Positions 1-64,000 of a stretch of 64,000 nucleotides of DNA are shown one piece after another. Positions within the stretch are counted from its first letter, which is position 1. Every line of letters starts with the position of its first letter. Location of the stretch: assembly GCA_965204755.1 (NCBI GenBank), contig OZ242011.1, positions 2,304,001 to 2,368,000 on the forward strand, in the 5' to 3' direction. The DNA comes from Candidatus Marinacidobacterium sp. GTDB lineage: Bacteria > Acidobacteriota > Vicinamibacteria > Marinacidobacterales > Marinacidobacteraceae. The notes beneath the pieces were generated by a model. The model searched no databases, was not told where the DNA came from, and saw only the letters and a list, made by a program, of their open reading frames with translations. The position numbers were made by a program, and so were the translations under genes.

Positions 1-1
1 C

Positions 2-184
2 TCCCGGCGTGATCGGCAGGTCGTTCGGGTAGAGCCCGGTCCGCATGTAGATGTCGATGAAGTTGACCCCGGCGGCCTCCACCCGCACCCGGGCCTCCCC
101 GGGGCCCGGTGCGCGGGTCGGAACCTCTTCGAGGGACAGCGCTTCCGGCCCTCCGTGGCGGTGGATTCGAATCGCTTGCGGCAT
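2..184 (-). CDS. qor: Quinone oxidoreductase (zeta-crystallin/MDR family), N-terminal part; runs off the window edge
   Basis: Hand translation from the ATG at 184 gives MPQAIRIHRHGGPEALSLEEVPTRAPGPGEARVRVEAAGVNFIDIYMRTGLYP..., a typical Qor N-terminus (GGPE, GVNFID). Confidence 0.8.
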   Translation of the reverse strand, partial: MPQAIRIHRHGGPEALSLEEVPTRAPGPGEARVRVEAAGVNFIDIYMRTGLYPNDLPITPG

Positions 185-265
185 GGTCTCGCGCCTCCCG
201 GAACGCTCCGGACAGCATCCTACAATGGCCGGAAACGAGCGGTGGCCGGGGCAGGGACGGAGGAA

Positions 266-2263
266 ATGAGCAGCGGGAACGACGCCGGCGCTTCGGAAAC
301 GGCGCCGTCCGTCGAGTCCCGGCTCGCCGACCGGATCGCCCGGCTGCCGGAGACCGCCGGGGTCTATCTCTTCCGCTCGGCGAAGGGGCAGACCCTGTAT
401 GTGGGCAAGGCGGCCTCCCTCCGGGCGCGCGTCCTCTCCCACTTCCGCGCCCCGCCGGGGGACGCCCGCCGCGAAGCGCTGCTCGCGCAGACCGAGGAAG
501 TGGAAGTGGTGGCCACCGACTCGCCCCGGGAAGCGCTGCTGCTCGAGAACAACCTCATCAAGACGCGCCGCCCCCGCTACAACATCCTGCTGCGCGACGA
601 CAAGAACCCGCCGCTGGTCCGCCTCACCATGAACGAGACCTACCCGCGGGTCCACATCGTCCGGAATGCCGGCGCGGACGGCGCGGCCTACGCCGGCCCC
701 TACTTCCCGGCCAGCCTCGCCCGGCGCAGCATGAGCCTGGTGCACCGCCTGTTCGGCATCCGCAACTGCCGGGAGCAACTGAACGGCCGGCGGCCGCGCC
801 CCTGTCTCCAGTACCAGATCCGCCGCTGCATCGCGCCCTGCGTGGAGAGCGTCTGCTCGATCGAGGAGTACCGCGCCGCCGCCGAGTCGGCGAAGTTGTT
901 CCTCGCCGGGCGCACCGCCGAACTCACCGGCTCGCTCACCCGGCGGATGAAGGAAGAGGCCGAAGCGGAGCGGTTCGAGGAGGCCGCCCGGCTGCGCGAC
1001 AGCCTGCGCCTGCTGGCCGAGTTGAACGACCGCCAGAAGGTCGCCGGGGCCGACGGGGCGGCGCGCGATGTGTTCGGCTTCTACCGGGAGGGGGACCGGG
1101 CGGAACTCCAGGTGTTCCTGGTGCGCGGCGGGAAGGTGGTGGATCGGGACACCTTCGCGCTGAAGGACCTCCCGCCCACCGACGACGCCGGCCTCGTCGA
1201 GTCAGCCGTGAAGCAGTTCTACGAACTGGGGCGCCGGCCGCCGGCCCGCATCGAGTCCCCGCTCGACTTCCCGGAACGCGAGTTGATCGCGGACTGGCTC
1301 AGCGAAAAACGCGGCGCCCGCGTCGAGATCGCCGTACCGGTCAAGGGCCGCCGCCGGCGGATGGTGGACCTGGTCTGCCGCAACGCCCGGCTGGCCTTCG
1401 ACCTGGACTTCCGGGAATCCGGACGGAAGGCGGCGGCGCGCGTCCGGGCGCTCCGGGAGGCGCTCGGGCTCTCCGCGGCGCCGAACCGGATCGAGGCCTT
1501 CGACATCTCCAACTTCCAGGGGAAGCAGGTCGTCGCCTCGATGGTGGTCGTCGAACGGGGCGAGCCGCTCCCTTCCGCCTACCGGAAGTTCCGCATCCGC
1601 TCCGCCGCCGGCAAGCCGGACGACTACGCCGCGATGCGGGAGGTGGTGCTCCGCCGCTACCGCCGGGTGCTGACCGAGGGCCAGGAACTCCCCGACCTGA
1701 TCCTGCTCGACGGCGGCCGGGGCCAACTCTCCTCGGCGGCCTCCGCGCTCCGCGACCTGGGACTCAGCCACCTCCCCCACGCGGCGCTCGCCAAGCGCGA
1801 GGAGGAGATCTGGCTCCCCGGCGCCCCCGACCCGCTCCGGCTGCCCGCCACTTCCCCGGCTCGCCAGTTGCTGGAGCGCGCCCGCGACGAAGCGCACCGC
1901 TTCGCGGTCACCTTCCACCGGAAGAGCCGGAAGGCGGACACCCTCCGGTCGGCGCTCGACGGGGTCCCCGGAATCGGTCCGCGCCGCCGCAGCGCCCTGC
2001 TCCGCCGGTTCGGCAGCCTCCGCCGGGTGGCCGAAGCGGACCGGTCGGAACTCGCCGCCGCGGTGGGGCCGGCGCTGGCGGAGCGGCTCCATGCCCGCCT
2101 CCATCCCGACCTCCATCCCGACCTCCATCCCGACGAGGCCCCCGGCGCCGCCGACCCCCTCCCGACCGCCGCCCGCCCCCTAGAATCCGCCGCCGTGCCC
2201 GAGCCTGCCCCGGCGTCCGCCGCCGAGAACCCGCCGAGCGGCGGACCCCGGGCCGATGCCTGA
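266..2263 (+). CDS. uvrC: Excinuclease ABC subunit C
   Basis: GIY-YIG (GVYLF..LYVGKA), Cys cluster (RPCLQYQIRRCIAPC), UVR domain (ERFEEAARLRD), RNase H-like domain (IEAFDIS, DLILLDGG) and HhH (GIGPRRR). ATG at 266 follows GGAGG. Confidence 0.96.
   Translation: MSSGNDAGASETAPSVESRLADRIARLPETAGVYLFRSAKGQTLYVGKAASLRARVLSHFRAPPGDARREALLAQTEEVEVVATDSPREALLLENNLIKTRRPRYNILLRDDKNPPLVRLTMNETYPRVHIVRNAGADGAAYAGPYFPASLARRSMSLVHRLFGIRNCREQLNGRRPRPCLQYQIRRCIAPCVESVCSIEEYRAAAESAKLFLAGRTAELTGSLTRRMKEEAEAERFEEAARLRDSLRLLAELNDRQKVAGADGAARDVFGFYREGDRAELQVFLVRGGKVVDRDTFALKDLPPTDDAGLVESAVKQFYELGRRPPARIESPLDFPERELIADWLSEKRGARVEIAVPVKGRRRRMVDLVCRNARLAFDLDFRESGRKAAARVRALREALGLSAAPNRIEAFDISNFQGKQVVASMVVVERGEPLPSAYRKFRIRSAAGKPDDYAAMREVVLRRYRRVLTEGQELPDLILLDGGRGQLSSAASALRDLGLSHLPHAALAKREEEIWLPGAPDPLRLPATSPARQLLERARDEAHRFAVTFHRKSRKADTLRSALDGVPGIGPRRRSALLRRFGSLRRVAEADRSELAAAVGPALAERLHARLHPDLHPDLHPDEAPGAADPLPTAARPLESAAVPEPAPASAAENPPSGGPRADA
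2099..2134 (+). repeat. 12-bp tandem repeat x3 (CTCCATCCCGAC, encoding LHPD) in the uvrC 3' end
   Basis: Read directly from the sequence. Confidence 0.9.
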
Positions 2264-3266
2264 CCCGTCCCGCGCCGGGCGCCCCCGGCTCCTCTCCGGG
2301 ATGCGCCCCACCGGTTCCTCCCACATCGGGCACCTGGTCGGCGCCTACCGCAACTGGGTGGCGATGCAGGACGAATGCGACGCCTTCTACTGCATCGTGG
2401 ACTGGCACGCGCTCACCACCGACTACCGGGACACCGGGGACCTCCGGCAGAACACCCTGGAGATCGCCACCGACTGGCTGGCGGTGGGGCTCGACCCCTC
2501 CCGCTGCGCGCTGTTCGTCCAGTCGCAGGTGCCGGAGCACGCCGAACTCCACCTCCTCCTCTCGATGGTGGTTCCCCTCGGCTGGCTGGAGCGCGTCCCC
2601 ACCTACAAGGAGCAACTGCGCGAGTTGGAGGACCGGGACATCCACACCTACGGCTTCCTCGGCTACCCGGTGCTCCAGGCCGCGGACATCCTCATCTATG
2701 ACGCCGCGGTGGTGCCGGTCGGCGAAGACCAGCGCCCGCATGTGGAACTGACCCGGGAGATCGCCCGCCGGTTCAACGGGATCTACGGCCCGGTGCTCAC
2801 CGAACCGCAGACGCGCCTCACCCCTTCGCCCCGGCTGCTCGGCACCGACGGGCGCAAGATGTCCAAGAGTTACGACAATGTGATCGGGCTCGCCGAGGAC
2901 GAGACCGCCATCCGCTCGCGGCTGAAGACGATGGTCACCGACCCGGCGCGGAAGCGGCGGACGGACCCCGGGGACCCGGAGAAATGCCCGGTGTTCGACC
3001 TCCACCGGGTGTTCTCCGACGACGAGACCCGGGAGTGGGCCGCCGCCGGCTGCCGCTCCGCGGGGATCGGCTGCATCGAGTGCAAGAGCCGGCTGGCGGA
3101 CCGGGTCGTCGCCGAAGTCGCCCCGATCGCCGAACGCCGCCGGGGCTACGCGCAGCGTCCCGACGAAGTGCGCGATGTGCTCGCCGCCGGCCGGCGGGAG
3201 GCGCAGGAGGTGGCCGCCGCCACCATGGAGCGGGTGCGGTCGGCGGTGCGCCTTCCCACCGCGTGA
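2256..3266 (+). CDS. trpS: Tryptophan--tRNA ligase
   Basis: HIGH motif (SGMRPTGSSHIGH), YPVLQAADIL, VPVGEDQ and KMSKS. Confidence 0.97.
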   Translation: MPDPSRAGRPRLLSGMRPTGSSHIGHLVGAYRNWVAMQDECDAFYCIVDWHALTTDYRDTGDLRQNTLEIATDWLAVGLDPSRCALFVQSQVPEHAELHLLLSMVVPLGWLERVPTYKEQLRELEDRDIHTYGFLGYPVLQAADILIYDAAVVPVGEDQRPHVELTREIARRFNGIYGPVLTEPQTRLTPSPRLLGTDGRKMSKSYDNVIGLAEDETAIRSRLKTMVTDPARKRRTDPGDPEKCPVFDLHRVFSDDETREWAAAGCRSAGIGCIECKSRLADRVVAEVAPIAERRRGYAQRPDEVRDVLAAGRREAQEVAAATMERVRSAVRLPTA

Positions 3267-4099
3267 GTTCGCGCCTCTACCTCGCGGAACCCGACGCCGG
3301 CGGCGCCCCGGCGGGGCCCGGCCGACCGGTCTATCACCTGCGGCTCGACGGCGCGGCGGTGCGCGCCGAGGGGGTGGAGTTCGACGGGCCGCTGGAGATG
3401 CTGCTCCGGATGGTGCGCGACGGACGGGCCGACCCGCTGCGAATCGAGATCTCGGCGATCACCCGGCAGTACCTGGACGCGCTCGAGGTGCTGGAGATCC
3501 TCGACCTGGGCCTCGGCTCCGAGTTCCTGAAGATGGCGACCGCGCTCCTGCGCATCAAGGCGCGGCGGCTCCTGCCGGTCGAACGAGTCGAAGAGCCGGT
3601 GGAGGAGACCGACCCGCTCGCCGAGATGGAGGCCCGCCTCCGGGACTACGCCCGCTACCGGGACGCCGCGGCCAAACTGCGGGAGAGCCTGCGGGTGCGC
3701 AGTTCGGTCTGGGTGCGGCCGCCGTCCCTGCCGGCGGCGGACGAGGAGGGGAACGGCGCCGACGCCCCGCGGGAAGAGATCCTGGATGTGGACCTCTTCG
3801 CGGTGGTCGAGGCCTTCCGGCGGGTCATGGAGCGCGCCCGGTCGCGGCCGAAGCCGCCGGTGCCCATCCCGCGGATCCCGGTGGCGGTGCTGGTGCGGCG
3901 GATCGAGACTGCGGCCCCGGTGGGTGAGCGGCGGTCGTTCGAGGAGGTCCTGGAGGAGATCCTGGACGGCGGGGTGAACCGTCCGGCGCTGGTGGCGGCG
4001 TTCCTCGCGGTGCTGGAACTGGCGCGCCGGCGGCGGATCTCCGTCGGGCAGGAGCGGAACTTCGGCCGGATCTGGATCGAGGGCCGGGCGGCGGAATGA
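3263..4099 (+). CDS. scpA: Segregation and condensation protein A (kleisin)
   Basis: FDGPLEMLL...IEISAITRQYL, FLKMATALLRIKARRLLP and C-terminal FLAVLELAR..QERNFGRI. The GTG start overlaps the trpS stop (GTGA). Confidence 0.92.
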   Translation: MSSRLYLAEPDAGGAPAGPGRPVYHLRLDGAAVRAEGVEFDGPLEMLLRMVRDGRADPLRIEISAITRQYLDALEVLEILDLGLGSEFLKMATALLRIKARRLLPVERVEEPVEETDPLAEMEARLRDYARYRDAAAKLRESLRVRSSVWVRPPSLPAADEEGNGADAPREEILDVDLFAVVEAFRRVMERARSRPKPPVPIPRIPVAVLVRRIETAAPVGERRSFEEVLEEILDGGVNRPALVAAFLAVLELARRRRISVGQERNFGRIWIEGRAAE

Positions 4100-5253
4100 C
4101 CGGGTCGGAGCGGAACGGTTCCGGGGCCGCGGGCGCGGCGGTCCTCCCGGCGCCCGGCGCCGAGCCGGCCGAAATGCCCGGCGCCGAGCCGGCCGAAATG
4201 CCCGGCGCCGAGCCGGCCGAAATGCTCGACGCGCCGGTCGAGGGCGCCGAGGCGCCCGCGCCCGCCGGAGAAGACGAGTCCCCGCCGGCGCCGGGAGCGC
4301 CGGGTGGCGGCTCGGCGGACACGCCCGGCGCGCCGGTCGAAAGCGCCGAGGCGGCCGCGCCCGCCGGGGGAGACGAGCCGCTGCCCGAACCCGTTCCCGG
4401 GGAAGAGGCGGCCCCGCTTCCCGACTCGCTGCTCGCCGCCGTGGAGGCGCTGCTCTTCTCCCACGGGGAGCCGGTCGCGCGGGGGAAACTGGCGCTCGCG
4501 CTCGACGAGCCCCCGGAGCGGATCGACGCGGCGCTCGCCGCGTTGGAAGCCCGCTGGAGCGCCCCGGCCTCCGGTCTCCGGCTGGCCCGGGTCGCGGGCG
4601 GCGTCCAACTCACCACCCGCGCCGAACTGCGGGAAGTGATCGAACGGCTGCTCGCGCCGAAGCGCGACGACGCGCTCTCCGAGTCGGCGCTGGACGCGCT
4701 CTCGGTGATCGCCTACCGCCAGCCCATCACCCTGCCGGAGTTGAACGAGTTGCGCGGGGTGAACTCGCAGAGCGTGGTCTCCACCCTGCTCCGCCGCCGC
4801 CTCGTCCGGGCCCGCGGGCGCAAACCCGTCGTCGGGCGGCCGCTGCTCTACGGCACCACCCCGGAATTCCTGGAGCGTTTCGGGCTGGAAGGGTTGGACG
4901 ACCTGCCGGAACTGCGGGAACTCGCCGACCCGACGGCGCCGCCCGCCCGGTCCGCGAGCGGTTCCGCCGGGAACGCGGAGGGCCCCGGCGAAGCCGGTTC
5001 GGGCCCCGGCGAAGCGGGTTCGGACCCCGGCGCAGCCGGTTCGGACGCTGACGCGGCCGGTTCGGACCCCGACGCAGCCGGTTCGGACACTGACGCAATC
5101 GGCTCGCCCGCCGACGCGGCCGGCTCGGACGCTGACGCGGCCGGCTCGCCCGCCGACACGGCCGGCTCGACCGCCGATGCCGCCGGCTCGGACACCGGCT
5201 CGGACACCGACGCCGCGCCGCTCGCGGAACCCGAATCCGCCGAACCCGCGTGA
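4096..5253 (+). CDS. scpB: SMC-Scp complex subunit ScpB with long low-complexity N- and C-terminal extensions
   Basis: VEALLF, LSVIAYRQPIT..ELRGVNS and GRPLLYGTTPEFLERFGL. ATGA coupling to scpA. Confidence 0.93.
   Translation: MTGSERNGSGAAGAAVLPAPGAEPAEMPGAEPAEMPGAEPAEMLDAPVEGAEAPAPAGEDESPPAPGAPGGGSADTPGAPVESAEAAAPAGGDEPLPEPVPGEEAAPLPDSLLAAVEALLFSHGEPVARGKLALALDEPPERIDAALAALEARWSAPASGLRLARVAGGVQLTTRAELREVIERLLAPKRDDALSESALDALSVIAYRQPITLPELNELRGVNSQSVVSTLLRRRLVRARGRKPVVGRPLLYGTTPEFLERFGLEGLDDLPELRELADPTAPPARSASGSAGNAEGPGEAGSGPGEAGSDPGAAGSDADAAGSDPDAAGSDTDAIGSPADAAGSDADAAGSPADTAGSTADAAGSDTGSDTDAAPLAEPESAEPA
4153..4224 (+). repeat. 24-bp perfect tandem repeat x3 (encoding PGAEPAEM) in the scpB 5' region
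   Basis: CCCGGCGCCGAGCCGGCCGAAATG at 4153, 4177 and 4201. Confidence 0.92.
4980..5212 (+). repeat. Degenerate 21-bp tandem repeat (about 10 units, 7-aa AGSDxxA/AGSPADA) in the scpB 3' region
   Basis: Recurring GCCGG(T/C)TCG core with a 21-nt period; peptide GSGPGEA-GSDPGAA-GSDADAA-GSDPDAA... Confidence 0.85.
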
Positions 5254-6737
5254 TGGCCGCGGAGCGGCTCCAGAAACTCATCTCCGCCGCCGGGATCGCC
5301 TCCCGCCGGGCCGCCGAACGGCTCATGGTCGAAGGGCGCGTGACCGTGGACGGGGAAGTCGTCCGCGCCCTCGGCGCGCGCGCCGACCCGGAGACCGCCG
5401 ATATCCGGGTGGACGGGGCGCGCCTCCGCGGCCTCGGCCGGCCCCGCCGCTATGTGGCCCTGAACAAGCCGGTCGGCCACCTCACCACCCGCTCCGACCC
5501 CTCCCGCCGCCCGACGGTCATGGACCTGCTGCCGCTCTCGCTCCGCTCGCTCTCCCCGGTGGGCCGCCTGGACGCCGCGAGTTCCGGCCTGGTGCTGCTC
5601 ACCGACGACGGCGCCTTGGCGCAGCGGATCGCCCATCCCCGCTACCGCCTGCCGAAGACCTACCTGGCCACCGTGCGCGGCCTGCCCGACGACGAGGCCC
5701 TCGCCCGCGCCTGCCGCGGCCTGCGCGTGGACGGCGAGTTCCTCCGCCTCGACGAGGCGGAAGTCCTCGCCCGCTTCCCCCACCGCCAGGAGAGCCGCCG
5801 CCGCGCCCGACTCCGCATCACCCTCCGCGGCGGCCGCAACCGCGAGATCCGCCGGGTGCTCGGCGTCCTCGGCCACCCGGTGGTCGAACTCCACCGCACC
5901 CGCATCGGCAGCCTCCCCGACCGGGGCCTCCGCCCGGGCAAGTGGCGGAAACTGACCTCCGACGAAGTGGACGAACTCCGCGCGGCGGCAGGCGCCGCCT
6001 CCGCCGAAGACTCGCCGGCGGAGGCGGACGAAGGCGGCGCTCCGCCGACCGACGACGGGACTCCCGAGCCGCCCGCCCCCGAACCGCCGCCGTTCGTGGT
6101 CGCCATAGACGGCCCGGCGGGTTCCGGCAAGACCTCGGTCGCCCGCGCGGTCGCGGACCGGTTCGGCCTCCCCTACTTCAACACCGGCGCCTCGGTTCGC
6201 GCCGTCGCCCTCGGAGCGATGCGTCTCGGCATCCCGCTGGACGAAGGCCCGCCCCTCCGCGCCGTCGCCTACCGGGTGATCCTCGACCCCGCCGGCCGCG
6301 TCTTCCTCGACGGCGAGGAGGTCTCGACCGCGGTGCGCGCCCCGGAAGTCTCGCGGGGCGCCTCCGAAGTGGCCGTCCACCCGGAACTCCGCGAAGTCCT
6401 CGCCGCCCGCTGGCGCAGCGCCGCCGGCGGCGGGGGCGTGGTGGAAGGCCGCGACATCGGCACCGTCGTCTTCCCGGACGCCCCGGTAAAGGTCTTCCTC
6501 GAAGCCCGCCCGGAGGTCCGCGCCCGCCGCCGGTCCTCCGACGAGGGCGACCGCGATGTGCGCGTGGTGGAAGCCGAACTCAAGGGCCGCGACGACACCG
6601 ACAAGGGCCGCGAAGTCGCCCCCCTCCGCCGCGCCGCCGACGCCCACACGGTGGACACGAGCGACCTGACCTTGGAGGAAACCGTGGATCAGGTCGCTGC
6701 CCTGGTGGCGTCCGCCCGCGACGAGCATCCCGGGTGA
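5250..6737 (+). CDS. rluB-cmk: Fused 23S rRNA pseudouridine synthase (RluB/RsuA family) and cytidylate kinase
   Basis: N-part: S4 domain (ERLQKLISAAGIASRR), LNKPVG, VGRLD and GRNREIRR. Pro/Ala-rich linker. C-part: AIDGPAGSGKT, VEGRDIGTVVFPDA and RARRR. One continuous ORF. Confidence 0.9.
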   Translation: MMAAERLQKLISAAGIASRRAAERLMVEGRVTVDGEVVRALGARADPETADIRVDGARLRGLGRPRRYVALNKPVGHLTTRSDPSRRPTVMDLLPLSLRSLSPVGRLDAASSGLVLLTDDGALAQRIAHPRYRLPKTYLATVRGLPDDEALARACRGLRVDGEFLRLDEAEVLARFPHRQESRRRARLRITLRGGRNREIRRVLGVLGHPVVELHRTRIGSLPDRGLRPGKWRKLTSDEVDELRAAAGAASAEDSPAEADEGGAPPTDDGTPEPPAPEPPPFVVAIDGPAGSGKTSVARAVADRFGLPYFNTGASVRAVALGAMRLGIPLDEGPPLRAVAYRVILDPAGRVFLDGEEVSTAVRAPEVSRGASEVAVHPELREVLAARWRSAAGGGGVVEGRDIGTVVFPDAPVKVFLEARPEVRARRRSSDEGDRDVRVVEAELKGRDDTDKGREVAPLRRAADAHTVDTSDLTLEETVDQVAALVASARDEHPG

Positions 6738-6857
6738 TCCGGCGAGCCGCGCCGTCCGTCGCGCGGCCGTTCCATAGACTCCCGCCATGATCCGCCGCTT
6801 CCAAGCCCTCGGCTACCGCTGCTTCCGGTATGTGGACCTCGAACTCGACCGGTTCCA
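6737..6857 (+). repeat. ~120-bp near-identical repeat (upstream region + 5' end of the ATPase gene); second copy at 8802-8920
   Basis: ATCCGGCGAGCCGCGCCGTCCGTCGCG..GTTCCATAGACTCCCGCCATGATCCGCCGCTTCCA..GACCGGTTCCA is present at both loci. Confidence 0.92.
6775..6786 (+). promoter_or_regulatory. Putative -10 element directly upstream of the start codon (leaderless promoter)
   Basis: TAGACT-CCCGCC-ATG with no Shine-Dalgarno. Same arrangement at 8838-8849, and TACACT at 39281. Confidence 0.55.
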
Positions 6858-8046
6858 GGTCCTCGTCGGCGCGAACGCGAGCGGAAAGAGCACTCTCTTC
6901 GACGCCCTGAGTTTCCTCGAGGGTCTCGTCGATGTCGGTCTCTTCAAGACCATAGAGAGCCGCGGTGGCAACTTCCAGGATCTCGTCTGGAAGCGCCCCG
7001 AGAGGGCCCTCGGCTTCGAATTAGCCGTGGAGATCGAAATCCCTTCGTCCGGACTCGCGGTGTACGCCGACGGACGATACGACCGCGTGCGCTACGAGGT
7101 CGAGATTCGCGAAGACACCTCTCGGGGACTCCACATCGCGCGGGAGCAGTGGTTTCCCCTCTCCGCCGATCCTACCGAGGACCGTGTGAGAGATCGCTTC
7201 CCCGATCCGCCGACACCGCCGGACACTCTCTTCACGCGTTTCGGGACCGGTCAGTCCGTGTCCGCCCCGAACGATCTGCCCGGAGGGGGTGACCGGACGC
7301 CCTTGGAGGTCGCTTACCCGGTCAAGGGGCAGAATCGTGAGTCGCTGCTCTCGGCTCTCAGGCGTCTTCCTGCCGTGCCCGGTGACGATTTCGCCGTGCA
7401 CCATTGGTTGAAGGGGGAACTGGGAGGCACGGTAGGCATGTCTCTCGACACCGACGCCCTCCGAAGGCCGAGTCCCCCAAACATGTTCCGTTACCCGCTG
7501 ACGCGTAGCGGCTCCACCTTGCCTTGGCTCGTTGATCGGTTGAGAGCCGAAGAGCGCGAGGACTACGAGGAATGGCTCCACCATGTGACCGCGTTCCTTC
7601 CCGACATCAGCAGCGTCGAGACGGTAGTTCGGCCGGAAGATCGACACGCGTATCTGGTCGTGCGCTACGCCTCCGGCCTCTTCGCGCCCGCTTGGGCCGT
7701 GTCCGACGGGACGCTTCGATTGCTGGCGCTGACGCTCCTCGCCTATCTTCCGTCGGAAACCGTTCCTTGCCGGCGATTCTTCATCGAAGAGCCCGAGAAC
7801 GGTCTCCATCCGGATGCGGTGGATGCAGTGTACGACTCGCTGGCTTCGGTGTACGACCACCAAGTTTTCGTGGCGACACATTCTCCCGCGATCCTGAGGC
7901 GCGCCTACCCGGAGGAGATCTTCGTCTTCGCCCGCGTCGAGGACGACACGACGGATATCGTGCGCGGCGACCGCCACCCGATGTTGAGGGAATGGAAGGA
8001 GAATGTGGATACGACGGCCCTGTTCTCGACGGGAGTCTTCGGTTGA
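6787..8046 (+). CDS. ABC/OLD-type ATPase, MADS MAD3-like (copy 1)
   Basis: Walker A GANASGKST, signature VSDGTLR, Walker B IEEPENGLHP, H-loop ATHSP. N-terminal MIRRFQALGYRC..LDRFQVLVG and C-terminal DIVRGDRHP match my recollection of MAD3-family proteins. Confidence 0.8.
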   Translation: MIRRFQALGYRCFRYVDLELDRFQVLVGANASGKSTLFDALSFLEGLVDVGLFKTIESRGGNFQDLVWKRPERALGFELAVEIEIPSSGLAVYADGRYDRVRYEVEIREDTSRGLHIAREQWFPLSADPTEDRVRDRFPDPPTPPDTLFTRFGTGQSVSAPNDLPGGGDRTPLEVAYPVKGQNRESLLSALRRLPAVPGDDFAVHHWLKGELGGTVGMSLDTDALRRPSPPNMFRYPLTRSGSTLPWLVDRLRAEEREDYEEWLHHVTAFLPDISSVETVVRPEDRHAYLVVRYASGLFAPAWAVSDGTLRLLALTLLAYLPSETVPCRRFFIEEPENGLHPDAVDAVYDSLASVYDHQVFVATHSPAILRRAYPEEIFVFARVEDDTTDIVRGDRHPMLREWKENVDTTALFSTGVFG

Positions 8047-8729
8047 GCGCGGTCGTCGGGGACCGGGAGGACCTGGTCGTCCTCGTCGCCGATACGGATG
8101 CGATGCGCGCCATCGAGGCGATACTGGCCCGGCCCACCGACCTCGGGATTCGACCGATTCGGTGCTCCGTGCGGCAGGAATCGGGTCACGATGCCGCGTG
8201 CCGGATCCGCGCCGCCGACAACCTTCGCGAAGTCCACCACCTCTTCCACCATGCGTTGGTCGTCTTCGACCACCACGGATGCAGCAGTTCGGCCCCCAGG
8301 GAGCGAGTCCAGGAAGAAGTGACGGCCCGCTTGCGGATCAACGGCTGGGGGGACCGAGCGAAGGCCATCGTCATCGAGCCGGAACTCGAGGCGTGGGCGT
8401 GGGGAGACACCGCAGGCTTGGCCGGCGCGCTCGGGTGGGATGAGCGGTTGCTCGTGGAGTCCTTGGCCAAACGGGGGCTCCGCGAACCGCCGGGGAGCAA
8501 GCCGGCGGACCCCAAGAAAGCGCTGGAGATCGCGGTGCGAGGGGCTCCGCATCGAAGAGGGAGAGGGCGAAAGAAACTGTCGCCGCGCCTGTATCAGGAG
8601 TTGGCGGCCGTCATCCCCATGACCGGCTGCCGGGACCCGGCGTTCGGGGAACTGCGGCGGACTTTGCGGACCTGGTTTCCGCCACGCGTCTCCGGGCTGG
8701 CCGGAAGCGATGCCCCTGTGTCTTCGTAA
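8043..8729 (+). CDS. MADS MAD4-like (TOPRIM/DUF4276-like) protein (copy 1)
   Basis: DLVVLVAD, LGIRPI, HALVVFD, IVIEPELEAWAW, KPADPK and CRDPAF. TTG start overlaps the ATPase stop. Confidence 0.75.
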   Translation: MSAVVGDREDLVVLVADTDAMRAIEAILARPTDLGIRPIRCSVRQESGHDAACRIRAADNLREVHHLFHHALVVFDHHGCSSSAPRERVQEEVTARLRINGWGDRAKAIVIEPELEAWAWGDTAGLAGALGWDERLLVESLAKRGLREPPGSKPADPKKALEIAVRGAPHRRGRGRKKLSPRLYQELAAVIPMTGCRDPAFGELRRTLRTWFPPRVSGLAGSDAPVSS

Positions 8730-8784
8730 GTTCCAGGCGCTGCGACAGACTCCGGTGCCCTGTTGCATCTCACGGGACCCCCTC

Positions 8785-8806
8785 CGCCGTGAGATACTGG
8801 AATCCG
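8785..8806 (+). promoter_or_regulatory. 22-bp motif shared with the region upstream of the DUF499 gene (20607-20628); possible extended -10 or operator
   Basis: CGCCGTGAGATACTGGAATCCG vs CGCCGTGAGATACTGAAATCCG (21/22 identical). Confidence 0.5.
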
Positions 8807-8849
8807 GCGAGCCGCGCCGTCCGTCGCGGTCGTTCCATAGACTCCCGCC

Positions 8850-10106
8850 ATGATCCGCCGCTTCCAGGCCCTCGGCTACCGCTGCCTCCGGTATGTGGAC
8901 CTCGAACTCGACCGGTTCCAAATCTTGGTCGGCGCGAACGCCAGCGGAAAGAGCACGATGTTCGACGCCGTGCAGTTTCTGGCCGACTTGGTCACCCGCG
9001 ACCTGCTGCGATCGGTGAACAAGCGAACGGACAACTTCCAGGACTTGGTCTGGAATCGGCCCGAGCGGGATCTGCGTTTCGAGTTGGCGCTGGAAGTCGA
9101 GATGCCGGACAGCGTGCGAAGCCTCTGTGCGAGCGACGAAGGCTACGACCGCCTGCGGTATGAACTGGCCGTGCGCGAGCACTCGCCGACCGATCTGCGC
9201 ATCGAGCAGGAACGGTGGTTCCCCGTGATTTCCTCCGCGCCTTCCATCGATCCGGATCGGGCTAGGTTTCCCGACGCTCCGGCGCCGCCCGGCACGATCC
9301 TGACGAAGTTCGGGCAGACTCCGGGCCTCTCTTCGCCCGGGGCTCTGCCCGGGGGAGGTGACCGAGGGACGCTCGGCGATTTTCTCTGGCTCGGTCGCGA
9401 AGAGAGCGAGTTGCACCATTGTTCGGTTCTCGGTCGGTCGGCGTCACTTCCGAACGACCAGCCTCTCCTGGCGTGGCTGAGAACGACACTCGGTCGGATC
9501 GAACTCGTCGCCCTCGACAGCAAAGTCCTTCGTCGTCCCGACCCGGCGGGCGGCGGGAATGGCGACTTGGGCGGGGACGGCGGCGGCCTGCCGTGGATCG
9601 TGGATCGTTTCCGCGCAAACGACCCGGGGGCGTACGAAGAATGGTTGGGCCACCTGCGTACGGCGATACCCGAGATCGAAGGCGTGGAAGTCGTCAAGCG
9701 TCCCGAAGATCGCCACGCCTATCTCAGGTTGCGTTACCGCTCCGGGCTCTCGGCGCCGTCGTGGTCACTGTCCGACGGCACGCTTCGACTGCTGGCGCTC
9801 ACCATCCCTTCCTATCTCCGGCAGAACAGACCTCTTTCCGTAATCGAGGAACCGGAGAACGGGATCCATCCGATGGCGCTCGACGCGCTGTACGCCTCGC
9901 TCTCGTCGGCCTACGGATCGCAGGTGTTCGCCGCCACGCACTCCCCGGTGCTCCTGAAGATGGCGCAGCCCGAAGAAGTCCTGTGCTTCGCCCAGGACGC
10001 GAGCGGGGCGACGGACATCGTTCGCGGTGACCGCCACCCGCTGTTGGCGGACTGGCGCGGCAGCGTGGACACGACGCTGCTGTTCGCCACCGGCGTGATC
10101 GGATGA
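8850..10106 (+). CDS. ABC/OLD-type ATPase, MAD3-like (copy 2)
   Basis: GANASGKST, LSDGTLR, IEEPENGIHP and ATHSP; clear paralogue of 6787-8046. Confidence 0.8.
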   Translation: MIRRFQALGYRCLRYVDLELDRFQILVGANASGKSTMFDAVQFLADLVTRDLLRSVNKRTDNFQDLVWNRPERDLRFELALEVEMPDSVRSLCASDEGYDRLRYELAVREHSPTDLRIEQERWFPVISSAPSIDPDRARFPDAPAPPGTILTKFGQTPGLSSPGALPGGGDRGTLGDFLWLGREESELHHCSVLGRSASLPNDQPLLAWLRTTLGRIELVALDSKVLRRPDPAGGGNGDLGGDGGGLPWIVDRFRANDPGAYEEWLGHLRTAIPEIEGVEVVKRPEDRHAYLRLRYRSGLSAPSWSLSDGTLRLLALTIPSYLRQNRPLSVIEEPENGIHPMALDALYASLSSAYGSQVFAATHSPVLLKMAQPEEVLCFAQDASGATDIVRGDRHPLLADWRGSVDTTLLFATGVIG

Positions 10107-10789
10107 GAGAACCCGAACGCGAGGGCGACCTGGTCGTTCTCGTCGCCGACGCAGACACGCGGGAAACGGTCGATTCGATCCTGTCGCGCCCGCGGGACTT
10201 GGGAATCCGTTCCATCGCTTACCGGATCGAGCGCCACCCGAATCGGGATCCGGGATGTCGGTTGCAGTCGGTGGAGTTCCTCCGAAAATTCCTGAGGGGC
10301 TTCCGGCATACGCTCGTCGTCTTCGATTACGAAGGGTGCGGCAGCCGAGAGCCTCCGCGCCGTGTTCGGGACCTCGTCACGGATGACCTCGAAAGAAACG
10401 GATGGAAGGGCCGGGCGCACGCTACCGTGATCGCTCCGGAACTCGAAATCTGGGCGTGGGGCGACCCGACCGGCTTGGCCGGCGTCCTCGGGTGGGACGG
10501 CCCGTCGCTTCGCCGGTTCATGGCAAAGAGGCGTTTCGGTGTCCCCGGCGGGGCCAAACCACACTCGCCCAAGACGGCGTTCCGGCAGATGGTGCTCGGC
10601 GCGCCGGCCGCTTCTCGCAAGTCGCCGTCCTCGAGGCTCTTCGGACAACTCGCCGCGGTGGCCCGGCTGGACGGTTGCCGGGACCCGGCGTTTCGCGACC
10701 TGCGGCGCGCGCTCGGCGCTTGGTTTCCGCTCGAGCCGTCCGGCGCTCCGCGCGGCCGAGGACCCGGCGGCGCCGCGGTAAGGCGCTGA
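10103..10789 (+). CDS. MAD4-like protein (copy 2)
   Basis: DLVVLVAD, RDPGC, LVVFDYEG, APELEIWAW and CRDPAF; ATGA-coupled to the ATPase. Confidence 0.78.
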   Translation: MREPEREGDLVVLVADADTRETVDSILSRPRDLGIRSIAYRIERHPNRDPGCRLQSVEFLRKFLRGFRHTLVVFDYEGCGSREPPRRVRDLVTDDLERNGWKGRAHATVIAPELEIWAWGDPTGLAGVLGWDGPSLRRFMAKRRFGVPGGAKPHSPKTAFRQMVLGAPAASRKSPSSRLFGQLAAVARLDGCRDPAFRDLRRALGAWFPLEPSGAPRGRGPGGAAVRR

Positions 10790-10853
10790 CCGGGCGACGG
10801 CGTTTCGCGCCGCCGCGTTCGTCGACGATTCGGCGCGGCGGCGACGGGACGCG

Positions 10854-11597
10854 CTACTTCCTGGCGGCGCAGGAATCGGCGTGGGCGGCGAAGTCGAGTG
10901 GGGCGGGTGGAGTGAAGGTGACGGCGTACGCCCCTTTCGGAGCGGGGTGTACATGGCTGTGGCCCGTCGCGTGGGCGAACCACCCGTTGTCTTCGCCGAT
11001 CCACAACTCGTTCCCCCGGATGCGGATTTTCCCGTTCCAGCGGTCGCCGAGCGGGACTTCGTCCAACTTCCGCAGGACGATCCGTTCGCGGACGGCGGGG
11101 CTGGTCGCGCCTCGCCGCGCGGCAGGCGCCGGCTGCATCTCCTCGGCGAACTCGATGACGGCCAACAACAGGTTGCGGAAGGATCCCGAACCGCCTCCGC
11201 TTTCCGAGATGAAGAACACCTGGACGCCGGAGTCGGTTCGCCCCACATACTGGTAGCCGAAGTAGGAAGCGGGGCCGTAGCCGCTCACCATCGGTTCCAC
11301 CCTCAGGAAGGGACACTCTCCTTCCACCGGAACGATCTCCACTTCGTCGTCGTAACGGTCGTCGCCTTCGACCTCCGTGAGCGAAACCACGGTCGGACTG
11401 CTGCTCGCGTTGAACGGTGTGGAAATCTCCTGGACGATCCGCGGATGCACGAACGGAGCGCGGGCGAAGGAACGCGCGGCGGCGATCGTCCGCACCGGGA
11501 TGGCGGCCGGCTGTTCGGCCGGAGCGAAAACGGCGGCCGCCGTCGGCGAGAGCCCCGCCGCGCCGAACAGGGCGGCGACGAAGAGGGTGTTCCTCAT
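10854..11597 (-). CDS. Hypothetical exported protein
   Basis: Signal-peptide-like N-terminus (MRNTLFVAALFGAAGLSPTAAA); protein-like core (FGYQYVGRTDSG, GGGSGSF, PLGDRWNG); AAAGGAG RBS; ATGA overlap with the upstream gene. Confidence 0.75.
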   Translation of the reverse strand: MRNTLFVAALFGAAGLSPTAAAVFAPAEQPAAIPVRTIAAARSFARAPFVHPRIVQEISTPFNASSSPTVVSLTEVEGDDRYDDEVEIVPVEGECPFLRVEPMVSGYGPASYFGYQYVGRTDSGVQVFFISESGGGSGSFRNLLLAVIEFAEEMQPAPAARRGATSPAVRERIVLRKLDEVPLGDRWNGKIRIRGNELWIGEDNGWFAHATGHSHVHPAPKGAYAVTFTPPAPLDFAAHADSCAARK

Positions 11598-12847
11598 GGG
11601 TGTTTCTCCTTTCCGGTCTCCCGCCGGCGTTGCGGCCCGGGGAGGTCGTCGGTCCGGGGCGGCCCCGGGCGGTCGTCGCAGCGGTCCGGGTCGGCGCCGC
11701 AGCGGAGAGCGGCCTCCGCCTCATCCACGGCGACGGTCAGATCCGAAGTCGCCAGACGCGCCTTTTTCCAGGTATCCAGCGCGCGGCGGTGGCGCCGGTA
11801 GAGCGCGGCGGACTCGTCGTCGGTGACGACCGGAATCTCGAGGGCGAACGCTGCGAACTTCGACATCATGGACGCTTGGAAGTACTCGGCCGAGAGGGAT
11901 GGTCGGACGGACTCCATCGGCACGGCGCACTCGGCGTCCGTGAGTCGGACACCACCGATCAGGGTCGGCCAGAAGTCCACATCGAACAGTCGGATGACCG
12001 CGCTGAAACCCATTACGCGGTCCCATACGCTCCTCACGGCGGCGTCGGCGCGAGCGAGTCGGTCCGCCCAAGCGACCTGAGTCTCCTCGACCCGCAGCCA
12101 CGCGTTGCGAGTGGCCGCCTGCATTGCTTCGAGGTCGGCGCGCAGTCGGTCGAGACTCAGGCCCTCGACCTCCCACGGCGCTTGCGGCGCGCCATCGTCA
12201 GGGGCCGCACGGGCGAAAGCGCGGGCAGCGGCGTACTGCCATAGAAGTTCCCGTCGTTCGCTCTCCGCGGCGGCCCGAAGGGCGGCGGTTCGATTTCGCC
12301 GGTACTGGACGAAATTCAGGTCGGCGGTGACTTCCAAGGCGCTTTCCATTGCGGGGATATCCAGTTCTACGGGACTCCGCTGCCACGGAGAGTGCGAGAC
12401 ATCGAGGAAACCCAGATAGGCGCTGACCCAACTTCGGTAATCGAACGGCAGTTCGGACGACATTTCATTGGCCAACTCCATGAACCGCCAAGCGCCGCGT
12501 TCGCACTGCTCGGCTGCCACCCGGCGAAGGCGGGCTTCCATGGACGCGACCCAAGCCTCGTGCGCCTCCGGGTATCGCTCGATGATCACTTCCACCGTCT
12601 CGTTCTCGCCTACCGACAGGGGCTCCCACACGACTCCCATCGCGAAGTCGGCGTACCCGTCGGGGTCTTCGGCGCGCATCAGGTCCGTATCCGGGGCATC
12701 GAGGTCGGCTGCGGGCGCGCCGTCGCCTTCGCGGCTCGGCGCGGGGCGGTGACCGGCGCCCTCGTCGTCCGGCCGGGTTTCGTCGGCGGGTTGGCCGAGG
12801 GTCGCCGCGGCGAGGACGACGGAGAGGAGGAGCGAAAGGGCAGTCAT
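11594..12847 (-). CDS. Hypothetical exported, largely helical protein
   Basis: Signal peptide MTALSLLLSVVLAAATLG; 417-aa ORF coupled to the downstream gene. Confidence 0.7.
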   Translation of the reverse strand: MTALSLLLSVVLAAATLGQPADETRPDDEGAGHRPAPSREGDGAPAADLDAPDTDLMRAEDPDGYADFAMGVVWEPLSVGENETVEVIIERYPEAHEAWVASMEARLRRVAAEQCERGAWRFMELANEMSSELPFDYRSWVSAYLGFLDVSHSPWQRSPVELDIPAMESALEVTADLNFVQYRRNRTAALRAAAESERRELLWQYAAARAFARAAPDDGAPQAPWEVEGLSLDRLRADLEAMQAATRNAWLRVEETQVAWADRLARADAAVRSVWDRVMGFSAVIRLFDVDFWPTLIGGVRLTDAECAVPMESVRPSLSAEYFQASMMSKFAAFALEIPVVTDDESAALYRRHRRALDTWKKARLATSDLTVAVDEAEAALRCGADPDRCDDRPGPPRTDDLPGPQRRRETGKEKHP

Positions 12848-12886
12848 GCGGGAGGTCCGTTCAGGGCGCGAAGCGCGGGGGCGCGG

Positions 12887-13717
12887 TCAGGGGAGGAGCG
12901 GAGAGCGGCGGCGGAGGCGGATTTCGATGGTGCGGCGGGCCGGGTTGTCGCCCGGGTCGCTGCCGTCCGCGAGGCCCCCGTCGCCGGGGAGGAGGGTTTG
13001 CCCGGCGGAGAGCGCGAGCACCAGGTAACCGCGCTCTTCGAGGAGCGGGGCGAGTCGGCGGGCGACCGCGGCGGCGCGCGCGAAGGCGAGCCCCACATTG
13101 TCGGCCGGCCGCAGCGGCCGGTAGTCGCCGGTGAGGTACTCGCCGAGCGCCTCGTCGAGATTGCTTCGGCCGCCGATGGGCCGCTCGTCGGTGTGGCCGA
13201 TGACCTCGACCACATCGGCGGCGTATTCCTCCGCGTACCTCTCGATGAGCGGAACGACTTCGGCGCGGAGGCGTTGCGCGAACTCCGAAGAGATCCGGTT
13301 CGTCGCCGAGGGGAAGACATACCCGTCCGCTTCCCGCAGCCGGATGATCGGCGGCCACCGGTGTCCGGCGGCATTCCCCGGCTCGGCCGAGACCGCTTCG
13401 TTCGCGCGGCGGGACGCCGAAACCGGCGCCCCGTCGGGATTCCCCCGTCCGTCGGCGGAGTGGCTCGACGCCGTTTCGACCGGCGCCGGCGACCCGGCGT
13501 CGGGCGGGGCCCCGACCGCGGCGTCCGCGGCGTCCGCGCCCGCCGCGGTCGTTTCCGCGAACCGCAGTCCCGGTTCGGTGTCCGCGGCGGTCCAACTGAA
13601 CGCGAGCAGCAGCAACACCAGGATGAAGGTGATCACCAGCATGATCTCGAGGGCGCTCGTCCCGAAGATCCGCGCCCGCCGGACCTCGCGGTCGAACGCC
13701 AGCGTCGAAGGCTTCAT
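12887..13717 (-). CDS. MotB/ZorB-like protein: single TM helix plus OmpA-like peptidoglycan-binding domain
   Basis: N-terminal TM (SALEIMLVITFILVLLLLAF), low-complexity linker, then OmpA_C-like motifs YVFPSATNRIS, VEVIGHTD, NVGLAFARA and RRTIEIRL. ATG at 13717 overlaps the upstream stop (ATGA). Confidence 0.8.
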   Translation of the reverse strand: MKPSTLAFDREVRRARIFGTSALEIMLVITFILVLLLLAFSWTAADTEPGLRFAETTAAGADAADAAVGAPPDAGSPAPVETASSHSADGRGNPDGAPVSASRRANEAVSAEPGNAAGHRWPPIIRLREADGYVFPSATNRISSEFAQRLRAEVVPLIERYAEEYAADVVEVIGHTDERPIGGRSNLDEALGEYLTGDYRPLRPADNVGLAFARAAAVARRLAPLLEERGYLVLALSAGQTLLPGDGGLADGSDPGDNPARRTIEIRLRRRSPLLP

Positions 13718-14805
13718 TCCGACTTCCGCGAGGCCTCCCGATCCCCCCGCGGGCGTCCGGTTCCGTTCGGTATCGGGGCCACCCACTCGAAGAACCGTCC
13801 GAACACGCCTCCCGACCGCCGGTCGCGCGCGATCGTCTCGTTCAACCGATCCACCGCCTGCGTGAGCCCGCGGATCGCCGGGCCGGCGTCCACCCGGACC
13901 CGGGGTTCGAGGTCCGTCAACCGGTCGAGCGCGGCGTGGAGTTTCTCGACCGTCTCGAGGGATCGCCGTTCCCGGAGATCCGCCTGCCGCGCCGTTTCCG
14001 ACAGGGTCGCGCCGAACGCCCGCACTTCGGAACCGAGCGCGCCGGCCGCCTGACCGGTCGAGCGCCGGACCTCGGTCAACCACTCGACGAGCGCCTCCGC
14101 GCCCTCGTTCAACCCGTCGGCGGCCTCGCGGACCTGCCGGGAGGCGAGTTCGGCGGCGCGGGAGATGCCGGCCGCCGCCTCTTCCAGACCCTTGCCGGAA
14201 GTCTGCGCCGAACGCGTGAACGCTTCGAGCCCTTCCGGCAACTCGGCGGCCCGCTGGCGCATGATCGCCAGCAACTGTTCGAGTTGCCCGGTCGCCGCGT
14301 CCGCCTGCCGGTTCAACTCGAGCGCCGCGTCCTGCAGCCGCCGCCGCATCTCCCGCTCGTACGCGTCCGCGTCGCCGCCCCGCTGCGTCAACAGCACCCG
14401 CATCGTCACCCCGAAGAGCGTGGTTACGAGGGCGACGCCGAACGCCGGCAGGAACGAAACGATCGCTTCGCGCGCCGCGTTCTCGCCGGGCCTCAGGTGG
14501 AAGCCGAGGACGACCAGCCCGGAGATGAGCGAGGCGATCGTGAACAGGAAGCCGAGGTAATGGATGTTGTCCCCGGCCTCGTGCCGATCCATGCCCAGGC
14601 GGTCGAGGCAATACCGGCGGTAGCCGATCATCACCGCGACCATCGCCGCGCTCGGCGCGGCCAGCGAGAACAGCGGCCGGCCCGGGCCGAGGAAACCGAA
14701 CACCACGGTCAGCAGCAGCGCGCCGAGCACCGCGAGGACGAAGAAACGGTCGTGCGCCGCCTCCCCGGCCCGCGCCGCCCGGGCGTTACCGGTCGGCGCC
14801 GACAT
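13714..14805 (-). CDS. MotA/ExbB/ZorA-like ion-channel protein with a long helical C-terminal tail
   Basis: Several N-terminal TM segments with channel-like motifs YLGFLFTIASL and FGVALVTTLFGV, followed by ~200 aa of heptad-like helix; lies directly upstream of the MotB-like gene. Confidence 0.72.
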   Translation of the reverse strand: MSAPTGNARAARAGEAAHDRFFVLAVLGALLLTVVFGFLGPGRPLFSLAAPSAAMVAVMIGYRRYCLDRLGMDRHEAGDNIHYLGFLFTIASLISGLVVLGFHLRPGENAAREAIVSFLPAFGVALVTTLFGVTMRVLLTQRGGDADAYEREMRRRLQDAALELNRQADAATGQLEQLLAIMRQRAAELPEGLEAFTRSAQTSGKGLEEAAAGISRAAELASRQVREAADGLNEGAEALVEWLTEVRRSTGQAAGALGSEVRAFGATLSETARQADLRERRSLETVEKLHAALDRLTDLEPRVRVDAGPAIRGLTQAVDRLNETIARDRRSGGVFGRFFEWVAPIPNGTGRPRGDREASRKSE

Positions 14806-15673
14806 GGCGGACCTCCGTGACCGTGGCGTCCCGTTCGCCGAAGTAGCGGTTCCACCAGGCGAGGTGTTCCGCGCCCTGGATGTCCGGGATGCTCAGGTAC
14901 TGCATGCGGGCGTAGATCAGGCTCACTTCGGCGCCGCCGAAGCCGGCCGCGCCCGGACTGGGCGGGGGCGGGGCCTCCGCCCGTTCGGCGCCGGGATGGA
15001 TGCCGAACCACGAAGTCAGCCCGAAGTTCTGCGGCGCGACGAAGTCCGAGACCACCGTCAGCGACCGGGCGGCATGCGCATACCGAGGGTCGTCGAAGAC
15101 CATCCGCGCCACTCCGTCCAGCGAATGGAGGAGGCTGTGGGAACGGTCGGGTGACCAACCCGATCGCTCTTCGAGGAGCGCGCGCAGCGGCTCGGAGAAC
15201 GCCTCCCGGTAGCGCTGCCGGGCGAGTCTCGGGTTCGCGTAGAGCGCGCTCGCCGTCGAACCGTCGCCCGGATTGCATTTCTCGATGAGCGGTTCGAGCT
15301 CCTCGCGCGCGTCGTAGGCGACTTCGTGGACCACGACCTTCGCGTAGAGCGGCAGGGCCTCCAGTTCCTCCACCAGCAGCCGCCGGACCTGGCGCGCCGT
15401 GTTCGGATCCATCGGCGCGAACTCGCCGGTCCCGGCCCACACCCGGCGGTTTCGTTCGAGGAGCACCGCGTGCACCCGGGGTATGAGCGCCGGATCGGCC
15501 GGGCAGAGCGTCGCCTCGTCCAGGTCCGCCGCGGCGGGCGCATTCCACCGAAGCGCCCCCAAGCCGACGAGGAACACCGCCAGCAAACCGCCGAGCAGCC
15601 AGGCCGCGCGGTCGCCGCCGTTCCGGCGGGAACGGCGCCGCATCGGCCGCCGCTTTCCGTACCTACGGGCCAT
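14786..15673 (-). CDS. Membrane-anchored, probably vWA-fold hypothetical protein
   Basis: Basic N-terminus plus TM (AWLLGGLLAVFLVGLGAL); alpha/beta pattern with LCP, KCNP and LTVVSDF. Fold assignment is inference. Confidence 0.6.
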   Translation of the reverse strand: MARRYGKRRPMRRRSRRNGGDRAAWLLGGLLAVFLVGLGALRWNAPAAADLDEATLCPADPALIPRVHAVLLERNRRVWAGTGEFAPMDPNTARQVRRLLVEELEALPLYAKVVVHEVAYDAREELEPLIEKCNPGDGSTASALYANPRLARQRYREAFSEPLRALLEERSGWSPDRSHSLLHSLDGVARMVFDDPRYAHAARSLTVVSDFVAPQNFGLTSWFGIHPGAERAEAPPPPSPGAAGFGGAEVSLIYARMQYLSIPDIQGAEHLAWWNRYFGERDATVTEVRHVGADR

Positions 15674-15676
15674 CGC

Positions 15677-17062
15677 TCAACTCCTCTGGCCGGACTCGAA
15701 CGAGTCGCCGGCCTGCCGCACCGCCTCGGAGAGCGCGCCCCGCGCCCGTTCGGCCGCGGTCTGCACTTCGGCCGGCGGCGCCGCCTCCGTTTCCGGCAGC
15801 GGCGCCGGCGCGGGGAGCGGCTCCAGGCGCACCGGATCGAGTTCGGGGCAGCAGGTCAGCCGCGACCGCTCGATCTTCCGTTCCAGGATGCTCCGCTCGC
15901 GTTCGAGTTCGTCGGCGAGCGCGGCGAAACCGCCTCGCGCCTGCTCGTCCCCGGCGAGCCCCGCGCGGTGGTTCTCGACCGCCGACCGGATGTCCCGAGC
16001 GCCGTCCTCCCGCGCCTCGTCCAGGGCCTCCATCGCTTCGACGCGCGCGTCGTCGAACGCCTCCCGGGTTTCGAGGAACTTCCGCGTCCTCCGGCTGTAT
16101 CCCGGATACGGATCCTCCATCGAGTACCCCTTCCAGAACGCGATGCCGGCGAACAGCATCCCGATCACCGCGAAGACCCACGACCGGAAGTCCGCGATAC
16201 CCAGGTAGTCCGCGGTGAAGGTGTCCCAGGCCAGCGACCCGGCCGCGGCCGCGTTCGAGTAGTCGGCGGCGCCCATCGCCTGGCGGAAGTGCCCGACGAA
16301 CAGGTTGAAGAAGAAGAGCCCCAGGCCGCAGCCGATGACGGCCAGCGCTCCGAAACCCTTCGCGAGCGGCGAACGATGGTTGGCGTAGCGGGCGAGGTTG
16401 CCGCCGAAGAAGGCCCCGCCGATGTTGACCACCGCGATCGTCGCGGCGACGCCCCAGGCTTCGATGAGGCCGCCCGCCGCGCCGCCCGCCAGCAGGGCGG
16501 CGTTCCCGACCGTCTCCAGCGCCGCGGCGCAGGCGGCGACCAGGCAGTGCCGGACGCGGTGCTCCGGGTACTGCGCTTCGCGCTCGATACCCTCGGTCTT
16601 GCGGAAGTCCTCGAGGTCGTCCTCGCGCCGCCGCGCTTCGTCGCGGGCGCGGCCGATCTCGCCGCGGCGCTCCTCCGCCTCGGCGCTGACGGCGGCCAGC
16701 GCCCGATCCCGCGCTTCCGCGATGTCCGCGACCGCGTCGCGCCGGTAGAGCCGCGCCCCGTACGCCGCGCGGTGCTCCTCGAAGCAGGAGCGCAGCCGGT
16801 GGTCGTGGACGGCCGCCTCTTCGGCGAGGACCGCCCGCGCGACCGCCGGTTCCGCGCCGTCCGGCGACCGCCGCAGCCGCTCCAACCTCTTCTCGAGTGA
16901 GCGTTCGTCGAACGCCGGCCACCGCCCGCCTTCCGCCGCGGCGGAAGCGACCGCCCCCGGCAAGGCGTCGGCTCGCGCCGGCAGCCCGGAGACGAGCCCG
17001 CGAAGGCCCTCGACGGCGCGGCTCCGCGGCGCGGGCCGCGCTTCGGTCAGCGCAGTGGACAT
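15677..17062 (-). CDS. Multi-pass membrane protein flanked by coiled coils
   Basis: N-terminal charged helices, about 4 hydrophobic segments, DPYPGY motif, C-terminal coiled coil; GAAGGAG RBS upstream. Confidence 0.75.
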   Translation of the reverse strand: MSTALTEARPAPRSRAVEGLRGLVSGLPARADALPGAVASAAAEGGRWPAFDERSLEKRLERLRRSPDGAEPAVARAVLAEEAAVHDHRLRSCFEEHRAAYGARLYRRDAVADIAEARDRALAAVSAEAEERRGEIGRARDEARRREDDLEDFRKTEGIEREAQYPEHRVRHCLVAACAAALETVGNAALLAGGAAGGLIEAWGVAATIAVVNIGGAFFGGNLARYANHRSPLAKGFGALAVIGCGLGLFFFNLFVGHFRQAMGAADYSNAAAAGSLAWDTFTADYLGIADFRSWVFAVIGMLFAGIAFWKGYSMEDPYPGYSRRTRKFLETREAFDDARVEAMEALDEAREDGARDIRSAVENHRAGLAGDEQARGGFAALADELERERSILERKIERSRLTCCPELDPVRLEPLPAPAPLPETEAAPPAEVQTAAERARGALSEAVRQAGDSFESGQRS

Positions 17063-17124
17063 GGGTATCCGTCTCCTTCAGGCTCGGAACGAGCCGCTCA
17101 CGGTGGTTCCCGGCCCCGGCATTC

Positions 17125-20106
17125 CTACTCACCCTGCTCGATGGCGATCTCGATCCGCCGCGCGGCGGTGAGGTTCGACCGGTCGACGGCGAACTCCGCA
17201 TCCGGCTCCCCCAGCGCGTCCGCCAGCATTCCGCACCGGCGCTGCAGCGCGTTGACGCGACCGGCGTGCATCCCCGGCGCTTTCGCGCGGCTGGCGTACT
17301 CCGACGCCGCGCCCAGCAGCGCGAACGCCGTGTCGCCGTGCGTGTCGCGATACCGGTCGGCCAGTCGCCGGAGATGCTGACCGACGCGCCGCCAGTACCG
17401 CGCGGAATGCGATCGCGCCCTTCGCCGGCGTTCGCTTCGGGAACCGGCGGTCAGGCGATCGAGCGCGCTCGGCGGGTCGAGGTCGAGGGCGCGCGCCAGA
17501 CCCGCCAGGAACTCCGGCGCGGGCACCGTCACTTCCGCCAGCCGCTCCAGGCGCTCCCGCATCCCCCGGGGGTCGAAGCGGCTCAGGCCGTAGGTCGTCA
17601 GCGGCTCCCGCTCCAGGTCCTCGATCCAGGCGTCGAGCGGGCGCCGATGGGGGTCGGTGTAGGTGACGCCGTCTTCGCCGATCATCCCGTTGGCGCAGAT
17701 CAGCCGGTGGACGCCGATCGTGAACCGCAGTTGCTGCGTCTTGTTGTAACTGTTGCTGACGCGCAGGAAGGGCGTCCAGGCATCGTCGTTCCAGAGCGCG
17801 AAGTTCAACGACTCCGCGGCGAGGTCGGCGTGCATGAAGGTCCGCTTCCGCGGCATCGTCAGGTTGATGGGACGCAGTTCCCGCGCGGCGGCCTCGCCGA
17901 ACGCCAGCGAGAAGACCCGCCGCCCGGCCTCGATCGCCTCTTCGTTCTTGATGAGCCGGTAGCCCCCCGATACCCGCGCCAGGTCGCCGCCGCCGCCGTT
18001 GGTGACGGCGGCGGGCGGCAAGGCCTCGGCCGGCGCATGGAGGCGCTGACGCGCGAAGTCCCCGCCCCCGAGGTCGGGGGAGCGTCGCCGCCGCCGGGCC
18101 CGGTAGCCGCCGGACACGATTCCCAGCACCCGTCCGCGTTCGCGGTCCTCCACGATGGCCCGATGGGTGGGGACCGGTCGGTCGTCGGGGAGCCGGAGCG
18201 GCACATCGCGCACCGGGAAGAACGCGTCGAGCCGCAGTCGCTCTTCGGGCGACCGCGCTTCGCCGAACGGCTCGCCGAGGCCTCCGGCGAACAACACCGC
18301 GGGAGGGGGCGCCGCGCTCGGGTCCGTCTCGACCGGCTGCAGCGCCGGCCACGGGCCGAACGCGCTCCGAGTGTCCCCGGCCTCCGCCGACGGGGCTACG
18401 CCGGCGGGGCCGCCGGCGCGGCGCGCGGGCTCCGAAGCCGAGAACACGCTCCGCCCGAAGGTGTCGGTACGCGGAGGGGCCAGCGCGCCCCGCCGCTGCT
18501 CGCTCAACCCGCGCGACCGCGCGTCCTCTTCTTCGCCCAGAAGGAGCAGGTCGGTCCACGGCGACACGATGCCTTCCGCCCGCGCCAGCCGCGCCGCGGC
18601 GTCGAGGGGCATCCGCGCCAGGGCCAGGCCGGCCGCGAGAGGCGCCACGCCGGGGAACACCGCGCCCGTCGCGACCTCCGGGCCGCCCGCTTCCGCCGAC
18701 CAGGAGGCGGTGATCCGGGCGCCGCCCCGCACGGCCTCGATGACCTCCCCCGACGGGACGACTCCGGCGTCGTCGGTGGACACCCGCTCGCCGGGGATTC
18801 GGGCGCCGCGAAGACCGGCGACCGCCGCCGCGAGAGCGGCGACGATGTCCGTCCCGCCGGTGATGAAGAAGTCTCCGCCGGACTCCACCGCCAGCCGCGC
18901 GAGCGAGCCGTCGAGACTGTCCTCCCCCACCAGCACCACGAAGAGCCGGCGCCCGGCGCGGAGGAACCGCTCGGTGTCCAGGCCGCGGCTCTTGCCGTCG
19001 GTGACCACGAGGAGGTCCGGGGCCTCGGTGCGCGAAGCGACCGTCTCGAGGACGCGGCTGATCTCGTCGCTGCCGTGGGGCGGGGACAGGCGCTCGACCG
19101 CCCGCCGGAAGGCCCTCTCTCCCCGGTCCCCTTCTTCCGCGTCCGGAGAGATCCGGTGGGCGCGGCTGTCGAACTCCCACAACTCCAGCCCGTCGCCGCC
19201 TCCGAGATCGTCCGCGAGGTCCCGGAGCGCCTCCGTCAACGCCCTCCACTTGGTGAGCGCCGCGTTCCCGGTGCACGGATCGTCCATGGATCGGGAGCGA
19301 TCCACCAGGACGGCCGCTCTCGCCGTTCCGTCCCCGGTCGCGGGTTCGATGCGCATCGTCACCATCCGGCCGTCGGCGGCTTCGCCGACGAGCGCGCCGA
19401 CCGCCCCGTCCGCGACCTCGATGTCCACCGGCGCGTCGGTGGGCGCCTGCAGGTCGAACGAGCCGGCTCCCGCCGCGCCGCCCGGCCCGACGGGGGTCGC
19501 CTCCCCGTTCACCCGCACCCGACCTCCGTCGCAGACCACCCGGAGCCGGGCGGTTCCCGGAACGCCGTCCGTCCGCGGCCCGCTGGCGTCGTCCGGGCCG
19601 ATCGGGCCCAGCCCCCGGCCGATCGTCATCGGTATGCGCAGACGCCCGATCGCTCCCTGCTGCTGCAGCGGCGTCGTCCAGGTCCCGGAGATTTCGACCT
19701 CCGCTCCCGCCGGCACGGACGACACGGCCACCAAGTGGATTCCCGGCAGCAACTCTTCGTGCCGCACCGCGAGGAACCCGCCCTCCAACGCCTCTTCGTA
19801 AGCGCTCTCCGCCTCTCCCTTCGGGAGGGCCGACGCCCGGACTTCTTGGCCGGCGACCTCCGTCCGCAGCCGGAACAGCACCGCGGCCGAGGGAACCGGG
19901 AATGTCAGCAGCGCTTCGATGGGTTGTTCTTCGTCGTTCCGGAAAGTCCGGGTCGTGGTCACCGTCGCCAGTCCCCGCCGGATTTCCACTTCGAGGGCCG
20001 TGCGGGCGAGCGGGTCGAGGTCGGCGCCGTTCTCGGTCTCCCGCTCGGCGAGCAGAGCGGCCAAGGGGTCCACCAGGCGAGGCGGACTGTCGGAGTTCAG
20101 GGTCAT
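17125..20106 (-). CDS. VIT + vWA (MIDAS) protein fused to a C-terminal DUF932-like domain
   Basis: VIT (ATVTTTRTFRNDEEQPIEALLTFPVP..AYEEALEGG), vWA (VLVDRSRSM, VVTDG), and C-terminal GRVLGIVSGGY..LIKNEEA..VSNSYNKT..VHRLICANGMI typical of DUF932. Confidence 0.8.
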   Translation of the reverse strand: MTLNSDSPPRLVDPLAALLAERETENGADLDPLARTALEVEIRRGLATVTTTRTFRNDEEQPIEALLTFPVPSAAVLFRLRTEVAGQEVRASALPKGEAESAYEEALEGGFLAVRHEELLPGIHLVAVSSVPAGAEVEISGTWTTPLQQQGAIGRLRIPMTIGRGLGPIGPDDASGPRTDGVPGTARLRVVCDGGRVRVNGEATPVGPGGAAGAGSFDLQAPTDAPVDIEVADGAVGALVGEAADGRMVTMRIEPATGDGTARAAVLVDRSRSMDDPCTGNAALTKWRALTEALRDLADDLGGGDGLELWEFDSRAHRISPDAEEGDRGERAFRRAVERLSPPHGSDEISRVLETVASRTEAPDLLVVTDGKSRGLDTERFLRAGRRLFVVLVGEDSLDGSLARLAVESGGDFFITGGTDIVAALAAAVAGLRGARIPGERVSTDDAGVVPSGEVIEAVRGGARITASWSAEAGGPEVATGAVFPGVAPLAAGLALARMPLDAAARLARAEGIVSPWTDLLLLGEEEDARSRGLSEQRRGALAPPRTDTFGRSVFSASEPARRAGGPAGVAPSAEAGDTRSAFGPWPALQPVETDPSAAPPPAVLFAGGLGEPFGEARSPEERLRLDAFFPVRDVPLRLPDDRPVPTHRAIVEDRERGRVLGIVSGGYRARRRRRSPDLGGGDFARQRLHAPAEALPPAAVTNGGGGDLARVSGGYRLIKNEEAIEAGRRVFSLAFGEAAARELRPINLTMPRKRTFMHADLAAESLNFALWNDDAWTPFLRVSNSYNKTQQLRFTIGVHRLICANGMIGEDGVTYTDPHRRPLDAWIEDLEREPLTTYGLSRFDPRGMRERLERLAEVTVPAPEFLAGLARALDLDPPSALDRLTAGSRSERRRRARSHSARYWRRVGQHLRRLADRYRDTHGDTAFALLGAASEYASRAKAPGMHAGRVNALQRRCGMLADALGEPDAEFAVDRSNLTAARRIEIAIEQGE

Positions 20107-20534
20107 GGGCTATCTCCTTCGGAGTCGGGGGCGGCGGGGGCGGCGGGGGCCGCGGTTTCGGTCGGGGAAGGCGCCGCGGACGGCGCCAACGCCTCGGTGA
20201 GGACTTCGCGCACCTTCTCCACCAGCGGCTCCACCGGCTCGCCGGAGGCCAGTCGTTCAGGGGCGATGACGAGGCTGATCCCATCCACGATCGGGCGCGG
20301 AAAGCCGGACTTCGCCTTCCGCAGTTGACGGATGGCGGGCAGGGAGAAGTCCATTTCCCGGAGCCTCCGGTATTCCCGGAGCGCTTTCAGGTGTTCCTCG
20401 CCGTACTCGGCGAACTTGCGACCGCCGCCCGGCTTCGGACACACCTTGCTGGAGATGAGGAACCGCACATGCCGCGGGGTGAACCGGAGGCCGGATTCCT
20501 CCTGCAGGCGGGCGACGAGTTCAGCGAGAGTCAT
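20103..20534 (-). CDS. MerR-like helix-turn-helix regulator
   Basis: TPRHVRFLISSKVCPKPGGGRKFAEYGEEHLKALREYRRLREMDFSLPAIR; ATGA-coupled to the VIT gene. Confidence 0.8.
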   Translation of the reverse strand: MTLAELVARLQEESGLRFTPRHVRFLISSKVCPKPGGGRKFAEYGEEHLKALREYRRLREMDFSLPAIRQLRKAKSGFPRPIVDGISLVIAPERLASGEPVEPLVEKVREVLTEALAPSAAPSPTETAAPAAPAAPDSEGDSP

Positions 20535-20540
20535 CTTTAC

Positions 20541-20574
20541 GACACAGGCTACTGTCGGAAAAAGGCTCTGTCAA
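20541..20574 (-). promoter_or_regulatory. Sigma70-type promoter of the minus-strand operon, overlapped by a GACA-N8-TGTC palindrome
   Basis: Minus strand reads TTGACA (20574-20569), 17 bp, TAGCCT (20551-20546), 11 nt, ATG. Palindrome at 20541-20556. Confidence 0.75.
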
Positions 20575-20606
20575 GTGCGCGGCCGAAACCGGCCCCCGCA
20601 GCCCCA

Positions 20607-20628
20607 CGCCGTGAGATACTGAAATCCG
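20607..20628 (+). promoter_or_regulatory. 22-bp motif shared with 8785-8806; upstream of the DUF499 gene
   Basis: 21/22 identity; contains TG-A-GATACT (extended -10-like). Confidence 0.5.
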
Positions 20629-20706
20629 CCCCGCCCCCCCGCGCCCCAACCGGCCCCGACCCCCGAGAACCCCGAGCGGGGCCGTCCCCGACCGAGTGAG
20701 CGACCC

Positions 20707-23700
20707 GTGAAAACCCCGACCGTCTTCGACCTCTGCCAGCCCCGGAAGGAGGTCCTGGAGGGTCGAGTCTCCGACGACCAGTTCGCCGCCGACCTCGCCG
20801 CCGTCCTCGACGAGACGAAGGCCGCCCCGGCGAACTACCGGGACCCGGCGCGGTTCTTCGAGAACACCTACCCCACCCGCGGCCTCAGGAGCCTCCTCGA
20901 GAGCGTCTGCGGCCGCCTGAGCGGCGCCGCCGGCGACGCCCCGCCGATCTTCCGCCTCGACACCTCCTACGGCGGCGGCAAGACCCACGGGCTGATCGCC
21001 CTGGCCCACGCCGCCGGCGCCCCCTCCGAAGTCCCCGGGGACTTCCTGCCCCCGGCCCTTCGCCCGAAGAAGACGGTGCGGGTGGCGGCGTTCGACGGCG
21101 AAAACGCCGACCCGGCGAACGGGAGGGCGCTCGGCGGCTTCCGCCCGAAGACCCCGTGGGGCGAGATCGCCGTCCAACTCGCCGGCCGGCCGGGGTTCGA
21201 TCGGGTGCAGAAGGGCGACGAAGAGGGGATCGCGCCCGGCGCCGACACGATCGCCGCCCTCTTCGGCGGCGAACCTGCGCTGATCCTGCTCGACGAGTTG
21301 GCGGTGTACCTGCGGAAGGTGAAGGGCCGCCCCGGCGCCGCCGGCCAACTCACCGCCTTCCTCACCAGCCTCTTCAAGGCCGTCGAGACCGCGCCCGAAG
21401 CGGCGCTGGTGTTCACGCTGGCCATCGGCAAGCACGGCCCGATCGACGCCTACGCCGACGAGCACCGCGCCCTCGCCGACGACCTCTCCGAGTTGCGGAG
21501 CGTCTCCGCCCGGAAGGCGACCCTCCTGAACCCCACCGAGGAGGACGAGACCGCCCCGGTGCTCCGCCGCCGCCTCTTCGAGCGGATCGACGAGTCCGGG
21601 GCCGGGGAGGTCGTCGCCGCCTACCGGAGGGTCTGGAAGCAGCACGCCGGCGAGAACGAACTCTCCCCGGTGGCCCGAGCACCGGAGACCGTCGAACACT
21701 TCCGCGCCGCCTACCCCTTCCACCCGGAACTGCTGGACACGCTCACCCGCAAGACCTCGACGCTCGCCGACTTCCAGCGCGTCCGGGGGATGCTGCGGCT
21801 CCTCACCCGGACGATCGCCCACCTCTGGAGCGAGCGCCCGGCCGACGCCGCGGCGATCCACCTCCACCATGTCCCCGTCGGCAGCCCGGCGAACCGCCGG
21901 GAGTTGCTCGCCCGGCTCGGGCAGAAGACCTTCGAGTCCGCCCTCGACAACGATGTGGAGGGGTCCAAAGGCCCCTCGCTCGCGCAGCGGCTCGACGCCG
22001 ACCACCACTCCGGCCGCCCGCCCTACGCGCTCTACGCCGCGCGGGCGGCCTTCCTCCACTCCTTCGCCTTCAACGAGGGCCTGAAGGGCTGCTCGCCCCG
22101 CCGCCTCCGCTACTCCATGGTCGGCCCGGCCACCGACTTCGCCTTCATCGAGGAGGCCCGGAAACTGTTCCAGGAACAGTCCGCCTACCTCGACGACCGC
22201 CCCGGCGCCCCGCTCCGGTTCCACGCGGAAGCCAACCTCAACAAGATCCTGAGCAACCACGAAGCGATAGTGGACGCCGAAGAAGTCCGCGCCGAACTGC
22301 GCGACCGCATCCAGCGGATCTTCGGCGGCAAGAACCGCGACCTCGAGCCGGTCTTCTTCCCCGGCGGCCCCTCCGATGTCCCCGACGACCCGAGCGACCG
22401 CCCCCGGCTGGTCGTGATCTCCCCGGACGCCGTCGACATCCGCGGCGACGACGACGCGGCCCCGGAAGCCATCCTCCGGATCCACCAGCGCAAGGGCGGC
22501 GAGGAGAAGTCACTCCGCCGCCGCCGGAACCACTTGGTCTTCCTCGCCCCCGACTCCGGGCGGAAGGAGAAGATGCGGCAGCGGGCCGCGCGTCTCCTCG
22601 CGCTGCGGTCGCTGAAGAAGCCGGAGCACCTCGACGACCTGGCCGACCACCAGCAGGCCAAGGTCAAGGAGTGGGCGCAAGGCGCCGAACAGGAAGTCGC
22701 CCTCGCGGTCCACCAGTGCTACCGCCGACTCTTCTACCCGTCCACCGGCCTCCAGCCGGGCCGGGGCGACCTGGCCCACGCCGTCCTCGACGACCCGGCG
22801 CACTCGGAGAAACCGGGCGACGGCCAGCGCGCCGTCGTCCGCCACCTCCGCGAGGACGCCGAGAAACTCCGCCTCCCGGAAGATCAGCCGGACGCGCCGG
22901 ACTATGTGCGCGACAAGACCCCGCTGAAGACGAAGGGCGAGATGACCACCGCCGACCTGCGGGACGAGTTCCGCTGCGTCCCGGCCCTCCCGATGCTGAT
23001 CGGCGACCAGGTGTTCTGCCGGGGCGTCGTCCTGGGCGTTGAGCAGGGCCGGTTCGCGTACCGCAGCGGCGACCTCCTGTTCGGCCCGGGCGACCCGGAG
23101 ACCGTGATCACCGTGGACGACGAGTCGCGGGTCGCGACCATCCAGTACGCGAAGAACCGGGGGTTCTGGCCGCGAAAGCCCCCTCCGCCGCCGGAGCCGG
23201 AGCCGACACCACTGGGGCCGGCGCCGACACCGCCGAGGCCGGCGCCGACACCGCCGGGACCGACGCCGACACCGCCGGGGCCGGTCCCTCCGGGTCCGAC
23301 GCCGCCGACGCCGCAACCGACCCCGACGGAATTCCTGGCCGAAGCGCCCATGCGCGAAGCGCTGACGCGGCTGGCCGAGTGGGCGGGGACGAACGCCCCG
23401 AACGGCCTCGCCTCCATCAGCATCCGACCCCAGGAGCCCACCGACGGCTTCCGGCTCATCCGCGGCGCCAACAACCCGACCGTCCCCGGGGACAAGACCG
23501 CGAAGATGGAGGGCAACTACGAAACCGCCGGCGGCGGCGCCTACTGCCTCCAGGAGTTCGCCGGCCCGCTCGCCGACGCCGGGCCGGTGGCGGACTTCCT
23601 CGACCAGCAGTTCCGCGACGCGGCCTCGTCCGACCTCACCGCCACCGTGACCCTGGCCTTCCCCGAAGGGGCGCCGGCCGGCGCGGCCTGGGACAAACTC

Positions 23701-23763
23701 ACGAGCCAACTCACCCGCTTCGTGGGCGGCCAGGCGGTGGTGAAGGCCGCCCCGAGAAAGTGA
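20707..23763 (+). CDS. DUF499 AAA+ ATPase of a restriction-like (DUF499/DUF1156/SNF2) defence system
   Basis: FAADL, FFENTYPTRGL, Walker A TSYGGGKTH, Walker B LILLDEL, YPFHPEL, FQRVRGMLRLL; Pro-rich linker near the C-terminus. Confidence 0.88.
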   Translation: MKTPTVFDLCQPRKEVLEGRVSDDQFAADLAAVLDETKAAPANYRDPARFFENTYPTRGLRSLLESVCGRLSGAAGDAPPIFRLDTSYGGGKTHGLIALAHAAGAPSEVPGDFLPPALRPKKTVRVAAFDGENADPANGRALGGFRPKTPWGEIAVQLAGRPGFDRVQKGDEEGIAPGADTIAALFGGEPALILLDELAVYLRKVKGRPGAAGQLTAFLTSLFKAVETAPEAALVFTLAIGKHGPIDAYADEHRALADDLSELRSVSARKATLLNPTEEDETAPVLRRRLFERIDESGAGEVVAAYRRVWKQHAGENELSPVARAPETVEHFRAAYPFHPELLDTLTRKTSTLADFQRVRGMLRLLTRTIAHLWSERPADAAAIHLHHVPVGSPANRRELLARLGQKTFESALDNDVEGSKGPSLAQRLDADHHSGRPPYALYAARAAFLHSFAFNEGLKGCSPRRLRYSMVGPATDFAFIEEARKLFQEQSAYLDDRPGAPLRFHAEANLNKILSNHEAIVDAEEVRAELRDRIQRIFGGKNRDLEPVFFPGGPSDVPDDPSDRPRLVVISPDAVDIRGDDDAAPEAILRIHQRKGGEEKSLRRRRNHLVFLAPDSGRKEKMRQRAARLLALRSLKKPEHLDDLADHQQAKVKEWAQGAEQEVALAVHQCYRRLFYPSTGLQPGRGDLAHAVLDDPAHSEKPGDGQRAVVRHLREDAEKLRLPEDQPDAPDYVRDKTPLKTKGEMTTADLRDEFRCVPALPMLIGDQVFCRGVVLGVEQGRFAYRSGDLLFGPGDPETVITVDDESRVATIQYAKNRGFWPRKPPPPPEPEPTPLGPAPTPPRPAPTPPGPTPTPPGPVPPGPTPPTPQPTPTEFLAEAPMREALTRLAEWAGTNAPNGLASISIRPQEPTDGFRLIRGANNPTVPGDKTAKMEGNYETAGGGAYCLQEFAGPLADAGPVADFLDQQFRDAASSDLTATVTLAFPEGAPAGAAWDKLTSQLTRFVGGQAVVKAAPRK

Positions 23764-23846
23764 CGCCCGCCTCCGCCCGGAGCACCGCCCCGGCCCCCGC
23801 CGAACGGCGCCGCCCCTCCGACCCCTCCGCCGCCGGGAACCCCTGA

Positions 23847-24338
23847 ATGCCCGCGCAGGTCGTCCGCTTCGCCCTCCCGGAGACCGCCCCGCTGCGGCCC
23901 CGCTACGAACTCCGCGTCCGCCGCCGGGGCCCGGTGGACGCCGAGTACCAAGTCTGGCGGCTCCCCTCCCCGGCGACCCCCGGCCTCCGCGCGCCGGAGC
24001 GCGTCGCCGGACTCCACGGGCGGAACCTCGAGTTCGTCGAGCACCGGGTGCGGAAGCGGCTCGCGACCGCCGGCATCCGCGCCGGCGCCCGCGGCGAGCA
24101 CGGCCACGAGTTGGACGAAGACCTGGCCCTCGGCCTCGGCCTCCTGTTCCGCGCCCTCGCCCCGATGCGCAGCCGGGAACGGATGCGGGCGGTCGCGGAG
24201 GGCATCGAAGCCATGGAGCGCGAAGAAGCCGCCTACTGGTTGGGCATGGCGATGCACCGCAAGCACCCCCGCCGGGTGCTCACCGCGCTCCGCTGCCTGC
24301 TCACCGACCCCCGCGCCCCGACGCGCCCCGGCGCGTAA
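23847..24338 (+). CDS. Small accessory protein of the DUF499 system (positional/functional analogue of DUF3780)
   Basis: LDEDLALGLGLLFRALAP and MEREEAAYW; occupies the slot between the DUF499 and methylase genes. Confidence 0.65.
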   Translation: MPAQVVRFALPETAPLRPRYELRVRRRGPVDAEYQVWRLPSPATPGLRAPERVAGLHGRNLEFVEHRVRKRLATAGIRAGARGEHGHELDEDLALGLGLLFRALAPMRSRERMRAVAEGIEAMEREEAAYWLGMAMHRKHPRRVLTALRCLLTDPRAPTRPGA

Positions 24339-24348
24339 GACTTCCGCC

Positions 24349-25623
24349 ATGCGGCTGAAGCGGGCGGTCATCGAGAACTACCGGGCGATCTCCCGGCTGG
24401 AACTCGACTTCCACCCGCAGATGAATGTCTTCTTCGGCGGCAACGCGGAAGGCAAGACCAGCGTCCTGAGCGCGATCGCGACCGGCTTCGGCGCGATCCA
24501 GCGACTCCTCCCCGCCATCACCTCGGTGAACTTCCTCGAGCGGGACCGGCGCGGAACGGAACCGATCCGGGTGGAACTCGAAGCCTGCGACGGCGCGAAG
24601 TGGGAGCGAACGCTCGGCGGGCCCAGGCGGGCCGGCCGGCTGGACGACCTGCGAAAGCGCCTCGAACCCCTGCTGACCGCCGAAGAGGACAAGAAACCGT
24701 CGAAGGATCTCCCCCTCGCGGTCTTCTACGACACCGACCGCGTCGTCCCGGAGCGCCCCCAGCGCCTCGTGAAACCCCGGGACTTCCCCCGGTTCGAAGC
24801 GCTCGAAGGGGCGCTGTCCCCTCGCCCGAATTTCCGCACTTTCTTCGAATGGTTCGCCGGGAGGGAACACGAGGAGGGCAACGAGCAGAAACGCCGCCGC
24901 AGTTTCGACTTCCACCTCCCGGCGCTCCGGGCGGTCCGCCGGGCGGTCGAGGCCTTGGTCCCCGGCGTGTGCGACCCAACGGTGATGTTCCACCCGGTCC
25001 GGTTCACGGTCTCCGCGGCCTTCGACGGCGACGGAACCGCCGAGTTGGAGATCGACCAGTTGAGCGGGGGCAACCGGGTGCTGCTGGCGGTGGTCGCCGA
25101 CCTGGCCCGCCGCATGGCCCAGGCGAACCCCCACCTCGACGACCCGCTGTTGTCGGAAGCGGTCGTTCTCATAGACGAAGTGGATCTGCACCTCCATCCG
25201 TCGTGGCAGCAGCGCATCCTCCCCGACCTGATGCAGACCTTCCCGAACGCGCAGTTCCTGGTTTCCACCCACAGCCCGCAGGTGCTGACCACGGTGGAGG
25301 CCGGATGCGTCACGCACCTGGCGCGCGAGGACGGCCGGATCGGCGCCTTCGGCGTGCCGATCACCACCTACGGCGCCAAGGCGTCGGACGCGCTGGAGAC
25401 CCTCATGGGCGTGGAGGAGCGGCCGGCCGGGAACGAATTCGTCCGGATGCTCAAGGAGTATTGGGCCCTGGTCGTGGCCGGGCGCGGCGAGACGGCGGAA
25501 GGTCGGGAACTCCGCGGCCGTCTCGAAGCGATTTCGCCCCACGATTCGGACCTCGACGCTGCGACCTCGGAGATGCACCGCCAGCGCGTTTTGACACGGC
25601 TCGGGAGGGAGGTGTCCCCGTGA
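24349..25623 (+). CDS. ptuA: Septu/retron PtuA-like ABC ATPase (copy 1)
   Basis: GGNAEGKTS, QLSGG..DLARRMAQANP, VLIDEVDLHLHPSWQQ and STHSPQV. Confidence 0.82.
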   Translation: MRLKRAVIENYRAISRLELDFHPQMNVFFGGNAEGKTSVLSAIATGFGAIQRLLPAITSVNFLERDRRGTEPIRVELEACDGAKWERTLGGPRRAGRLDDLRKRLEPLLTAEEDKKPSKDLPLAVFYDTDRVVPERPQRLVKPRDFPRFEALEGALSPRPNFRTFFEWFAGREHEEGNEQKRRRSFDFHLPALRAVRRAVEALVPGVCDPTVMFHPVRFTVSAAFDGDGTAELEIDQLSGGNRVLLAVVADLARRMAQANPHLDDPLLSEAVVLIDEVDLHLHPSWQQRILPDLMQTFPNAQFLVSTHSPQVLTTVEAGCVTHLAREDGRIGAFGVPITTYGAKASDALETLMGVEERPAGNEFVRMLKEYWALVVAGRGETAEGRELRGRLEAISPHDSDLDAATSEMHRQRVLTRLGREVSP

Positions 25624-26876
25624 GACTCAAGCGGGTCGTCATCGAGAACTACCGGGCGATCAGCCGGCTGGAACTCCATCTCCACGAGCAGATGAATGTC
25701 TTCTTCGGCAGCAACGCGGAAGGAAAGACCAGCGTTCTGAACGCGATCGCCACTGGCATGGGCGCGATCCTCACACTCCTCCCCAAGGTCGCCTCGGTGG
25801 ACTTTCGAAAGACCGATCACCGCGGAACGAAACCCATCCGCGTCGAACTCGAGACCAGAGACGGCCTGCAGTGGGAGCGCCGTCCCAAGCGGGGCGGTTT
25901 CGACTCCCTCCGTGCCCGACTCGAAGGTGTCTTGGCCGGTGACCCGTCAGAGACCCAGCCGGAGAATCTGCCGATCATTGCGTTCTATGACACGGACCGG
26001 GCTGTCCCCGACCGACCGCTGACGCCGAGCCGGTTCGGGGCCGCCTTTCGCCGATTCGAAGCCCTCGAAGGCGCCCTCGCCGCCGGGTCTGCGTTTCCTG
26101 CTTTCCTGAAATGGTTCCGCGCCAAGGAACACGAGGAATTGGGAACTCGCAACGAGAAGAAGGACTTCGACTATGTGCTGCCTGATCTGAACGCAGCGCG
26201 CAGCGCGATTCAATCGATGGTTCCGGAGATTCGATCTCTCCGCATCGCGTTTCGGCCCTTGCGTTTGGAAGTGACTTGCCAGTCGGACGGTGGAGGAAAA
26301 GAGCGTCTGGGGCTGTCGCAGTTGAGCGGGGGTTACCGCATGATGCTCGCGCTCGCCGGCGATCTCGCCCGTCGCATGGCACAGGGGAACCCCCATCTCG
26401 ACGACCCGCTGCAGTCGGAGGCTGTCGTGCTGATAGATGAGGTGGATCTGCATCTGCATCCGTCTTGGCAGCAGCGCGTCCTCCCCGACCTGATGCGGAC
26501 CTTTCCCAACGCGCAGTTCCTGGTTTCCACCCACAGTCCGCAGGTGCTGACCACCGTAGAAGCCGATCGGATCGTGCATCTGGTGCGCGAGGACGGCGAA
26601 CTCGGCGCCTACGAGGCCGAGGCGTCCACCTACGGCGCGCGGGCTTCGGATGCGCTGCGGAAGGTCATGAAGGTGGACGAGCGACCGGCCGGAAACGGCT
26701 TCGTGAAGGACCTTCGTCGGTATCTCGACATGGTGGCGGACGGTAAGGGGGAATCTCCGACCGCGCGGCGTCTCAGGGAGCAACTGGTCGACATTGCGCC
26801 GCAAGATCCCGACCTCGTACGAGCGGAGTTGGAAATCCGACGGCAGCATGTCATGCGCAATTTGGTGAGGAAATGA
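25620..26876 (+). CDS. ptuA: Septu/retron PtuA-like ABC ATPase (copy 2)
   Basis: GTG start overlapping the copy-1 stop (GTGA); GSNAEGKTS, QLSGGYR, VLIDEVDLHLHPSWQQ and STHSPQV. Confidence 0.82.
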   Translation: MRLKRVVIENYRAISRLELHLHEQMNVFFGSNAEGKTSVLNAIATGMGAILTLLPKVASVDFRKTDHRGTKPIRVELETRDGLQWERRPKRGGFDSLRARLEGVLAGDPSETQPENLPIIAFYDTDRAVPDRPLTPSRFGAAFRRFEALEGALAAGSAFPAFLKWFRAKEHEELGTRNEKKDFDYVLPDLNAARSAIQSMVPEIRSLRIAFRPLRLEVTCQSDGGGKERLGLSQLSGGYRMMLALAGDLARRMAQGNPHLDDPLQSEAVVLIDEVDLHLHPSWQQRVLPDLMRTFPNAQFLVSTHSPQVLTTVEADRIVHLVREDGELGAYEAEASTYGARASDALRKVMKVDERPAGNGFVKDLRRYLDMVADGKGESPTARRLREQLVDIAPQDPDLVRAELEIRRQHVMRNLVRK

Positions 26877-27610
26877 AGCGCATTCGGGGTCTTGACGCGT
26901 CCACTCCCGGACTCGCGGACTACTGTCGCGTAGAACGCGATCATCCGAGTTGGGAGGGTTTCCGAAGCCACCAAGACGGAGCCGCTTACGCCGAACTGCG
27001 CGAGTTTCTCATCCAACGACAGCGGGGACTCTGCGGGTACTGCGAGATCTCACTGAAACCGGGAGACATCCAAGTCGATCATGTCTTGCCCCGGAGTGCC
27101 GGCGGCGGGGAACTGGACGAAGGGAATCTCGTCGCCTGTTGCCGTGGCGGCACGACGCGGCCCAGGCCATCCGGCGTTTCGCGCCGCGAGAACCGACTGA
27201 ACCGCAGTTGCGGCGAAGCCAAGGAGAATCGGACGGATCCCGCCTTTCTCGATCCTCGGAAGTTGCCCATTGCTCCGCCGCTGTTCCGAGTGGACTCGGA
27301 GGGGCGAATCTGCGCGAACCGACCAGGCTGCTCCGCGACGGGTGTTCGAACGGCCAGGGTCAGGGACACGGTCGAGATGCTGGGCTTGAACGCCGAGCGG
27401 CTCCGAGAGGCCCGTACTGTGCTGTGGGACGTCCTGCTGGAGGTCTCGGAGAAGTTCGAGGCCGATCGTGACGGACTGGAGGCGTGGATGCGGAATGTTC
27501 TCTTGGCCGGGGACGATGGTCTGCTAATGGAGTTCTTCAGCACTTCGCGGTCCTTCTTCGGCCTTTCGGCGGAAGCCGTGTTGGCGGAAGCACCGGAGGA
27601 ATGGGTGTGA
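26873..27610 (+). CDS. ptuB: PtuB-like HNH endonuclease (TIGR02646-like)
   Basis: QRGLCGYCE, VDHVLPRS, NLVACC, SCGEAK and LGLNAERL; ATGA-coupled to the ATPase. Confidence 0.85.
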   Translation: MKRIRGLDASTPGLADYCRVERDHPSWEGFRSHQDGAAYAELREFLIQRQRGLCGYCEISLKPGDIQVDHVLPRSAGGGELDEGNLVACCRGGTTRPRPSGVSRRENRLNRSCGEAKENRTDPAFLDPRKLPIAPPLFRVDSEGRICANRPGCSATGVRTARVRDTVEMLGLNAERLREARTVLWDVLLEVSEKFEADRDGLEAWMRNVLLAGDDGLLMEFFSTSRSFFGLSAEAVLAEAPEEWV

Positions 27611-27659
27611 GCCGGCAGGGGACGCGAACCGGGTGCCCGGCGCGTAGGAGGTGGGGGCG

Positions 27660-30575
27660 ATGAGTGACCGACGGTTGATCGAAGACTGGTTGCCCGTCGC
27701 GGAACTGAGCGTCGAGAGTACGCGCGAGCGGACGCCGATGACGCCGTTTCCGGCGCCGAACCGGCTCCATGTGTGGTGGGCGCGGCGGCCGCTGGTGGCG
27801 TCGCGGGCGGCGGTGCTGGCTTCGCTGCTGCCGGCGGACGCCGACCGGAAGCAGTTCCTCCACTGCCTCGGCATCCACGGCGACCCGGTGAAGGCGAAGG
27901 CCAAGATTGCGAAGGCACGTAGAACGGGGAAGCGCGTAGCCAATCCCTACGGTTACGACCGTGCGTACCAGCACTCGCCGGATCAGGGAGATAGGCGGTG
28001 GCTTCGCTCCGCGCTTAGTCAATTCTCCACGGACCCGGTGATACTCGATCCGACGGCCGGCGGCGGGAGTATTCCCTTTGAAGCCCTGCGACTGGGGTTC
28101 AAGTGTTTCGCCAATGATCTGAACCCTGTCGCAGTTTTTCTTCTGCGCGCCACCCTGGACTTCCCTCACCGTTTCGGTGCAGCTGTTCAACAGGAGTTCG
28201 AAGCGCTTGCGGGAAGATGGCGTGGAAAACTGCAGTCAAGACTGGAGTCCCTGTTTCCGCAGCGGCAACTGCCGGATCGCGTCGACCAAACCTACCTTTG
28301 GGCGCGAACCGTGTGCTGTCCGTACTGCACCGGACTAGTGCCACTGTCGCCGAATTGGCGGCTAACGCCCAAGGGCGTCGGCGTGCGGTTGAGGCCCGAG
28401 ACTGGCGGCAAACAGCGAGTTTGCAGCTTTGAGATTGTGGAGGCGGCTGCGGATCAGTCAGAGGGGACAGTGGCGAAGGGAGACGGGAAATGTCCGTTTC
28501 CCGACTGCGGACAGCTCATCAGTGGGGACGAGATCAAGAGGCAAGCGCGAGGTGGGAAAATGGGGGAACAACTCTTCGCCGTCGTGTATGAGGAGAAGGT
28601 GGAGTATCGGACGAAGGCCGGCAAGCCGGGCTGTAAGTGGGTGCGCCGCTTCCGGGAGCCTCGTCCAGGGGATGACAATGACGAGGCGGTCCGAGTGCGC
28701 CTCGCCGAACAGGTCCCGGACTGGGATGCGCAGAACTTGGTGCCGTCGGAAGACTACGACGACATGTATTGCGACAACATCAAGAGTTACGGCGTTCGGA
28801 CTTGGCGCGATCTCTTCTCACCGAGGCAACTGCTTTGTCACGGCACTAGTGTCGAGATCTTCCACGAACTGTTGGAGGCCGACAGGGGTACACTGAGTGC
28901 CGCCCGTCGTGCTGCGTACGCGTACTTGGCAATCGGTCTTGATACCATGCTCGACTACAACTGTCGTGCCAGTTATTGGGATGCCACGACCGGTAGGGGT
29001 GTGCGACACATCTTCAATCGGCACGACTTGGCGTTCGTTTGGTCGTACGCCGAGATGGCGCCGCTTGTCTCCGGCAAAGGTTACGACTGGGCCATTGAGA
29101 AGACGGCCAAGTGCCTCCGCGAGTTGGGCGATCTCGTTGACGGTAAACAGAAAAGTGACCGGAACGGGTTGTTTCCCGGAGGAGGCAGTCCACCTGCACT
29201 TGGCCCCATAATCACTTGCGGCTCGGGAGAGCAGTTGGATCACTTGGAAGACGAGAGTGTAGACGCGGTCGTGATAGATCCGCCGTACTACAACAATGTC
29301 ATGTACGCGGAGTTGTCAGACTTCTTTTATGTCTGGCTGAAGCGCACGGCCGGCCACGTCTTTCCGGAGTTGTTTCGGCCGCGTCTGACGGACAAGGAGA
29401 ACGAGGCGGTGGCAAATCCGGCACGGTTCGCCGGAGAGACGGGAGCGAGGGCGCTCGCGGGCCGGGCGTACCGGGAACGAATGGCCGCTATTTTTCGCGA
29501 GATGCGCCGCGTGCTGAAAACAGATGGCGTGATGACTCTGATGTTCACCCACAAGGCTACCGGTGCTTGGGACGCGCTGGCGACGGGCCTTATGGATGCG
29601 GGATTCTCCGTCAGTGCGTCGTGGCCTGTCAGCACTGAGTCTGAGGGTGGGCTCCACATCAAGAACAAGGCAGCTGCGAAGAGCTCCGTCTTCTTGGTAT
29701 GCCGTCCGCGGGTGCCGCAAGTCGAAGGCGAGGAGAAGCCTTTCTGGGAAGAGATCGAGCCGCGAGTTGCGGAGCTGGTACGGGAGCGTGTCGGAAGGTT
29801 CGAGCGCGCGGGTATCTCGCGAGTGGATCTCTACTTGGCCGCCTTCGGGCCGGCGCTCGAAGAGTTTTCCCGCTACTGGCCGGTGAAGCGAGCTCGGCCG
29901 GCGCGAAGGCCGAAGGAACTCACGCGCCGGGCGTCCGCGCTCTTCACCGAGGAGTGGGACGCCTACCGGGCTCGACCGGAGGACGCGCTGCTGGTCGCCC
30001 GTCGTGAAGTGAAGCGCTGGGTGATGGAGCGCCTCACTCGCTCGGCCGGCCGTTCGGAACTTGATCCGCTGACGGACTTTTTTTTGTTGGCGTGGGAGGC
30101 GTTCCGCGCTCCGGCTTTCCCCTACGACGAGGCACTGAAGTTGGCGCGCGCAGTCGGGCTCGACTTGGAGAAGGCGGTCGTCGGGCGGCTCGCGGGGAAG
30201 AAGGACCAGAACCTCCACCTCTGGGACAGCGTTCGCCGGGCCGGGAAGAACCGGATCGGGCCGGTGGACGGCTCGCGGGCGGCGCTCGACCGCCTCCACC
30301 ACGCGGCGAACCTGGCGCGAAGCCACACGCTCTCGGCGGCCAAGGAGCAGTTGGAGCAGGTCCCGGCGGCGGACGAGAGCGCATTCCGGGCGGCGCTCGA
30401 CGCCGCGCTGGAAGTGCTGCCGCTCCCCCCGTCCAAGACCGGCGCGGCGCTCAAGGGCGAGATCGAGTCGGCGAGCAACGACTTCGAGGCGCTGTTCGAA
30501 CTCGGCAAACTGCTCTACGGCGCCAAGTTCGAAGAACCCCGCCAACTGAAACTCTGGCAATCGCCGTCGGCGTGA
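27660..30575 (+). CDS. DUF1156 adenine-specific DNA methyltransferase
   Basis: LHVWWARRPLVASRA, DPTAGGGSIPFEALRLG, Zn-binding CPYC/CPFPDC and catalytic IDPPYY; AGGAGG RBS before ATG 27660. Confidence 0.92.
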   Translation: MSDRRLIEDWLPVAELSVESTRERTPMTPFPAPNRLHVWWARRPLVASRAAVLASLLPADADRKQFLHCLGIHGDPVKAKAKIAKARRTGKRVANPYGYDRAYQHSPDQGDRRWLRSALSQFSTDPVILDPTAGGGSIPFEALRLGFKCFANDLNPVAVFLLRATLDFPHRFGAAVQQEFEALAGRWRGKLQSRLESLFPQRQLPDRVDQTYLWARTVCCPYCTGLVPLSPNWRLTPKGVGVRLRPETGGKQRVCSFEIVEAAADQSEGTVAKGDGKCPFPDCGQLISGDEIKRQARGGKMGEQLFAVVYEEKVEYRTKAGKPGCKWVRRFREPRPGDDNDEAVRVRLAEQVPDWDAQNLVPSEDYDDMYCDNIKSYGVRTWRDLFSPRQLLCHGTSVEIFHELLEADRGTLSAARRAAYAYLAIGLDTMLDYNCRASYWDATTGRGVRHIFNRHDLAFVWSYAEMAPLVSGKGYDWAIEKTAKCLRELGDLVDGKQKSDRNGLFPGGGSPPALGPIITCGSGEQLDHLEDESVDAVVIDPPYYNNVMYAELSDFFYVWLKRTAGHVFPELFRPRLTDKENEAVANPARFAGETGARALAGRAYRERMAAIFREMRRVLKTDGVMTLMFTHKATGAWDALATGLMDAGFSVSASWPVSTESEGGLHIKNKAAAKSSVFLVCRPRVPQVEGEEKPFWEEIEPRVAELVRERVGRFERAGISRVDLYLAAFGPALEEFSRYWPVKRARPARRPKELTRRASALFTEEWDAYRARPEDALLVARREVKRWVMERLTRSAGRSELDPLTDFFLLAWEAFRAPAFPYDEALKLARAVGLDLEKAVVGRLAGKKDQNLHLWDSVRRAGKNRIGPVDGSRAALDRLHHAANLARSHTLSAAKEQLEQVPAADESAFRAALDAALEVLPLPPSKTGAALKGEIESASNDFEALFELGKLLYGAKFEEPRQLKLWQSPSA

Positions 30576-30687
30576 TCGCGCGGCGCCCGGGCGCAAAGGG
30601 CGACAGCGCCTGTCCACTGCGCCGGAGAGAATCCCCGCCCTCGTGATCGTCCGGGACGCCGACCGCCGACCCGCCCGAACCTGAACC

Positions 30688-33600
30688 GTGCTCGCCGAAC
30701 GCTCCTGGTACACCCGCTACACGCGGGAAGACGGGGACCTCATCGAGAAGTTCTATGTCCCGCTGCTCCGGGACGCGATCCGCTACGACCGCACCACCGG
30801 CTACTTCAACGCGCAGGCGTTGACCCTCGCCGCCCGGGGGATCGAAGGGCTCCTGCGGAACGGCGGGACGATGCGGCTGGTCGTGGGCTGCACCCTGGAC
30901 GAGAAGGAAATCGCCGCGATCCGCCGCGGGGAGGATCCGCAGAAGCGGGCGGCGCTCCGGCTCGCCGCCTCGCCGCTCGATCCGGCCGACGCCGAATCCA
31001 CCGACGCCCTGGAGTTGCTCGCCTGGATGGTCGCCAACCGCCACCTGGAGGTGAAGGTGGCGGTCCCCTGCGACGCCGCGGGCCGACCGAGCCCCGACGA
31101 TTCGATCTTCCACGAGAAGACCGGGCTGGTCGAAGACGAGGACGGGAACAGACTGGCTTGGAGCGGCAGCCTGAACGAGACCCGCGCCGGCTGGCGGGAC
31201 AACTGGGAAGGCTTCATGGTGTTCCGCAGTTGGCGCGAGGCGGCGCAGGTCGATGTCCTCGACCGGAATTTCACGACCTTGTGGGAGGGCCGGACGAAGC
31301 GGGCGCTGGTCATGGGCGTGCCGCAGGCCGTGCGCAACGACCTGTTCCGGTATCTGCCGGACGAGGGCCGTCCGCCGAAGCGCCTCGAGGAGTCGGCGCC
31401 CGAACCGGCGCCGGCCCCGCCCGCGCCGCCGCCGAAACCCGCCCCGGCGAAACCCGCGCTCTCCCCCGAAGCCCGCCGCGCCCTCGTCTGGGGTTTCCTC
31501 CGCGACCTCCCCGGACGCGAACGGACGGAGGCGCTCGGCGAAGCCACCGCCGCCGTAACCCCGTGGCCGCACCAGGCGCGGGCCTTCGACCGGCTCTGGG
31601 GACGGTGGCCGCCCCGGCTGCTCATCGCCGACGAAGTGGGGCTCGGCAAGACGATCCAGGCCGGGATGCTGCTGCGCCAGGCCTGGCTCGGCGGGCGCGC
31701 GAAACGCATCCTGATCCTCGCGCCGAAAGCCGTGCTCGGCCAGTGGCGGGTCGAACTCCGCGAGAAGTTCAACCTGAACTGGCCGGTGTACGACGGCAGA
31801 TACCTCGTGCGAGAGGCCTCGCCGGCGCTGCCGGACGAGGACGGGCGCCGGGAAGTCGGGGCCGAAGGTTGGGTGGACGAACCGGCGGTGATCGCGTCCA
31901 GCCAACTCTTCTGGCGGGAGGAGCGCGCCGCGGTGCTCCGGGCGGCGCCGCGTTACGACCTGATCGTGCTCGACGAAGCGCACCACGCCCGCCGGCGCAG
32001 CGCCGGGTCGAAGAAGGCGCGATACCCGAACCGCCTGCTGGGGTTGATGGACGAACTCCGCGACCGCGCGGACGGCCTGCTCCTGTTGACCGCGACGCCG
32101 ATGCAGGTGGACGCGGTGGAACTGTGGGACCTGCTGTCGCTGCTCGGCCTGCCCGACGAATGGAGCGCGGACGCCTTCGTCCGCTTCTTCGAGGACGCCG
32201 CGCAGCCGAACCCGGACCGGGAGACGCTGGCGCGGATGGCGCGCCTCTTCCGCTCCGCCGAAGGGGAATGGGGCCGGGCCGACCGGAAGGAAGTCCAGCG
32301 CCGCACCGGCCTCGGCGTCATCCGGGCGAAGAAAGTGCTCGACCGCCTGCGCGACGCCGAAGCCTCCGGCCCGCTCGGCGACCTGTCGCTCGACGAGCGG
32401 CGCGCCGCGGTCCGCGTGATGATCGACGGCTCGCCCGCGCGCCGGCTCATCTCCCGCAACACGCGGGAACTGCTGCGCCGCTACGCGGCGGCCGGCGCGG
32501 ACATCCGCATCGCCCGCCGCCGGGTGGACGACCGGTTCGTGACCCTGCCGCCGGAGCAGGACGAGGCGTACCGCGCGGTGGAGCGCTACATCTCCGAGAC
32601 CTACGACCGCGCGAGGAAGGCCGATCGCGCCGCCGTCGGCTTCGTGATGACGATCTACCGCCGCCGGCTGGCCAGCAGTTTCCGCGCGCTCCGCGCCACC
32701 CTGGAGCGGCGCGCGGCGGCCCTTCGCGGCGAAGCGGCGCCGGGGGGCGAGTCGTGGATAGAAGAAGACCTCCCCGACGACGATCTCGACCCGGAGGCGG
32801 CCGACGCGGACGAGGCGGCGCGGCTGGCGAAACGGGCGCTCGACCGCGAGGAAGTCACCGCCATCGAGGAGTTGCTGTTGCGGGTTCGCTCGCTGCCGCG
32901 CGACGCGAAGTTCGCGGAGTTGCTGCGCGCGCTCGAGGGGTTGCGGTCCGACGGGTATGCGCAGGTCATGGTGTTCACGCAGTTCACGGACACGATGGAC
33001 TTCCTGCGCGAGGAGTTGGCCGGCGAGGGCGGCGGCCTCCGGCTGATGTGCTTCTCCGGGCGCGGCGGCGAAGTCCCCGAAGCGGGCGGCGGGTGGCGCG
33101 CGGTTTCCCGCAGCGAGGTGAAGGAGCGGTTCCGCAAGGGGCAGGCGGAAGTCCTGCTCTGCACCGACGCCGCCGCCGAAGGGCTGAACTTCCAGTTCTG
33201 CGGGGCGGTGGTGAACTACGACCTGCCCTGGAACCCGATGCGCGTGGAACAGCGGATCGGGCGGCTGGATCGGGTGGGCCAGGAGAAGGAAGTGATCCGC
33301 ATCGAGAACCTCCACTACGAGGACACGGTGGAGACGGTGGTGTACCGCGTCCTGCGCCAACGCATCGGCCTGTTCGAGCACTTCGTGGGCAGCCTGCAGC
33401 CGATCCTGGCCCGGTTGCCGGGCCGGATCCGCGACGCCGCCTTCGCCCCCGGCGGCGGTGGCGCGAGCAGCGCCCGCGCCGCGCAGGTGGCGGCGGAACT
33501 GGAACAGGCCGCCGACGAGTCGAAGCGCGCGCCGGGCGGCGGCGCCGTGTCCGCCTCCGGCCGCCCCGACCTCGACGCCGCCGGCGAGGACGAACTCCGC

Positions 33601-33909
33601 CTGCCGGAGCGCCCCCCGTCCCCGGTGACCCTGGACGACCTCGACCGCATCCTCCGCTGGCCGGATCTCCTGCCGCCGGGCTGGGGGGTCCGCCGCCTGG
33701 GAGACCGCGAATACGCCCTCCTCGCCCCGGGCCGGGCAGGGGAAGTCCGCGTCACCACCGACCCGGCCTACTACGACGAGCACCCCGGCAGCGTCGAACT
33801 CTGGTCCCCCGGCGGCCTCCTCTTCCCCACCGGCCCGGACGCCCCACCCGGCGCCCCGACGGAGGAAGTCCGCCGCTACCCGACCCTGAAGTCAATCTTG
33901 GACGCCTGA
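30688..33909 (+). CDS. PLD-nuclease + SNF2-family helicase fusion
   Basis: HKD-like FHEKTG..GSLNET; helicase motifs IADEVGLGKT, LDEAHH, LLTATP, EGLNFQ and QRIGRLDR. Confidence 0.92.
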   Translation: MLAERSWYTRYTREDGDLIEKFYVPLLRDAIRYDRTTGYFNAQALTLAARGIEGLLRNGGTMRLVVGCTLDEKEIAAIRRGEDPQKRAALRLAASPLDPADAESTDALELLAWMVANRHLEVKVAVPCDAAGRPSPDDSIFHEKTGLVEDEDGNRLAWSGSLNETRAGWRDNWEGFMVFRSWREAAQVDVLDRNFTTLWEGRTKRALVMGVPQAVRNDLFRYLPDEGRPPKRLEESAPEPAPAPPAPPPKPAPAKPALSPEARRALVWGFLRDLPGRERTEALGEATAAVTPWPHQARAFDRLWGRWPPRLLIADEVGLGKTIQAGMLLRQAWLGGRAKRILILAPKAVLGQWRVELREKFNLNWPVYDGRYLVREASPALPDEDGRREVGAEGWVDEPAVIASSQLFWREERAAVLRAAPRYDLIVLDEAHHARRRSAGSKKARYPNRLLGLMDELRDRADGLLLLTATPMQVDAVELWDLLSLLGLPDEWSADAFVRFFEDAAQPNPDRETLARMARLFRSAEGEWGRADRKEVQRRTGLGVIRAKKVLDRLRDAEASGPLGDLSLDERRAAVRVMIDGSPARRLISRNTRELLRRYAAAGADIRIARRRVDDRFVTLPPEQDEAYRAVERYISETYDRARKADRAAVGFVMTIYRRRLASSFRALRATLERRAAALRGEAAPGGESWIEEDLPDDDLDPEAADADEAARLAKRALDREEVTAIEELLLRVRSLPRDAKFAELLRALEGLRSDGYAQVMVFTQFTDTMDFLREELAGEGGGLRLMCFSGRGGEVPEAGGGWRAVSRSEVKERFRKGQAEVLLCTDAAAEGLNFQFCGAVVNYDLPWNPMRVEQRIGRLDRVGQEKEVIRIENLHYEDTVETVVYRVLRQRIGLFEHFVGSLQPILARLPGRIRDAAFAPGGGGASSARAAQVAAELEQAADESKRAPGGGAVSASGRPDLDAAGEDELRLPERPPSPVTLDDLDRILRWPDLLPPGWGVRRLGDREYALLAPGRAGEVRVTTDPAYYDEHPGSVELWSPGGLLFPTGPDAPPGAPTEEVRRYPTLKSILDA

Positions 33910-33969
33910 CCACGGTCGGGCGCCCCTCCGAAGTCGGCTTGGTCGACGAGCGGCGCCCGAACCTATCCC

Positions 33970-34995
33970 GTGTCGTTCGCGACGGTTCTCTGGGAGTGCT
34001 CGGTAGTCTTCGGTGCCGCGAGACTCGTGAGTTCGGCGACTGGTGCGGCGTTCGAGGTCCGGTCCATGGGCGAACGGTTCCCGTGGCAGCCGTATCACGC
34101 CCGAGAGGACCTGCTGTGGGTGCGTTGGAGCCCCGGGACGACCGCAAGACCGCCGCGACGAGCGCGACCAGATCCACTTACGCGACGGCCGGAGGAGCGG
34201 AGTCGGAAGTCTCGGAGGCGATTGCATACCGGCTCCTTCAAGTTCCGGCCATCAGCCATGCTTGGACTTCTCGCCAGGGTGGCCGCGGCGCCGCTCTCGG
34301 ATGCCGAGGCCATGGAGACGGTGGGCGCAACCTCGGAGCGGACATACGCCGAGTACTATCGCTTCCTGTTGGCCGGTGATCTCGTTTCTCGGTCCGGGGC
34401 GAGGGTTCAGGCTACTGATGCACTGATGTCGTTGACCACGGCGCTTCGAGACTCGGACTTCGACGGTATTCGAAGTTGCCTGGCGATGGTTCCGTCGTTC
34501 GGCGAATTCCTGCAGACGCTGGACGAGCGGCGCGGCCTGGAGAGAACGGAGTCCGGGATCCGAGCGTTTCCGGCGTACAGTGCGTTTGCAGAAATGTGCT
34601 GCGCCGGCATTCGCCTGGAGAGCGCGGTGATTCTCGCTACGCCGGAGAATCCGGTTCCTGAAGTGTTTGCGGAGATCGCGATCGCTGCCTATGACTCCGT
34701 ACGTCGTGGGGAGGCCCTCGTCCTCACCGGTTCTTGGTTGGAACACCTGGTGCGCGAGTTCCGCATCCACCCGGTGCGCGCGAGACAACGGCTTGCAGAG
34801 GCGAAGCAGGGTGGGCTACTCCGTCGCTACTTCGAGGGATCGACCCCGGAGACACGGTTTCCTGACCGGAAAGTCCATGTCCTGGAGAATCGCGAGGGGC
34901 ATCCGACTCTGCGAGAGGTCAATCTGTACCACGGCGATTTTCTGCATCCGGGACATTCCTCGGCTAGCATTCGCCTGGTGAGGACGACCGCATGA
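33970..34995 (+). CDS. Hypothetical protein (start uncertain: 33970, 34066 or 34258; may be 5'-truncated)
   Basis: The C-terminal ~250 aa is protein-like (RRYFEGSTPET, NLYHGDFL) and ATGA-coupled to the next gene; the N-terminal part looks non-coding-like. Confidence 0.6.
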   Translation: MSFATVLWECSVVFGAARLVSSATGAAFEVRSMGERFPWQPYHAREDLLWVRWSPGTTARPPRRARPDPLTRRPEERSRKSRRRLHTGSFKFRPSAMLGLLARVAAAPLSDAEAMETVGATSERTYAEYYRFLLAGDLVSRSGARVQATDALMSLTTALRDSDFDGIRSCLAMVPSFGEFLQTLDERRGLERTESGIRAFPAYSAFAEMCCAGIRLESAVILATPENPVPEVFAEIAIAAYDSVRRGEALVLTGSWLEHLVREFRIHPVRARQRLAEAKQGGLLRRYFEGSTPETRFPDRKVHVLENREGHPTLREVNLYHGDFLHPGHSSASIRLVRTTA

Positions 34996-36146
34996 GCCTG
35001 CGCGAGCGCATGGGCGGGGCTGACCCGGAGTCGGTGCGCCGTGCCAGGTTCCGGCGATGGGGAGTCTTGGAGAACCCATTTCCTTCTGCCAACCAAACGA
35101 CCGGACATCCGCGTCTCGAAGACGCAGCGGATGAGCGGGTTGCGGACACCTTTCGGAGTTTTTCCGAAGGTGAGCGACAGTCGCAGGTACTGCTTGTCGA
35201 GGGTACCCAGGGGACCGGGAAGACCAACCTCCTGAAGTACTACGAAGATCAGTTCCGGGACTACCACCGGGATGACGAGGGGTACTACATCATCCGGTAC
35301 TACCCGGATCCGGAACCAACTCTCGACTCGGTAATTCGACAGACCTTTCTCGGCCTGGACCATGACCACTTCGCGAAGATCGGCAAGGAATTGAACGCAG
35401 CCGACACGGTGAGGAGGAACTCGGTAAAGGAGATCGCACGAGGTCACGAAGTGCGACTCGTGCTCAACAGTTTGCAGGATGGCGCCGTCAACGGCGACTT
35501 GGAGGACCGGAGTCGCTTGGCGGTCGAATGGTTCACCGGTATGCGCGTGTTGCGTCGGCATCGAGATGCGCTCGGCGTCAGTTTTCATCTCGACACCAAG
35601 GAGTCTCGTGTTCAAGCCCTCCGGGACATCGTCTATGTGAGTGAACGGTTGGACTTGCTTCGCGGCGTCTTCCTGCTCATGGATGAATTGGAGAAGCGGG
35701 ATCAGTCCTTCAGCACGACCCCGGTGCTGCGCTTCCTGCTCGCCGTACGGGCGCTCATCGACGCGCTGCCTCGCTGCCTGTTCTTGATGCTGGCGATGAC
35801 GGCCGAGGCGCGGCGCCGGTATTTCTCCATGCTTCCAGCCCTGGCCGGCAGACTGGAGAACAAGGTGACTCTGTCGCCGATCCAGGATCCCGAGGAAGCG
35901 GTGAAGTTGGCCAGGTTCTACTTGGACGAGGCACGGTCGGCGGCTATTGGAGACTTGCTGTCGCGTGGAGGTACCGAGGCTGCGGGGACCGCAGACCCGC
36001 TCGGCGCGGACGCCGTGCGCACGCTGTATCTCGGTCTGCTGGAGGAGGCGGAGAACCAAGGGACACAGGGAGTGCTCCAGCGAAAATTGCTGCATCGCCT
36101 GCGCGAGGCGTGGGCCGCGCGGACGGGTTCCGGGTCCGCCGGCTGA
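34992..36146 (+). CDS. P-loop ATPase (AAA+/STAND-like, BrxD/ORC-like architecture)
   Basis: N-terminal WGVLENPF, Walker A GTQGTGKT, Walker B LLMDELE, PALAGRL. Confidence 0.8.
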   Translation: MSLRERMGGADPESVRRARFRRWGVLENPFPSANQTTGHPRLEDAADERVADTFRSFSEGERQSQVLLVEGTQGTGKTNLLKYYEDQFRDYHRDDEGYYIIRYYPDPEPTLDSVIRQTFLGLDHDHFAKIGKELNAADTVRRNSVKEIARGHEVRLVLNSLQDGAVNGDLEDRSRLAVEWFTGMRVLRRHRDALGVSFHLDTKESRVQALRDIVYVSERLDLLRGVFLLMDELEKRDQSFSTTPVLRFLLAVRALIDALPRCLFLMLAMTAEARRRYFSMLPALAGRLENKVTLSPIQDPEEAVKLARFYLDEARSAAIGDLLSRGGTEAAGTADPLGADAVRTLYLGLLEEAENQGTQGVLQRKLLHRLREAWAARTGSGSAG

Positions 36147-36271
36147 CTCGTTCGCTGATCCTGAGCGGACGCGCCCTACACGGCCGAACCGGGCGGCCGG
36201 CGTTGCGACGGGCAGGTGGGCGGTAGAAGACCTCCGCGGAATCCGGCGACTGTCGGAAGGGGACTTGGCCT

Positions 36272-36443
36272 TCAGGTCACATCGCCTGGGATGTCGCGGT
36301 TCATCTGGTCGCGCCGTTCCTCCATGGACGCCACATAGGTCAATTCGCCGCGGCGCGTCTCCCCGATCGGGGAGATCGTCTCTACATTCGGCGCCAAGGG
36401 GAAGGGCGAAGGGCAATCGCTTCTCGGCGGCGATGCGCGCCAT
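36272..36443 (-). pseudogene. Truncated, frameshifted RelB/DinJ antitoxin remnant
   Basis: Encodes ARIAAEKRLPFA and, after a frameshift, APNVETISPIGETRRGELTYVASMEE, homologous to the C-terminal half of 38646-38939. Confidence 0.75.
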
Positions 36444-36534
36444 CGGGGTCGCGGGCGCCCACGATCCGGCCGCTCGGCGCCCGAACCGGCGCTTCGTCCC
36501 TACGGCGCCGACGGCGGTCGGCGCTCTCCCCGTT
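36335..36534 (+). repeat. Left copy of a 200-bp direct repeat (target-site duplication) flanking the IS
   Basis: ATAGGTCAATTCGCCG...CTCTCCCCGTT appears identical to 38447-38646. Confidence 0.93.
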
Positions 36535-38446
36535 CTTGACTTCGACGGTTTGGCTTTGTAAGTGGTTGACAGTTGGGGATTTGGTTTCGTAGGCACACTA
36601 CAACCGGGGGGAGTCCGGCGGTGGGGTGTCGGAGGTCAGGCGACTTCGCGGAGTCGCCTCGGGGGTGGAACCGGCGTGGCCCGCCGGGGCAGTCGCAGGC
36701 CCACCAGCCGGTAGATCCGCTCCGCCTCCGGGGTGGCCTTCGAGGGCAGGAAGAACCACTCGTTCGTGCCCCGGTCGCAGCCGTGGGAGACCTCCACCCG
36801 GAGCAGTTCCCGCAGTAGCCGCTCCTCGCTCAGCGGCGCCTCCGGGTAGGCCCGGGCGTAACGCCAGCGCAGCAACCGGAGCAGCGCGAAGGCGGCGTAG
36901 CAGATCGCCAGGTGCGCCCGCACCCGCCGCTCCGTCCAGTGGAACACCGGGCGCACTTCCAGCGTGCCCTTCAGCACCCGGAACCCCTGCTCGATCCGCC
37001 ACAACCCCCCGTAGTGCGCCCGGATCTCCGCCGGCGGGTCCGCCAGGCTGGTGAACACCCCGTGGAGCCCGTCGAACCGCGCGTCCCGTTCCACCAGATC
37101 CGGGTCGAACCGCACCGCGTCCCGCCGCACCCGCAGGTAGCGCGCGGCCCGCCCCTTCCCCTTCACCCCCGACGCCTCCCGCTTCTTCGCCTGCTTCACC
37201 GCCTTCGCCCGGAGCCCCGCGTCCCGCTCCGCCTTCTTCGGGCAGTAACGCACCACCAGCCGAAGCCCCCGCAGCGCCCCCTCCTCCGCCCGGTGCTCCC
37301 GCAGCCGCTGCCCCGCCTCCCCCGAAGCCGCCCAAGACTCCGGCTCCGCCAGCGCCGCCAGGTCCTTCCCCCGCAACTGGCGGAGCTTCGCCGCCACCAC
37401 CCACTCGAAACCGGCCGCCGTCAACGCCTCCAGGTTCTTCGTCCCCAGCATCGCCGCGTCCGCCACCACCACCACCCGGCCGATCCGGTACCGCTCCCGC
37501 AACTCCCCCACCAACGGAAGCAGCGTCTTCACCTCCGCCGTGTTCCCCGGGAACACCCGATACCCCAGCGGCAAACCCTCCCGCGTCTGCAACAGCGCCA
37601 GCACCACCTGCACCCGGTGCGGCTTCTGGTCCTTGCTGTACCCCTTCGCCCGCAACCCGTCCTCCTGCTCCGAGGCGAACGAAAGGGTGGTCACATCCAT
37701 GAACACCACCTCCACCTCGCCCCCCAGCAGCCGCCGAACCTGCGTCCCCACCCGGGCGGTGAGCCGCGCGATCCGCTCCCCGTCCAGCCGGTCCATCATC
37801 CGGTAGAACTTCTCCACCGGGATCTCCAGCCCGTAGTTCCGCTGCGGGTCCTGCGCGTGGCCCCGCTTGCTCCGGCCCGGCTCCGCCAGCCGCAGCATCA
37901 CCGCATGCCGGAACACCCGACCGGACACCGGGTGCCCCGCACCCCACACCCCGTCCAGTCCGGCCTCGCTCCAGAGCGCGCCGAACACCTCGTGCACCCC
38001 CAGGGTCAGGCGGGCCTCCTCCTGCAGTTGGCTCACCTCCGACAACCGCGCCCGGCGCGTCCGCCGGTCCTGGCGGGCCTCCAGCGCCTGGCGCAGCAGC
38101 AGGTCGGTGGGGAACAGGGTGGGCCGACGGGCCAGCCGGAGTTCGGCCACCTTCCTCTCGGCCACTTCGACCAGGGCGTCGAGGGCCGGGCCTTCCGGGG
38201 CGGAGCCGATGGAGACCATCAGTTCCTGCCGGGGCCGGCCGCGGGCGTCGCGGAAGGACCGGACGATCTGGACGCCGACGCCGGGCCGGTTCTTCCGGCG
38301 GAACTTGCGGACGAACACGCGGGAATGATAGCAGTAAGTTACTCATCACCAAATACCACGGCACACTACAAACCGGATCCAAGCTGCCGCCCCAAGGGCA
38401 CCAAGGACTTCCCGGTCTCAGACCGGGCTAAACCGTCGAAGTCGAG
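36535..38446 (-). mobile_element. IS1634-family insertion sequence (~1.9 kb)
   Basis: Terminal inverted repeats CTTGACTTCGACGGTTTGGC and GCTAAACCGTCGAAGTCGAG (18/20), a single DDE transposase, and 200-bp flanking direct repeats. Confidence 0.92.
36636..38318 (-). CDS. IS1634-family DDE transposase
   Basis: VFMDVTTLSF, GYSKD, FPGNTAEVKT, VVADAAM, YGGLWRIEQGFRVLKGTLEVRPVFHW and RVRAHLAICY. Confidence 0.92.
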   Translation of the reverse strand: MFVRKFRRKNRPGVGVQIVRSFRDARGRPRQELMVSIGSAPEGPALDALVEVAERKVAELRLARRPTLFPTDLLLRQALEARQDRRTRRARLSEVSQLQEEARLTLGVHEVFGALWSEAGLDGVWGAGHPVSGRVFRHAVMLRLAEPGRSKRGHAQDPQRNYGLEIPVEKFYRMMDRLDGERIARLTARVGTQVRRLLGGEVEVVFMDVTTLSFASEQEDGLRAKGYSKDQKPHRVQVVLALLQTREGLPLGYRVFPGNTAEVKTLLPLVGELRERYRIGRVVVVADAAMLGTKNLEALTAAGFEWVVAAKLRQLRGKDLAALAEPESWAASGEAGQRLREHRAEEGALRGLRLVVRYCPKKAERDAGLRAKAVKQAKKREASGVKGKGRAARYLRVRRDAVRFDPDLVERDARFDGLHGVFTSLADPPAEIRAHYGGLWRIEQGFRVLKGTLEVRPVFHWTERRVRAHLAICYAAFALLRLLRWRYARAYPEAPLSEERLLRELLRVEVSHGCDRGTNEWFFLPSKATPEAERIYRLVGLRLPRRATPVPPPRRLREVA

Positions 38447-38646
38447 ATAGGTCAATTCGCCGCGGCGCGTCTCCCCGATCGGGGAGATCGTCTCTACATT
38501 CGGCGCCAAGGGGAAGGGCGAAGGGCAATCGCTTCTCGGCGGCGATGCGCGCCATCGGGGTCGCGGGCGCCCACGATCCGGCCGCTCGGCGCCCGAACCG
38601 GCGCTTCGTCCCTACGGCGCCGACGGCGGTCGGCGCTCTCCCCGTT
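38447..38646 (+). repeat. Right copy of the 200-bp direct repeat
   Basis: Matches 36335-36534. Confidence 0.93.
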
Positions 38647-38939
38647 CAGGCCCGGCGGTCGGCGCCGCCGCGATGCAGGCGGTCCCGCAACTCCTCGACG
38701 GACGCCACATAGGTCAGTTCGCCCCGCCGCGCCTCCTCGATCGCCTCGATCGTCTCCGCGTTCGGCGCGACGGGAGCGAAGGGCAACCGCTTCTCGGCGG
38801 CGACGCGCGCCAAAAACAGCCGAACCGCTTCGGACACCGTGAGCCCCATGGCGTCCAGCACGGCCGCAGCCTCTTCCAGAGTGTCCCGGTCGATCCGGGC
38901 GCGAACGACGGTGGCGGCGGTCCGGTCGGTAATCGTCAT
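38646..38939 (-). CDS. RelB/DinJ-family antitoxin (no adjacent toxin seen)
   Basis: VVRARID..EAAAVLDAMGLTVSEAVRLFLARVAAEKRLPF..PNAETIEAIEEARRG. Confidence 0.88.
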   Translation of the reverse strand: MTITDRTAATVVRARIDRDTLEEAAAVLDAMGLTVSEAVRLFLARVAAEKRLPFAPVAPNAETIEAIEEARRGELTYVASVEELRDRLHRGGADRRA

Positions 38940-39293
38940 GCGTGGCATTGTGGCTTGAGGGAGCCCCGATGGAGCGCGGCCCGGCTCCCGACAGGCCGAG
39001 AAGCGAACTCGTGGACGGCGATTTTCGAGCGCCGACGCGGTATCCGGACCCGGCGAGCCGCGCGCCGGACGCTTCCCGTCACCCGAACCTCGGCGACTCC
39101 GGGCGAGAGGAACGGAGGGCGCCCGAGCGTCAGCCACCGCCGGCGCCCCCGATGGCGCTCGACCGCCTCCCGAGTCCTTCGGGCGCGGCCCCCCGGAGTG
39201 AGGAGTCCGTCCGTTCCGGCCCCGCCGGCCAGCGGGATTCGGAACTTCGGGGCTGTCTCCCTCGGCCGCGCGCGAGTGCCTACACTCCCACTC

Positions 39294-40547
39294 GTGATCC
39301 GTCGGATCGAGGCGCTCCGCTACCGGCGCCTCCGCCATGTGGAGGTCGAACTGGACGACTTCCAAGTGCTCGTGGGTCCCAACGCCGGCGGGAAGAGCAC
39401 GCTCCTCGATGCCGTCGTGTTCCTCGGGGAATTGGTCAACTTGGGCCCCCGTGAAGCCGTCAAGAGACGCACGAGCAATTTCCGGGACTTGGTGTGGAAT
39501 CGTCCCGACGACGACTTGGCGTTCGAGATCGCGGTCGAAGTCCAACTGCCGGACGAAGTACGGTCAGGGCTTCCCGATGGTTCGGACTACGACCGTGTTC
39601 GGTATGAAGTGGCCGTTCGGGAGGATCCGGCCGCCGGGGTAGGAATAGACCGCGAGCAGTGGTTTCCGCTGATTTCGACGGCGCCGGAGGATCGCCATGT
39701 GGAGCGGTTTCCGAATCCGCGGACACCGCCCGCAACGATCTTCACGCCGTTCGGGCAGGCGCCGGGGAACTCCGGACCGAGCGATCTGCCCTTGGGAGGC
39801 GACCGCTCGACTCTGCCGAGCCGACCCGGCGCCGCCGGCCACGACTCGAACTGGCGGGACCGATCGGCATTGGGCCATCTCCTCATCAGCCCCGATCGCG
39901 TGGCGAACGCTCTCTGGTTGGAGCGGGACCTCTGGAATGTCGCCTTCGTCGCATTGAACAACGGGGTTCTGCGCCACGCCAGCCCGCGGCAAGGGAGTTT
40001 CGAACACCTGAACTCCGACGGCTCCAACCTGCCGTGGATGGTGCAACGCCTGAAGACCGAAGATCCTGAGTCCTATCGCGAGTGGATCGAGCATGTTCGT
40101 ACGGTCATTCCAGAGTTGGTGTCCGTGGACGCGGTCGAGCGCCCGGACGACCGCCATGCCTACCTCGTGGTGAACTACGGAGGCGGTCTGCCGGCGCCGT
40201 CTTGGACAGTTTCCGACGGCACTCTACGGTTTCTCACACTCACGCTGTTGGCGTATCTGCCCAACCAGCCCGGACGCTGCGTCGTGGAGGAGCCGGAAAA
40301 CGGAATCCACCCCCTGGCGATGGACGCGGTGTACGACTCGTTGCGATCCATGTACGACTCACAGGTCTTCGTGGTGACCCACTCTCCGACTCTGGTGCAG
40401 CGCGCCGAGGCCGACGAGATCCTCTGTTTCGCCAAGGACGAGGACGGAGCGACGGACATCGTCCGCGGAGATCGGCACCCGAGACTGAGGAACTGGCTCG
40501 ACAGCGCGGACACTGCGCTTCTGTTGTCCACCGGTGTATTCGGATGA
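39294..40547 (+). CDS. ABC/OLD-type ATPase, MAD3-like (copy 3)
   Basis: GTG start after TACACT; GPNAGGKST, VSDGTLR, VEEPENGIHP, VTHSP and DIVRGDRHP. Confidence 0.8.
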   Translation: MIRRIEALRYRRLRHVEVELDDFQVLVGPNAGGKSTLLDAVVFLGELVNLGPREAVKRRTSNFRDLVWNRPDDDLAFEIAVEVQLPDEVRSGLPDGSDYDRVRYEVAVREDPAAGVGIDREQWFPLISTAPEDRHVERFPNPRTPPATIFTPFGQAPGNSGPSDLPLGGDRSTLPSRPGAAGHDSNWRDRSALGHLLISPDRVANALWLERDLWNVAFVALNNGVLRHASPRQGSFEHLNSDGSNLPWMVQRLKTEDPESYREWIEHVRTVIPELVSVDAVERPDDRHAYLVVNYGGGLPAPSWTVSDGTLRFLTLTLLAYLPNQPGRCVVEEPENGIHPLAMDAVYDSLRSMYDSQVFVVTHSPTLVQRAEADEILCFAKDEDGATDIVRGDRHPRLRNWLDSADTALLLSTGVFG

Positions 40548-41200
40548 CTGCGGCGGAGACGCCGCGAGATCTGATGGTTCTGGTTGCCGACTCCGACACT
40601 CACCGAGTCATGGAATCGCTTCTATCGACTCCGGAGCGTCTGGGAATCCGTCAGATCACCTTCGCCATCGAAAGTCATGTCGGGCACGATCCGGGTTGCC
40701 GGAAGGGGTCGCCAGAGTTTCTTCGTTCTTACCTCGGAGATTTTCGCCACGCGCTGGTCCTTTTCGACCGGAAAGGTTGCGGCAGCACCAAAACGCGTCG
40801 AGAGATCCAGGAACAGGTTACGAGGGACCTTGCGGCCAACGGCTGGAATGATCGGGCGCGGGCGATCGTGATCGCGCCGGAATTGGAGGTCCTGGTCTGG
40901 GGGAGCGTGGAGAACTTGGCGCAAGTTCTCGGTTGGAGCGAAGGGGCCCTTCGCAGGTTCGTGACGAAGCGCGGTCTCCTTCCAGCCGACGGCCGAAAGC
41001 CGCTTCACCCGAAACACGCCTTCGGCGCCGTCGTCGGGCATTCCCCGCGCTCCGCCCGGCCGCGCAGAGTTTCCCCTCGCCCGTTCGGACAGTTGGCCGC
41101 GAACGCGCCCCTGGACGGATGCCGGGACCCGGCGTTCCGTGAGTTGCGGAAGACTCTCCGCACTTGGTTCCCGCCGGCCCCGCGCACCCACCGCAGGTAG
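40544..41200 (+). CDS. MAD4-like protein (copy 3)
   Basis: DLMVLVAD, HDPGC, HALVLFDRKG, APELEV and CRDPAF; ATGA coupling. Confidence 0.78.
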   Translation: MTAAETPRDLMVLVADSDTHRVMESLLSTPERLGIRQITFAIESHVGHDPGCRKGSPEFLRSYLGDFRHALVLFDRKGCGSTKTRREIQEQVTRDLAANGWNDRARAIVIAPELEVLVWGSVENLAQVLGWSEGALRRFVTKRGLLPADGRKPLHPKHAFGAVVGHSPRSARPRRVSPRPFGQLAANAPLDGCRDPAFRELRKTLRTWFPPAPRTHRR

Positions 41201-41228
41201 CCGGCGTCGTCGCCGTCGCTTCCGCCCA

Positions 41229-42167
41229 TCAGCCCCCGTTGCGGGCCGACGACCAGGTGTCCACGCAGGCGCGGTAGTTGGCGGCGATCCGGGCCACCGC
41301 GTCCGACTCGTCCAGCGTTCCGGCGAGGAAGTCGCGGAGGGGCTCGCGGAAGTTGGTGCGGCCCACGGCGAAGCCGATGAACCCGGGGACCGGCGCGGCG
41401 ACCCGCAGCCACTCGTGGACCTGGGCGGCGTCGGAGCCCCGCCCGAGGACGATCAGGCCGACGCGCTCCCGGCCGCCGCCGGAGCGGGCGGCTTCGGCCA
41501 CCCGGACGGCGTCATCCCGGTCGTCCACGCCCTCGATCTTCCAGATATCCGGTTCGATGCCGAAGTCCTGGATCATGCGGATCGCCCGCACCATGTGGCC
41601 GGGGCGCAGGTCGCGGTCGTAGCGGTCGCCCGCCTCGCGGTCTCTGTCGGTGGTCGCCGGGACGAGCAACTCGAACATGAACAACCGCCGCTCGGCGCCG
41701 TGGAGGTAGTCGGAGACCAACTTCAGCCGGGTCAACTGCTCCGCCGTCGCCGCCGGGGCGTCGTCGGGGTGGAGCCGGACGAGCACCTTGACGATCTCCG
41801 GGTCGTGGAAGCGGAGGTGGGCCACCCAGCGGGGGCCGTACTCGAAGTCGAAGGTGGACCGGCCGCTCTTCTCGATGCAGATCGCCCGCGGGATCTCCCG
41901 GGCGGCGGCGTCGGCCAGGATCTGGCTCCCGAACTGGGCGTCCACCAGGATCCCCACCTGCTCGCGGGGCACGCCGCCTTCGATGGCGCGGAGGAGCCCG
42001 CGGTAGATGAGGCTCTTGGCCGTCGCCACCGGGCCGTGGCCGTCCTTCTCCGGCGCGATGGTCGGCGCCCCGGAGAAGCCGAAGAACGACTTGGTGAAAC
42101 TGCCCCGATGGTCGAAGGGCTGGACGAAGAGCGGCCGGTCGTAGCCGAGGTCGGGACGGTGGGTCAT
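41229..42167 (-). CDS. DUF2090 / 2-deoxy-5-keto-D-gluconate-6-phosphate aldolase-like protein (myo-inositol catabolism, IolC C-terminal-like)
   Basis: [38 protein letters not shown] and GFAVGRT. Confidence 0.8.
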
Positions 42168-42381
42168 GGGTGCGGTGGCGCCTTTCTGGGACGCGAATTC
42201 TACGGGGCGGGCGCGGCGCTTCGCCTCCCCGGAGGCCGGGCCCCCCCGCGCCGGGACGGCAACCGGCCGGGGGAAGGGGGCGGACGCCGCGGGCTTCCCG
42301 CCCCGGCGGCGGCCGCGCCCGCCCGGTCCTCCCCGGCCGGAGGGCCGGCGGCGGCCGCCGATTAGACTCCCCGCCGCTCGA

Positions 42382-45231
42382 ATGGAACCCGACATCCTGG
42401 TGGTGCGGGGCGCTCGGCAGCACAATCTCAAGAACATCACCGTTCGCATCCCGAAGAAGAAACTCGTCGTCCTCAGCGGCGTTTCGGGTTCGGGAAAGTC
42501 GTCGCTGGCGCTCGACACCCTGTACGCGGAAGGACAGCGCCGCTATGTGGAGTCGTTGTCGAGTTACGCCCGCCAATTCCTGGGGCAGATGGACAAGCCC
42601 CTCTACGACACGATCACCGGCCTGTCGCCGACGATTTCCGTGGACCAGAAGTCCGCGAGCCACAACCCGAGATCCACCGTCGGCACGATTACCGAGATCT
42701 CGGACTACCTGCGCGTCCTGTTCGCGCGCATCGGCGAAGCGCACTGCGTGGATTGCGGCCGCCCGGTGACGCCGCGCAGCGCCGCCGAGATCGTGGAGGA
42801 ACTCGCGGAACTCCCCGAGGGCGCCCGTTTCCTCCTGCTCGCTCCCGTCTGGGTGAACCGGAAGGGCGAAGCGCGCGGCGCGCTCGAATCCATACTGCGC
42901 AGCGGCTTCTCCCGGGCGCGCATAGACGGCGAGATCCGGCTCGTCGAAGAAGTGCCGGCCCTCGACAAACGGCGGAAACACTCGATCGAGGTCGTGGTGG
43001 ACCGGTTACGGCAGAAGAGCGATCCGGACGACGACTGGCGCTCCCGGGTGACGGATTCGGTCGAGACCGCGCTCCGCGAGGGAAACGGCGTCCTGCTCGC
43101 GCGGGTGGAAACCGAAGACGCCGACCGCATCTACTCGGAGAAACACGGTTGCCCCCACTGCGGCATCGGCTTCCCGGAACTGGCGCCGCAACTGTTCTCG
43201 TTCAACAGCCCCCAGGGAATGTGCCAGGACTGCAACGGCCTCGGCGTCCGGTCGGAAGTGGACGAGGCCCTGGTCGTCCCGAACCACGACCTCGGCATCA
43301 ACGGCGGCGCGGTGGCGCCGTGGGGCCGGTTCCGCGACCGGGACGGCTGGGAGGCCTCCGTCGTTCGGGCCGTGGCGAAGCGGTACGGCGTGGACCTGAA
43401 CCGGCCTTGGGGGCGTCTCGCTGCGGCGAAGCGGAAGTTGATCCTGTACGGCTGCGGCGACGAACGGTTCCGCGTGCGTTGGCAGCACTACCGCAGCGAG
43501 GAACGGTGGGAGGGCGTGATGCGCCAACTCACCCGCCGGATGCGCGAAACCACTTCCGAGCGGGCGCGGCGCTGGTATTCCCGATTCGTGTCGAGCCGCG
43601 CCTGCCGCGCCTGCGACGGAACCCGGCTGCGGCCGGAGGCGCTCTCGGTGCGGATCGCCGAGCGGAACCTCGCCGAGTTGTCGCGCATGTCCATCGGCGA
43701 TGCGCTCTCGTTCATGAAGGGCCTGTCGCTCGAGGGCGAACGCGCGGTGATCGGCGCCGAGTTGCTGAAGGAGATCGGGGCGCGGCTCCGGTTCCTCGCC
43801 GATGTGGGGCTCGACTACCTGTCGCTCGACCGGCTGGCGCCGAGTCTTTCCGGCGGCGAGTCGCAGCGTATCCGGCTCGCGAGCCAGATCGGTTCCGAGT
43901 TGACCGGAGTCGTCTATATCCTGGACGAGCCCTCCATCGGACTCCACGCCCGGGACAACGGCCGGCTGCTGCAGGCGCTGCAGCGGCTGCGCGACATCGG
44001 GAACACGGTGGTCGTGGTCGAACACGACCGCGAGACCATCGAATCCTCCGACCATGTGCTCGACTTCGGCCCCGGCGCCGGGGTGTACGGGGGCGAAGTC
44101 GTCGCCGAAGGCTCCCCGGAGGAGATCCGCCGGGACTCCAGGTCGCTCACCGGGCAATACCTCTCCGGCGCGAAGGAGATCGCGGTGCCGCGCCGCCGGC
44201 GCCGGGCGCGGTCGGAAGTCACCATCTACGGGGCGCGCGAGAACAACCTGAAGAGCGTGGATGTGAAGATCCCGCTCGGAACCTTCGTCGGCGTGACCGG
44301 CGTGTCCGGCGCCGGAAAGAGCACCCTGGTGTACGAAGTGCTCTATCCGGCGCTGGCGCGGACGCTCCACCGTTCCGAGCGAGCGGTGGGCGCCCATACC
44401 CGGATCGAGGGCGTGAAGCGGGTGGACCGCATCGTGGACATCGACCAGTCGCCGATCGGCCGGACGCCGCGCTCGAACCCGGCGACCTACACCAAGGTGT
44501 TCGACGGGATCCGCTCACTGTTCGCCGCGCTTCCCGAGGCGCGGGCGCAGGGCTACAAGCCGGGGAGGTTCTCCTTCAATGTGACCGGCGGCCGGTGCGA
44601 GCACTGCCAGGGCGCCGGCGTGATCCGGGTGGAGATGCACTTCCTCGCCGATGTGTTCGTGCCCTGCCAGGTCTGCGGCGGCAAACGGTTCAACGACGGC
44701 ACGCTCACCGTGAGGTACCAGAACCTCACCATCGCCGAAGTGCTCGACCTGACGGTGAGCGAAGCGGTCGGCGTGTTCCGCTCGCAGCCGGCGATCTCGC
44801 ACATCCTGCGCACGCTGGAGGATGTGGGGCTCGGGTACATCCGCCTCGGCCAGCCGTCGCCGACGCTCTCCGGGGGCGAAGCCCAGCGCGTGAAACTCTC
44901 CCGCGAACTGGCGAAGCGCGCCACCGGCGGAACGCTCTACATCCTCGACGAGCCGACCACCGGGCTCCACTTCGAGGACATCGCGCGCCTGCTGCGCGTC
45001 CTCGACCGGCTGGTGGAGGCCGGGAACACGGTGGTGGTCATCGAACACAACCTCGATGTGATCAAGACCGCGGACTACCTGGTGGACCTGGGCCCGGAGG
45101 GCGGCGCCCGGGGCGGGGAACTCGTGGCCGCCGGGACTCCGGAGGAGGTCGCCGGCAGCGAGCGTTCGTGGACCGGCCGCTACCTGCGCGAAGTCCTGGC
45201 CCTGCCGGAAGCCCGGCGCCGCGCCTCGTGA
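42382..45231 (+). CDS. uvrA: Excinuclease ABC subunit A
   Basis: [31 protein letters not shown], two ABC cassettes with LSGGE, Zn fingers. Confidence 0.98.
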
Positions 45232-45274
45232 CCGGCGTTCGCTGCTTCGCCGCGCTGCCGAGGAGGCGGCCGCG

Positions 45275-45982
45275 ATGATCGGAACCCTCACGCCCGCCGT
45301 CCGGCGGCTGGTGATCGCGAACGGCGTCGTCTTCCTCGCGCAACTTGTGGTTCCGCCCTTCGTGGCGGTCTTCGGCCTCTACCCGCCGGCGGTGCTGTCC
45401 TTACAGGTCTGGCGCCTGTTCACCTACATGTTCCTCCACGGCGGGCTCTTCCACCTCCTGCTGAACATGTTCGTGCTCGCCATGTTCGGCTCGCAACTCG
45501 AGCGCGCCTGGGGATCGCGCCGCTTCCTGCGCTACTACCTCCTCTGCGGCGTCGGCGCCGGCCTCTTCACCCTGATCCCGGTCTCGTCCTTCTTCGACGC
45601 GAACCACATCGGCGCCTCCGGCGCGGTGTACGGCGTCCTGCTGGCGTTCGGCCTGCTGTTCCCCGAAACCCGCATCTACCTCTACTTCCTGTTCCCGATC
45701 AAGGCGAGCCACCTGGTCCTGGTGCTGGGATTCATCTCCGTCGCCAGTTCGCTCTCCGCCACCCAGGACGGCGTCTCCCACATCGCCCACCTCGGCGGCC
45801 TGGCAGCCGGCTACTACCTCCTGAACCGCGACGGCCGCCTCCCCCCGAAGTTCCGCCTCGGCCGCTACCTGTCCTCGACCTGGCGCGACGCCACATCCCG
45901 CTGGACCCGCCGCCGAAACCGCGCCCGCTTCGACCGCTACGACCGCCGCCACCGCCCCGGCAACCGAGAAACCCTCCACTGA
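45275..45982 (+). CDS. Rhomboid-family intramembrane serine protease
   Basis: WRLFTYMFLHGG..HLLLNM, IGASGA and AHLGG. Confidence 0.92.
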   Translation: MIGTLTPAVRRLVIANGVVFLAQLVVPPFVAVFGLYPPAVLSLQVWRLFTYMFLHGGLFHLLLNMFVLAMFGSQLERAWGSRRFLRYYLLCGVGAGLFTLIPVSSFFDANHIGASGAVYGVLLAFGLLFPETRIYLYFLFPIKASHLVLVLGFISVASSLSATQDGVSHIAHLGGLAAGYYLLNRDGRLPPKFRLGRYLSSTWRDATSRWTRRRNRARFDRYDRRHRPGNRETLH

Positions 45983-46471
45983 CCCCACCGCGGTCGCGGG
46001 CTCTCTGGAAACGCGCCCGACACCGGCGCCGGAACCCCCGATCTCCGTGGGTCGCTCCTTCCAACGCGCCCGGCGCGCCAGTTCGCGCAACGCCTCGCGC
46101 AGGAATCGGTTCGGCAGGGCGGAGACATCGGCATACCGCTCCTGCCGGCCGCATCCATCCATGTTCACGAAGCAACCGATCTCTCCGGCCGATCGGCACA
46201 CGACGAGAACGGAGTCTCGGCCCGAGGAGATCGCCTCGATCACGATCTCGCCGTTGTAGAGCGGATAGACCGTGAACCGAGTCCGGCACATCCCGTACAT
46301 CTTCTCGATCAGACTCCGGGCATTCCGATGGGCGAGCGGGGACGGAACCGGAGCCTCGTCATCCCGCGCCTCATCGGCGACCTGCTCCAATTCACGGAGC
46401 GCCGACATCAACGAGGTCGGCGTCGGACTCCCCGACGGCGCGCCGTAATCGGAACGCCCCGTCGAAGCCAC
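45401..46471 (-). CDS. Hypothetical protein; only the first ~135 aa look genuine, the rest reads antisense through the rhomboid gene
   Basis: Protein-like N-part (VYPLYNGEIVIEA, SVLVVC, CFVNMDG, LPNRFLREAL); no in-frame stop until 45401. Confidence 0.45.
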   Translation of the reverse strand: MASTGRSDYGAPSGSPTPTSLMSALRELEQVADEARDDEAPVPSPLAHRNARSLIEKMYGMCRTRFTVYPLYNGEIVIEAISSGRDSVLVVCRSAGEIGCFVNMDGCGRQERYADVSALPNRFLREALRELARRARWKERPTEIGGSGAGVGRVSREPATAVGSVEGFSVAGAVAAVVAVEAGAVSAAGPAGCGVAPGRGQVAAEAELRGEAAVAVQEVVAGCQAAEVGDVGDAVLGGGERTGDGDESQHQDQVARLDREQEVEVDAGFGEQQAERQQDAVHRAGGADVVRVEEGRDRDQGEEAGADAAEEVVAQEAARSPGALELRAEHGEHEHVQQEVEEPAVEEHVGEQAPDL

Positions 46472-46476
46472 ACCGC

Positions 46477-47850
46477 CTACTCGATCGTCCGTCCGTTACC
46501 CTGAGTCGCCGGACTCTCGGCGTTGGTTCCCGGTGTGCCGTCCCGCGTTTCTTCCCGAAGGGCGAAGACTTCGCTCTCCGCGATCGCGGGAGCGTCCGCT
46601 TCGGCCGGGGTTCGCCAGAGGGTGGTGAGGGGGACGGCGGAGAGGCGGTCGCCGAAGGGCAGGGCGCGTTCGCCGTCGTAGAGGAGGACGCCGCGGACGA
46701 AGTCGTCGCCGAGAGCCCGCCGGAGTTGCTTCAACCCCCGAAAGTCCGAGGAGTGGATCGTGGCGCCGGCCTTGACCTCGATGCCGGCGACGCGGCGGCC
46801 CCGAACGACCAGCAGGTCGGTCTCCACGCCGTCCCGGTCGCGGCAGTGGAAGAAGCGGGTGGGCGCCGGCGAGCCGGAGGCCTGGCGGCGCAGTTCCTGA
46901 TAGACGAAGGTCTCCGTGAGGGCGCCGAGCAGCGTCCGTTCTCGAAGCAGGTCCGCGGCCTCGACTCCCAGGAGGGCCGCGGCGAGGCCGGTATCGCCCA
47001 AGTGGAGTTTCGGTGTCTTGACCAGGCGGGCGAGCCGGTTCGACGACCAGGGAGGAAGCCGCTCGACGAGGAACATGCGTTCCAGCAGTTGCGTGTACGC
47101 CTCGATGGTCTGGCGGCTTACCGAGAAGCGGGTCGCCAGGGCGCTGATGTTGGTGAGTTGGGCGGTGCGGGCCGCCGCTTCGGTCAGCAGGTTCGGGAGA
47201 GCCTCGCGCGCGGCGGGCCGGGCCAGATCGCTGATGGCTTGGGAGAGAACGGTTTCGGCCGTGTCGGCGTACCAGTCGCGACGCAAACTGCCGGACGGCA
47301 GGTCGTTCGCCGTCGGATATCCGCCGGCAGTCACCAGGTCGGCGAGACGGGGCCCGAGCCGGGGAACATCTTCGAAGGGGGGAAAGCCGTCGCCGAACAG
47401 CGCGTCGAGGAAACCGGGGGTCGAGCGTTCGATCTCGGCGCGCGAGAGGGGGTGGAGTCGCGCGACCCGCAGTCGTCCGGCGAGCGAATCTTCCAGACGG
47501 GGAACGCGCAGAGCCCGCGGAGAACCCGTCAACAGGAATCGACCGGCCGTTCGGCGCCGGTCGATCTCGCGTCTCAACGACCCGAAGAGTCCCGGCACGC
47601 GCTGCGCCTCGTCCAGGATCACGCGTTCGGGCAGCGACTCCGTGAAGCCGACGGTGTCTTCGGCGGCTGCCCTTCGCAGCCGGTCGTCGTCGAAGGTCAG
47701 GTAGCGGTAGCCGAGCCGCTCCCCCGCCATGCGCGCCAGCGTCGTCTTTCCGCACTGTCGGGGGCCGTGCAGGAGGACGGCCGGAGAATGTCCCAGCGCT
47801 TCGACCAGGCGCGCCTCGGCGAAACGCAGGTAGAGGGCGGAGGGAGCCAT
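46477..47850 (-). CDS. AAA_14 ATPase + DUF4143 (wHTH / PD-(D/E)xK nuclease-like) protein
   Basis: GPRQCGKTT, ILDEAQR, LLTGS, SLAGR, TAGGYP, KTPKLHLGDTG, ETDLL and IEVKAG. Confidence 0.9.
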   Translation of the reverse strand: MAPSALYLRFAEARLVEALGHSPAVLLHGPRQCGKTTLARMAGERLGYRYLTFDDDRLRRAAAEDTVGFTESLPERVILDEAQRVPGLFGSLRREIDRRRTAGRFLLTGSPRALRVPRLEDSLAGRLRVARLHPLSRAEIERSTPGFLDALFGDGFPPFEDVPRLGPRLADLVTAGGYPTANDLPSGSLRRDWYADTAETVLSQAISDLARPAAREALPNLLTEAAARTAQLTNISALATRFSVSRQTIEAYTQLLERMFLVERLPPWSSNRLARLVKTPKLHLGDTGLAAALLGVEAADLLRERTLLGALTETFVYQELRRQASGSPAPTRFFHCRDRDGVETDLLVVRGRRVAGIEVKAGATIHSSDFRGLKQLRRALGDDFVRGVLLYDGERALPFGDRLSAVPLTTLWRTPAEADAPAIAESEVFALREETRDGTPGTNAESPATQGNGRTIE

Positions 47851-47874
47851 TGTCGACTCGATTCTAATGAAATC

Positions 47875-48139
47875 CGGCTAATTGTCGAGAATGGATACGG
47901 CTATATGTCGAAATGATTGGCGGCCATTCGCCGGAGAATCGCTCGCCAGGGTGCGGCGGGACTCCGGCCTCGTCGGAGCGAAGAGTCTGCGCGCGAAGCG
48001 ACCCGAGGGATTCGGTCATCTGTCGAGGCCGGAGGCGGCCGAGTGTCGAAGTTCCGGCTGGCTGTCGGACCTTCGTACGGCAGATCATCGAACAAACTGT
48101 CCGGCCGATCGCCGACGCGCTGATCCCGCCGGTCGTCGA
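47875..48139. repeat. Phased array of semi-palindromic boxes CGGC-N5-G(T/C)CG(A) with a ~23-bp period, upstream of the DUF4143 gene
   Basis: Boxes start at 47875, 47898, 47921, 48013, 48036, 48055, 48078 and 48102 (one mismatch each at 48013 and 48078); degenerate ones at 47944, 47965 and 48126. Confidence 0.7.
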
Positions 48140-48332
48140 GCCCGGCGCGCCCCGGCGGTCTCCGGTGGAGTCGTCTCGACCGGGGGCCGGGAGCGTTCGG
48201 ACGGGGTGGCGCCGACGGCTCGGCGGCCCGGGCCGCGCCGCGAGCCGGCCGGCGGCCCGCGCGAGTCCGACCGGCCGAAGTCGGCTCGCGGAGGTTCGCC
48301 GCGCCGGCGAACGGACGGTTACGAGGTCGGCG

Positions 48333-48713
48333 CTACCGGCGGTCGATGGCCCACTTGCCGGAGCCGGCCATGGCGATGAAGAAGAAGAGGAAGCAGTAGA
48401 GCACCGCCAACTCGCCCCGGTTCATGATCGGCCAGAACCCGTCGCCGTTGAACTGGTGCACCATGAAGTGGGCGACCGCCATCTGGCCGCTGCAGAGGAA
48501 GGCGGCGATGCCGGTCATGAAGCCGAGGATGATCAGGAGGCCGCCGACGACCTCGATGAAGCCGGCGAACCAGATGAAGGAGAACAACTCGCGCTGCGTT
48601 CCCCCCATGACGCCGAACACCTTCTGCGCGCCGTGGCAGAAGAAGAGGAAGCCGGACACGATCCGCAGGAGCGCGTAGGCGGTGTCCTTGTGCTGGCTGA
48701 GAATGGTCTGCAT
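48333..48713 (-). CDS. DoxX family membrane protein
   Basis: LLRIVSGFLFFCHGAQK, AGFIEVVGG, SGQMAVA, NRGELA and GSGKWAID. Confidence 0.9.
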   Translation of the reverse strand: MQTILSQHKDTAYALLRIVSGFLFFCHGAQKVFGVMGGTQRELFSFIWFAGFIEVVGGLLIILGFMTGIAAFLCSGQMAVAHFMVHQFNGDGFWPIMNRGELAVLYCFLFFFIAMAGSGKWAIDRR

Positions 48714-48834
48714 GGTGGTCCCTACCTCCTGGAAAGGTGCGAGGGGTTGCGTTGGATCGGGGGGCGGCCGGCGGCGCGGGTTCCGCTGCCGCCGCCGCGG
48801 TCGGGAGCGCTCGCCTGCTGCGGCGGGAGTCGGG

Positions 48835-49287
48835 TCACGGGGCGAGCGCCCCCAGGAAACCGGAGATCGCCGCGCCGCCGACCAGCACGGAGGTCACCAC
48901 CGTGGCGACGACCAGCAGCGCCTGGACGCCGCTGAGCACGAAGAACACGCGGAGTTGCCGCAGGCCGGCGGCGAGCGCTTCCGGGTCCGAATCGTCGTGG
49001 GCGCGCCGGGCGTTTCCCGCGGCCTTGAGCAGGACCACGCCGGCCCAGATCGGAATCCAGGCGGCGAGCAGACCGAGCAGGGTGAGCGCGAGCCCGAGAC
49101 CGGAGACGATCTCCGCGAGGCCGACGAACCGCATCCATCCCCGCGCCCGGTGGAGCGGCGCCGCGATCTCGCGCGCGCCGACGGCCGCCGGCGGAGCGCT
49201 TTCGGCCGCTTCCCGGGGCGGCTCGGCGCCGCCTCCGTCGGTCGGCGGCGGGGGCGGCGCCGGCGGGGCGCCGGGGTCGGTGTCCAT
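48835..49287 (-). CDS. DUF5362-like membrane protein
   Basis: PLHRARGWMRFVG..AWIPIWAGVVL..LRQLRVFF; ATG at 49287. Confidence 0.7.
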   Translation of the reverse strand: MDTDPGAPPAPPPPPTDGGGAEPPREAAESAPPAAVGAREIAAPLHRARGWMRFVGLAEIVSGLGLALTLLGLLAAWIPIWAGVVLLKAAGNARRAHDDSDPEALAAGLRQLRVFFVLSGVQALLVVATVVTSVLVGGAAISGFLGALAP

Positions 49288-49373
49288 CTCCGTCGTTCGG
49301 ATCCTCCGGGGGATTCTCCCGTACTGCGGCGATCCGTCTCCGCGAGGGCGTCTGTTCGGCCCTTCCGACGGAC

Positions 49374-51749
49374 TCAGAAGTCCAGCAGGATCGTGTACTT
49401 GGCGGTCAGCGCCCGGTCGAGCCGGTTCCCCATCGGGTCGCGGCGGTCGTTCAGCACGATGAAGAAGTCGGACAGCGGCCGGTGGATGAGGTTGAACCGG
49501 ATGTTCGAACTCCAGTCCTCGTTCACGCTGTTGTACTGGATCAGCGCGTTCAGGAACATGTTCGTCGTGAAGGTGTAGGTCACCCGGGCGGTGAGCAGTT
49601 CGGTGGTGAACTCCCCCTCCGGGAGTGCGATGTCGTTCCGGGTCCAGCCCGCATACGCCGTGAGCCGGCTCCCCGCGCGAACGACCGTGCTGAGGTTGAG
49701 CGCCCTCCTGGCGCCCGAGTAGAACTCGCCGCGGTCGTACCTGCCGTTCAACGAGAGCGGACGACTCGGGTCGGAGAACAGCATCACGAACCACTCGTCG
49801 TAACGGTGTTCGCCGGCGGACACCATCGTCGTCGGGTGGATTTCGAACGCCTCCGGAGTGTTCTCGACGCTGTTGTCGTAGCCGAACTCCAGCAGGGCGC
49901 CGTTCTGGTGGCGAAACGCGAAGTGCATGTTCAGGTAGCGGCTCACCAACTCGCCGTCCGGGTCGGTGAACTCGTTGTACTCGAAGTGCGGGTTGAACTC
50001 GCGCAGGAAGTCGCTCCACCGCTCCGGGCGGAAGTAGTAGCCCAGGTACCCGAGCCACCGGGTGATGCCGACCCGGGGGGCGAAACCCATCTCCGGGTCG
50101 AAGTCCTCGCCGAGGCGCGACCAGGCGCCCCGTACCTGCCACTGCCGGCCGTCGTAAGCGGCGGCGACCCGTCCGGCGTCCCGGTCTCCGGAACGCCCCG
50201 GACTCATGGTGCGCGCCCAATAGGAGTTCACTTCCAGTTCCGGCGTCACCCGGATGTTCGCGTCGAGTCCCACGGAGCGGTGGTAGTGGTCGCTTCCGCC
50301 TCCGGCTTCCCGATTCAGGAAGATGGCGCCGACATCGGAGTTCTCGCCGAGGTTCCGCCGCACCCGCGCCGCGGAGAAGTTCTCGGCGTGGGGCGCGTCC
50401 TCGTTCGTCCCGGTCTGGATGCTCATGGCGCCGATCTCGTAGGCGCCGGCGCGTCCGGTGAGCCGGCCGCCGCCGAGCACCGGGATGGGCGAGCCGGTCG
50501 AGGAGAGCCCGATCCGGCGGCTGAAGAACAGGTAGAGGTCGTCCCCCCGGCTCTGGCTGCTGCGCAGCAGCGACGGGTTGAACGCCTGCCCGAAGTCGGC
50601 GCGGAACCGGGTGATCCGGGAGTCGGCGGGAACCCCGAACCGGAAGATGCCCGAATTCTCGATGAAGAAGTCGCGCTTCTCCGGAAAGAACAGGCTGTAC
50701 CGCGTCAGGTTGACCTGCTGGATGTCCGCTTCCACCTGGGAGAAATCGGTGTTCACCGTCAGGTCGAGGTTCAGCCCGGTGCCCAGCAGGACCTTGGCGT
50801 CCACCCCGAGGTCGCCCCCGGTGGCGATGTCGTCGCTCTCCCGGGTCTGCGAAGCGTCCGCTCCGAGATAGGGCGTGACCTTGAACCGGCCGCCGGACGC
50901 CAGGCCGGTCAGGCCTTCGAGCGTTCCGGAATAGGAGATGCGGGCGAAGTTGAAGAATCGGGGAATCGGCGCCCAGAAGGCGTCCTGGTTCAGTCGGCGG
51001 ACCCGGCGCAGGAAGTTGATTCCCCAAGTCTGCTCCGAACTCTCGCGGAAGCGGAGCGTGCGGAAGGGGATCTCCATCTCGATCGCCCAGCCGTCCTCCG
51101 CGCGGCGGGTGCGGACCTGCCAGACGCCGTCCCAGTCGCGGTTGAACTCCCGGCCTTCGTTGAAGATCTGTCCGTCGAACTTCGCGCCGCCCGGGTTCGT
51201 CTCGAACATGTACCCGTTGCGGCGGTCGTGGAAGGTGTCGAGCACGACGCCGAAGACATCGCCGGCCCGGGTGGAAAAGTCCCGCGAAAGGTCGTTCACG
51301 ATGATCCGGTCCGGCGAGTCGTCGAAGGCGAAGGCGCCGATGTAGAGCGACTCGTCGTCGTAGAGCACCCGCACTTCGGTTTCCAGCGTCGCCGGCATTC
51401 CCTCGTCCGGGTTGCCCTGGGTGAACCCGGACGCTACCGGAGCGCCGGCCCATTCCTCCTCGCCGAGGACGCCGTCCACCACGATCGGCCCGGCGGCCCT
51501 GACCGCCGGCAGCCGGCGGTCGAACCGGGCGGTCTCGAAGTCCACCGGCGCCGGGGGTTGCGCCGCCGGCTCGACTTGCCGGGGTGATCCGGCGGCGGTC
51601 GGCGCGCTCGAAACGGCGAGCAGGAACACGACTTCCGCCCCGCCGAAGCGCCCGGCGCCCCGCAGCATGGGCCGAAGCGCCGCGCGGCCGGCGGCGCGCC
51701 ACCGTCGGATGCGGGTCGGCGCCCCGCCGAGGAGCGGAGCCGCGGCCAT
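49374..51749 (-). CDS. CBM9-like + DUF5916 outer-membrane beta-barrel protein (start uncertain)
   Basis: IVVDGVLGEEEW, YDDESLYIG, EMEIPFRTLRF, TVNTDFSQVEAD, LFFPEKRDFF, FFSRRIG; C-terminal Phe. Confidence 0.85.
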   Translation of the reverse strand: MAAAPLLGGAPTRIRRWRAAGRAALRPMLRGAGRFGGAEVVFLLAVSSAPTAAGSPRQVEPAAQPPAPVDFETARFDRRLPAVRAAGPIVVDGVLGEEEWAGAPVASGFTQGNPDEGMPATLETEVRVLYDDESLYIGAFAFDDSPDRIIVNDLSRDFSTRAGDVFGVVLDTFHDRRNGYMFETNPGGAKFDGQIFNEGREFNRDWDGVWQVRTRRAEDGWAIEMEIPFRTLRFRESSEQTWGINFLRRVRRLNQDAFWAPIPRFFNFARISYSGTLEGLTGLASGGRFKVTPYLGADASQTRESDDIATGGDLGVDAKVLLGTGLNLDLTVNTDFSQVEADIQQVNLTRYSLFFPEKRDFFIENSGIFRFGVPADSRITRFRADFGQAFNPSLLRSSQSRGDDLYLFFSRRIGLSSTGSPIPVLGGGRLTGRAGAYEIGAMSIQTGTNEDAPHAENFSAARVRRNLGENSDVGAIFLNREAGGGSDHYHRSVGLDANIRVTPELEVNSYWARTMSPGRSGDRDAGRVAAAYDGRQWQVRGAWSRLGEDFDPEMGFAPRVGITRWLGYLGYYFRPERWSDFLREFNPHFEYNEFTDPDGELVSRYLNMHFAFRHQNGALLEFGYDNSVENTPEAFEIHPTTMVSAGEHRYDEWFVMLFSDPSRPLSLNGRYDRGEFYSGARRALNLSTVVRAGSRLTAYAGWTRNDIALPEGEFTTELLTARVTYTFTTNMFLNALIQYNSVNEDWSSNIRFNLIHRPLSDFFIVLNDRRDPMGNRLDRALTAKYTILLDF

Positions 51750-51804
51750 GCAACCCGCGAATGTACCACCGGGCGGGCGCGCCGGCGGCGGGGCCGACGG
51801 CGCC

Positions 51805-52677
51805 CTATCCCGCGCTCCGCCCGATGATCCGGGCCACCGCGCGGCGGTAGCCGGCGAGGATGCGGAGCGTCACCGGCCCGGGACGGCCGGCCCCGATCGG
51901 GCCGCGGCAACCGTCCGGCGTAACCGTCCACGCGACCGGCAACACTTCCCGGGACGAACTGGTCAGGAACGCCTCGTCGGCGCGCGCCAACCGCGCCGGC
52001 GCCAGCGGGCGCTCGGCGAACTCGATCTCGAGGGCGGCCAGCGTTTCGATCACCAGTTCCCGGGTGATCCCCGGCAGGATGCCGCCGTCCCCCGGCGGCG
52101 TGCGCACCGCGCCGTCTTCCACCACGAAGAGGTTGGAAGTGGCCCCTTCCGCGAGGCCGCCGTCGGCGCCGCGCAGGATCGCCTCGTGGGCGCCGACCCG
52201 CTCCGCCTCCCGCACCGCCCGCCGGGCGAGCGCCAGCGCCGTGGTCTTGACCCCGGCGGGCATCCCGCCGGGGGCGGAGGCCCGCGTGAACCCGCTGAGG
52301 AGCACTCCCACTCCCTCGCGTTCCGGATCCACCGGCAGCGGCGGGAGCGGGCGCGCCAGCACCAGCAGCACCGGGCCCTCCGCTTCGGTTCCGGCGCTCA
52401 GGACTACGCGGACGGAGCGCTCCCCCGGGCCGGGGGCCGCCCGGCAGGTGCGGGCGATCCGGTCGGCGATCTCCTCGTCGGTCGCCGGAACCGGGATCTC
52501 CAGGAACGCCGCCGACCGCCGCAGGCGCTCCAGGTGGCGGTCGAGCAGCAACGGCGTCCCGCCGTAGGTCCGGAAGTTCTCGTACACCGCCTCCCCGTAG
52601 AGGAAACCCCGGTCGAGCGGGCTGATCCCGCCGCCCGCGCCCATCTCCCCGTTCCGGTTGACCGCCGCCGCCGCCAT
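51805..52677 (-). CDS. Aminotransferase class IV (IlvE/PabC/D-amino-acid aminotransferase family)
   Basis: ISPLDRGFLYGEAVYE, HLERLRRSA, EGATSNLF, ILPGITR and EAFLTSS. Confidence 0.9.
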   Translation of the reverse strand: MAAAAVNRNGEMGAGGGISPLDRGFLYGEAVYENFRTYGGTPLLLDRHLERLRRSAAFLEIPVPATDEEIADRIARTCRAAPGPGERSVRVVLSAGTEAEGPVLLVLARPLPPLPVDPEREGVGVLLSGFTRASAPGGMPAGVKTTALALARRAVREAERVGAHEAILRGADGGLAEGATSNLFVVEDGAVRTPPGDGGILPGITRELVIETLAALEIEFAERPLAPARLARADEAFLTSSSREVLPVAWTVTPDGCRGPIGAGRPGPVTLRILAGYRRAVARIIGRSAG

Positions 52678-53031
52678 CGCGCCCCGGAATGTACCGGTCT
52701 CGGCCCCGCGACCCCTCCTTGCGCTCGCCGCCGCTCGGCAGCGGGCAGCAGCGTCGGAGGAGCGGGGGAAGGCGCGCGGGGAGGGCGGGGCGCCTTCTTC
52801 CGAGGGCAGATAGACTCGCCGGGCCTGCGGCTCCCCTTCGGCCGTGGCCAGGTGGCGTGCGGCGACCTGGGTGGGCCGAAACGAACCTGCCGAAGCGCCT
52901 CGGTATTTCTCCTGTGCCGGGCGCGTCCGCACACCCCGTTTGAGCCCCCACCCACAGCCCGTTGGCGACCACGAGCCTGGTCCCTGTTCGCGCCCGGCAC
53001 TTGTGCTACTTTCCGGGGCTGGGTACACGCT

Positions 53032-53937
53032 GTGGGGCTGCCTCCGACCCGGGTTGAGATCCACGCCGGGGACAATTTGGCCGTCGTTGGGGATTTCCCC
53101 AATGAGTCCTTCGATCTCATCTACATCGACCCGCCCTTCAACACCGGTCGGGAGCAGGCGAGGACTCGTCTGCGAACCGTGGCGGACGCGAGCGGCGACC
53201 GCATCGGTTTCGGCGGGCGCCGGTACCGCACGGCCGTCATCGGTCGCTCCGCTTTCGACGACACTTTCGCCGATTACCAAGCGTTTCTGGAGCCGCGTTT
53301 GGTCGAGGGTTACCGCTTGCTCTCCCCAACGGGTTCGTTCTTCCTGCACCTAGACTACCGCGAAGTCCACTACTTGAAGGTCGTGATGGACGGGATCTTC
53401 GGGCGGGATTCCTTCCTCAACGAAATCATCTGGGCCTACGACTACGGTGCCCGATCCAAGAAGCGTTGGTCACCCAAGCACGACAACATTCTCTGGTACG
53501 CCAAGGACCCGAAGCGGTACACCTTCCGCCACGAAGACAGCGACCGCATCCCGTACCTGGCGCCGGCGCTCGTCGGGGCGGAGAAAGCGGCGCGCGGCAA
53601 GACCCCGACCGACACTTGGTGGAACACCATCGTGAGCCCCACCGGGAAGGAGAAGACTGGTTACCCCACACAGAAGCCGCTCGCCATCCTGAACCGGATC
53701 ATTCAGGTTCACTCCAACCCCGGGGATAGAGTGCTGGACTACTTTGCGGGCAGCGGGACGACGGGCGAGGCTGCGTTCCGATCGGGACGGAATGTCGTCC
53801 TAGTGGACCACAATCCCGAGGCGATCGCCGTGATGGCGAGACGGTTGGCGTTCACTCGCCCCGTCCTGAGCGACTCCAGAGCACCGATACCGATGCCGGA
53901 AGGTGGTCGGAGAAGTCTGTTTGCGCCAGGGGCGTGA
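53032..53937 (+). CDS. Site-specific amino-methyltransferase (N6A/N4C, beta-class order); start approximate
   Basis: IYIDPPFNTG, NEIIWAYD, YPTQKP and VLDYFAGSGTT. Confidence 0.9.
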   Translation: MGLPPTRVEIHAGDNLAVVGDFPNESFDLIYIDPPFNTGREQARTRLRTVADASGDRIGFGGRRYRTAVIGRSAFDDTFADYQAFLEPRLVEGYRLLSPTGSFFLHLDYREVHYLKVVMDGIFGRDSFLNEIIWAYDYGARSKKRWSPKHDNILWYAKDPKRYTFRHEDSDRIPYLAPALVGAEKAARGKTPTDTWWNTIVSPTGKEKTGYPTQKPLAILNRIIQVHSNPGDRVLDYFAGSGTTGEAAFRSGRNVVLVDHNPEAIAVMARRLAFTRPVLSDSRAPIPMPEGGRRSLFAPGA

Positions 53938-53938
53938 C

Positions 53939-54499
53939 ATGAAGGTCGTTGATCCGGAGGTCAGTCTCCTCGCTCGTCTGTTGGATGAGGTTCAAGCCAC
54001 TTACGAGTCCGGGAACTCGGCGTGGGACGACAGTCCCTTCGCTGGGATCCGAACACTGGCATCTCGGCAGAAGGGTGCTGTCGCAGAGCGCCTAGTTTCC
54101 GCCTACATGGCAGACAAGGGATTCCGTGTGGAGTCACCTCCGGATAGTGAGTGCGATCGACTGATCAACGGCGTACGCACTGAGATCAAAATGAGTACCC
54201 TGTGGCAGAGTGGCCTCTACCGGTTTCAGCAGTTTCGAGACCAGAACTACGACTTGGCCATCTGTCTCGGAATTAGTCCGGCATCCGCTCACTGCTGGGC
54301 CATTCCCAAGTCTGTCATTCACGACCAACGACAGAAGGGTGGCATCCCCTCCCAACATGCCGGGAGTGCCGGCCGTGACACTGCATGGCTTCATGTCAAC
54401 CCGGAGGCGCCTCCGGCTTGGTTGCGCGACTGGGGTGGCAGCCTTTCGGACGCGGTCTCCGTGGTCGCTCGCCTCGTAGCTACCAACTCTCGCGCTTGA
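53939..54499 (+). CDS. Putative type II restriction endonuclease (PD-(D/E)xK)
   Basis: KGAVAE..DRLING..TEIKMS..FQQFRDQNYD; lies immediately downstream of the MTase. Confidence 0.7.
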   Translation: MKVVDPEVSLLARLLDEVQATYESGNSAWDDSPFAGIRTLASRQKGAVAERLVSAYMADKGFRVESPPDSECDRLINGVRTEIKMSTLWQSGLYRFQQFRDQNYDLAICLGISPASAHCWAIPKSVIHDQRQKGGIPSQHAGSAGRDTAWLHVNPEAPPAWLRDWGGSLSDAVSVVARLVATNSRA

Positions 54500-54504
54500 T
54501 CAAG

Positions 54505-55791
54505 ATGCGAGAGTTCAGCCGTCGGGTTGTCCGTGGGCTAACGGGCGCGGGGCTCGCGACCGCCGCGCTCGCCGCCGCCTGCGCCCCGTCGGCGCCCGAG
54601 CCGGGAGTCGTCGCCATCGTCGGCGGCATCGTGTATCCGGTCACTTCGCCCCCCATCGAGGGCGGCGCGGTGCTCATCCGGGACGGCCGGATCGAAGCCG
54701 TCGGCGCCGACCTCGACCTCCCCTCCGGGGCGCGGATCGTGGACGCTTCCGGCGGCAGCGTCATTCCCGGCATCATCGAGACCCATTCCCACATGGGTTT
54801 CAAGATGCTGAACCTCCCGGCGACCGGGTCGAACAACAACGAACTCTCTTCACCGATCAACGCCCATGTCCGGGCGATGGACGGGCTCGACTCCTCCGAT
54901 CCGGCTTTCTCCCTCGCGGTCGCCGGGGGCATCACCACCCAGAACATCACCACCGGCAGCCGCAGCCCGAACAGCGGGCAGGCGGTGCTGGTCAAGATGC
55001 GCGGCGGCACCGTGGAAGACATGTTCTTCGCGCACGGCGGCATGAAGTTCGCCATCCGCGCCACCACCCCCTATCCGAACTTTCCGCAGGACGAAGCCGG
55101 CGTCTTCGAGTTGTTGAACGGGGAACTCGAAGAGTCCCGGGAGTACCTCGCGGCCATCGCCGCGCACGAAGCCGATCCCGACAACCACCCGCGCCCGCCC
55201 CGCGACCTCACGAAGGAAGCGTTCGGCAAACTCCTTACGCGCGAATGGCCGGTGGGCGTCCACTCCCACACGGCGGAACAGATGGGCTACGCGATCGAAC
55301 TGAAGCGCCGCTTCGACCTCGACCTCTACATCCACCACGGGGACCGCACGGATGTGCACGCCGAAGCGATGGCCGAACTCGGCGTGCCGGTGAGTTTCGG
55401 CCCCATCCTGCCGTTCGACAGCCCGGAGAGCGAGGACCTGCTCGGCCCCATCCGCCTCGCCGAGTCGGGAGGCCTCGTGGCGTTCCACCAGGACCATCCC
55501 GACGGCCACCAGTACTTCCTCCGCCATACCGGCGCGATGTTCGTCCGGCGGGGTATGCCGCCCGACGAAGCGTTGAAGGCCCTCACGATCAACGGGGCGC
55601 GGATCTTCGGCGTGGACGACCGGATCGGCAGTCTGGAGCCGGGGAAGGACGCCGACCTGGTGGTCCTGGGCGGCGAGGACCCGCTGGCTTTCGATAGTTT
55701 GGTGATGCGCGTGTTCGTGGACGGCGTGGAGGTCTTCGACCGCGAGACCGGGTTCGATGTCTTCGGCGGGCGCGTCCCGGAGGGCTGGTGA
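54505..55791 (+). CDS. Amidohydrolase family lipoprotein (metal ligands present)
   Basis: Lipobox-like LAAAC, PGIIETHSH, VHSH, IHHG, QDHP and GSLEPGKDADLV. Confidence 0.88.
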   Translation: MREFSRRVVRGLTGAGLATAALAAACAPSAPEPGVVAIVGGIVYPVTSPPIEGGAVLIRDGRIEAVGADLDLPSGARIVDASGGSVIPGIIETHSHMGFKMLNLPATGSNNNELSSPINAHVRAMDGLDSSDPAFSLAVAGGITTQNITTGSRSPNSGQAVLVKMRGGTVEDMFFAHGGMKFAIRATTPYPNFPQDEAGVFELLNGELEESREYLAAIAAHEADPDNHPRPPRDLTKEAFGKLLTREWPVGVHSHTAEQMGYAIELKRRFDLDLYIHHGDRTDVHAEAMAELGVPVSFGPILPFDSPESEDLLGPIRLAESGGLVAFHQDHPDGHQYFLRHTGAMFVRRGMPPDEALKALTINGARIFGVDDRIGSLEPGKDADLVVLGGEDPLAFDSLVMRVFVDGVEVFDRETGFDVFGGRVPEGW

Positions 55792-57020
55792 TGCCCGAAC
55801 ACCGGCGGGCGGTCGGCGTCCCGGCGGCGCGGGCGGCCGGGCGCGTCCTCGCGGCGCTGCTGCTCCCGGCGCTGTTCCTGCCGGCCGTTTCCGTCGGCCA
55901 GTCGGTCGCCATCGTCGGCGGCGAAGTGCATACCGGTCGGGGCGAGGTCCTGTCCGGCGCTTCGGTGCTCATCGAGGACGGCAAGATCGCTGCCGTCGGC
56001 GCCGGCGTCGAAGTCCCGGAGGGCGTCGAGACCCTCTCCGCCGAGGGGATGGTGGTGACCCCGGGGTTCCTGGACGCCCAGACCCTGCTCGGAACCGAGC
56101 CGGCGGGCGGAGCCCTGGTCGCGATCGCCGGCGAAACCGGGCCCGGCATCACCCCGGCGGCGCGCGCCGCCGACCGCTTCGCGGAAGGTCTCGCGCCGCT
56201 CTGGCTGCGCGAAGGGGTGACCACCGTGTACCTGGCGCCCGACCCCCGGCGGCTCATCGGCGGGCTGGGCGCGGTGGCCAAATTGGCCGGCCCGCGGGAG
56301 ACCGCGCTCCTCCGGGAGGATGCGGCGGTCTCGGCCTCGTTCGGGGAATCCGCCGTCGGCGACACGCCGCCGGGCCGCGACCGTCCGACCGGCCCGACGA
56401 CCCGGCAGGGGATGATCTACGCCCTCCGCCGGACGCTCGTCGAGGCGCAGGAAGACACCCTCGGCGGCGAGGCCGGGCGGGCGCTGGGCCGTCTGCTGGC
56501 CGGGGAAACGCCGCTCCGCGCGCTCGTCAACAAGCCGGACGACATCGAGACCGCGCTGCGGGTGGCGGGCGAATTCGACCTGCGCCTCGTGCTCGACCAG
56601 GCGGCGGGGGCGGCTGCGGTCGCCTCCCGGCTCGCCGAAGCGGACATCCCGGTGGTGGTCGGCCCGGCGATCCTCGCCATCGGCGACGGCGGCCCGATGG
56701 AACTCGCGAGCCACTCCCCGGCGACCGCCGCCGCCCTCCACCGCGCCGGCGTCCGCATCGCGCTCTCCACCTTCGGCAGCCGGGGGCGTTCGGTGGCGAT
56801 GGAAGCGGCCATCGCCTGGGCGCACGGCCTCCCGCGCGACGCCGCGCTCACCGCGGTGACCGGCGGCGCCGCGGAGATCCTCGGCGTCGCCGACCGGGTG
56901 GGCTCGCTAGAGCCCGGCCTCGACGGGGACCTGGTGGTCTGGAGCGAACACCCGATCGGCACTTACGCCCGCGCCTTGGCGGTCGTCGTGGACGGCCGCG
57001 TGGTCTTCCGCCGGGACTGA
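55788..57020 (+). CDS. Amidohydrolase-fold paralogue lacking the metal-binding His residues
   Basis: TPGFLDAQT (no HxH), GSLEPGLDGDLVVW; signal peptide. Confidence 0.82.
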   Translation: MMPEHRRAVGVPAARAAGRVLAALLLPALFLPAVSVGQSVAIVGGEVHTGRGEVLSGASVLIEDGKIAAVGAGVEVPEGVETLSAEGMVVTPGFLDAQTLLGTEPAGGALVAIAGETGPGITPAARAADRFAEGLAPLWLREGVTTVYLAPDPRRLIGGLGAVAKLAGPRETALLREDAAVSASFGESAVGDTPPGRDRPTGPTTRQGMIYALRRTLVEAQEDTLGGEAGRALGRLLAGETPLRALVNKPDDIETALRVAGEFDLRLVLDQAAGAAAVASRLAEADIPVVVGPAILAIGDGGPMELASHSPATAAALHRAGVRIALSTFGSRGRSVAMEAAIAWAHGLPRDAALTAVTGGAAEILGVADRVGSLEPGLDGDLVVWSEHPIGTYARALAVVVDGRVVFRRD

Positions 57021-57174
57021 GCCGGGGGCGATGTTCCCGCCCTTCTCGGGGCGCCGCGGACTGCGGCTCCGGCCCCGCATCGAGCGCCGAGCGCTTCGGC
57101 CGCCGCGCCGACCCACTCGTTCGAGGCCTTCTCGAAGAAGACCCGTCCCGCCTCGCGGCAGGAGTAGCACTCCC

Positions 57175-58659
57175 ATGGTTTCCCGACAACGCGTCGTCCT
57201 TTCGTTCTTCGTTCTCGCGATCGCCGCCGGCGCTTCGTCGTCCTCGGCGGCGCCGGCCTTCGGCGGGAGCGAGTCCCGCGCCGCCGACCCCGAGGTGCGG
57301 GCGGGCCTCACGCTGCTCGACGAGTGGATTCGCGCCCGCATCGAGTACGAAGGGTTGCCGGGCTTGGTCATCGGGATCACCCACGACCAGGAGGTCGTCT
57401 GGACGAAGGCTTACGGACACGCCTCGCTCGACCCCGAAACCCCCATGACCGTGGACTCGATCTTCCGGATCGCGTCGCATTCCAAACTGTTCACCGCGAT
57501 CGCCGTGTTGCGCGAACGGGACGCGGGCACGCTGCGGCTCGACGACGAGGTCCGGAAGCACCTGCCCTGGTTCGACTTGGAAAACCGCCACCCGGAGGCG
57601 CGGGCGCTCACCGTGCGGCACCTGCTCACCCACACCGGAGGCCTGCCGCGCGAGTCGGTGCACCCGGCGTGGACCGAGTTCGTATTCCCCGACGCCGAAG
57701 CGGTGCAGGCGACGGTTTCCGAACAGGAAACCACTTACGCCACCGAGACCAAGTGGAAGTACTCGAACCTCGGCTTCACGCTCGCGGGCATGGTGGCCGA
57801 GGCGGCCGGCGGCGAGTCGTTCGGCGAGTTGGTCACCGCCGGGATCCTGCAACCGCTGGGAATGGACTCGACCAGCGTCGGCCCGGTTCCCGAGTCGCAG
57901 CGCGCCCGGCTGGCCACCGGCTACGGGCGGCGGATGCCCGACGGGAACCGGGAGGCGTATCCCTTCGTGGACGCCCGCGCCTTCGACCCGGCGACCGGAG
58001 TCTCCTCGACCGTCCCCGACCTGCTGCGTTTCCTCCAGTGGCAGATGCGCGTCCGCGACCGCGAGAGCGAGGAGGTGCTGGCCGCGAACACGCTGCTGGA
58101 GATGCAGCGCGTCCACTGGCTGCAGCCCGACTGGAAGAGCGGGTGGGGCCTCGGTTTCTCCGTGCGCCACACCGAAGACCGCGACCTGATCGGCCACGGG
58201 GGTTCCTATCCCGGCTACCGCACGCAGACCCTCCTGAGCCCGAAGGAGAAGGTCGGCGTGGTCGTCTTCACGAACGGCGGCGACGGCAACCCCGGCCGCT
58301 TCGTCGAGAAGGCATTCGAGTGGGTGGCCCCGCCCCTCGTCGAAGCCGCGAAGGAATCGGAGGAGAAGGAGACAGCCGTCTTCGAGCCGGTGTGGGAGAT
58401 CTACCTCGGCGCCTACCGCAGCCGCTGGGGCGACACTACGGTGGCGCGTCTCGCCGACGAGTTGGTGCTGTTCTCACCGCTCTCCGAGAACCCGGAAAGA
58501 TCGAAGGGTGTCCTCCGCCCCACCGACGAAGAACATGTCTTCCGCCTGGAGAGCGACGGCTACGGCCCCCACGGCGAGTTGGTCCGCTTCGCCGTGGACG
58601 AAACCGGCGCCGTAACCCGCGTCTACACGGGCGTCAACTACTCCGATCGCCTCCGGTAA
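57175..58659 (+). CDS. Serine hydrolase, beta-lactamase class C/PBP-like family, exported
   Basis: FRIASHSK (SxxK), LLTHTGGL, YSN and HGG; signal peptide from ATG 57175. Confidence 0.9.
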   Translation: MVSRQRVVLSFFVLAIAAGASSSSAAPAFGGSESRAADPEVRAGLTLLDEWIRARIEYEGLPGLVIGITHDQEVVWTKAYGHASLDPETPMTVDSIFRIASHSKLFTAIAVLRERDAGTLRLDDEVRKHLPWFDLENRHPEARALTVRHLLTHTGGLPRESVHPAWTEFVFPDAEAVQATVSEQETTYATETKWKYSNLGFTLAGMVAEAAGGESFGELVTAGILQPLGMDSTSVGPVPESQRARLATGYGRRMPDGNREAYPFVDARAFDPATGVSSTVPDLLRFLQWQMRVRDRESEEVLAANTLLEMQRVHWLQPDWKSGWGLGFSVRHTEDRDLIGHGGSYPGYRTQTLLSPKEKVGVVVFTNGGDGNPGRFVEKAFEWVAPPLVEAAKESEEKETAVFEPVWEIYLGAYRSRWGDTTVARLADELVLFSPLSENPERSKGVLRPTDEEHVFRLESDGYGPHGELVRFAVDETGAVTRVYTGVNYSDRLR

Positions 58660-58670
58660 GCGCCCATCCT

Positions 58671-59879
58671 TCAGGCGGCGCGTTCGGCCGCCGCTCCGAG
58701 GCGCAGCGCCCGGACCGCCTCGGCGATTTCCTCCACCCGGTGGAGTACTTCGTCGAGCGAGCCCGAAAGATCAAGCGCCAAGATGCGGAGACACTTGCCG
58801 GCGTGGCGCACGGTGTAGGCGCGTCCCTCCGCTTCGCCCTTCGCATAGATGAGCAGGCCTCCGGGAAGGCCGGCGGCGGTCGAATAGGCAAGGAGTTGGT
58901 AGATGTCGGCGTTCCGAATTCCGAAGTCGGCGCGCTTGTATTTCGCGTCGCCGACGAAGACGGTTCGTCCCTCCTCGGTCCATACGAGGTCGGGTCGCAG
59001 ACGCACGCGCCCTCTCTCATCGAGTGACTCGATTCGCCGTTCGCAGAACGCTCGTGCGGGCAGTTTCAGTCTTTCGCGGAGCGCCACGGTGAGGAACTCC
59101 TGAAAGACGGCGTTCATGTCCATCAGGAATCCGGACACTCGGACCTCGCCTCGCTCGGCTTCGTAGGAGGCCTGGCGCAAGACGAGTCGTGCGAGGGCGA
59201 CTACCCCTCGGTAGTGCGCATTCAGCCGGTCGAATGCGACGCGCGGTACCGCGTTTCGCGGATATTCGCGGAGCGACACACCTTCAAGTTGCGTCCGGAC
59301 ATGGGAGAGTCGGCGTCGCGCCGCAGTGGACCGGAGTCGCAATCCTCCCAGCCGGCGGACAGCCGCGGCGACCAAGCGGTTGGGAAGAATGTCTGCGGTG
59401 AACTCGTCGTAGCGCACTTCCGCGGGCAGGGGGAACCCGTAGCGGCGGCGAATCTGCTCGTCGAAGCGGACGCGCCCGCGCACCGTGGTGAGCGCGTCCT
59501 CCCGGCCGAGATATCCGTGGAACAGACCGCCGGAGAAGGCTTGCCGCGCCGCCGCCGAGAGTGCGAGCGCCACCGCATCGGGCAGCGCCTCTTCCTCGGG
59601 AAAGTCGAAGTCGTCTTCCCGGAAACGCACCCGACCGATGGCGTAGCAGGCGAGGGACAGCAGTTGCGGAATCCCGATCTTGGGCTCGATGCGCACCGAA
59701 AGATCGCCAACTTCGAGTGCGCCCACGGTCGCGGCGGGCGTGAGGCAGTACTGTTCCAACTTGCCGGGAATCGGCGCGATCGTAAGATCGCGGACCGCGC
59801 TCTTCAGTGCGTCGCGTACGGCCACGGTGAGCGAGATGGGGTCGCTCGTCGCATACTCTTGGATGTCCAACTGCGACAT
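58671..59879 (-). CDS. mcrC: McrC-family restriction subunit
   Basis: IEPKI, FLMDMNAVFQEF, LRPDLV, GDAKYK and DIYQLLAY. Confidence 0.9.
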   Translation of the reverse strand: MSQLDIQEYATSDPISLTVAVRDALKSAVRDLTIAPIPGKLEQYCLTPAATVGALEVGDLSVRIEPKIGIPQLLSLACYAIGRVRFREDDFDFPEEEALPDAVALALSAAARQAFSGGLFHGYLGREDALTTVRGRVRFDEQIRRRYGFPLPAEVRYDEFTADILPNRLVAAAVRRLGGLRLRSTAARRRLSHVRTQLEGVSLREYPRNAVPRVAFDRLNAHYRGVVALARLVLRQASYEAERGEVRVSGFLMDMNAVFQEFLTVALRERLKLPARAFCERRIESLDERGRVRLRPDLVWTEEGRTVFVGDAKYKRADFGIRNADIYQLLAYSTAAGLPGGLLIYAKGEAEGRAYTVRHAGKCLRILALDLSGSLDEVLHRVEEIAEAVRALRLGAAAERAA

Positions 59880-59907
59880 CAGTTCACACCCCTCAGAAAG
59901 TCCTTCG

Positions 59908-61374
59908 TCAGCCTTCGTCGCCGTCCCCGCGCTGGGAGAGATCCCTGTTCTCCCGAGACGATCCGTCCCCGGCGTCGCCTGGCGATACAACCCGGCGATT
60001 CCAAAGTTCGTCGAACTCGCGCAGTGCGTCCGGCTCGCCGAACAGCCTCTCCCCGACATAGGGCCGCACCGCGTGCCGCCAAACCCGCTCTGCCATGGCG
60101 TCGTCGAGGCCCTTCTTCATGAAATAACTCGGCCCGATGGCGGCGTCCCCGGCGCTCCGAACCTTCAGGAGACTGTTCGCACCTTTCACGAAGTCTGCGA
60201 TCCAAGTCATTCTCGGCGCCTCGTCCCGGACGAAGCGGCGCAACACTCCCCGGACTGGGTCCTCGTGCGGATCGAATCCCACGAAGTAGAACCGCCGTCG
60301 CAGCGCGAGGTCCACGAGAGCGATGGAGCGGTCGGCCGTGTTCATCGTCCCGATGATGTGGAGATTCTCCGGCAGGGAGAATGACTCGCCGCCGTACTGC
60401 AGGCAAATCGCCTCCTCGCGGTACTCGAGGAGGAAGTACAACTCCCCGAACACCTTGGAGAGGTTGCCCCGGTTGATCTCGTCGATGATAAGGAAGTGCT
60501 TGGCGTCCGGCTCGCCACGCGCCCGATCGGCGGCCTCGACCAGTGGACCGTTTCGCAGGTCGAACCCCGCCGTCCCCTCAGATAGCCGGGGTCGGAATCC
60601 CTGCACGAAGTCCTCATAGGTGAACGACGGATGGAACTGCACCAGCGTGACGCGAGCTTTCGCTCCACTCAACTGACGCGCCAAGGCGCGGGCGATGTGG
60701 GTCTTGCCCGTGCCTGGTGGGCCGAAGAAGATGACCTGCTTCTTTTCTCCGATGAGCGTCTCGATCTCCCGAAGGAAGTTGTCGTCCTCAAGGTAGAGGT
60801 CCTTCGCGAGGGCGTACAAAGTGCTGGGTGGCTCGTCATCCGTCCCTTGATCAGGATCAAACCACCCCCTGATGAACCGGTCGTAGTCTTGTTTCTCACC
60901 CTCAAAGGCGAACGCGATGAGTTGTTTCGCTGCCCACGGCACCGCCCCCTTTCCAGGCGCGACCTGCCAGATGGTGTTCATGCTCGTGTAGAAGTACCAG
61001 TCTCGTGGTTCGCCAAACGAGTCCCAAGCCACTGCGACTCGCTGCCCGTTCTCCGGTTGGCCCGCAATCCTTCCGACAGCTTTGATCCGCATTACCGACA
61101 TGGTGCGCCCCCGTGCGTTGAACGGAAGGTCGTGCTTCTTGGTGAAGGAAGCCTTGATGGCGATGCGATCCCCCGGCTGCATTGCGTTGACCTGCCGCCG
61201 AACATCTTTGCGATCCTCACCGAAGCCGTGCTCCCAGATACCGTCACGGAGGAAGCGTTCCGTCTGGTCGTGCCTGCCGTATGTCGCGCCGACGAACCAG
61301 CAGGGGCGGTCCTCAACGGGCGTCGGAAGGTGGGCGGCGGAATCGAGCGCGGCGTCGACGACACGGGATGCCAT
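59908..61374 (-). CDS. mcrB: McrB-family GTPase with a non-E. coli-type N-terminal recognition domain
   Basis: GPPGTGKT, VQFHPSFTYEDF, IIDEINRGN, GTMNTADRS and ALRRRF. Confidence 0.92.
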   Translation of the reverse strand: MASRVVDAALDSAAHLPTPVEDRPCWFVGATYGRHDQTERFLRDGIWEHGFGEDRKDVRRQVNAMQPGDRIAIKASFTKKHDLPFNARGRTMSVMRIKAVGRIAGQPENGQRVAVAWDSFGEPRDWYFYTSMNTIWQVAPGKGAVPWAAKQLIAFAFEGEKQDYDRFIRGWFDPDQGTDDEPPSTLYALAKDLYLEDDNFLREIETLIGEKKQVIFFGPPGTGKTHIARALARQLSGAKARVTLVQFHPSFTYEDFVQGFRPRLSEGTAGFDLRNGPLVEAADRARGEPDAKHFLIIDEINRGNLSKVFGELYFLLEYREEAICLQYGGESFSLPENLHIIGTMNTADRSIALVDLALRRRFYFVGFDPHEDPVRGVLRRFVRDEAPRMTWIADFVKGANSLLKVRSAGDAAIGPSYFMKKGLDDAMAERVWRHAVRPYVGERLFGEPDALREFDELWNRRVVSPGDAGDGSSRENRDLSQRGDGDEG

Positions 61375-61386
61375 CAGGTTCGGAAC

Positions 61387-61431
61387 TCCTCCTTCGGTGA
61401 GATCTCGCGGAGTGTGTCTGGCACTATAGTG
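61387..61431 (-). promoter_or_regulatory. Putative -10 (TATAGT) and RBS (AAGGAGGA) for mcrBC
   Basis: Minus-strand TATAGT within the palindrome CACTATAGTG (61422-61431); purine-rich RBS at ~61387-61394. Confidence 0.45.
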
Positions 61432-61454
61432 GAGAAGCGACGAGAATCTCTGAT

Positions 61455-61862
61455 CTAGCCGGACGCGGTCGGATCAGGTTGCTTCGGAGCGCCTTCCGAG
61501 ATCCCGACCGAGTCGGTGCGCTGCCTGGTATCGAGCGGAAGGTCGTGGCCGTCGACCAAGACTACATGCCGGCGCCGGATGTTCTCTCGAAAACTCCGGG
61601 GAATGGCGTCCCAAGCGAACAAGTCCACGCGAAACGGCAGGCTGCTCTCCTCGAAGGCGTCGCGAAGATCCCCGACCTGCCGCATCTCGTCCGGCGCAGC
61701 GAAGACGACCAAGTCGAGGTCGGAACTGGGCCGAGCGGTCCCTCCCACGCGGGACCCATACACCCAAGCCGTGGTGTTCGGGAGATGTCGCCGGAGGATA
61801 TCAAGGACGGCTTGCCGTTCGGCCGCCGTCAGCGCGAGGTCCGACTCGCCACCGAGACTCAT
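61455..61862 (-). CDS. Minimal nucleotidyltransferase (MNT antitoxin)
   Basis: WVYGSRVGG..SDLDLVV..LPFRVDL; ATG overlaps the HEPN stop. Confidence 0.88.
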   Translation of the reverse strand: MSLGGESDLALTAAERQAVLDILRRHLPNTTAWVYGSRVGGTARPSSDLDLVVFAAPDEMRQVGDLRDAFEESSLPFRVDLFAWDAIPRSFRENIRRRHVVLVDGHDLPLDTRQRTDSVGISEGAPKQPDPTASG

Positions 61863-62275
61863 TCCCAGGACTCGCCGGTCAGGGTCTCGTAGAGACGCAC
61901 GGCGTCGCCGAGGAACTCCGGAACGAGTTCGACGCACGCTTCGGCCTTCGCGCCGTCGTAGTCGTGCGCGGTGGCCACGCGGGCATCCGCATAGCGGAAC
62001 CACTGCGGCACGGGAGCGTCCAGCAGGTCGTTCTCCGCGGCGATGCGGAGGATCGGTTTGGGACTGCTCGGCGCATCGGAGATACCGAGTTCGTGGACCA
62101 GGTGCCGCTTCAGCACTTTCCAAAGACAGTCGTAGCAGGTCTCGAAGCGCTGAATGACCGACTCCCTGATCGCCTCCTGATCGAGTCGCGTGCGTTCGGC
62201 CCCCGAGTTGTCCCAGTTCTCGTACTGCTCCTCCAGTCGCCGCAACGACAGTTGGAACTTGCCGTAGTCGATCAT
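61859..62275 (-). CDS. HEPN toxin / nucleotidyltransferase substrate-binding protein (HI0074-like)
   Basis: SVIQRFETCYDCLWKVLK, SPKPILR and an RX4H motif (RVATAHDY). Confidence 0.88.
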   Translation of the reverse strand: MIDYGKFQLSLRRLEEQYENWDNSGAERTRLDQEAIRESVIQRFETCYDCLWKVLKRHLVHELGISDAPSSPKPILRIAAENDLLDAPVPQWFRYADARVATAHDYDGAKAEACVELVPEFLGDAVRLYETLTGESWE

Positions 62276-62547
62276 CGTCCGGCTCGGCGACGCCTGCCGA
62301 TACTCAGCCGGCGCTTCCGCATAACTCGACGGTGGCGATGCGTCCGTTCGGTAAGCCCGACGCCGGGACTTACACGACTCGGCGAGCAGAGGAGAGTCGG
62401 CATGGAGGTCGGCAGCGGCGCTGATGGTAGCGGGATAGTGGCATTGGGGCGGCCCCCGGCACTCATCGAGTGCCCCGGCCGCCCCGGCCGGGAGAGCGGA
62501 GAGAGGTGGGGCGGGGTGTGCGTTTGGCGGCGCAACGAACGGGCGAG

Positions 62548-63870
62548 TCAGCGCCCGATGGCGTAGGGGGTGAGTGGGATGCCGGGTTCGGAACCTTCGG
62601 CCAATTCGGCGACCAGGCGGCCCGTTCCCAGGGACTGGGTGAAGCCGAGCATTCCGTGGCCGGTGGCGACGAGCAGGCCGGACAGCCCCGGAGGCCGGCC
62701 GATGAAGGGGAGGCTGTCCGGGGTCAGCGGGCGGAAGCCGAACCAGGGGACTTCGTCCTCCAACGGCGCCTCGGCCCGGAGCGCCGCGCGGGCGCCTTCG
62801 ATGACGGCCCGGTACCGGCGGAGGTCGAGGCGGCGCTCGAAACCGGCCAGTTCGAGGGTTCCGGCGAACCGCACCTGATGCTGCAGCGGCGTGACGATGG
62901 CCTTCCGCTCCGCGACCGTTGCGGCGAGGGAGGGAGTTCCGGGGAAGCGTCGGATCGTCGCGGAGTAGCCCTTCGCCGGGATGACCGGCAGCCGCAGGCC
63001 GACCGTACGGCCGACTCGCGGGCTCCAGGCGCCGAGCGCCAGCACCGTTTCGTCGGCGGGCCGTTCTTCCGCTTCGCCCTCGGTCTCGTCCGGTCCGTCG
63101 GCGACGCCGGCGGTTTCCGGCGTGGGGGGCGCGCTCACGGCCACTCGGCGGGTCAGCGCCCCGACGACGGCGCCGCGCCGCCGGAGGAGGCCGGCGACCC
63201 GCGCCCCCGTCTCGATGCGCACGCCCATCCGCCGCAGCGTCGCCACCATGGATTCGGCGAAGCCGAGGCTCAGGCCGTGGGCGTCCCCCGCGAGGAACAG
63301 CGCCCCGAGCACCGCGCCGCTGAACGCCGGCTCGCGCTCGCGGGCGGCGTCGCCGTCCAGCACTTCCACCGGGAAACCGGCGCCGCGCAGTTGTTCCGCC
63401 TCGCGCCGGCCCTGCGCGAACCCCGCCTCGGTCAGGTACAGGAGCCACCCGCCCCGCCGCTCGTAGTAGAAGTCCACTTCGCCCTGTTCCAGCAACTCCT
63501 CGAACAGGGTCAGGCTCAGGCCCGACAGCGCGGCGAGCGCCGTGAACCCCGCCTCGGAGCGGGCGCGGGTGCAGGCGCGGGCGAAACCGAGCAGCCAGCC
63601 GAGGAGCGCCGGGTCGGCGCGCCAGCGGATGCGGAACGGGCTGTCGCCCCTGAGCGACCACCGCAGCGCCTTGCCGAGAACGCCGGGCGCCGGCAGCGGG
63701 TGGGAGTGGGCGGCGCAGAGCAGCCCGGCAGTGCCGCAGGTGGCGCCGTGACCCGGAGCGCCGGAGTCGAGGACCTCGACCTCCCAACCGGCGCGCCGGA
63801 GGAAGTAGGCGCAGGAGAGCCCGACCGCCCCCGCACCCAACACCAGCGCCCGGCGGCGGCCGGTCGCCAC
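62548..63870 (-). CDS. FAD-dependent D-amino-acid dehydrogenase/oxidase (DadA-like)
   Basis: VLGAGAVG, ALGAWS, PAKGYS, GFRPLTPDSLP and ATGHGMLG. Confidence 0.9.
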   Translation of the reverse strand: MATGRRRALVLGAGAVGLSCAYFLRRAGWEVEVLDSGAPGHGATCGTAGLLCAAHSHPLPAPGVLGKALRWSLRGDSPFRIRWRADPALLGWLLGFARACTRARSEAGFTALAALSGLSLTLFEELLEQGEVDFYYERRGGWLLYLTEAGFAQGRREAEQLRGAGFPVEVLDGDAAREREPAFSGAVLGALFLAGDAHGLSLGFAESMVATLRRMGVRIETGARVAGLLRRRGAVVGALTRRVAVSAPPTPETAGVADGPDETEGEAEERPADETVLALGAWSPRVGRTVGLRLPVIPAKGYSATIRRFPGTPSLAATVAERKAIVTPLQHQVRFAGTLELAGFERRLDLRRYRAVIEGARAALRAEAPLEDEVPWFGFRPLTPDSLPFIGRPPGLSGLLVATGHGMLGFTQSLGTGRLVAELAEGSEPGIPLTPYAIGR

Positions 63871-64000
63871 GGCTCTACCTCCGCTCCTCGAGCGCGCCGA
63901 CCGGGCGAGCCGGAGCGCGCCCCGCGAGCGCGCCGCGACTAAGCGTTCGGTTCGCCGCCGCCGGCCGCTGTCGGGTCGGCGTCGTCGGCGGACGGCCCGT

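Follow-up and report, generated by a model that had tools for sequence, protein, structure and literature searches.

Results

Gene organization of the locus

The 64-kb stretch of DNA analysed here (the window) contains three gene pairs, each consisting of an ABC ATPase gene followed by a gene for a smaller, Toprim-like partner (Table 1). A first-pass annotation had described three intact, translationally coupled pairs, and its coordinates were matched exactly by the ORF listing and by reading of the sequence. All six reading frames are intact. The proposed coupling agrees with a start/stop overlap of 4 nt, which occurs in all three pairs and in 64 of the 80 MAD3 genes of related loci. With NCBIfam E-values of 1e-106 to 1e-116 (ATPases) and 4e-47 to 2e-54 (partners), the genes are real and not chance ORFs. 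The G+C content is 0.62-0.70 in the pair regions, which is lower than in the flanks (0.73-0.77).

The other defence genes of the window, recognized with NCBIfam and PADLOC, belong to Hma, Septu, PDC-S01, a type II R-M system and McrBC. For the Hma and Septu genes, NCBIfam and Pfam concur with the PADLOC assignments. The transposase gene between HmaA and pair 3 is flanked by an exact 201-nt direct repeat (36335-36535 and 38447-38647).

Table 1. Position and profile matches of the gene pairs and of the Hma region in the window.
Feature	Position	Strand	Details
Pair 1 ABC ATPase, MAD3-like	6787..8046	+	419 aa, ATG start; NCBIfam MADS3 9.3e-106, 354.5 bits, residues 1-418/419; Pfam AAA_21 4.7e-29; PADLOC HEC-01A 3.6e-39 vs mad3 4.8e-33
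Pair 1 Toprim-like partner, MAD4-like	8043..8729	+	228 aa; TTG start on ATPase TGA stop, overlap TTGA; NCBIfam MADS4 3.6e-47, 161.1 bits; PADLOC mad4 1.6e-9, HEC-01B 2.3e-4; no family in Pfam search
Pair 2 ABC ATPase, MAD3-like	8850..10106	+	418 aa; NCBIfam MADS3 5e-108, 362 bits; PADLOC HEC-01A 1.1e-42 vs mad3 9.5e-25
Pair 2 Toprim-like partner, MAD4-like	10103..10789	+	228 aa; overlap ATGA; NCBIfam MADS4 2.3e-49, 168.3 bits; no match in PADLOC or Pfam
Hma system with embedded Septu, ancestral neighbour of pair 3	20707..33909	+	
HmaC/DUF499	20707-23763	+	PADLOC HmaC 1.4e-97
PtuA	24349-25623	+	PADLOC PtuA 1.7e-96
Second PtuA	25620-26876	+	NCBIfam PtuA 1.4e-75; 58% identical to first PtuA
PtuB	26873-27610	+	PADLOC PtuB 1.1e-51
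HmaB/DUF1156 methylase	27651-30575	+	PADLOC HmaB 1.3e-74
HmaA PLD-SNF2 helicase	30688-33909	+	PADLOC BrxH, PLD_Helicase, HmaA models
Block between HmaA and pair 3	33910..39293	.	~5.4 kb
Two overlapping unknown genes	33970-34995, 34992-36146	+	inside block
relB-like fragment			inside block
IS1634 transposase	36639-38318	-	4.5e-95
relB-like copy	38421-38645	-	inside block
relB	38649-38942	-	RelB 4.2e-20
Pair 3 ABC ATPase, MAD3-like	39294..40547	+	417 aa, GTG start; NCBIfam MADS3 1.5e-115, 386.8 bits; PADLOC HEC-01A 3.4e-47
Pair 3 Toprim-like partner, MAD4-like	40544..41200	+	218 aa; overlap ATGA; NCBIfam MADS4 1.7e-53, 181.7 bits

Relationship to MADS, HEC-01 and PARIS models

All six pair proteins match the NCBIfam MADS3 or MADS4 model over their full length, and a verified eight-gene MADS operon (L083) encodes a MAD3 and a MAD4 that share 33% (ATPase) and 34% (partner) identity with them, also over the full length. 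The MAD3-MAD4-like character proposed earlier was thereby borne out. The partners score slightly over the MADS4 cut-off (161-182 bits against 160). The three ATPases reach 354-387 bits, which is under the MADS3 equivalog cut-off of 420, compared with 547.5 bits for the true MAD3; given these scores, they may differ in function from MAD3-MAD4 and HEC-01. The best PADLOC models for all three ATPases were those of HEC-01A. The HEC-01B models rarely matched the partners (one of three in the window and two of seven Hma-linked relatives, always with an E-value of at least 1e-5). The pairs had also been called PARIS-like. Identity with PARIS was ruled out, as a profile search of the pairs for a DUF4435/AriB-type partner found none, and the AriA models gave partial matches to the ATPases (E from 8e-29 to 2e-25) that scored below the HEC-01A models.

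Conserved residues, variable region and predicted folds

The alignment of 53 ATPases revealed invariant residues in Walker A (G28, K34, T36), a signature-like motif (S307-G309-T310) and Walker B/D-loop (E333-P334-E335), as well as an invariant H363; the motif names were assigned by us. The three window partners, their relative from a Marinacidobacterium genome (locus L001) and true MAD4 share the invariant residues D16, D49, D75, E113, E115, K152 and K157. D16 lies within an A-D-S motif corresponding to A11-D12-S13, named in PMC13662399.

Identity between the ATPase paralogs was calculated in a 20-residue sliding window. It was 60-95% for residues 1-40, fell to 10-40% for residues 171-240 and was mostly 50-80% for residues 271-410, where it dropped to about 40% around 311-330. 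Together with the invariant motifs, this confirmed the pattern of conserved ends and a diverged middle noted before. The fast evolution of the middle is family-wide. The idea of diversified sensing surfaces remains a conjecture: dN/dS was 0.14-0.64 in every region and pair for which it could be computed, with dS saturated, and in the AF2 model the variable stretch is a poorly ordered coil of low confidence. A sensing role for this region is plausible; guarding of the neighbouring systems by the pairs is a hypothesis.

The AF2 models of the pair 3 proteins had pLDDT values of 87.8 (ATPase) and 89.1 (partner). In Foldseek searches, the best PDB folds for the ATPase were PtuA, SMC head, Rad50, OLD and GajA (E from 8e-13 to 1e-9). 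The top five PDB matches of the partner were C-terminal (Toprim) regions of OLD nucleases, with weak scores (E from 2.4e-3 to 1.3e-2). These matches and the Toprim acidic residues support the TOPRIM type assigned to the partner in the first-pass annotation.

Absence of other MADS genes

At E<=1e-5, the NCBIfam MADS models matched none of the 38 other proteins of the window, apart from a P-loop-only match of PtuA to MADS3 (3e-7). When MAD1, 2, 5, 6, 7 and 8 from a bona fide MADS operon served as tblastn queries, nothing in the 64 kb matched at E<=1e-4. PADLOC yielded generic-domain matches only: mad2 to two methylases (1.5e-9 and 3.4e-13) and mad8 to McrB (1.2e-6). At this sensitivity, the window has no MAD2/5/6/7/8-like genes, as had been stated. 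This state is not special to the window. It is normal for the clade of the window pairs and no peculiarity of the source genome, because none of the 80 closest relatives carries MAD1, 5, 6, 7 or 8 within 10 kb.

Relatives and linkage to Hma

In 14 of the 80 relatives, Hma genes lie around or beside the pair. Among 60 other loci sampled, 16 had a PADLOC match at E<=1e-10 in the nearest neighbour, and 94 of 113 nearest-neighbour ORFs of the relatives had no match to a defence model. In L001, HmaB (64% identical) and HmaA (72% over 657 residues) lie directly upstream of the pair 3 ortholog (ATPase 8751-10004, 66.5% identical), with 24 nt between the HmaA stop and the MAD3 start. One side of this spacer aligns with the end of the window HmaA and the other with the roughly 20 nt before pair 3. 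By these alignments, pair 3 was ancestrally joined to Hma and is now separated from HmaA by the block listed in Table 1. It is thus not stand-alone in origin, since its L001 ortholog abuts HmaA.

The pairs had been described as triplicated. There are indeed three intact copies, and a recent local expansion is contradicted by their divergence: with 46-54% identity among them, they represent three old subfamilies, and each of these has closer relatives outside the window. Compared with pair 1, the other two ATPases show 54% identity and the other two partners 48%. The ATPase and partner trees gave the same clades, and single-gene fusions of ATPase and partner were found (P0129, 656 aa, and an ORF of L043). 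On this comparison, the subfamilies of the window pairs separated long ago; two of the pairs form a tandem, and the third originally lay at the 3' end of the Hma operon. Judged from lengths only (eight shared lengths, two 90% clusters), the tandem of pairs 1 and 2 appears to be conserved in related strains.

Discussion

We propose, with a probability of roughly 0.6, that each pair is one anti-phage unit of the MAD3-MAD4/HEC-01 class that exists without MADS, alone or lodged in Hma. In favour of this reading are the homology, the invariant catalytic residues, the predicted folds, the coupling of the genes, the lack of nearby MADS genes, the defence context and, as signs of selection, the intact frames and the dN/dS values below 1. 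Two translationally coupled genes would supply the components of the unit, an ABC ATPase and a small nuclease of Toprim type (DUF4276-like). Homology with the solved complex of Pseudomonas MAD3 and MAD4 leads us to expect a 2:2 heterotetramer. According to PMC13662399, PaMAD3-MAD4 has this 2:2 composition, shows ATPase activity as well as metal-dependent nicking of DNA, and is toxic on co-expression. There, a dimer of the ATPase acts as a scaffold that stabilises the nuclease, and once assembled the complex uses Mg2+ or Mn2+ to nick or cleave DNA. Point mutants of MAD3-MAD4 reduced cleavage modestly in the NAR paper, which left the link between ATP hydrolysis and cleavage unsettled. By analogy, the window pairs would form such complexes, cleave DNA and serve in defence. 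In this clade, the module would work without a methylase, kinase or other MADS parts, on its own or in or beside Hma (helicase-methylase-ATPase) operons. The copies differ most in the insert that lies between the Walker A and signature motifs, which would set the response of each copy. Against this reading, MAD3-MAD4 within MADS requires the remaining genes for defence, and its toxicity is restrained there by the methylation arm; the ATPases score under the MADS3 cut-off, the partners hardly match HEC-01B, and most nearest-neighbour ORFs of the relatives have no defence-model match.

Alternatively, the pairs may not be autonomous and may be nuclease arms of the neighbouring methylation-based Hma, as MAD3-MAD4 is in MADS. 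The HmaB methylase would distinguish self from non-self, with pair 3 as the effector of the operon and pairs 1 and 2 acting in trans. The 24-nt spacing in L001 speaks for this, as do the typical order HmaA-HmaB-[pair]-HmaC in the Hma-linked relatives, one Hma system with two pairs (L025) and the presence of the same module in MADS, a second methylation-based system. However, 66 of the 80 relatives lack Hma genes over distances of up to 10 kb, some of these loci being short contigs, and Hma adjacency is scattered on the tree, requiring at least nine changes. Moreover, a PLD-like domain is part of the window HmaA itself, pairs 1 and 2 are separated from HmaC by about 10 kb with seven genes on the opposite strand, and Payne et al. 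(bioRxiv 10.1101/2024.01.29.577857) count embedded genes as separate systems. We consider this explanation unlikely.

It is less probable still that the module is not immune, being instead a toxic pair of the selfish, addiction type or an ATPase-nuclease for DNA maintenance, whose copies are kept by drift or mobility. The toxicity of PaMAD3-MAD4, the ordinary metabolic genes around many relatives and the low G+C, which fits acquired DNA, are compatible with it. Of two HEC-01 representatives, the one tested by Payne et al. failed to protect against any of the phages used, and the other, taken from a cold-seep genome, made E. coli B resistant to at least one phage among T4, T5 and T7 (PMC12881386); either may belong to another clade. 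Against a non-immune role stand the density of defence genes around the window, the repeated embedding in Hma, the structural kinship with defence ATPases of OLD, Gabija, Septu and PARIS type and the seeming retention, by lengths, of the pair 1-pair 2 tandem.

That the pairs are displaced parts of a complete MADS operon (MAD6-8 core) located at another site of the genome, on which they depend, would fit the NCBIfam names and the status of MAD3/4 as 'accessory' in the MADS detection model, being absent from some systems, but is very improbable given the 0/80 count, the sub-cut-off ATPase scores and a long branch that sets the clade apart from the verified MADS pair.

Comparison with known systems

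Systems of this two-gene type have been catalogued before: PADLOC lists them as the candidate HEC-01, and among ABC-ATPase/TOPRIM systems they appear as 'MADS3-4'. MAD3-MAD4 of MADS (Pseudomonas aeruginosa SMC4386; structure in PMC13662399) occurs in one copy, whereas the window has three in 64 kb; its ATPases are under the equivalog cut-off, pair identity to a verified MADS pair is 33-34%, and the other MADS genes (MAD1, 2, 5, 6, 7, 8) are missing near the pairs, as likewise around the 80 relatives. HEC-01 (Hma-embedded candidate 01), compared here through PADLOC models and its description, is also an ABC ATPase and TOPRIM pair embedded in Hma (bioRxiv 10.1101/2024.01.29.577857), which resembles the Hma-linked relatives and the ancestral position of pair 3. 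It differs in that the window partners hardly match HEC-01B and pairs 1 and 2 are not embedded.

PARIS, from which the idea of trigger recognition by a poorly conserved ATPase surface comes, likewise has an ABC ATPase (AAA_15/21) and, as a separate protein, a Toprim nuclease. Its AriB is DUF4435, in contrast to the DUF4276/MAD4-like window partner, and its large propeller-shaped complex cleaves tRNA; MAD3-MAD4, in contrast, cleaves DNA as a 2:2 complex. OLD-family nucleases and GajA also couple an ABC ATPase to a Toprim nuclease; the partner matches OLD structures (6NJW, 6NJV, 6NK8) best, and 6P74 and GajA are among the ATPase matches. Their domains are fused in one chain, unlike the separate window genes, although fused forms exist (P0129, L043). 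Septu PtuA-PtuB shares the related ABC ATPase fold, gives the top Foldseek matches of the window ATPase and is embedded in the same Hma operon, also with tandem ATPase paralogs; its effector is an HNH nuclease and not a Toprim.

Gene organization and genomic surroundings

The window contains three pairs of genes (pairs 1-3), each coding for a MAD3-like ABC ATPase and a MAD4-like, Toprim-like partner. The coordinates proposed for them in a first-pass annotation were borne out by ORF listing and by reading of the sequence, and the reading frames of all six genes are intact. The G+C content, 69.7% over the 64 kb of the window, is 0.62-0.70 in the pair regions versus 0.73-0.77 in the housekeeping flanks, and at third positions 0.76-0.80 versus 0.89-0.93. 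The lowered G+C of the pair regions fits acquired DNA. A promoter consensus scan around both pair regions gave no promoter-like sites, and terminator-like sites were not commoner there than in shuffled sequences. Neither Rfam, at the gathering threshold, nor a tRNA scan gave a match in the window, so that a tRNA-type integration site was not seen.

Defence islets form a patchwork across the window, with uvrA and other housekeeping genes interspersed. The closest relatives of these defence genes are acidobacterial, though genes of this kind are mobile. The seven-gene block between pairs 1-2 and the Hma (helicase-methylase-ATPase) system consists mostly of genes without a family. Among its products are a VIT/vWA/DUF932 protein of 993 aa and a MerR-type regulator, and no defence-model match of note was obtained. 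The Septu genes embedded in Hma include two PtuA copies in tandem that are 58% identical, a second instance of ABC-ATPase paralogs in the same island.

Coordinates of the three pairs and of other features in the window
Feature	Position	Remarks
Pseudouridine synthase/cytidylate kinase	5250-6737	Single frame; RsuA/RluB-like at residues ~4-246, kinase at ~282-491; stops 49 nt upstream of pair 1
Pair 1, ATPase	6787-8046	Start/stop overlap of 4 nt with partner, TTGA
Pair 1, partner	8043-8729	
Pair 2, ATPase	8850-10106	Start/stop overlap of 4 nt with partner, ATGA
Pair 2, partner	10103-10789	
Seven-gene block	10857-20534	Minus strand
Hma system	20707-33909	Septu embedded between HmaC and HmaB
PtuA, first copy	24349-25623	Overlaps next gene by 4 nt
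PtuA, second copy	25620-26876	Overlaps next gene by 4 nt
PtuB	26873-27610	
Two overlapping low-G+C genes	33970-36146	Directly after HmaA
Exact direct repeat, 201 nt	36335-36535, 38447-38647	Either side of the transposase
IS1634-family transposase	36639-38318	Minus strand
75-codon ORF	38421-38645	relB-like copy; no Pfam match
relB	38649-38942	RelB/DinJ-type antitoxin; no recognisable toxin gene alongside
Pair 3, ATPase	39294-40547	Start/stop overlap of 4 nt with partner, ATGA
Pair 3, partner	40544-41200	
PDC-S01 candidate	46480-47850	AAA_14/DUF4143, 1.3e-142; downstream
Type II methylase	~53000-54499	Overlapping restriction enzyme gene; downstream
McrB/McrC-like genes	58674-61374	Downstream

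Assignment of the pairs to a family

In Pfam, only AAA_21/AAA_15 was recognised in the ATPases. The NCBIfam MAD3 model (NF047739) matched all three ATPases end to end with 354.5, 362.0 and 386.8 bits, below its equivalog cut-off of 420 bits. The partners scored 161.1, 168.3 and 181.7 bits on the MAD4 model (NF047734), slightly over its cut-off of 160 bits. As a reference we used the MADS (methylation-associated defence system) operon of a Piscinibacter plasmid, whose eight proteins are all above the NCBIfam cut-offs; its MAD3 and MAD4 reach 547.5 and 233.2 bits and are 33% and 34% identical to the pair 3 proteins over the full length. The likeness to MAD3-MAD4 claimed in the first-pass annotation stands on these full-length matches and identities, though not as orthology: the window pairs are a sister group of the MADS genes. 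The ATPases keep the ATPase motifs and the partners the acidic cluster of the Toprim pocket. Partner residues D16, D49, D75, E113, E115, K152 and K157 are invariant in comparison with true MAD4, and D49, D75, E113, E115 and K152 across 44 partner sequences. The equivalent of E83 of P. aeruginosa (Pa) MAD4, located through an inferred correspondence of numbering, is not conserved.

The best PADLOC match of all three ATPases was HEC-01A (E 3.6e-39 to 3.4e-47), a candidate-system ATPase, which ranked above mad3 and mostly matched in two separate stretches. The short mad4 model of PADLOC gave weak matches with the partners of pairs 1 and 3; HEC-01B matched the partner of pair 1 alone (2.3e-4), and none was found for pairs 2 and 3. 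A relative embedded in Hma (L058) scored 466.8 bits on the NCBIfam MAD3 model. This indicates that the model also takes in members outside MADS, and that "MAD3" and "HEC-01" overlap in coverage.

A search of a PDB copy without MAD3-MAD4 entries returned only generic ABC ATPases for the pair 3 ATPase sequence (best 5.3e-6) and nothing at E<=1 for its partner. The five best structural matches of the partner model (pLDDT 89.1) in a PDB copy without a MAD4 structure were all OLD Toprim regions and weak (E 2.4e-3 to 1.3e-2, TM 0.36-0.51). Models of the window ATPase and, weakly, of the partner match the same fold classes as the PaMAD3-MAD4 proteins. In a plasmid collection the pair 3 ATPase found four records, all below 33% identity, one being the reference MADS operon. 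Another, from a Geoalkalibacter plasmid, carries an ATPase beside methylases and a NERD protein and was rejected as an instance of the pair module.

The first-pass annotation had read the pairs as PARIS-like; membership in PARIS was rejected, as none of the three partners has a Pfam family or a PADLOC AriB match of the kind expected for an AriB-type DUF4435 partner.

Search for other MADS genes

The MADS authors treat MAD6, MAD7 and MAD8 as the mandatory core in their detection model. The corresponding NCBIfam models (NF047741, NF047733 and NF047742) matched none of 38 window proteins, and no MAD1, 2, 5, 6, 7 or 8 was found among 44 window proteins with NCBIfam or 32 with PADLOC; these scans returned only generic methylase and AAA-domain matches, those of PADLOC mad2 being to HmaB and the type II methylase. 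The reference genes were also compared by tblastn with the window and 80 related loci (L001-L080). With a single query each, E<=1e-4 and up to 10 kb on either side of the pair on contigs that were in some cases short, the outcome was uniform: MAD1, 5, 6, 7 and 8 had no match in the window or in any locus, and MAD2 had none in the window and one weak match among the loci (L068). The lack of MAD2, 5, 6, 7 and 8 in the window, noted at first pass, was thereby upheld. Within the window the pairs are not part of a complete MADS, the core MAD6-8 and adjacent MAD2 and MAD5 being absent from it.

Beside the pair on an Anaerolineae contig (L066, 10685-12640, minus strand) lies a 652-aa ORF that matches PADLOC mad3 at 5.2e-53 and weakly mad8. 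Either this is one more gene of ABC-ATPase type, unclear in kind, or ORF calling produced an artefact.

Family size and co-evolution of the pair

When 1.84 billion representatives were searched with a profile, the partner family came to 1,768 members at E<=1e-3, of which 715 were still matched at E<=1e-30. A scan of contigs, one genome per species, with a 44-sequence partner alignment gave at least 597 pattern matches, of which at least 559 were confirmed and the best 80 were used here. The pairs are a coupled, co-evolving module with the ATPase upstream of the partner. The MAD3-like gene lies directly upstream of the MAD4-like gene in 80/80 loci and in all three window pairs, the two overlap by 4 nt in 64 of the loci and in every window pair, and separate ATPase and partner trees agree.

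Age of the three copies

A concatenated tree was built of 80 pairs: the three window pairs, the MADS outgroup and 76 pairs taken from 75 loci. Split, fused or short genes led to the exclusion of L003, L030, L032, L043 and L071. In this quick-search tree, for which loci had been picked for their resemblance to pair 3 and support is SH-aLRT only, the window pairs form one clade (100) with that of L001, from a Candidatus Marinacidobacterium genome. Inside it, L001 joins pair 3 (99), and pairs 1 and 2 join each other (90). The closest partners in public protein sets are 93% and then 63% identical for pair 1, 98%, 76% and 60% for pair 2, and 98% (a fragment) and then 67% for pair 3, so that every window partner is closer to these relatives than to its paralogs. 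A 47-row partner tree likewise separates, with support, one subclade around each of the three window copies (8, 6 and 7 rows). The word "triplicated" in the first-pass annotation, taken as a recent local expansion, does not hold, because each copy has closer relatives elsewhere.

At 90% identity, the partner clusters have 21 members for pair 1, 18 for pair 2 and 2 for pair 3. The first two clusters share eight identical longest-contig sizes, one of 3,975,858 bases. These matching sizes suggest that the tandem of pairs 1 and 2 is conserved in related strains.

Linkage to Hma

When the ORFs of the 80 loci were clustered, just three genuine neighbours recurred, namely HmaB (a DUF1156 methylase), HmaC (a DUF499 ATPase) and HmaA (an SNF2 helicase). 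By tblastn, Hma genes surround the pair in 14 of the 80 loci, including L038 with Hma remnants only and L063 on a short contig ending in HmaC; L067, with a weak helicase-domain match, was left out of the count. The commonest order is HmaA-HmaB-[pair]-HmaC. In 60 non-Hma loci (L002-L072; the non-Hma loci among L073-L080 were omitted) the nearest upstream and downstream ORFs were compared with PADLOC. Of these 113 ORFs, 19, in 16 loci, matched at E<=1e-10, some ambiguously, and 94 had no match at this threshold. In L025 (8562-16303, Gemmatimonadota) two pairs, sisters in the tree (support 100), flank HmaC inside one Hma system; by the tree this duplication is independent of that in the window lineage.

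In the window, pairs 1-2 are not embedded in Hma, and HmaA ends 5.4 kb upstream of pair 3. In L001, whose HmaB is 64% identical to that of the window and whose HmaA is 72% identical over 657 residues, the pair 3 ortholog (66.5% and 67% identical) begins 24 nt downstream of HmaA. The end of the window HmaA aligns with L001 as far as the stop codon, and the ~20 nt upstream of the pair 3 start align with the short L001 spacer. The intervening 5.4-kb block, with two overlapping unknown genes, the IS1634-family transposase, relB-like repeats and relB, was either inserted in the window or lost from L001. In either case, pair 3 is by history a part of the Hma operon.

The first of the two genes after HmaA codes for a 341-aa protein without a family in Pfam, NCBIfam or PADLOC and with unnamed clusters only in the ESM Atlas; the second codes for a P-loop protein of 384 aa, whose BrxC/D-like match is weak (1.1e-4, under the cut-off). 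The two may form a defence candidate, so far unrecognised, that was appended to Hma. The 201-nt repeat corresponds to a fragment similar to relB, and relB itself contains a third copy, 73-95% similar. Elements of the IS1634 family make long target duplications, and the repeat looks like one left by a recent insertion.

The variable middle of the ATPase

The strongly diverged middle of the ATPase, described at first pass, was confirmed by sliding-window identity. Between paralogs, identity falls to 10-25% in windows over residues 171-220; between pair 3 and its L001 ortholog it is 20-40% at residues 161-220 and at least 75% over most of the remainder. Family-wide, column entropy and indels are highest at residues ~81-210. 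The AlphaFold model (pLDDT 87.8) shows no regular secondary structure at residues 127-183, and its confidence drops to 57-80 across residues 151-215. PMC13662399 places the MAD4-binding residues of Pseudomonas MAD3 in the C-terminal part, from residue 287; by an approximate mapping through the reference MAD3, this part is conserved here. Crude Nei-Gojobori dN/dS is 0.38-0.64 at residues 161-250 versus 0.14-0.32 elsewhere, so the check proposed at first pass did show higher values in the middle, but in no region did they exceed 1, and with dS saturated (~0.8-2.8 or not computable) they neither show nor exclude diversifying selection. These data on the variable middle fit a fast-evolving flexible insert, with the diversified sensing surface suggested at first pass as a hypothesis.

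Possible function and comparison with known systems

According to PMC13662399, PaMAD3-MAD4 is a 2:2 heterotetramer whose partner is insoluble alone; the complex has ATPase activity, binds DNA and, given Mg2+ or Mn2+, nicks plasmid DNA or converts it to the linear form, and co-expression of the two proteins is toxic. By homology, the window pairs would act as complexes of this type; the tetramer, the ATPase activity and the DNA cleavage are so far known from the Pseudomonas proteins alone.

In a bolder reading, to which we give a probability of about one in five, the three subfamilies could be a conserved repertoire of trigger-specific sensors. The fast, flexible ATPase insert (~127-245) would read distinct phage cues, such as inhibitors of methylation-based systems, and one copy would guard Hma from the 3' end of its operon, much as PrrC guards EcoprrI. 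In broader terms, the cassette would serve as a portable nuclease arm that two unrelated methylation-based systems, MADS and Hma, acquired separately, and that underwent at least two independent duplications, in the window lineage and in L025. Three diverged paralogs in one genome, with the L025 duplication, are natural material for insert swaps to probe the role of the ATPase insert.

The name "MAD3/MAD4" is misleading for this family, since the NCBI models label as MADS a large family that is mostly outside MADS. In view of its scale (with 50% clustering, 1,768 representatives; on contigs from one genome per species, at least 559 loci), counts of MADS and inferences from annotation err if they rest on MAD3/MAD4 genes alone. 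The family also offers a simple two-gene form of a nuclease whose regulation within MADS is unsolved; there, mad5 is deletable only together with mad2 or mad3.

Members of the OLD family (classes 1 and 2) have ATPase and Toprim fused, whereas the window pairs are separate genes with a stop codon between them. Fused MAD3-like and MAD4-like polypeptides do exist, namely P0129 (656 aa), from the profile search, and a 712-aa ORF of L043 (8537-10675), which could be a sequencing frameshift; they recreate the OLD-type architecture inside the MAD3-MAD4-like family. HEC-01, an ABC ATPase with a TOPRIM partner, was defined from the same Hma-embedded setting by Payne et al. Evidence for defence by HEC-01 is mixed: the representative tested by Payne et al. 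gave no protection, and in PMC12881386 a cold-seep HEC-01 protected against at least one of three phages; the sequences tested may lie outside the window clade. The Menshen study assigns Mad4 to DUF4276, a Toprim member, and Burman et al. count "MADS3-4" among the ABC-ATPase/TOPRIM systems, together with AbiL, OLD, Gabija and PARIS. The literature searched contained no account of a multi-paralog set of such pairs or of a link to the Hma 3' end, and both are a small increment over the catalogued MADS3-4/HEC-01 type. The link of pair 3 to Hma is a further case of ABC-ATPase modules lodged in methylation-based systems.

Follow-up and report, generated by a model that had tools for sequence, protein, structure and literature searches.

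Organization and genomic context of the operon

The window, a 64-kb stretch of DNA, carries eight co-oriented minus-strand genes between positions 20534 and 10854, as delineated by a GC3 frame plot and ORF lists. Coordinates place neighboring genes either in overlap or no more than 62 bp apart, in agreement with the sequence-only reading made earlier of this DNA. The genes and the site preceding them are:

20546..20574, minus strand: promoter-like site TTGACA-17-TAGCCT, upstream of g1
20103..20534, minus strand: g1, 143 aa, MerR-family HTH protein
17125..20106, minus strand: g2, 993 aa, VIT-vWA-DUF932 protein
15677..17062, minus strand: g3, 461 aa, core gene 1, 4-TM coiled-coil protein
14786..15673, minus strand: g4, 295 aa, core gene 2, anchored vWA-fold protein
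13714..14805, minus strand: g5 (A), 363 aa, core gene 3, MotA/ExbB/TolQ/ZorA-like
12887..13717, minus strand: g6 (B), 276 aa, core gene 4, ZorB-like
11594..12847, minus strand: g7, 417 aa, predicted exported protein
10854..11597, minus strand: g8, 247 aa, predicted exported protein

Overlaps of 4 nt join g1 to g2, g5 to g6 (ATGA, with the g6 ATG on the g5 stop codon) and g7 to g8; g4 and g5 overlap by 20 nt, and gaps of 62, 3 and 39 nt separate g2 from g3, g3 from g4 and g6 from g7, respectively. The operon had been described as headed by one canonical promoter. One such site does lie upstream of g1, and the 64 kb contain no second match to the pattern TTGACA-N17-TANNNT, which none of 100 shuffles reproduced. 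However, "canonical" was an overstatement, because the -10 element (TAGCCT) agrees with TATAAT at three of six positions and a sigma-70 scan called no promoter at 20574-20546. The ATG of g1 lies 11 nt past the -10 element, so the transcript would be near-leaderless.

Defense systems lie on both flanks and the operon diverges from the DUF499 operon, as previously noted; HEC-01-like genes stand on one side and Hma/Septu genes on the other:

6787-8046: HEC-01A-like ATPase
8850-10106: HEC-01A-like ATPase
20707-23763: HmaC/DUF499, divergent from g1
Beyond HmaC/DUF499: Septu PtuA/PtuB, HmaB and HmaA

The known Zorya effectors had been reported missing, and no match to ZorC, ZorD, ZorE, ZorF or ZorG was found in the eight operon genes or the 18 flanking genes scanned.

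Four central genes form a widespread cassette

Genes g3-g6 (17062-12887) make up a four-gene envelope module, as yet unnamed, of which copies are widespread. In 73 of 82 related loci from other bacteria, gathered by one exact peptide pattern with the best 80 of 139 kept, so that proportions may be biased, g3, g4, A and B follow each other in this order on one strand; seven of the nine loci without the full order touch a contig end. Judging from record titles, the loci belong to Acidobacteriota, Alpha-, Beta- and Gammaproteobacteria, Bacteroidota and Bdellovibrionales, and further to Obscuribacterales, Thermodesulfobacteriota, Binataceae and Thermodesulfovibrionia. All four core proteins match copies on an S. 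fredii plasmid, and 24 plasmid records carry the cassette; a search of 50,697 phage records detected no copy. No name for it came from PADLOC, Pfam, NCBIfam, RefSeq annotation or the literature searched, which fits the earlier view that it matches no named system. That view had also singled out these four genes as the core, and the recurrence of the order across phyla upholds it.

Proximity of the core genes to defense genes is seen in some of the loci. Among the four nearest neighbors of each locus, PADLOC defense models matched 15 of 126 genes at E<=1e-10, in 12 of 49 loci, a count that has no matched control and sets aside three generic ABC ATPase matches. The neighbors further include transposases, an integrase and a HigB toxin. 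Most, however, are ordinary genes; in P. yeei, for instance, the cassette adjoins genes for a ribose ABC transporter, and other loci have a tRNA synthetase or ribosomal protein gene beside it.

The A/B pair resembles ion-driven stators

In the g5 protein, four TM helices are combined with a long helical tail, about 220 residues, on the cytoplasmic side. At E<=1e-3 its family comprises 1408 clusters, of which 201 remain at E<=1e-10. Two invariant threonines, T89 and T129, lie within the motifs YYLGFLFT and FGIALxTTIxG and fall on TolQ T145/T178 in hhalign (E 0.0038; 0.094 for the g5 profile against ExbB). According to a review, these residues form a threonine ring, conserved in stators generally, that stabilizes TolR Asp23 in its protonated state (PMC8928145). 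Among g5-family members, 47 of 90 match ZorA1 and seven of 90 match MotA_ExbB, weakly; many of the ZorA matches fall in the coiled-coil tail, where the LmuB and JetC models score too, and an apolipoprotein model also scores on the family. The ten top Foldseek matches are all TolQ/ExbB, with a best E of 0.088 and low TM-scores, and ZorA and PomA also appear. PDB sequences gave no match to g5, and its direct match to ZorA is weak (E 0.005).

In the g6 protein, an N-terminal TM helix, which bears the Glu24 invariant in the family, is followed by a linker and then by an OmpA-like peptidoglycan-binding domain. E24 is the sole invariant column among 70 B sequences. An iterated profile finds homologues in 79 of the 82 loci, and the S. 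fredii copy shares 42% identity (1e-32, BLASTP). The window protein itself has no direct ZorB match and matches directly only TssL OmpA (2.9e-4). Its relatives match ZorB2/ZorB1 at 1e-25 to 1e-31 (ZorB2 at 9.5e-31 and 2.4e-29) and exceed the Pfam OmpA cut-off; the B profile gave 0.18 against each of E. coli TolR and MotB in hhalign, which is not significant.

The assignment of g5 as MotA/ZorA-like and of g6 as ZorB-like is thus a prediction made via the family, not via direct matches. At the family level, placement of the pair in the MotAB/ExbBD/ZorAB stator superfamily, closest to ZorB, is supported by the ZorB matches of relatives, the TolQ-aligned threonines and the invariant E24, and the motor pair proposed earlier holds up. 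As in MotAB/PomAB, a 4-TM A protein accompanies a B protein that combines an acidic TM residue with a peptidoglycan anchor of the OmpA type. In contrast to MotAB/PomAB, TM2 and TM3 are not separated by a large cytoplasmic domain in the AF2 model of A, the flanks scanned hold no flagellar genes, and the Pfam MotA_ExbB matches are few and weak.

These results make it highly improbable that the eight genes are unrelated neighbors whose resemblance to a motor is noise from coiled-coil or transmembrane segments. The weak direct matches of the window proteins would agree with such a reading, as would the coiled-coil models (LmuB, JetC, apolipoprotein) that score on the A family. It is already contradicted by the four-gene order conserved across phyla, and further by ZorB matches down to 1e-31, by invariant functional residues (E24 in B, T89 and T129 in A) and by the start/stop codon overlaps between neighboring genes.

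Two membrane proteins accompany the stator pair

The stator pair is always accompanied by the polytopic coiled-coil protein g3 and the membrane-anchored vWA-fold protein g4. The g3 protein, which belongs to no known family, has coiled coils at both its N- and C-terminal ends, four predicted TM helices and a DPYPGY motif; phmmer detects homologues in 80 of the 82 loci, and the S. fredii plasmid copy is 29% identical (3e-25, BLASTP). Residues E183, G198, A206, R260 and P419 are invariant. Across 64 members no Pfam family matched consistently, PDB matches were coiled-coil noise only, and PADLOC gave no match in four relatives.

The g4 protein, with homologues in 78 of the 82 loci, has a basic N-terminus and one TM helix, followed by a vWA-fold domain. 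Neither Pfam nor PADLOC matched it, and the fold emerged from an AF2 model (pLDDT 84.9, pTM 0.80) that retrieves vWA folds in Foldseek (E 3.6e-4 to 1e-2, probability about 1.0), among them Sec24 trunk, BatA/BatB-like proteins, collagen VI, TFIIH p44, ITIH1 and VWF A. An invariant Cys pair (C57, C133) and the basic N-terminus ahead of the TM helix agree with a periplasmic location of the domain, and the vWA domain is predicted to face the periplasm; the membrane-anchored vWA-like protein seen earlier is thereby corroborated. A TM anchor with a vWA domain is shared with BatA/BatB (Foldseek 4jdu, 2.1e-3, and 3ibs, 4.2e-3), whereas neither a MoxR ATPase nor a DUF58 partner is encoded in the operon, Pfam vWA models do not match g4, and the family's MIDAS-like consensus (DLTDP ... 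SPI ... SD) is degenerate, by eye, in the window protein.

The outer genes are lineage-specific

The domain assignments of the first two genes are clear: g1 exceeds the Pfam cut-off for MerR_1 (6.4e-7), and g2 those for VIT (9.2e-14) and DUF932 (3e-7), with VWA_2 slightly under cut-off (2.1e-5) and PF13519 precomputed on close homologues. The VIT domain of g2 resembles that of PARP4 (3.2e-6), and 16 clusters of full-length homologues share 49-97% identity. By eye g2 has neither a signal peptide nor a TM segment and is therefore presumably cytoplasmic. Homologues of g1, g2 and g8 occur in one of the 82 loci, L003, an orthologous island of a related acidobacterium in which the g1-g2 pair is kept beside the cassette. 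Because recurrence is limited to this island, membership of g1 and g2 in the system is unproven. The MerR gene g1 is a lineage-specific accessory or regulator; together, g1 and g2 are lineage-specific additions that may regulate the cassette or form a separate module on the same promoter.

Both g7 and g8 begin, by eye, with signal-peptide-like segments. For g7, no match was found in Pfam, PADLOC, NCBIfam or PDB; it has only five close homologue clusters, and no homologue in any of the 82 loci. For g8, no family matched in Pfam, PADLOC or NCBIfam, and L003 carries two paralogues of it at the same position (5.5e-49 and 6e-45). The distribution of all four genes bears out the earlier suggestion that the outer genes are accretions.

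About half of the related loci carry exchangeable nucleases, fused to B or predicted to be exported

A nuclease, SNase or GmrSD_C, is present in 42 of the 82 loci. SNase accounts for 34 (16 fused to B, 18 separate) and GmrSD_C for eight (six fused to B, two separate); with these two profiles, none was detected in the other 40 loci or in the window, and in one locus a PLD nuclease lies directly upstream of the cassette. Fused nucleases sit behind the ZorB-like periplasmic domain of B, and separate ones with an intact N-terminus mostly have a signal-peptide or lipobox-like start; the usual effector arm would therefore be periplasmic. A nuclease outside the inner membrane suggests a defense directed against invading DNA within the cell envelope. 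SNase and GmrSD_C are unrelated families exchanged at the same position, and swapping of unrelated effector families is typical of conflict systems. In the window, g7 and g8 stand at the position where relatives carry the nuclease. By profile and hhalign, g8 matched neither SNase nor GmrSD_C. The two exported proteins are probably alternative periplasmic effectors or adaptors that replace the nuclease.

These findings bear on whether the operon is a fourth Zorya type working like types I-III, with the motor tail recruiting VIT-vWA-DUF932 as cytoplasmic effector. Zorya types I-III combine ZorAB, a MotAB-related membrane pair, with ZorCD, ZorE or ZorFG (PMC11890865). Zorya and the cassette share an A protein that has several TM helices and a long, helical tail in the cytoplasm, a B protein with an acidic TM residue and a peptidoglycan-binding domain, and occurrence in defense islands in association with nucleases. 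The tail on A would suit such a type, as would a g2 that lacks a signal peptide by eye, shares the promoter and overlaps the end of g1 with its start; in addition, the g1-g2 pair stands beside the cassette in L003, and one g2 and one g5 homologue cluster have the same longest-contig value (72443). However, neither g1 nor g2 is found in the other 81 loci, L003 is not an independent occurrence because it is an orthologous island, the effector that recurs in the family is an exported or periplasmic one, and DUF932 is not known to have an activity, none of the papers listed for it dealing with its function. The cassette also differs from Zorya in lacking ZorC through ZorG and in its additional, obligatory membrane proteins g3 and g4, which no PADLOC model matches. 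Its acidic TM residue is Glu, whereas that of Zorya is Asp; its A tail spans about 220 residues, compared with 500-1000 positions in ZorA models; and its nucleases sit on the periplasmic end of B or have signal peptides, whereas Zorya effectors are cytoplasmic. We consider a fourth type of this kind quite unlikely, and the proposal that VIT-vWA-DUF932 is a cytoplasmic, DNA-directed arm was not sustained: it has no independent co-occurrence, and a periplasmic nuclease is the recurrent effector.

A candidate envelope defense

A physiological envelope machine, either a periplasmic device for DNA scavenging or eDNA processing or a Tol/Ton-like transducer with g4 in the role of TolA or TonB, also has to be weighed. 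With TolQRA/ExbBD-TonB the cassette shares the stator signature (T89/T129 of A on TolQ T145/T178), TolQ and ExbB as best Foldseek matches of A, and a third partner, here g4, with one N-terminal TM helix and a periplasmic body, an anchor topology like that of TolA and TonB. Many loci adjoin housekeeping or transport genes, the cassette was not found in phage genomes, and nutrition and biofilm turnover are further roles of exported SNase-type nucleases. On the other hand, B has an OmpA-like domain, as do MotB and ZorB, g4 has a vWA fold rather than that of TolA or TonB, and A combines four TM helices with a long tail; Pal, TolB and TonB-dependent receptor genes were absent from the Pfam-scanned flanks of loci without a nuclease and of a few further clusters. 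The patchy distribution across phyla, plasmids included, the swapping of unrelated nucleases at one position, and the defense genes near 12 of 49 loci and on both sides in the window likewise speak against such a machine, which we regard as unlikely.

Taken together, the cassette is, with reasonable probability, an undescribed candidate Zorya-related envelope defense, with g3-g6 built around a predicted ZorAB-like, ion-driven stator. The complex would reside in the inner membrane and be fastened to the cell wall through B, the vWA head projecting into the periplasm. An invader that disturbs the envelope, by phage injection or perhaps conjugation, would open the ion path; motor movement may then position or unleash a periplasmic effector, which would destroy DNA on its way through the envelope. 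Phages normally pass their DNA through a channel, which counts against a periplasmic-nuclease defense. Of the envelope-sensing conflict system first envisaged, the core, the stator and the periplasmic vWA partner are retained, but the cytoplasmic VIT-vWA-DUF932 arm is not. If this reading is true, the effector arm of the system would lie outside the cytoplasm, unlike that of Zorya types I-III.

Eight tightly packed genes lie within a defence island

A codon-position G+C plot of the window, which has a G+C content of ~70%, showed eight consecutive coding open reading frames on the minus strand from 20534 to 10854, here called g1 to g8. The products of g5 and g6 and of their relatives are referred to as the A and B subunits.

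Genes of the operon (coordinates, strand, description)
g1: 20534-20103, minus strand, MerR-type HTH protein (Pfam)
g2: 20106-17125, minus strand, protein with VIT, vWA and DUF932 domains (Pfam)
g3: 17062-15677, minus strand, coiled coils flanking four predicted TM helices
g4: 15673-14786, minus strand, one TM helix and a vWA-fold domain
g5: 14805-13714, minus strand, probable A-type stator subunit
g6: 13717-12887, minus strand, B subunit (the ATG chosen overlaps the g5 stop codon)
g7: 12847-11594, minus strand, protein with a signal-peptide-like N-terminus
g8: 11597-10854, minus strand, protein with a signal-peptide-like N-terminus

The sequence-only reading had described eight co-oriented, tightly packed genes, and this observation was confirmed as a whole: adjacent genes overlap by 4, 20, 4 and 4 nt or are separated by 62, 3 and 39 nt. 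A site scan found no minus-strand terminator-like sites within the operon. The canonical promoter proposed for its head held up in part. The pattern TTGACA-17-TAGCCT is present at 20574-20546 and is rare, as TTGACA-N17-TANNNT has a single match in the window and is absent from all 100 shuffles. Its canonical character did not hold, since the -10 hexamer is weak and a sigma-70 scan called nothing at the site. The g1 ATG lies only 11 nt past the -10 hexamer (20535-20546), leaving no room for a Shine-Dalgarno sequence, which predicts a transcript with little or no leader.

Defence genes had also been claimed on both flanks of the operon, and these were recovered, with HEC-01A-like genes on one side and the Hma and Septu systems on the other.

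Features of the island around the operon (coordinates, description)
6787-8046 and 8850-10106: HEC-01A-like ATPase genes, with a small partner gene, then the eight genes
20707-23763: HmaC/DUF499, divergent from g1
24349-25623 and 26873-27610: PtuA and PtuB, a Septu pair embedded in the Hma system
27651-30575: HmaB methylase
30688-33909: HmaA PLD-SNF2 helicase

These neighbours show that the defence-island setting is real. The genes uvrC, trpS, scpB and rluB-cmk lie upstream of the island. Three paralogous HEC-01A-like AAA_21/AAA_15 ATPase genes are present in the one island (6787-8046, 8850-10106 and 38673-40547), the second of them followed by a 228-aa partner without a family match (10103-10789). 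A DUF7680 gene (23847-24338) and a minus-strand ORF (25947-26849) also lie between HmaC and HmaB. Past HmaA there are two genes, one without a match (33970-34995) and one with a weak BrxC/D-like ATPase match (34992-36146), then a DDE transposase gene on the minus strand (36636-38318). GC3 indicated ~20 further genes between 40600 and 64000.

A four-gene core is conserved across bacteria

We next examined the distribution of the operon genes. A word-based search gave nine close relatives of g5, and their profile was run with HMMER against the full set of 1.84 billion representatives; the hits comprise 1408 clusters with E<=1e-3, of which 201 have E<=1e-10. By tblastn, the A gene was found on 24 large alphaproteobacterial plasmids, 11 of which are typed as conjugative. 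In S. fredii and Microvirga the annotation places two hypothetical genes upstream of it and a gene for an 'OmpA family protein' downstream; these three are homologous to g3, g4 and g6 (3e-25, 3e-20 and 1e-32, respectively). A scan with the peptide YYLGFLFT, using one genome per species, confirmed 139 loci; the best 80 of these 139, together with two plasmid loci, gave the 82 loci analysed here.

The sequence-only reading had singled out the four central genes as the core, and co-occurrence bore this out: g3, g4, A and B follow one another in this order on one strand in 73 of the 82 loci. Individually, phmmer recovered g3 from 80 loci, g4 from 78 and g5 from 82, and an iterated profile recovered a g6-like gene from 79. 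Seven of the nine non-conforming loci lie at a contig end (one of them, L044, is also without g4), leaving L016 and L043 as clear exceptions. With at least 139 species-level genomes recovered by one narrow pattern, and the 201 protein clusters, the cassette is widespread. No match was found in 50,697 phage genome records (tblastn, A protein of locus L009).

g5 and g6 are probable stator subunits

We then asked what supports the motor assignment. The g5 protein matches ZorA models weakly (E 0.005-0.03, PADLOC), and g6 itself gave just a short OmpA-type match and an empty PADLOC scan, so that on direct evidence alone the motor claim is thin. The families are more informative. Proteins of the g5 family carry four TM helices at the N-terminus, followed by a helical tail, and share two nearly invariant motifs, GDNxYYLGFLFTLxSL and FGIALxTTIxGxxLRV. 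T89 and T129 are invariant across 90 A sequences, and hhalign placed exactly these two residues on T145 and T178 of TolQ (E 0.0038; the match to ExbB was weaker, 0.094). In the available text of PMC8928145, the TolQ pair forms a threonine ring, conserved in all such stators, that stabilises protonated Asp23 of TolR. Among the 90 A-family members, Pfam MotA_ExbB matched 7 weakly, and PADLOC ZorA1 matched 47 (best 1.7e-9), mostly in the tail, where coiled-coil models score too. PDB sequence searches with g5 gave nothing useful (coiled-coil noise or E>0.01).

The AF2 model of g5 (pLDDT 69.5 overall, ~90 in the membrane part) consists of four TM helices and long helices. Foldseek returned no significant match for it; the top ten hits were all TolQ or ExbB chains, followed by ZorA and PomA. 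Unlike flagellar MotAB, the model has short loops between the TM helices and no large TM2-TM3 cytoplasmic domain. We therefore read g5 as a genuine, if divergent, stator subunit of the A type. Separately, the A profile matched a 3427-aa protein, P0018, in 34 stretches, all at about profile positions 102-142 (the TM4 motif); this may reflect repeats within the protein or be an artefact.

For the B subunit, relatives from loci L009 and L042 matched ZorB2 (9.5e-31 and 2.4e-29) and ZorB1 (1.9e-25 and 3.2e-27) in PADLOC. The ZorB1 match spans the N-terminal TM region in the copies from L080 and L001, the latter being linked to window g6 by BLASTP at 1e-32, and Pfam OmpA was above cut-off in three g6 relatives. 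Glu24, within the TM helix, is the one column invariant across 70 aligned B proteins, and by eye we take it to be the position of the essential Asp of MotB, ExbD, TolR and ZorB. The TolR counterpart, Asp23, is described as essential in the available text of PMC8928145. The B profile had no significant match to the individual TolR and MotB sequences of E. coli (hhalign, E 0.18 each). At the family level, B thus has the acidic TM residue and peptidoglycan-binding domain typical of ZorB, and the conserved Thr pair of A together with the acidic TM residue of B fits the 5:2 ion-driven stator superfamily (MotAB/ExbBD/TolQR/ZorAB).

The partner proteins g3 and g4

Pfam gave no family for g3, g4, g6, g7 or g8 of the window. 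For g4, neither Pfam nor a PDB search yielded a matching sequence model, and its assignment comes from structure. A basic N-terminus is followed by one TM helix; the remaining domain, modelled by AF2 with a pLDDT of 84.9, matched many vWA folds in Foldseek (E 3.6e-4 to 1e-2, probability ~1.0). Two cysteines are invariant in the family and, with the positive-inside N-terminus, fit a periplasmic location for the domain. The family has a MIDAS-like consensus, DLTDP ... SPIMES ... VSD; by eye, window g4 differs from it, with E in place of the first Asp and an insertion at that point. vWA proteins also occur in Bat aerotolerance operons, beside a MoxR AAA+ ATPase and DUF58; unlike in those operons, neither partner had a Pfam match in the eight genes.

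In g3, coiled coils lie on either side of four predicted TM helices, and E183, N187, H258, R260 and a DPYPGY motif are conserved. No Pfam, PDB or PADLOC family matched, the PDB searches giving coiled-coil noise, and all protein clusters retrieved for g3 in a look-up were unnamed. A PADLOC hit to LeoBC (5.7e-5) was not repeated in four relatives and was taken as TM/coiled-coil noise.

Many relatives of the cassette carry nucleases

In related loci the B protein often reaches 500-600 residues and carries a C-terminal staphylococcal-nuclease (SNase) or GmrSD_C (DUF1524, His-Me) domain. Profiles built from these domains found SNase in 34 of the 82 loci (16 fused to B, 18 as separate genes) and GmrSD_C in eight (six fused, two separate). 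The two nuclease families at this position are unrelated, which implies that recruitment happened independently at least twice. The fused domains lie C-terminal to the peptidoglycan-binding domain of B, and most separate nucleases with an intact N-terminus begin with a signal-peptide or lipobox-like segment, a topology that would place the nuclease in the periplasm. In many of the separate nucleases the domain opens with a DGDT motif. In locus L054, the gene that immediately precedes g3, in the same orientation, encodes a 184-aa PLD-family nuclease (6872-7426; Pfam PLDc_2 1.5e-27, PADLOC DrmC-like 1.6e-15); this predicted PLD-type enzyme is a third nuclease family at the cassette.

The same SNase and GmrSD_C profiles found no nuclease in the window or in L003, the related acidobacterial locus described below.

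The outer genes are specific to one acidobacterial island

Among the 82 loci, g1, g2 and g8 recur in L003 only, and g7 in none. L003 (Candidatus Marinacidobacterium, Acidobacteriota) is the same chromosomal island, with trpS, scpB and cmk 80-90% identical, and therefore gives no independent support for tying g1 and g2 to the cassette. Its gene order is a HEC-01A-like gene, two g8 copies, B, A, g4, g3, an extra VIT-like ORF, g2, g1 and DUF499. The extra ORF (6673-7677), between g2 and g3, shares 39% identity with the VIT-vWA portion of g2, the two g8 copies are paralogues, and g7 is missing; these differences indicate that the accessory genes of the island turn over quickly. GC3 is 0.79 in g7, 0.84 in g8 and 0.83 in g1, all below the values for g2-g5 (0.88-0.92), which fits a later or separate origin for these three genes, with g2 resembling the core.

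In g2, Pfam detected VIT (9.2e-14) followed by VWA_2, the latter slightly below cut-off (2.1e-5). PF08487 and PF13519 are precomputed on homologues, and the VIT domain of PARP4 matches that of g2 (3.2e-6). The available literature on DUF932 describes no function for the domain. In the window, g7 and g8 occupy the nuclease position. As divergent nucleases they found no backing, as SNase and GmrSD_C profiles and hhalign gave nothing; PDB sequence searches with both gave nothing useful (coiled-coil noise or E>0.01). The window copy is an atypical acidobacterial variant, with predicted exported proteins in place of the nuclease and the MerR and VIT-vWA-DUF932 pair as putative members.

Some related cassettes have defence neighbours

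A set of 126 neighbouring proteins (at most two per side, at least 150 aa) was collected from 49 loci. PADLOC models matched 18 of them at E<=1e-10; three are generic ABC ATPases, leaving 15 in 12 loci, namely PD-Lambda-1, type I and II restriction genes, BrxL, PglZ, Uzume, DrmC- and DrmD-like proteins, a ZacB-like protein and three PDC candidates. Of 83 neighbours of nuclease-less loci, many are ordinary genes; Pfam also identified transposases, an integrase, a HigB toxin and BrxC/D in this set. The 12 of 49 loci are a raw count without a matched control and are suggestive of a defence role.

The cassette is distinct from known motor systems

The sequence-only reading had noted the absence of known Zorya effectors, and PADLOC agreed, with no match to ZorC, ZorD, ZorE, ZorF or ZorG in the eight genes, 18 flanking window genes or four related cassettes. 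Flagellar genes were found neither in the window flanks nor among the neighbours of related loci. Three Zorya subtypes were counted in 2025, all with cytoplasmic effectors, in the available text of PMC11890865. The cassette shares with Zorya a predicted peptidoglycan-anchored ion motor, a probable conflict context and a nuclease link. It differs from Zorya I-III in lacking ZorC-G, in having two other obligatory partners and in its predicted periplasmic effector arm, and on these grounds falls outside them. It differs from TolQRA and ExbBD-TonB in that g4 has a vWA fold, there is no TolA/TonB-type partner and B carries an OmpA-like domain.

Nor did the cassette correspond to a named system. None of the PADLOC (2023) models corresponds to g3 or g4 across five loci, and NCBIfam (2026) names none of the window proteins. 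In R. johnstonii 3841, S. fredii and P. yeei, RefSeq labels three of the genes 'hypothetical' and the other 'OmpA family protein'. A survey of MotAB relatives separates flagellar from generic transporters, and its available text does not describe the group of this cassette (PMC12505986). The titles and abstracts accessible on Zorya-like or ZorAB-linked systems likewise contained no description. The four-gene core is real, widespread and unnamed in these sources.

Beyond this list of parts the mechanism is a matter of interpretation, and we infer that the cassette works most like Zorya. Tentatively, and at somewhat less than even confidence, g3-g4-A-B may be a new class of ion-motor immunity. 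A ZorAB-like stator, anchored in the peptidoglycan and linked to a vWA sensor head, would detect the invader at the envelope; the stator would then deploy a tethered or secreted nuclease, which would destroy foreign DNA in the periplasm, ahead of cytoplasmic entry. In the window, g7 and g8 would act instead.

To our knowledge, Zorya is the only defence family that uses a flagellar-type ion motor, and how its motor converts an envelope signal into immunity is still under study. A second motor-based cassette, with other obligatory partners and periplasmic-side effectors, offers a natural comparison, bearing on what is generic about such a motor and on the ways in which its output can be rewired. 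We know of few systems that meet foreign DNA before it enters the cytoplasm; if the nuclease is truly periplasmic, the cassette would be an inducible defence that does so. If the proposal is true, it would also give a function to two RefSeq 'hypothetical' protein families, including in the model strain Rhizobium johnstonii 3841.
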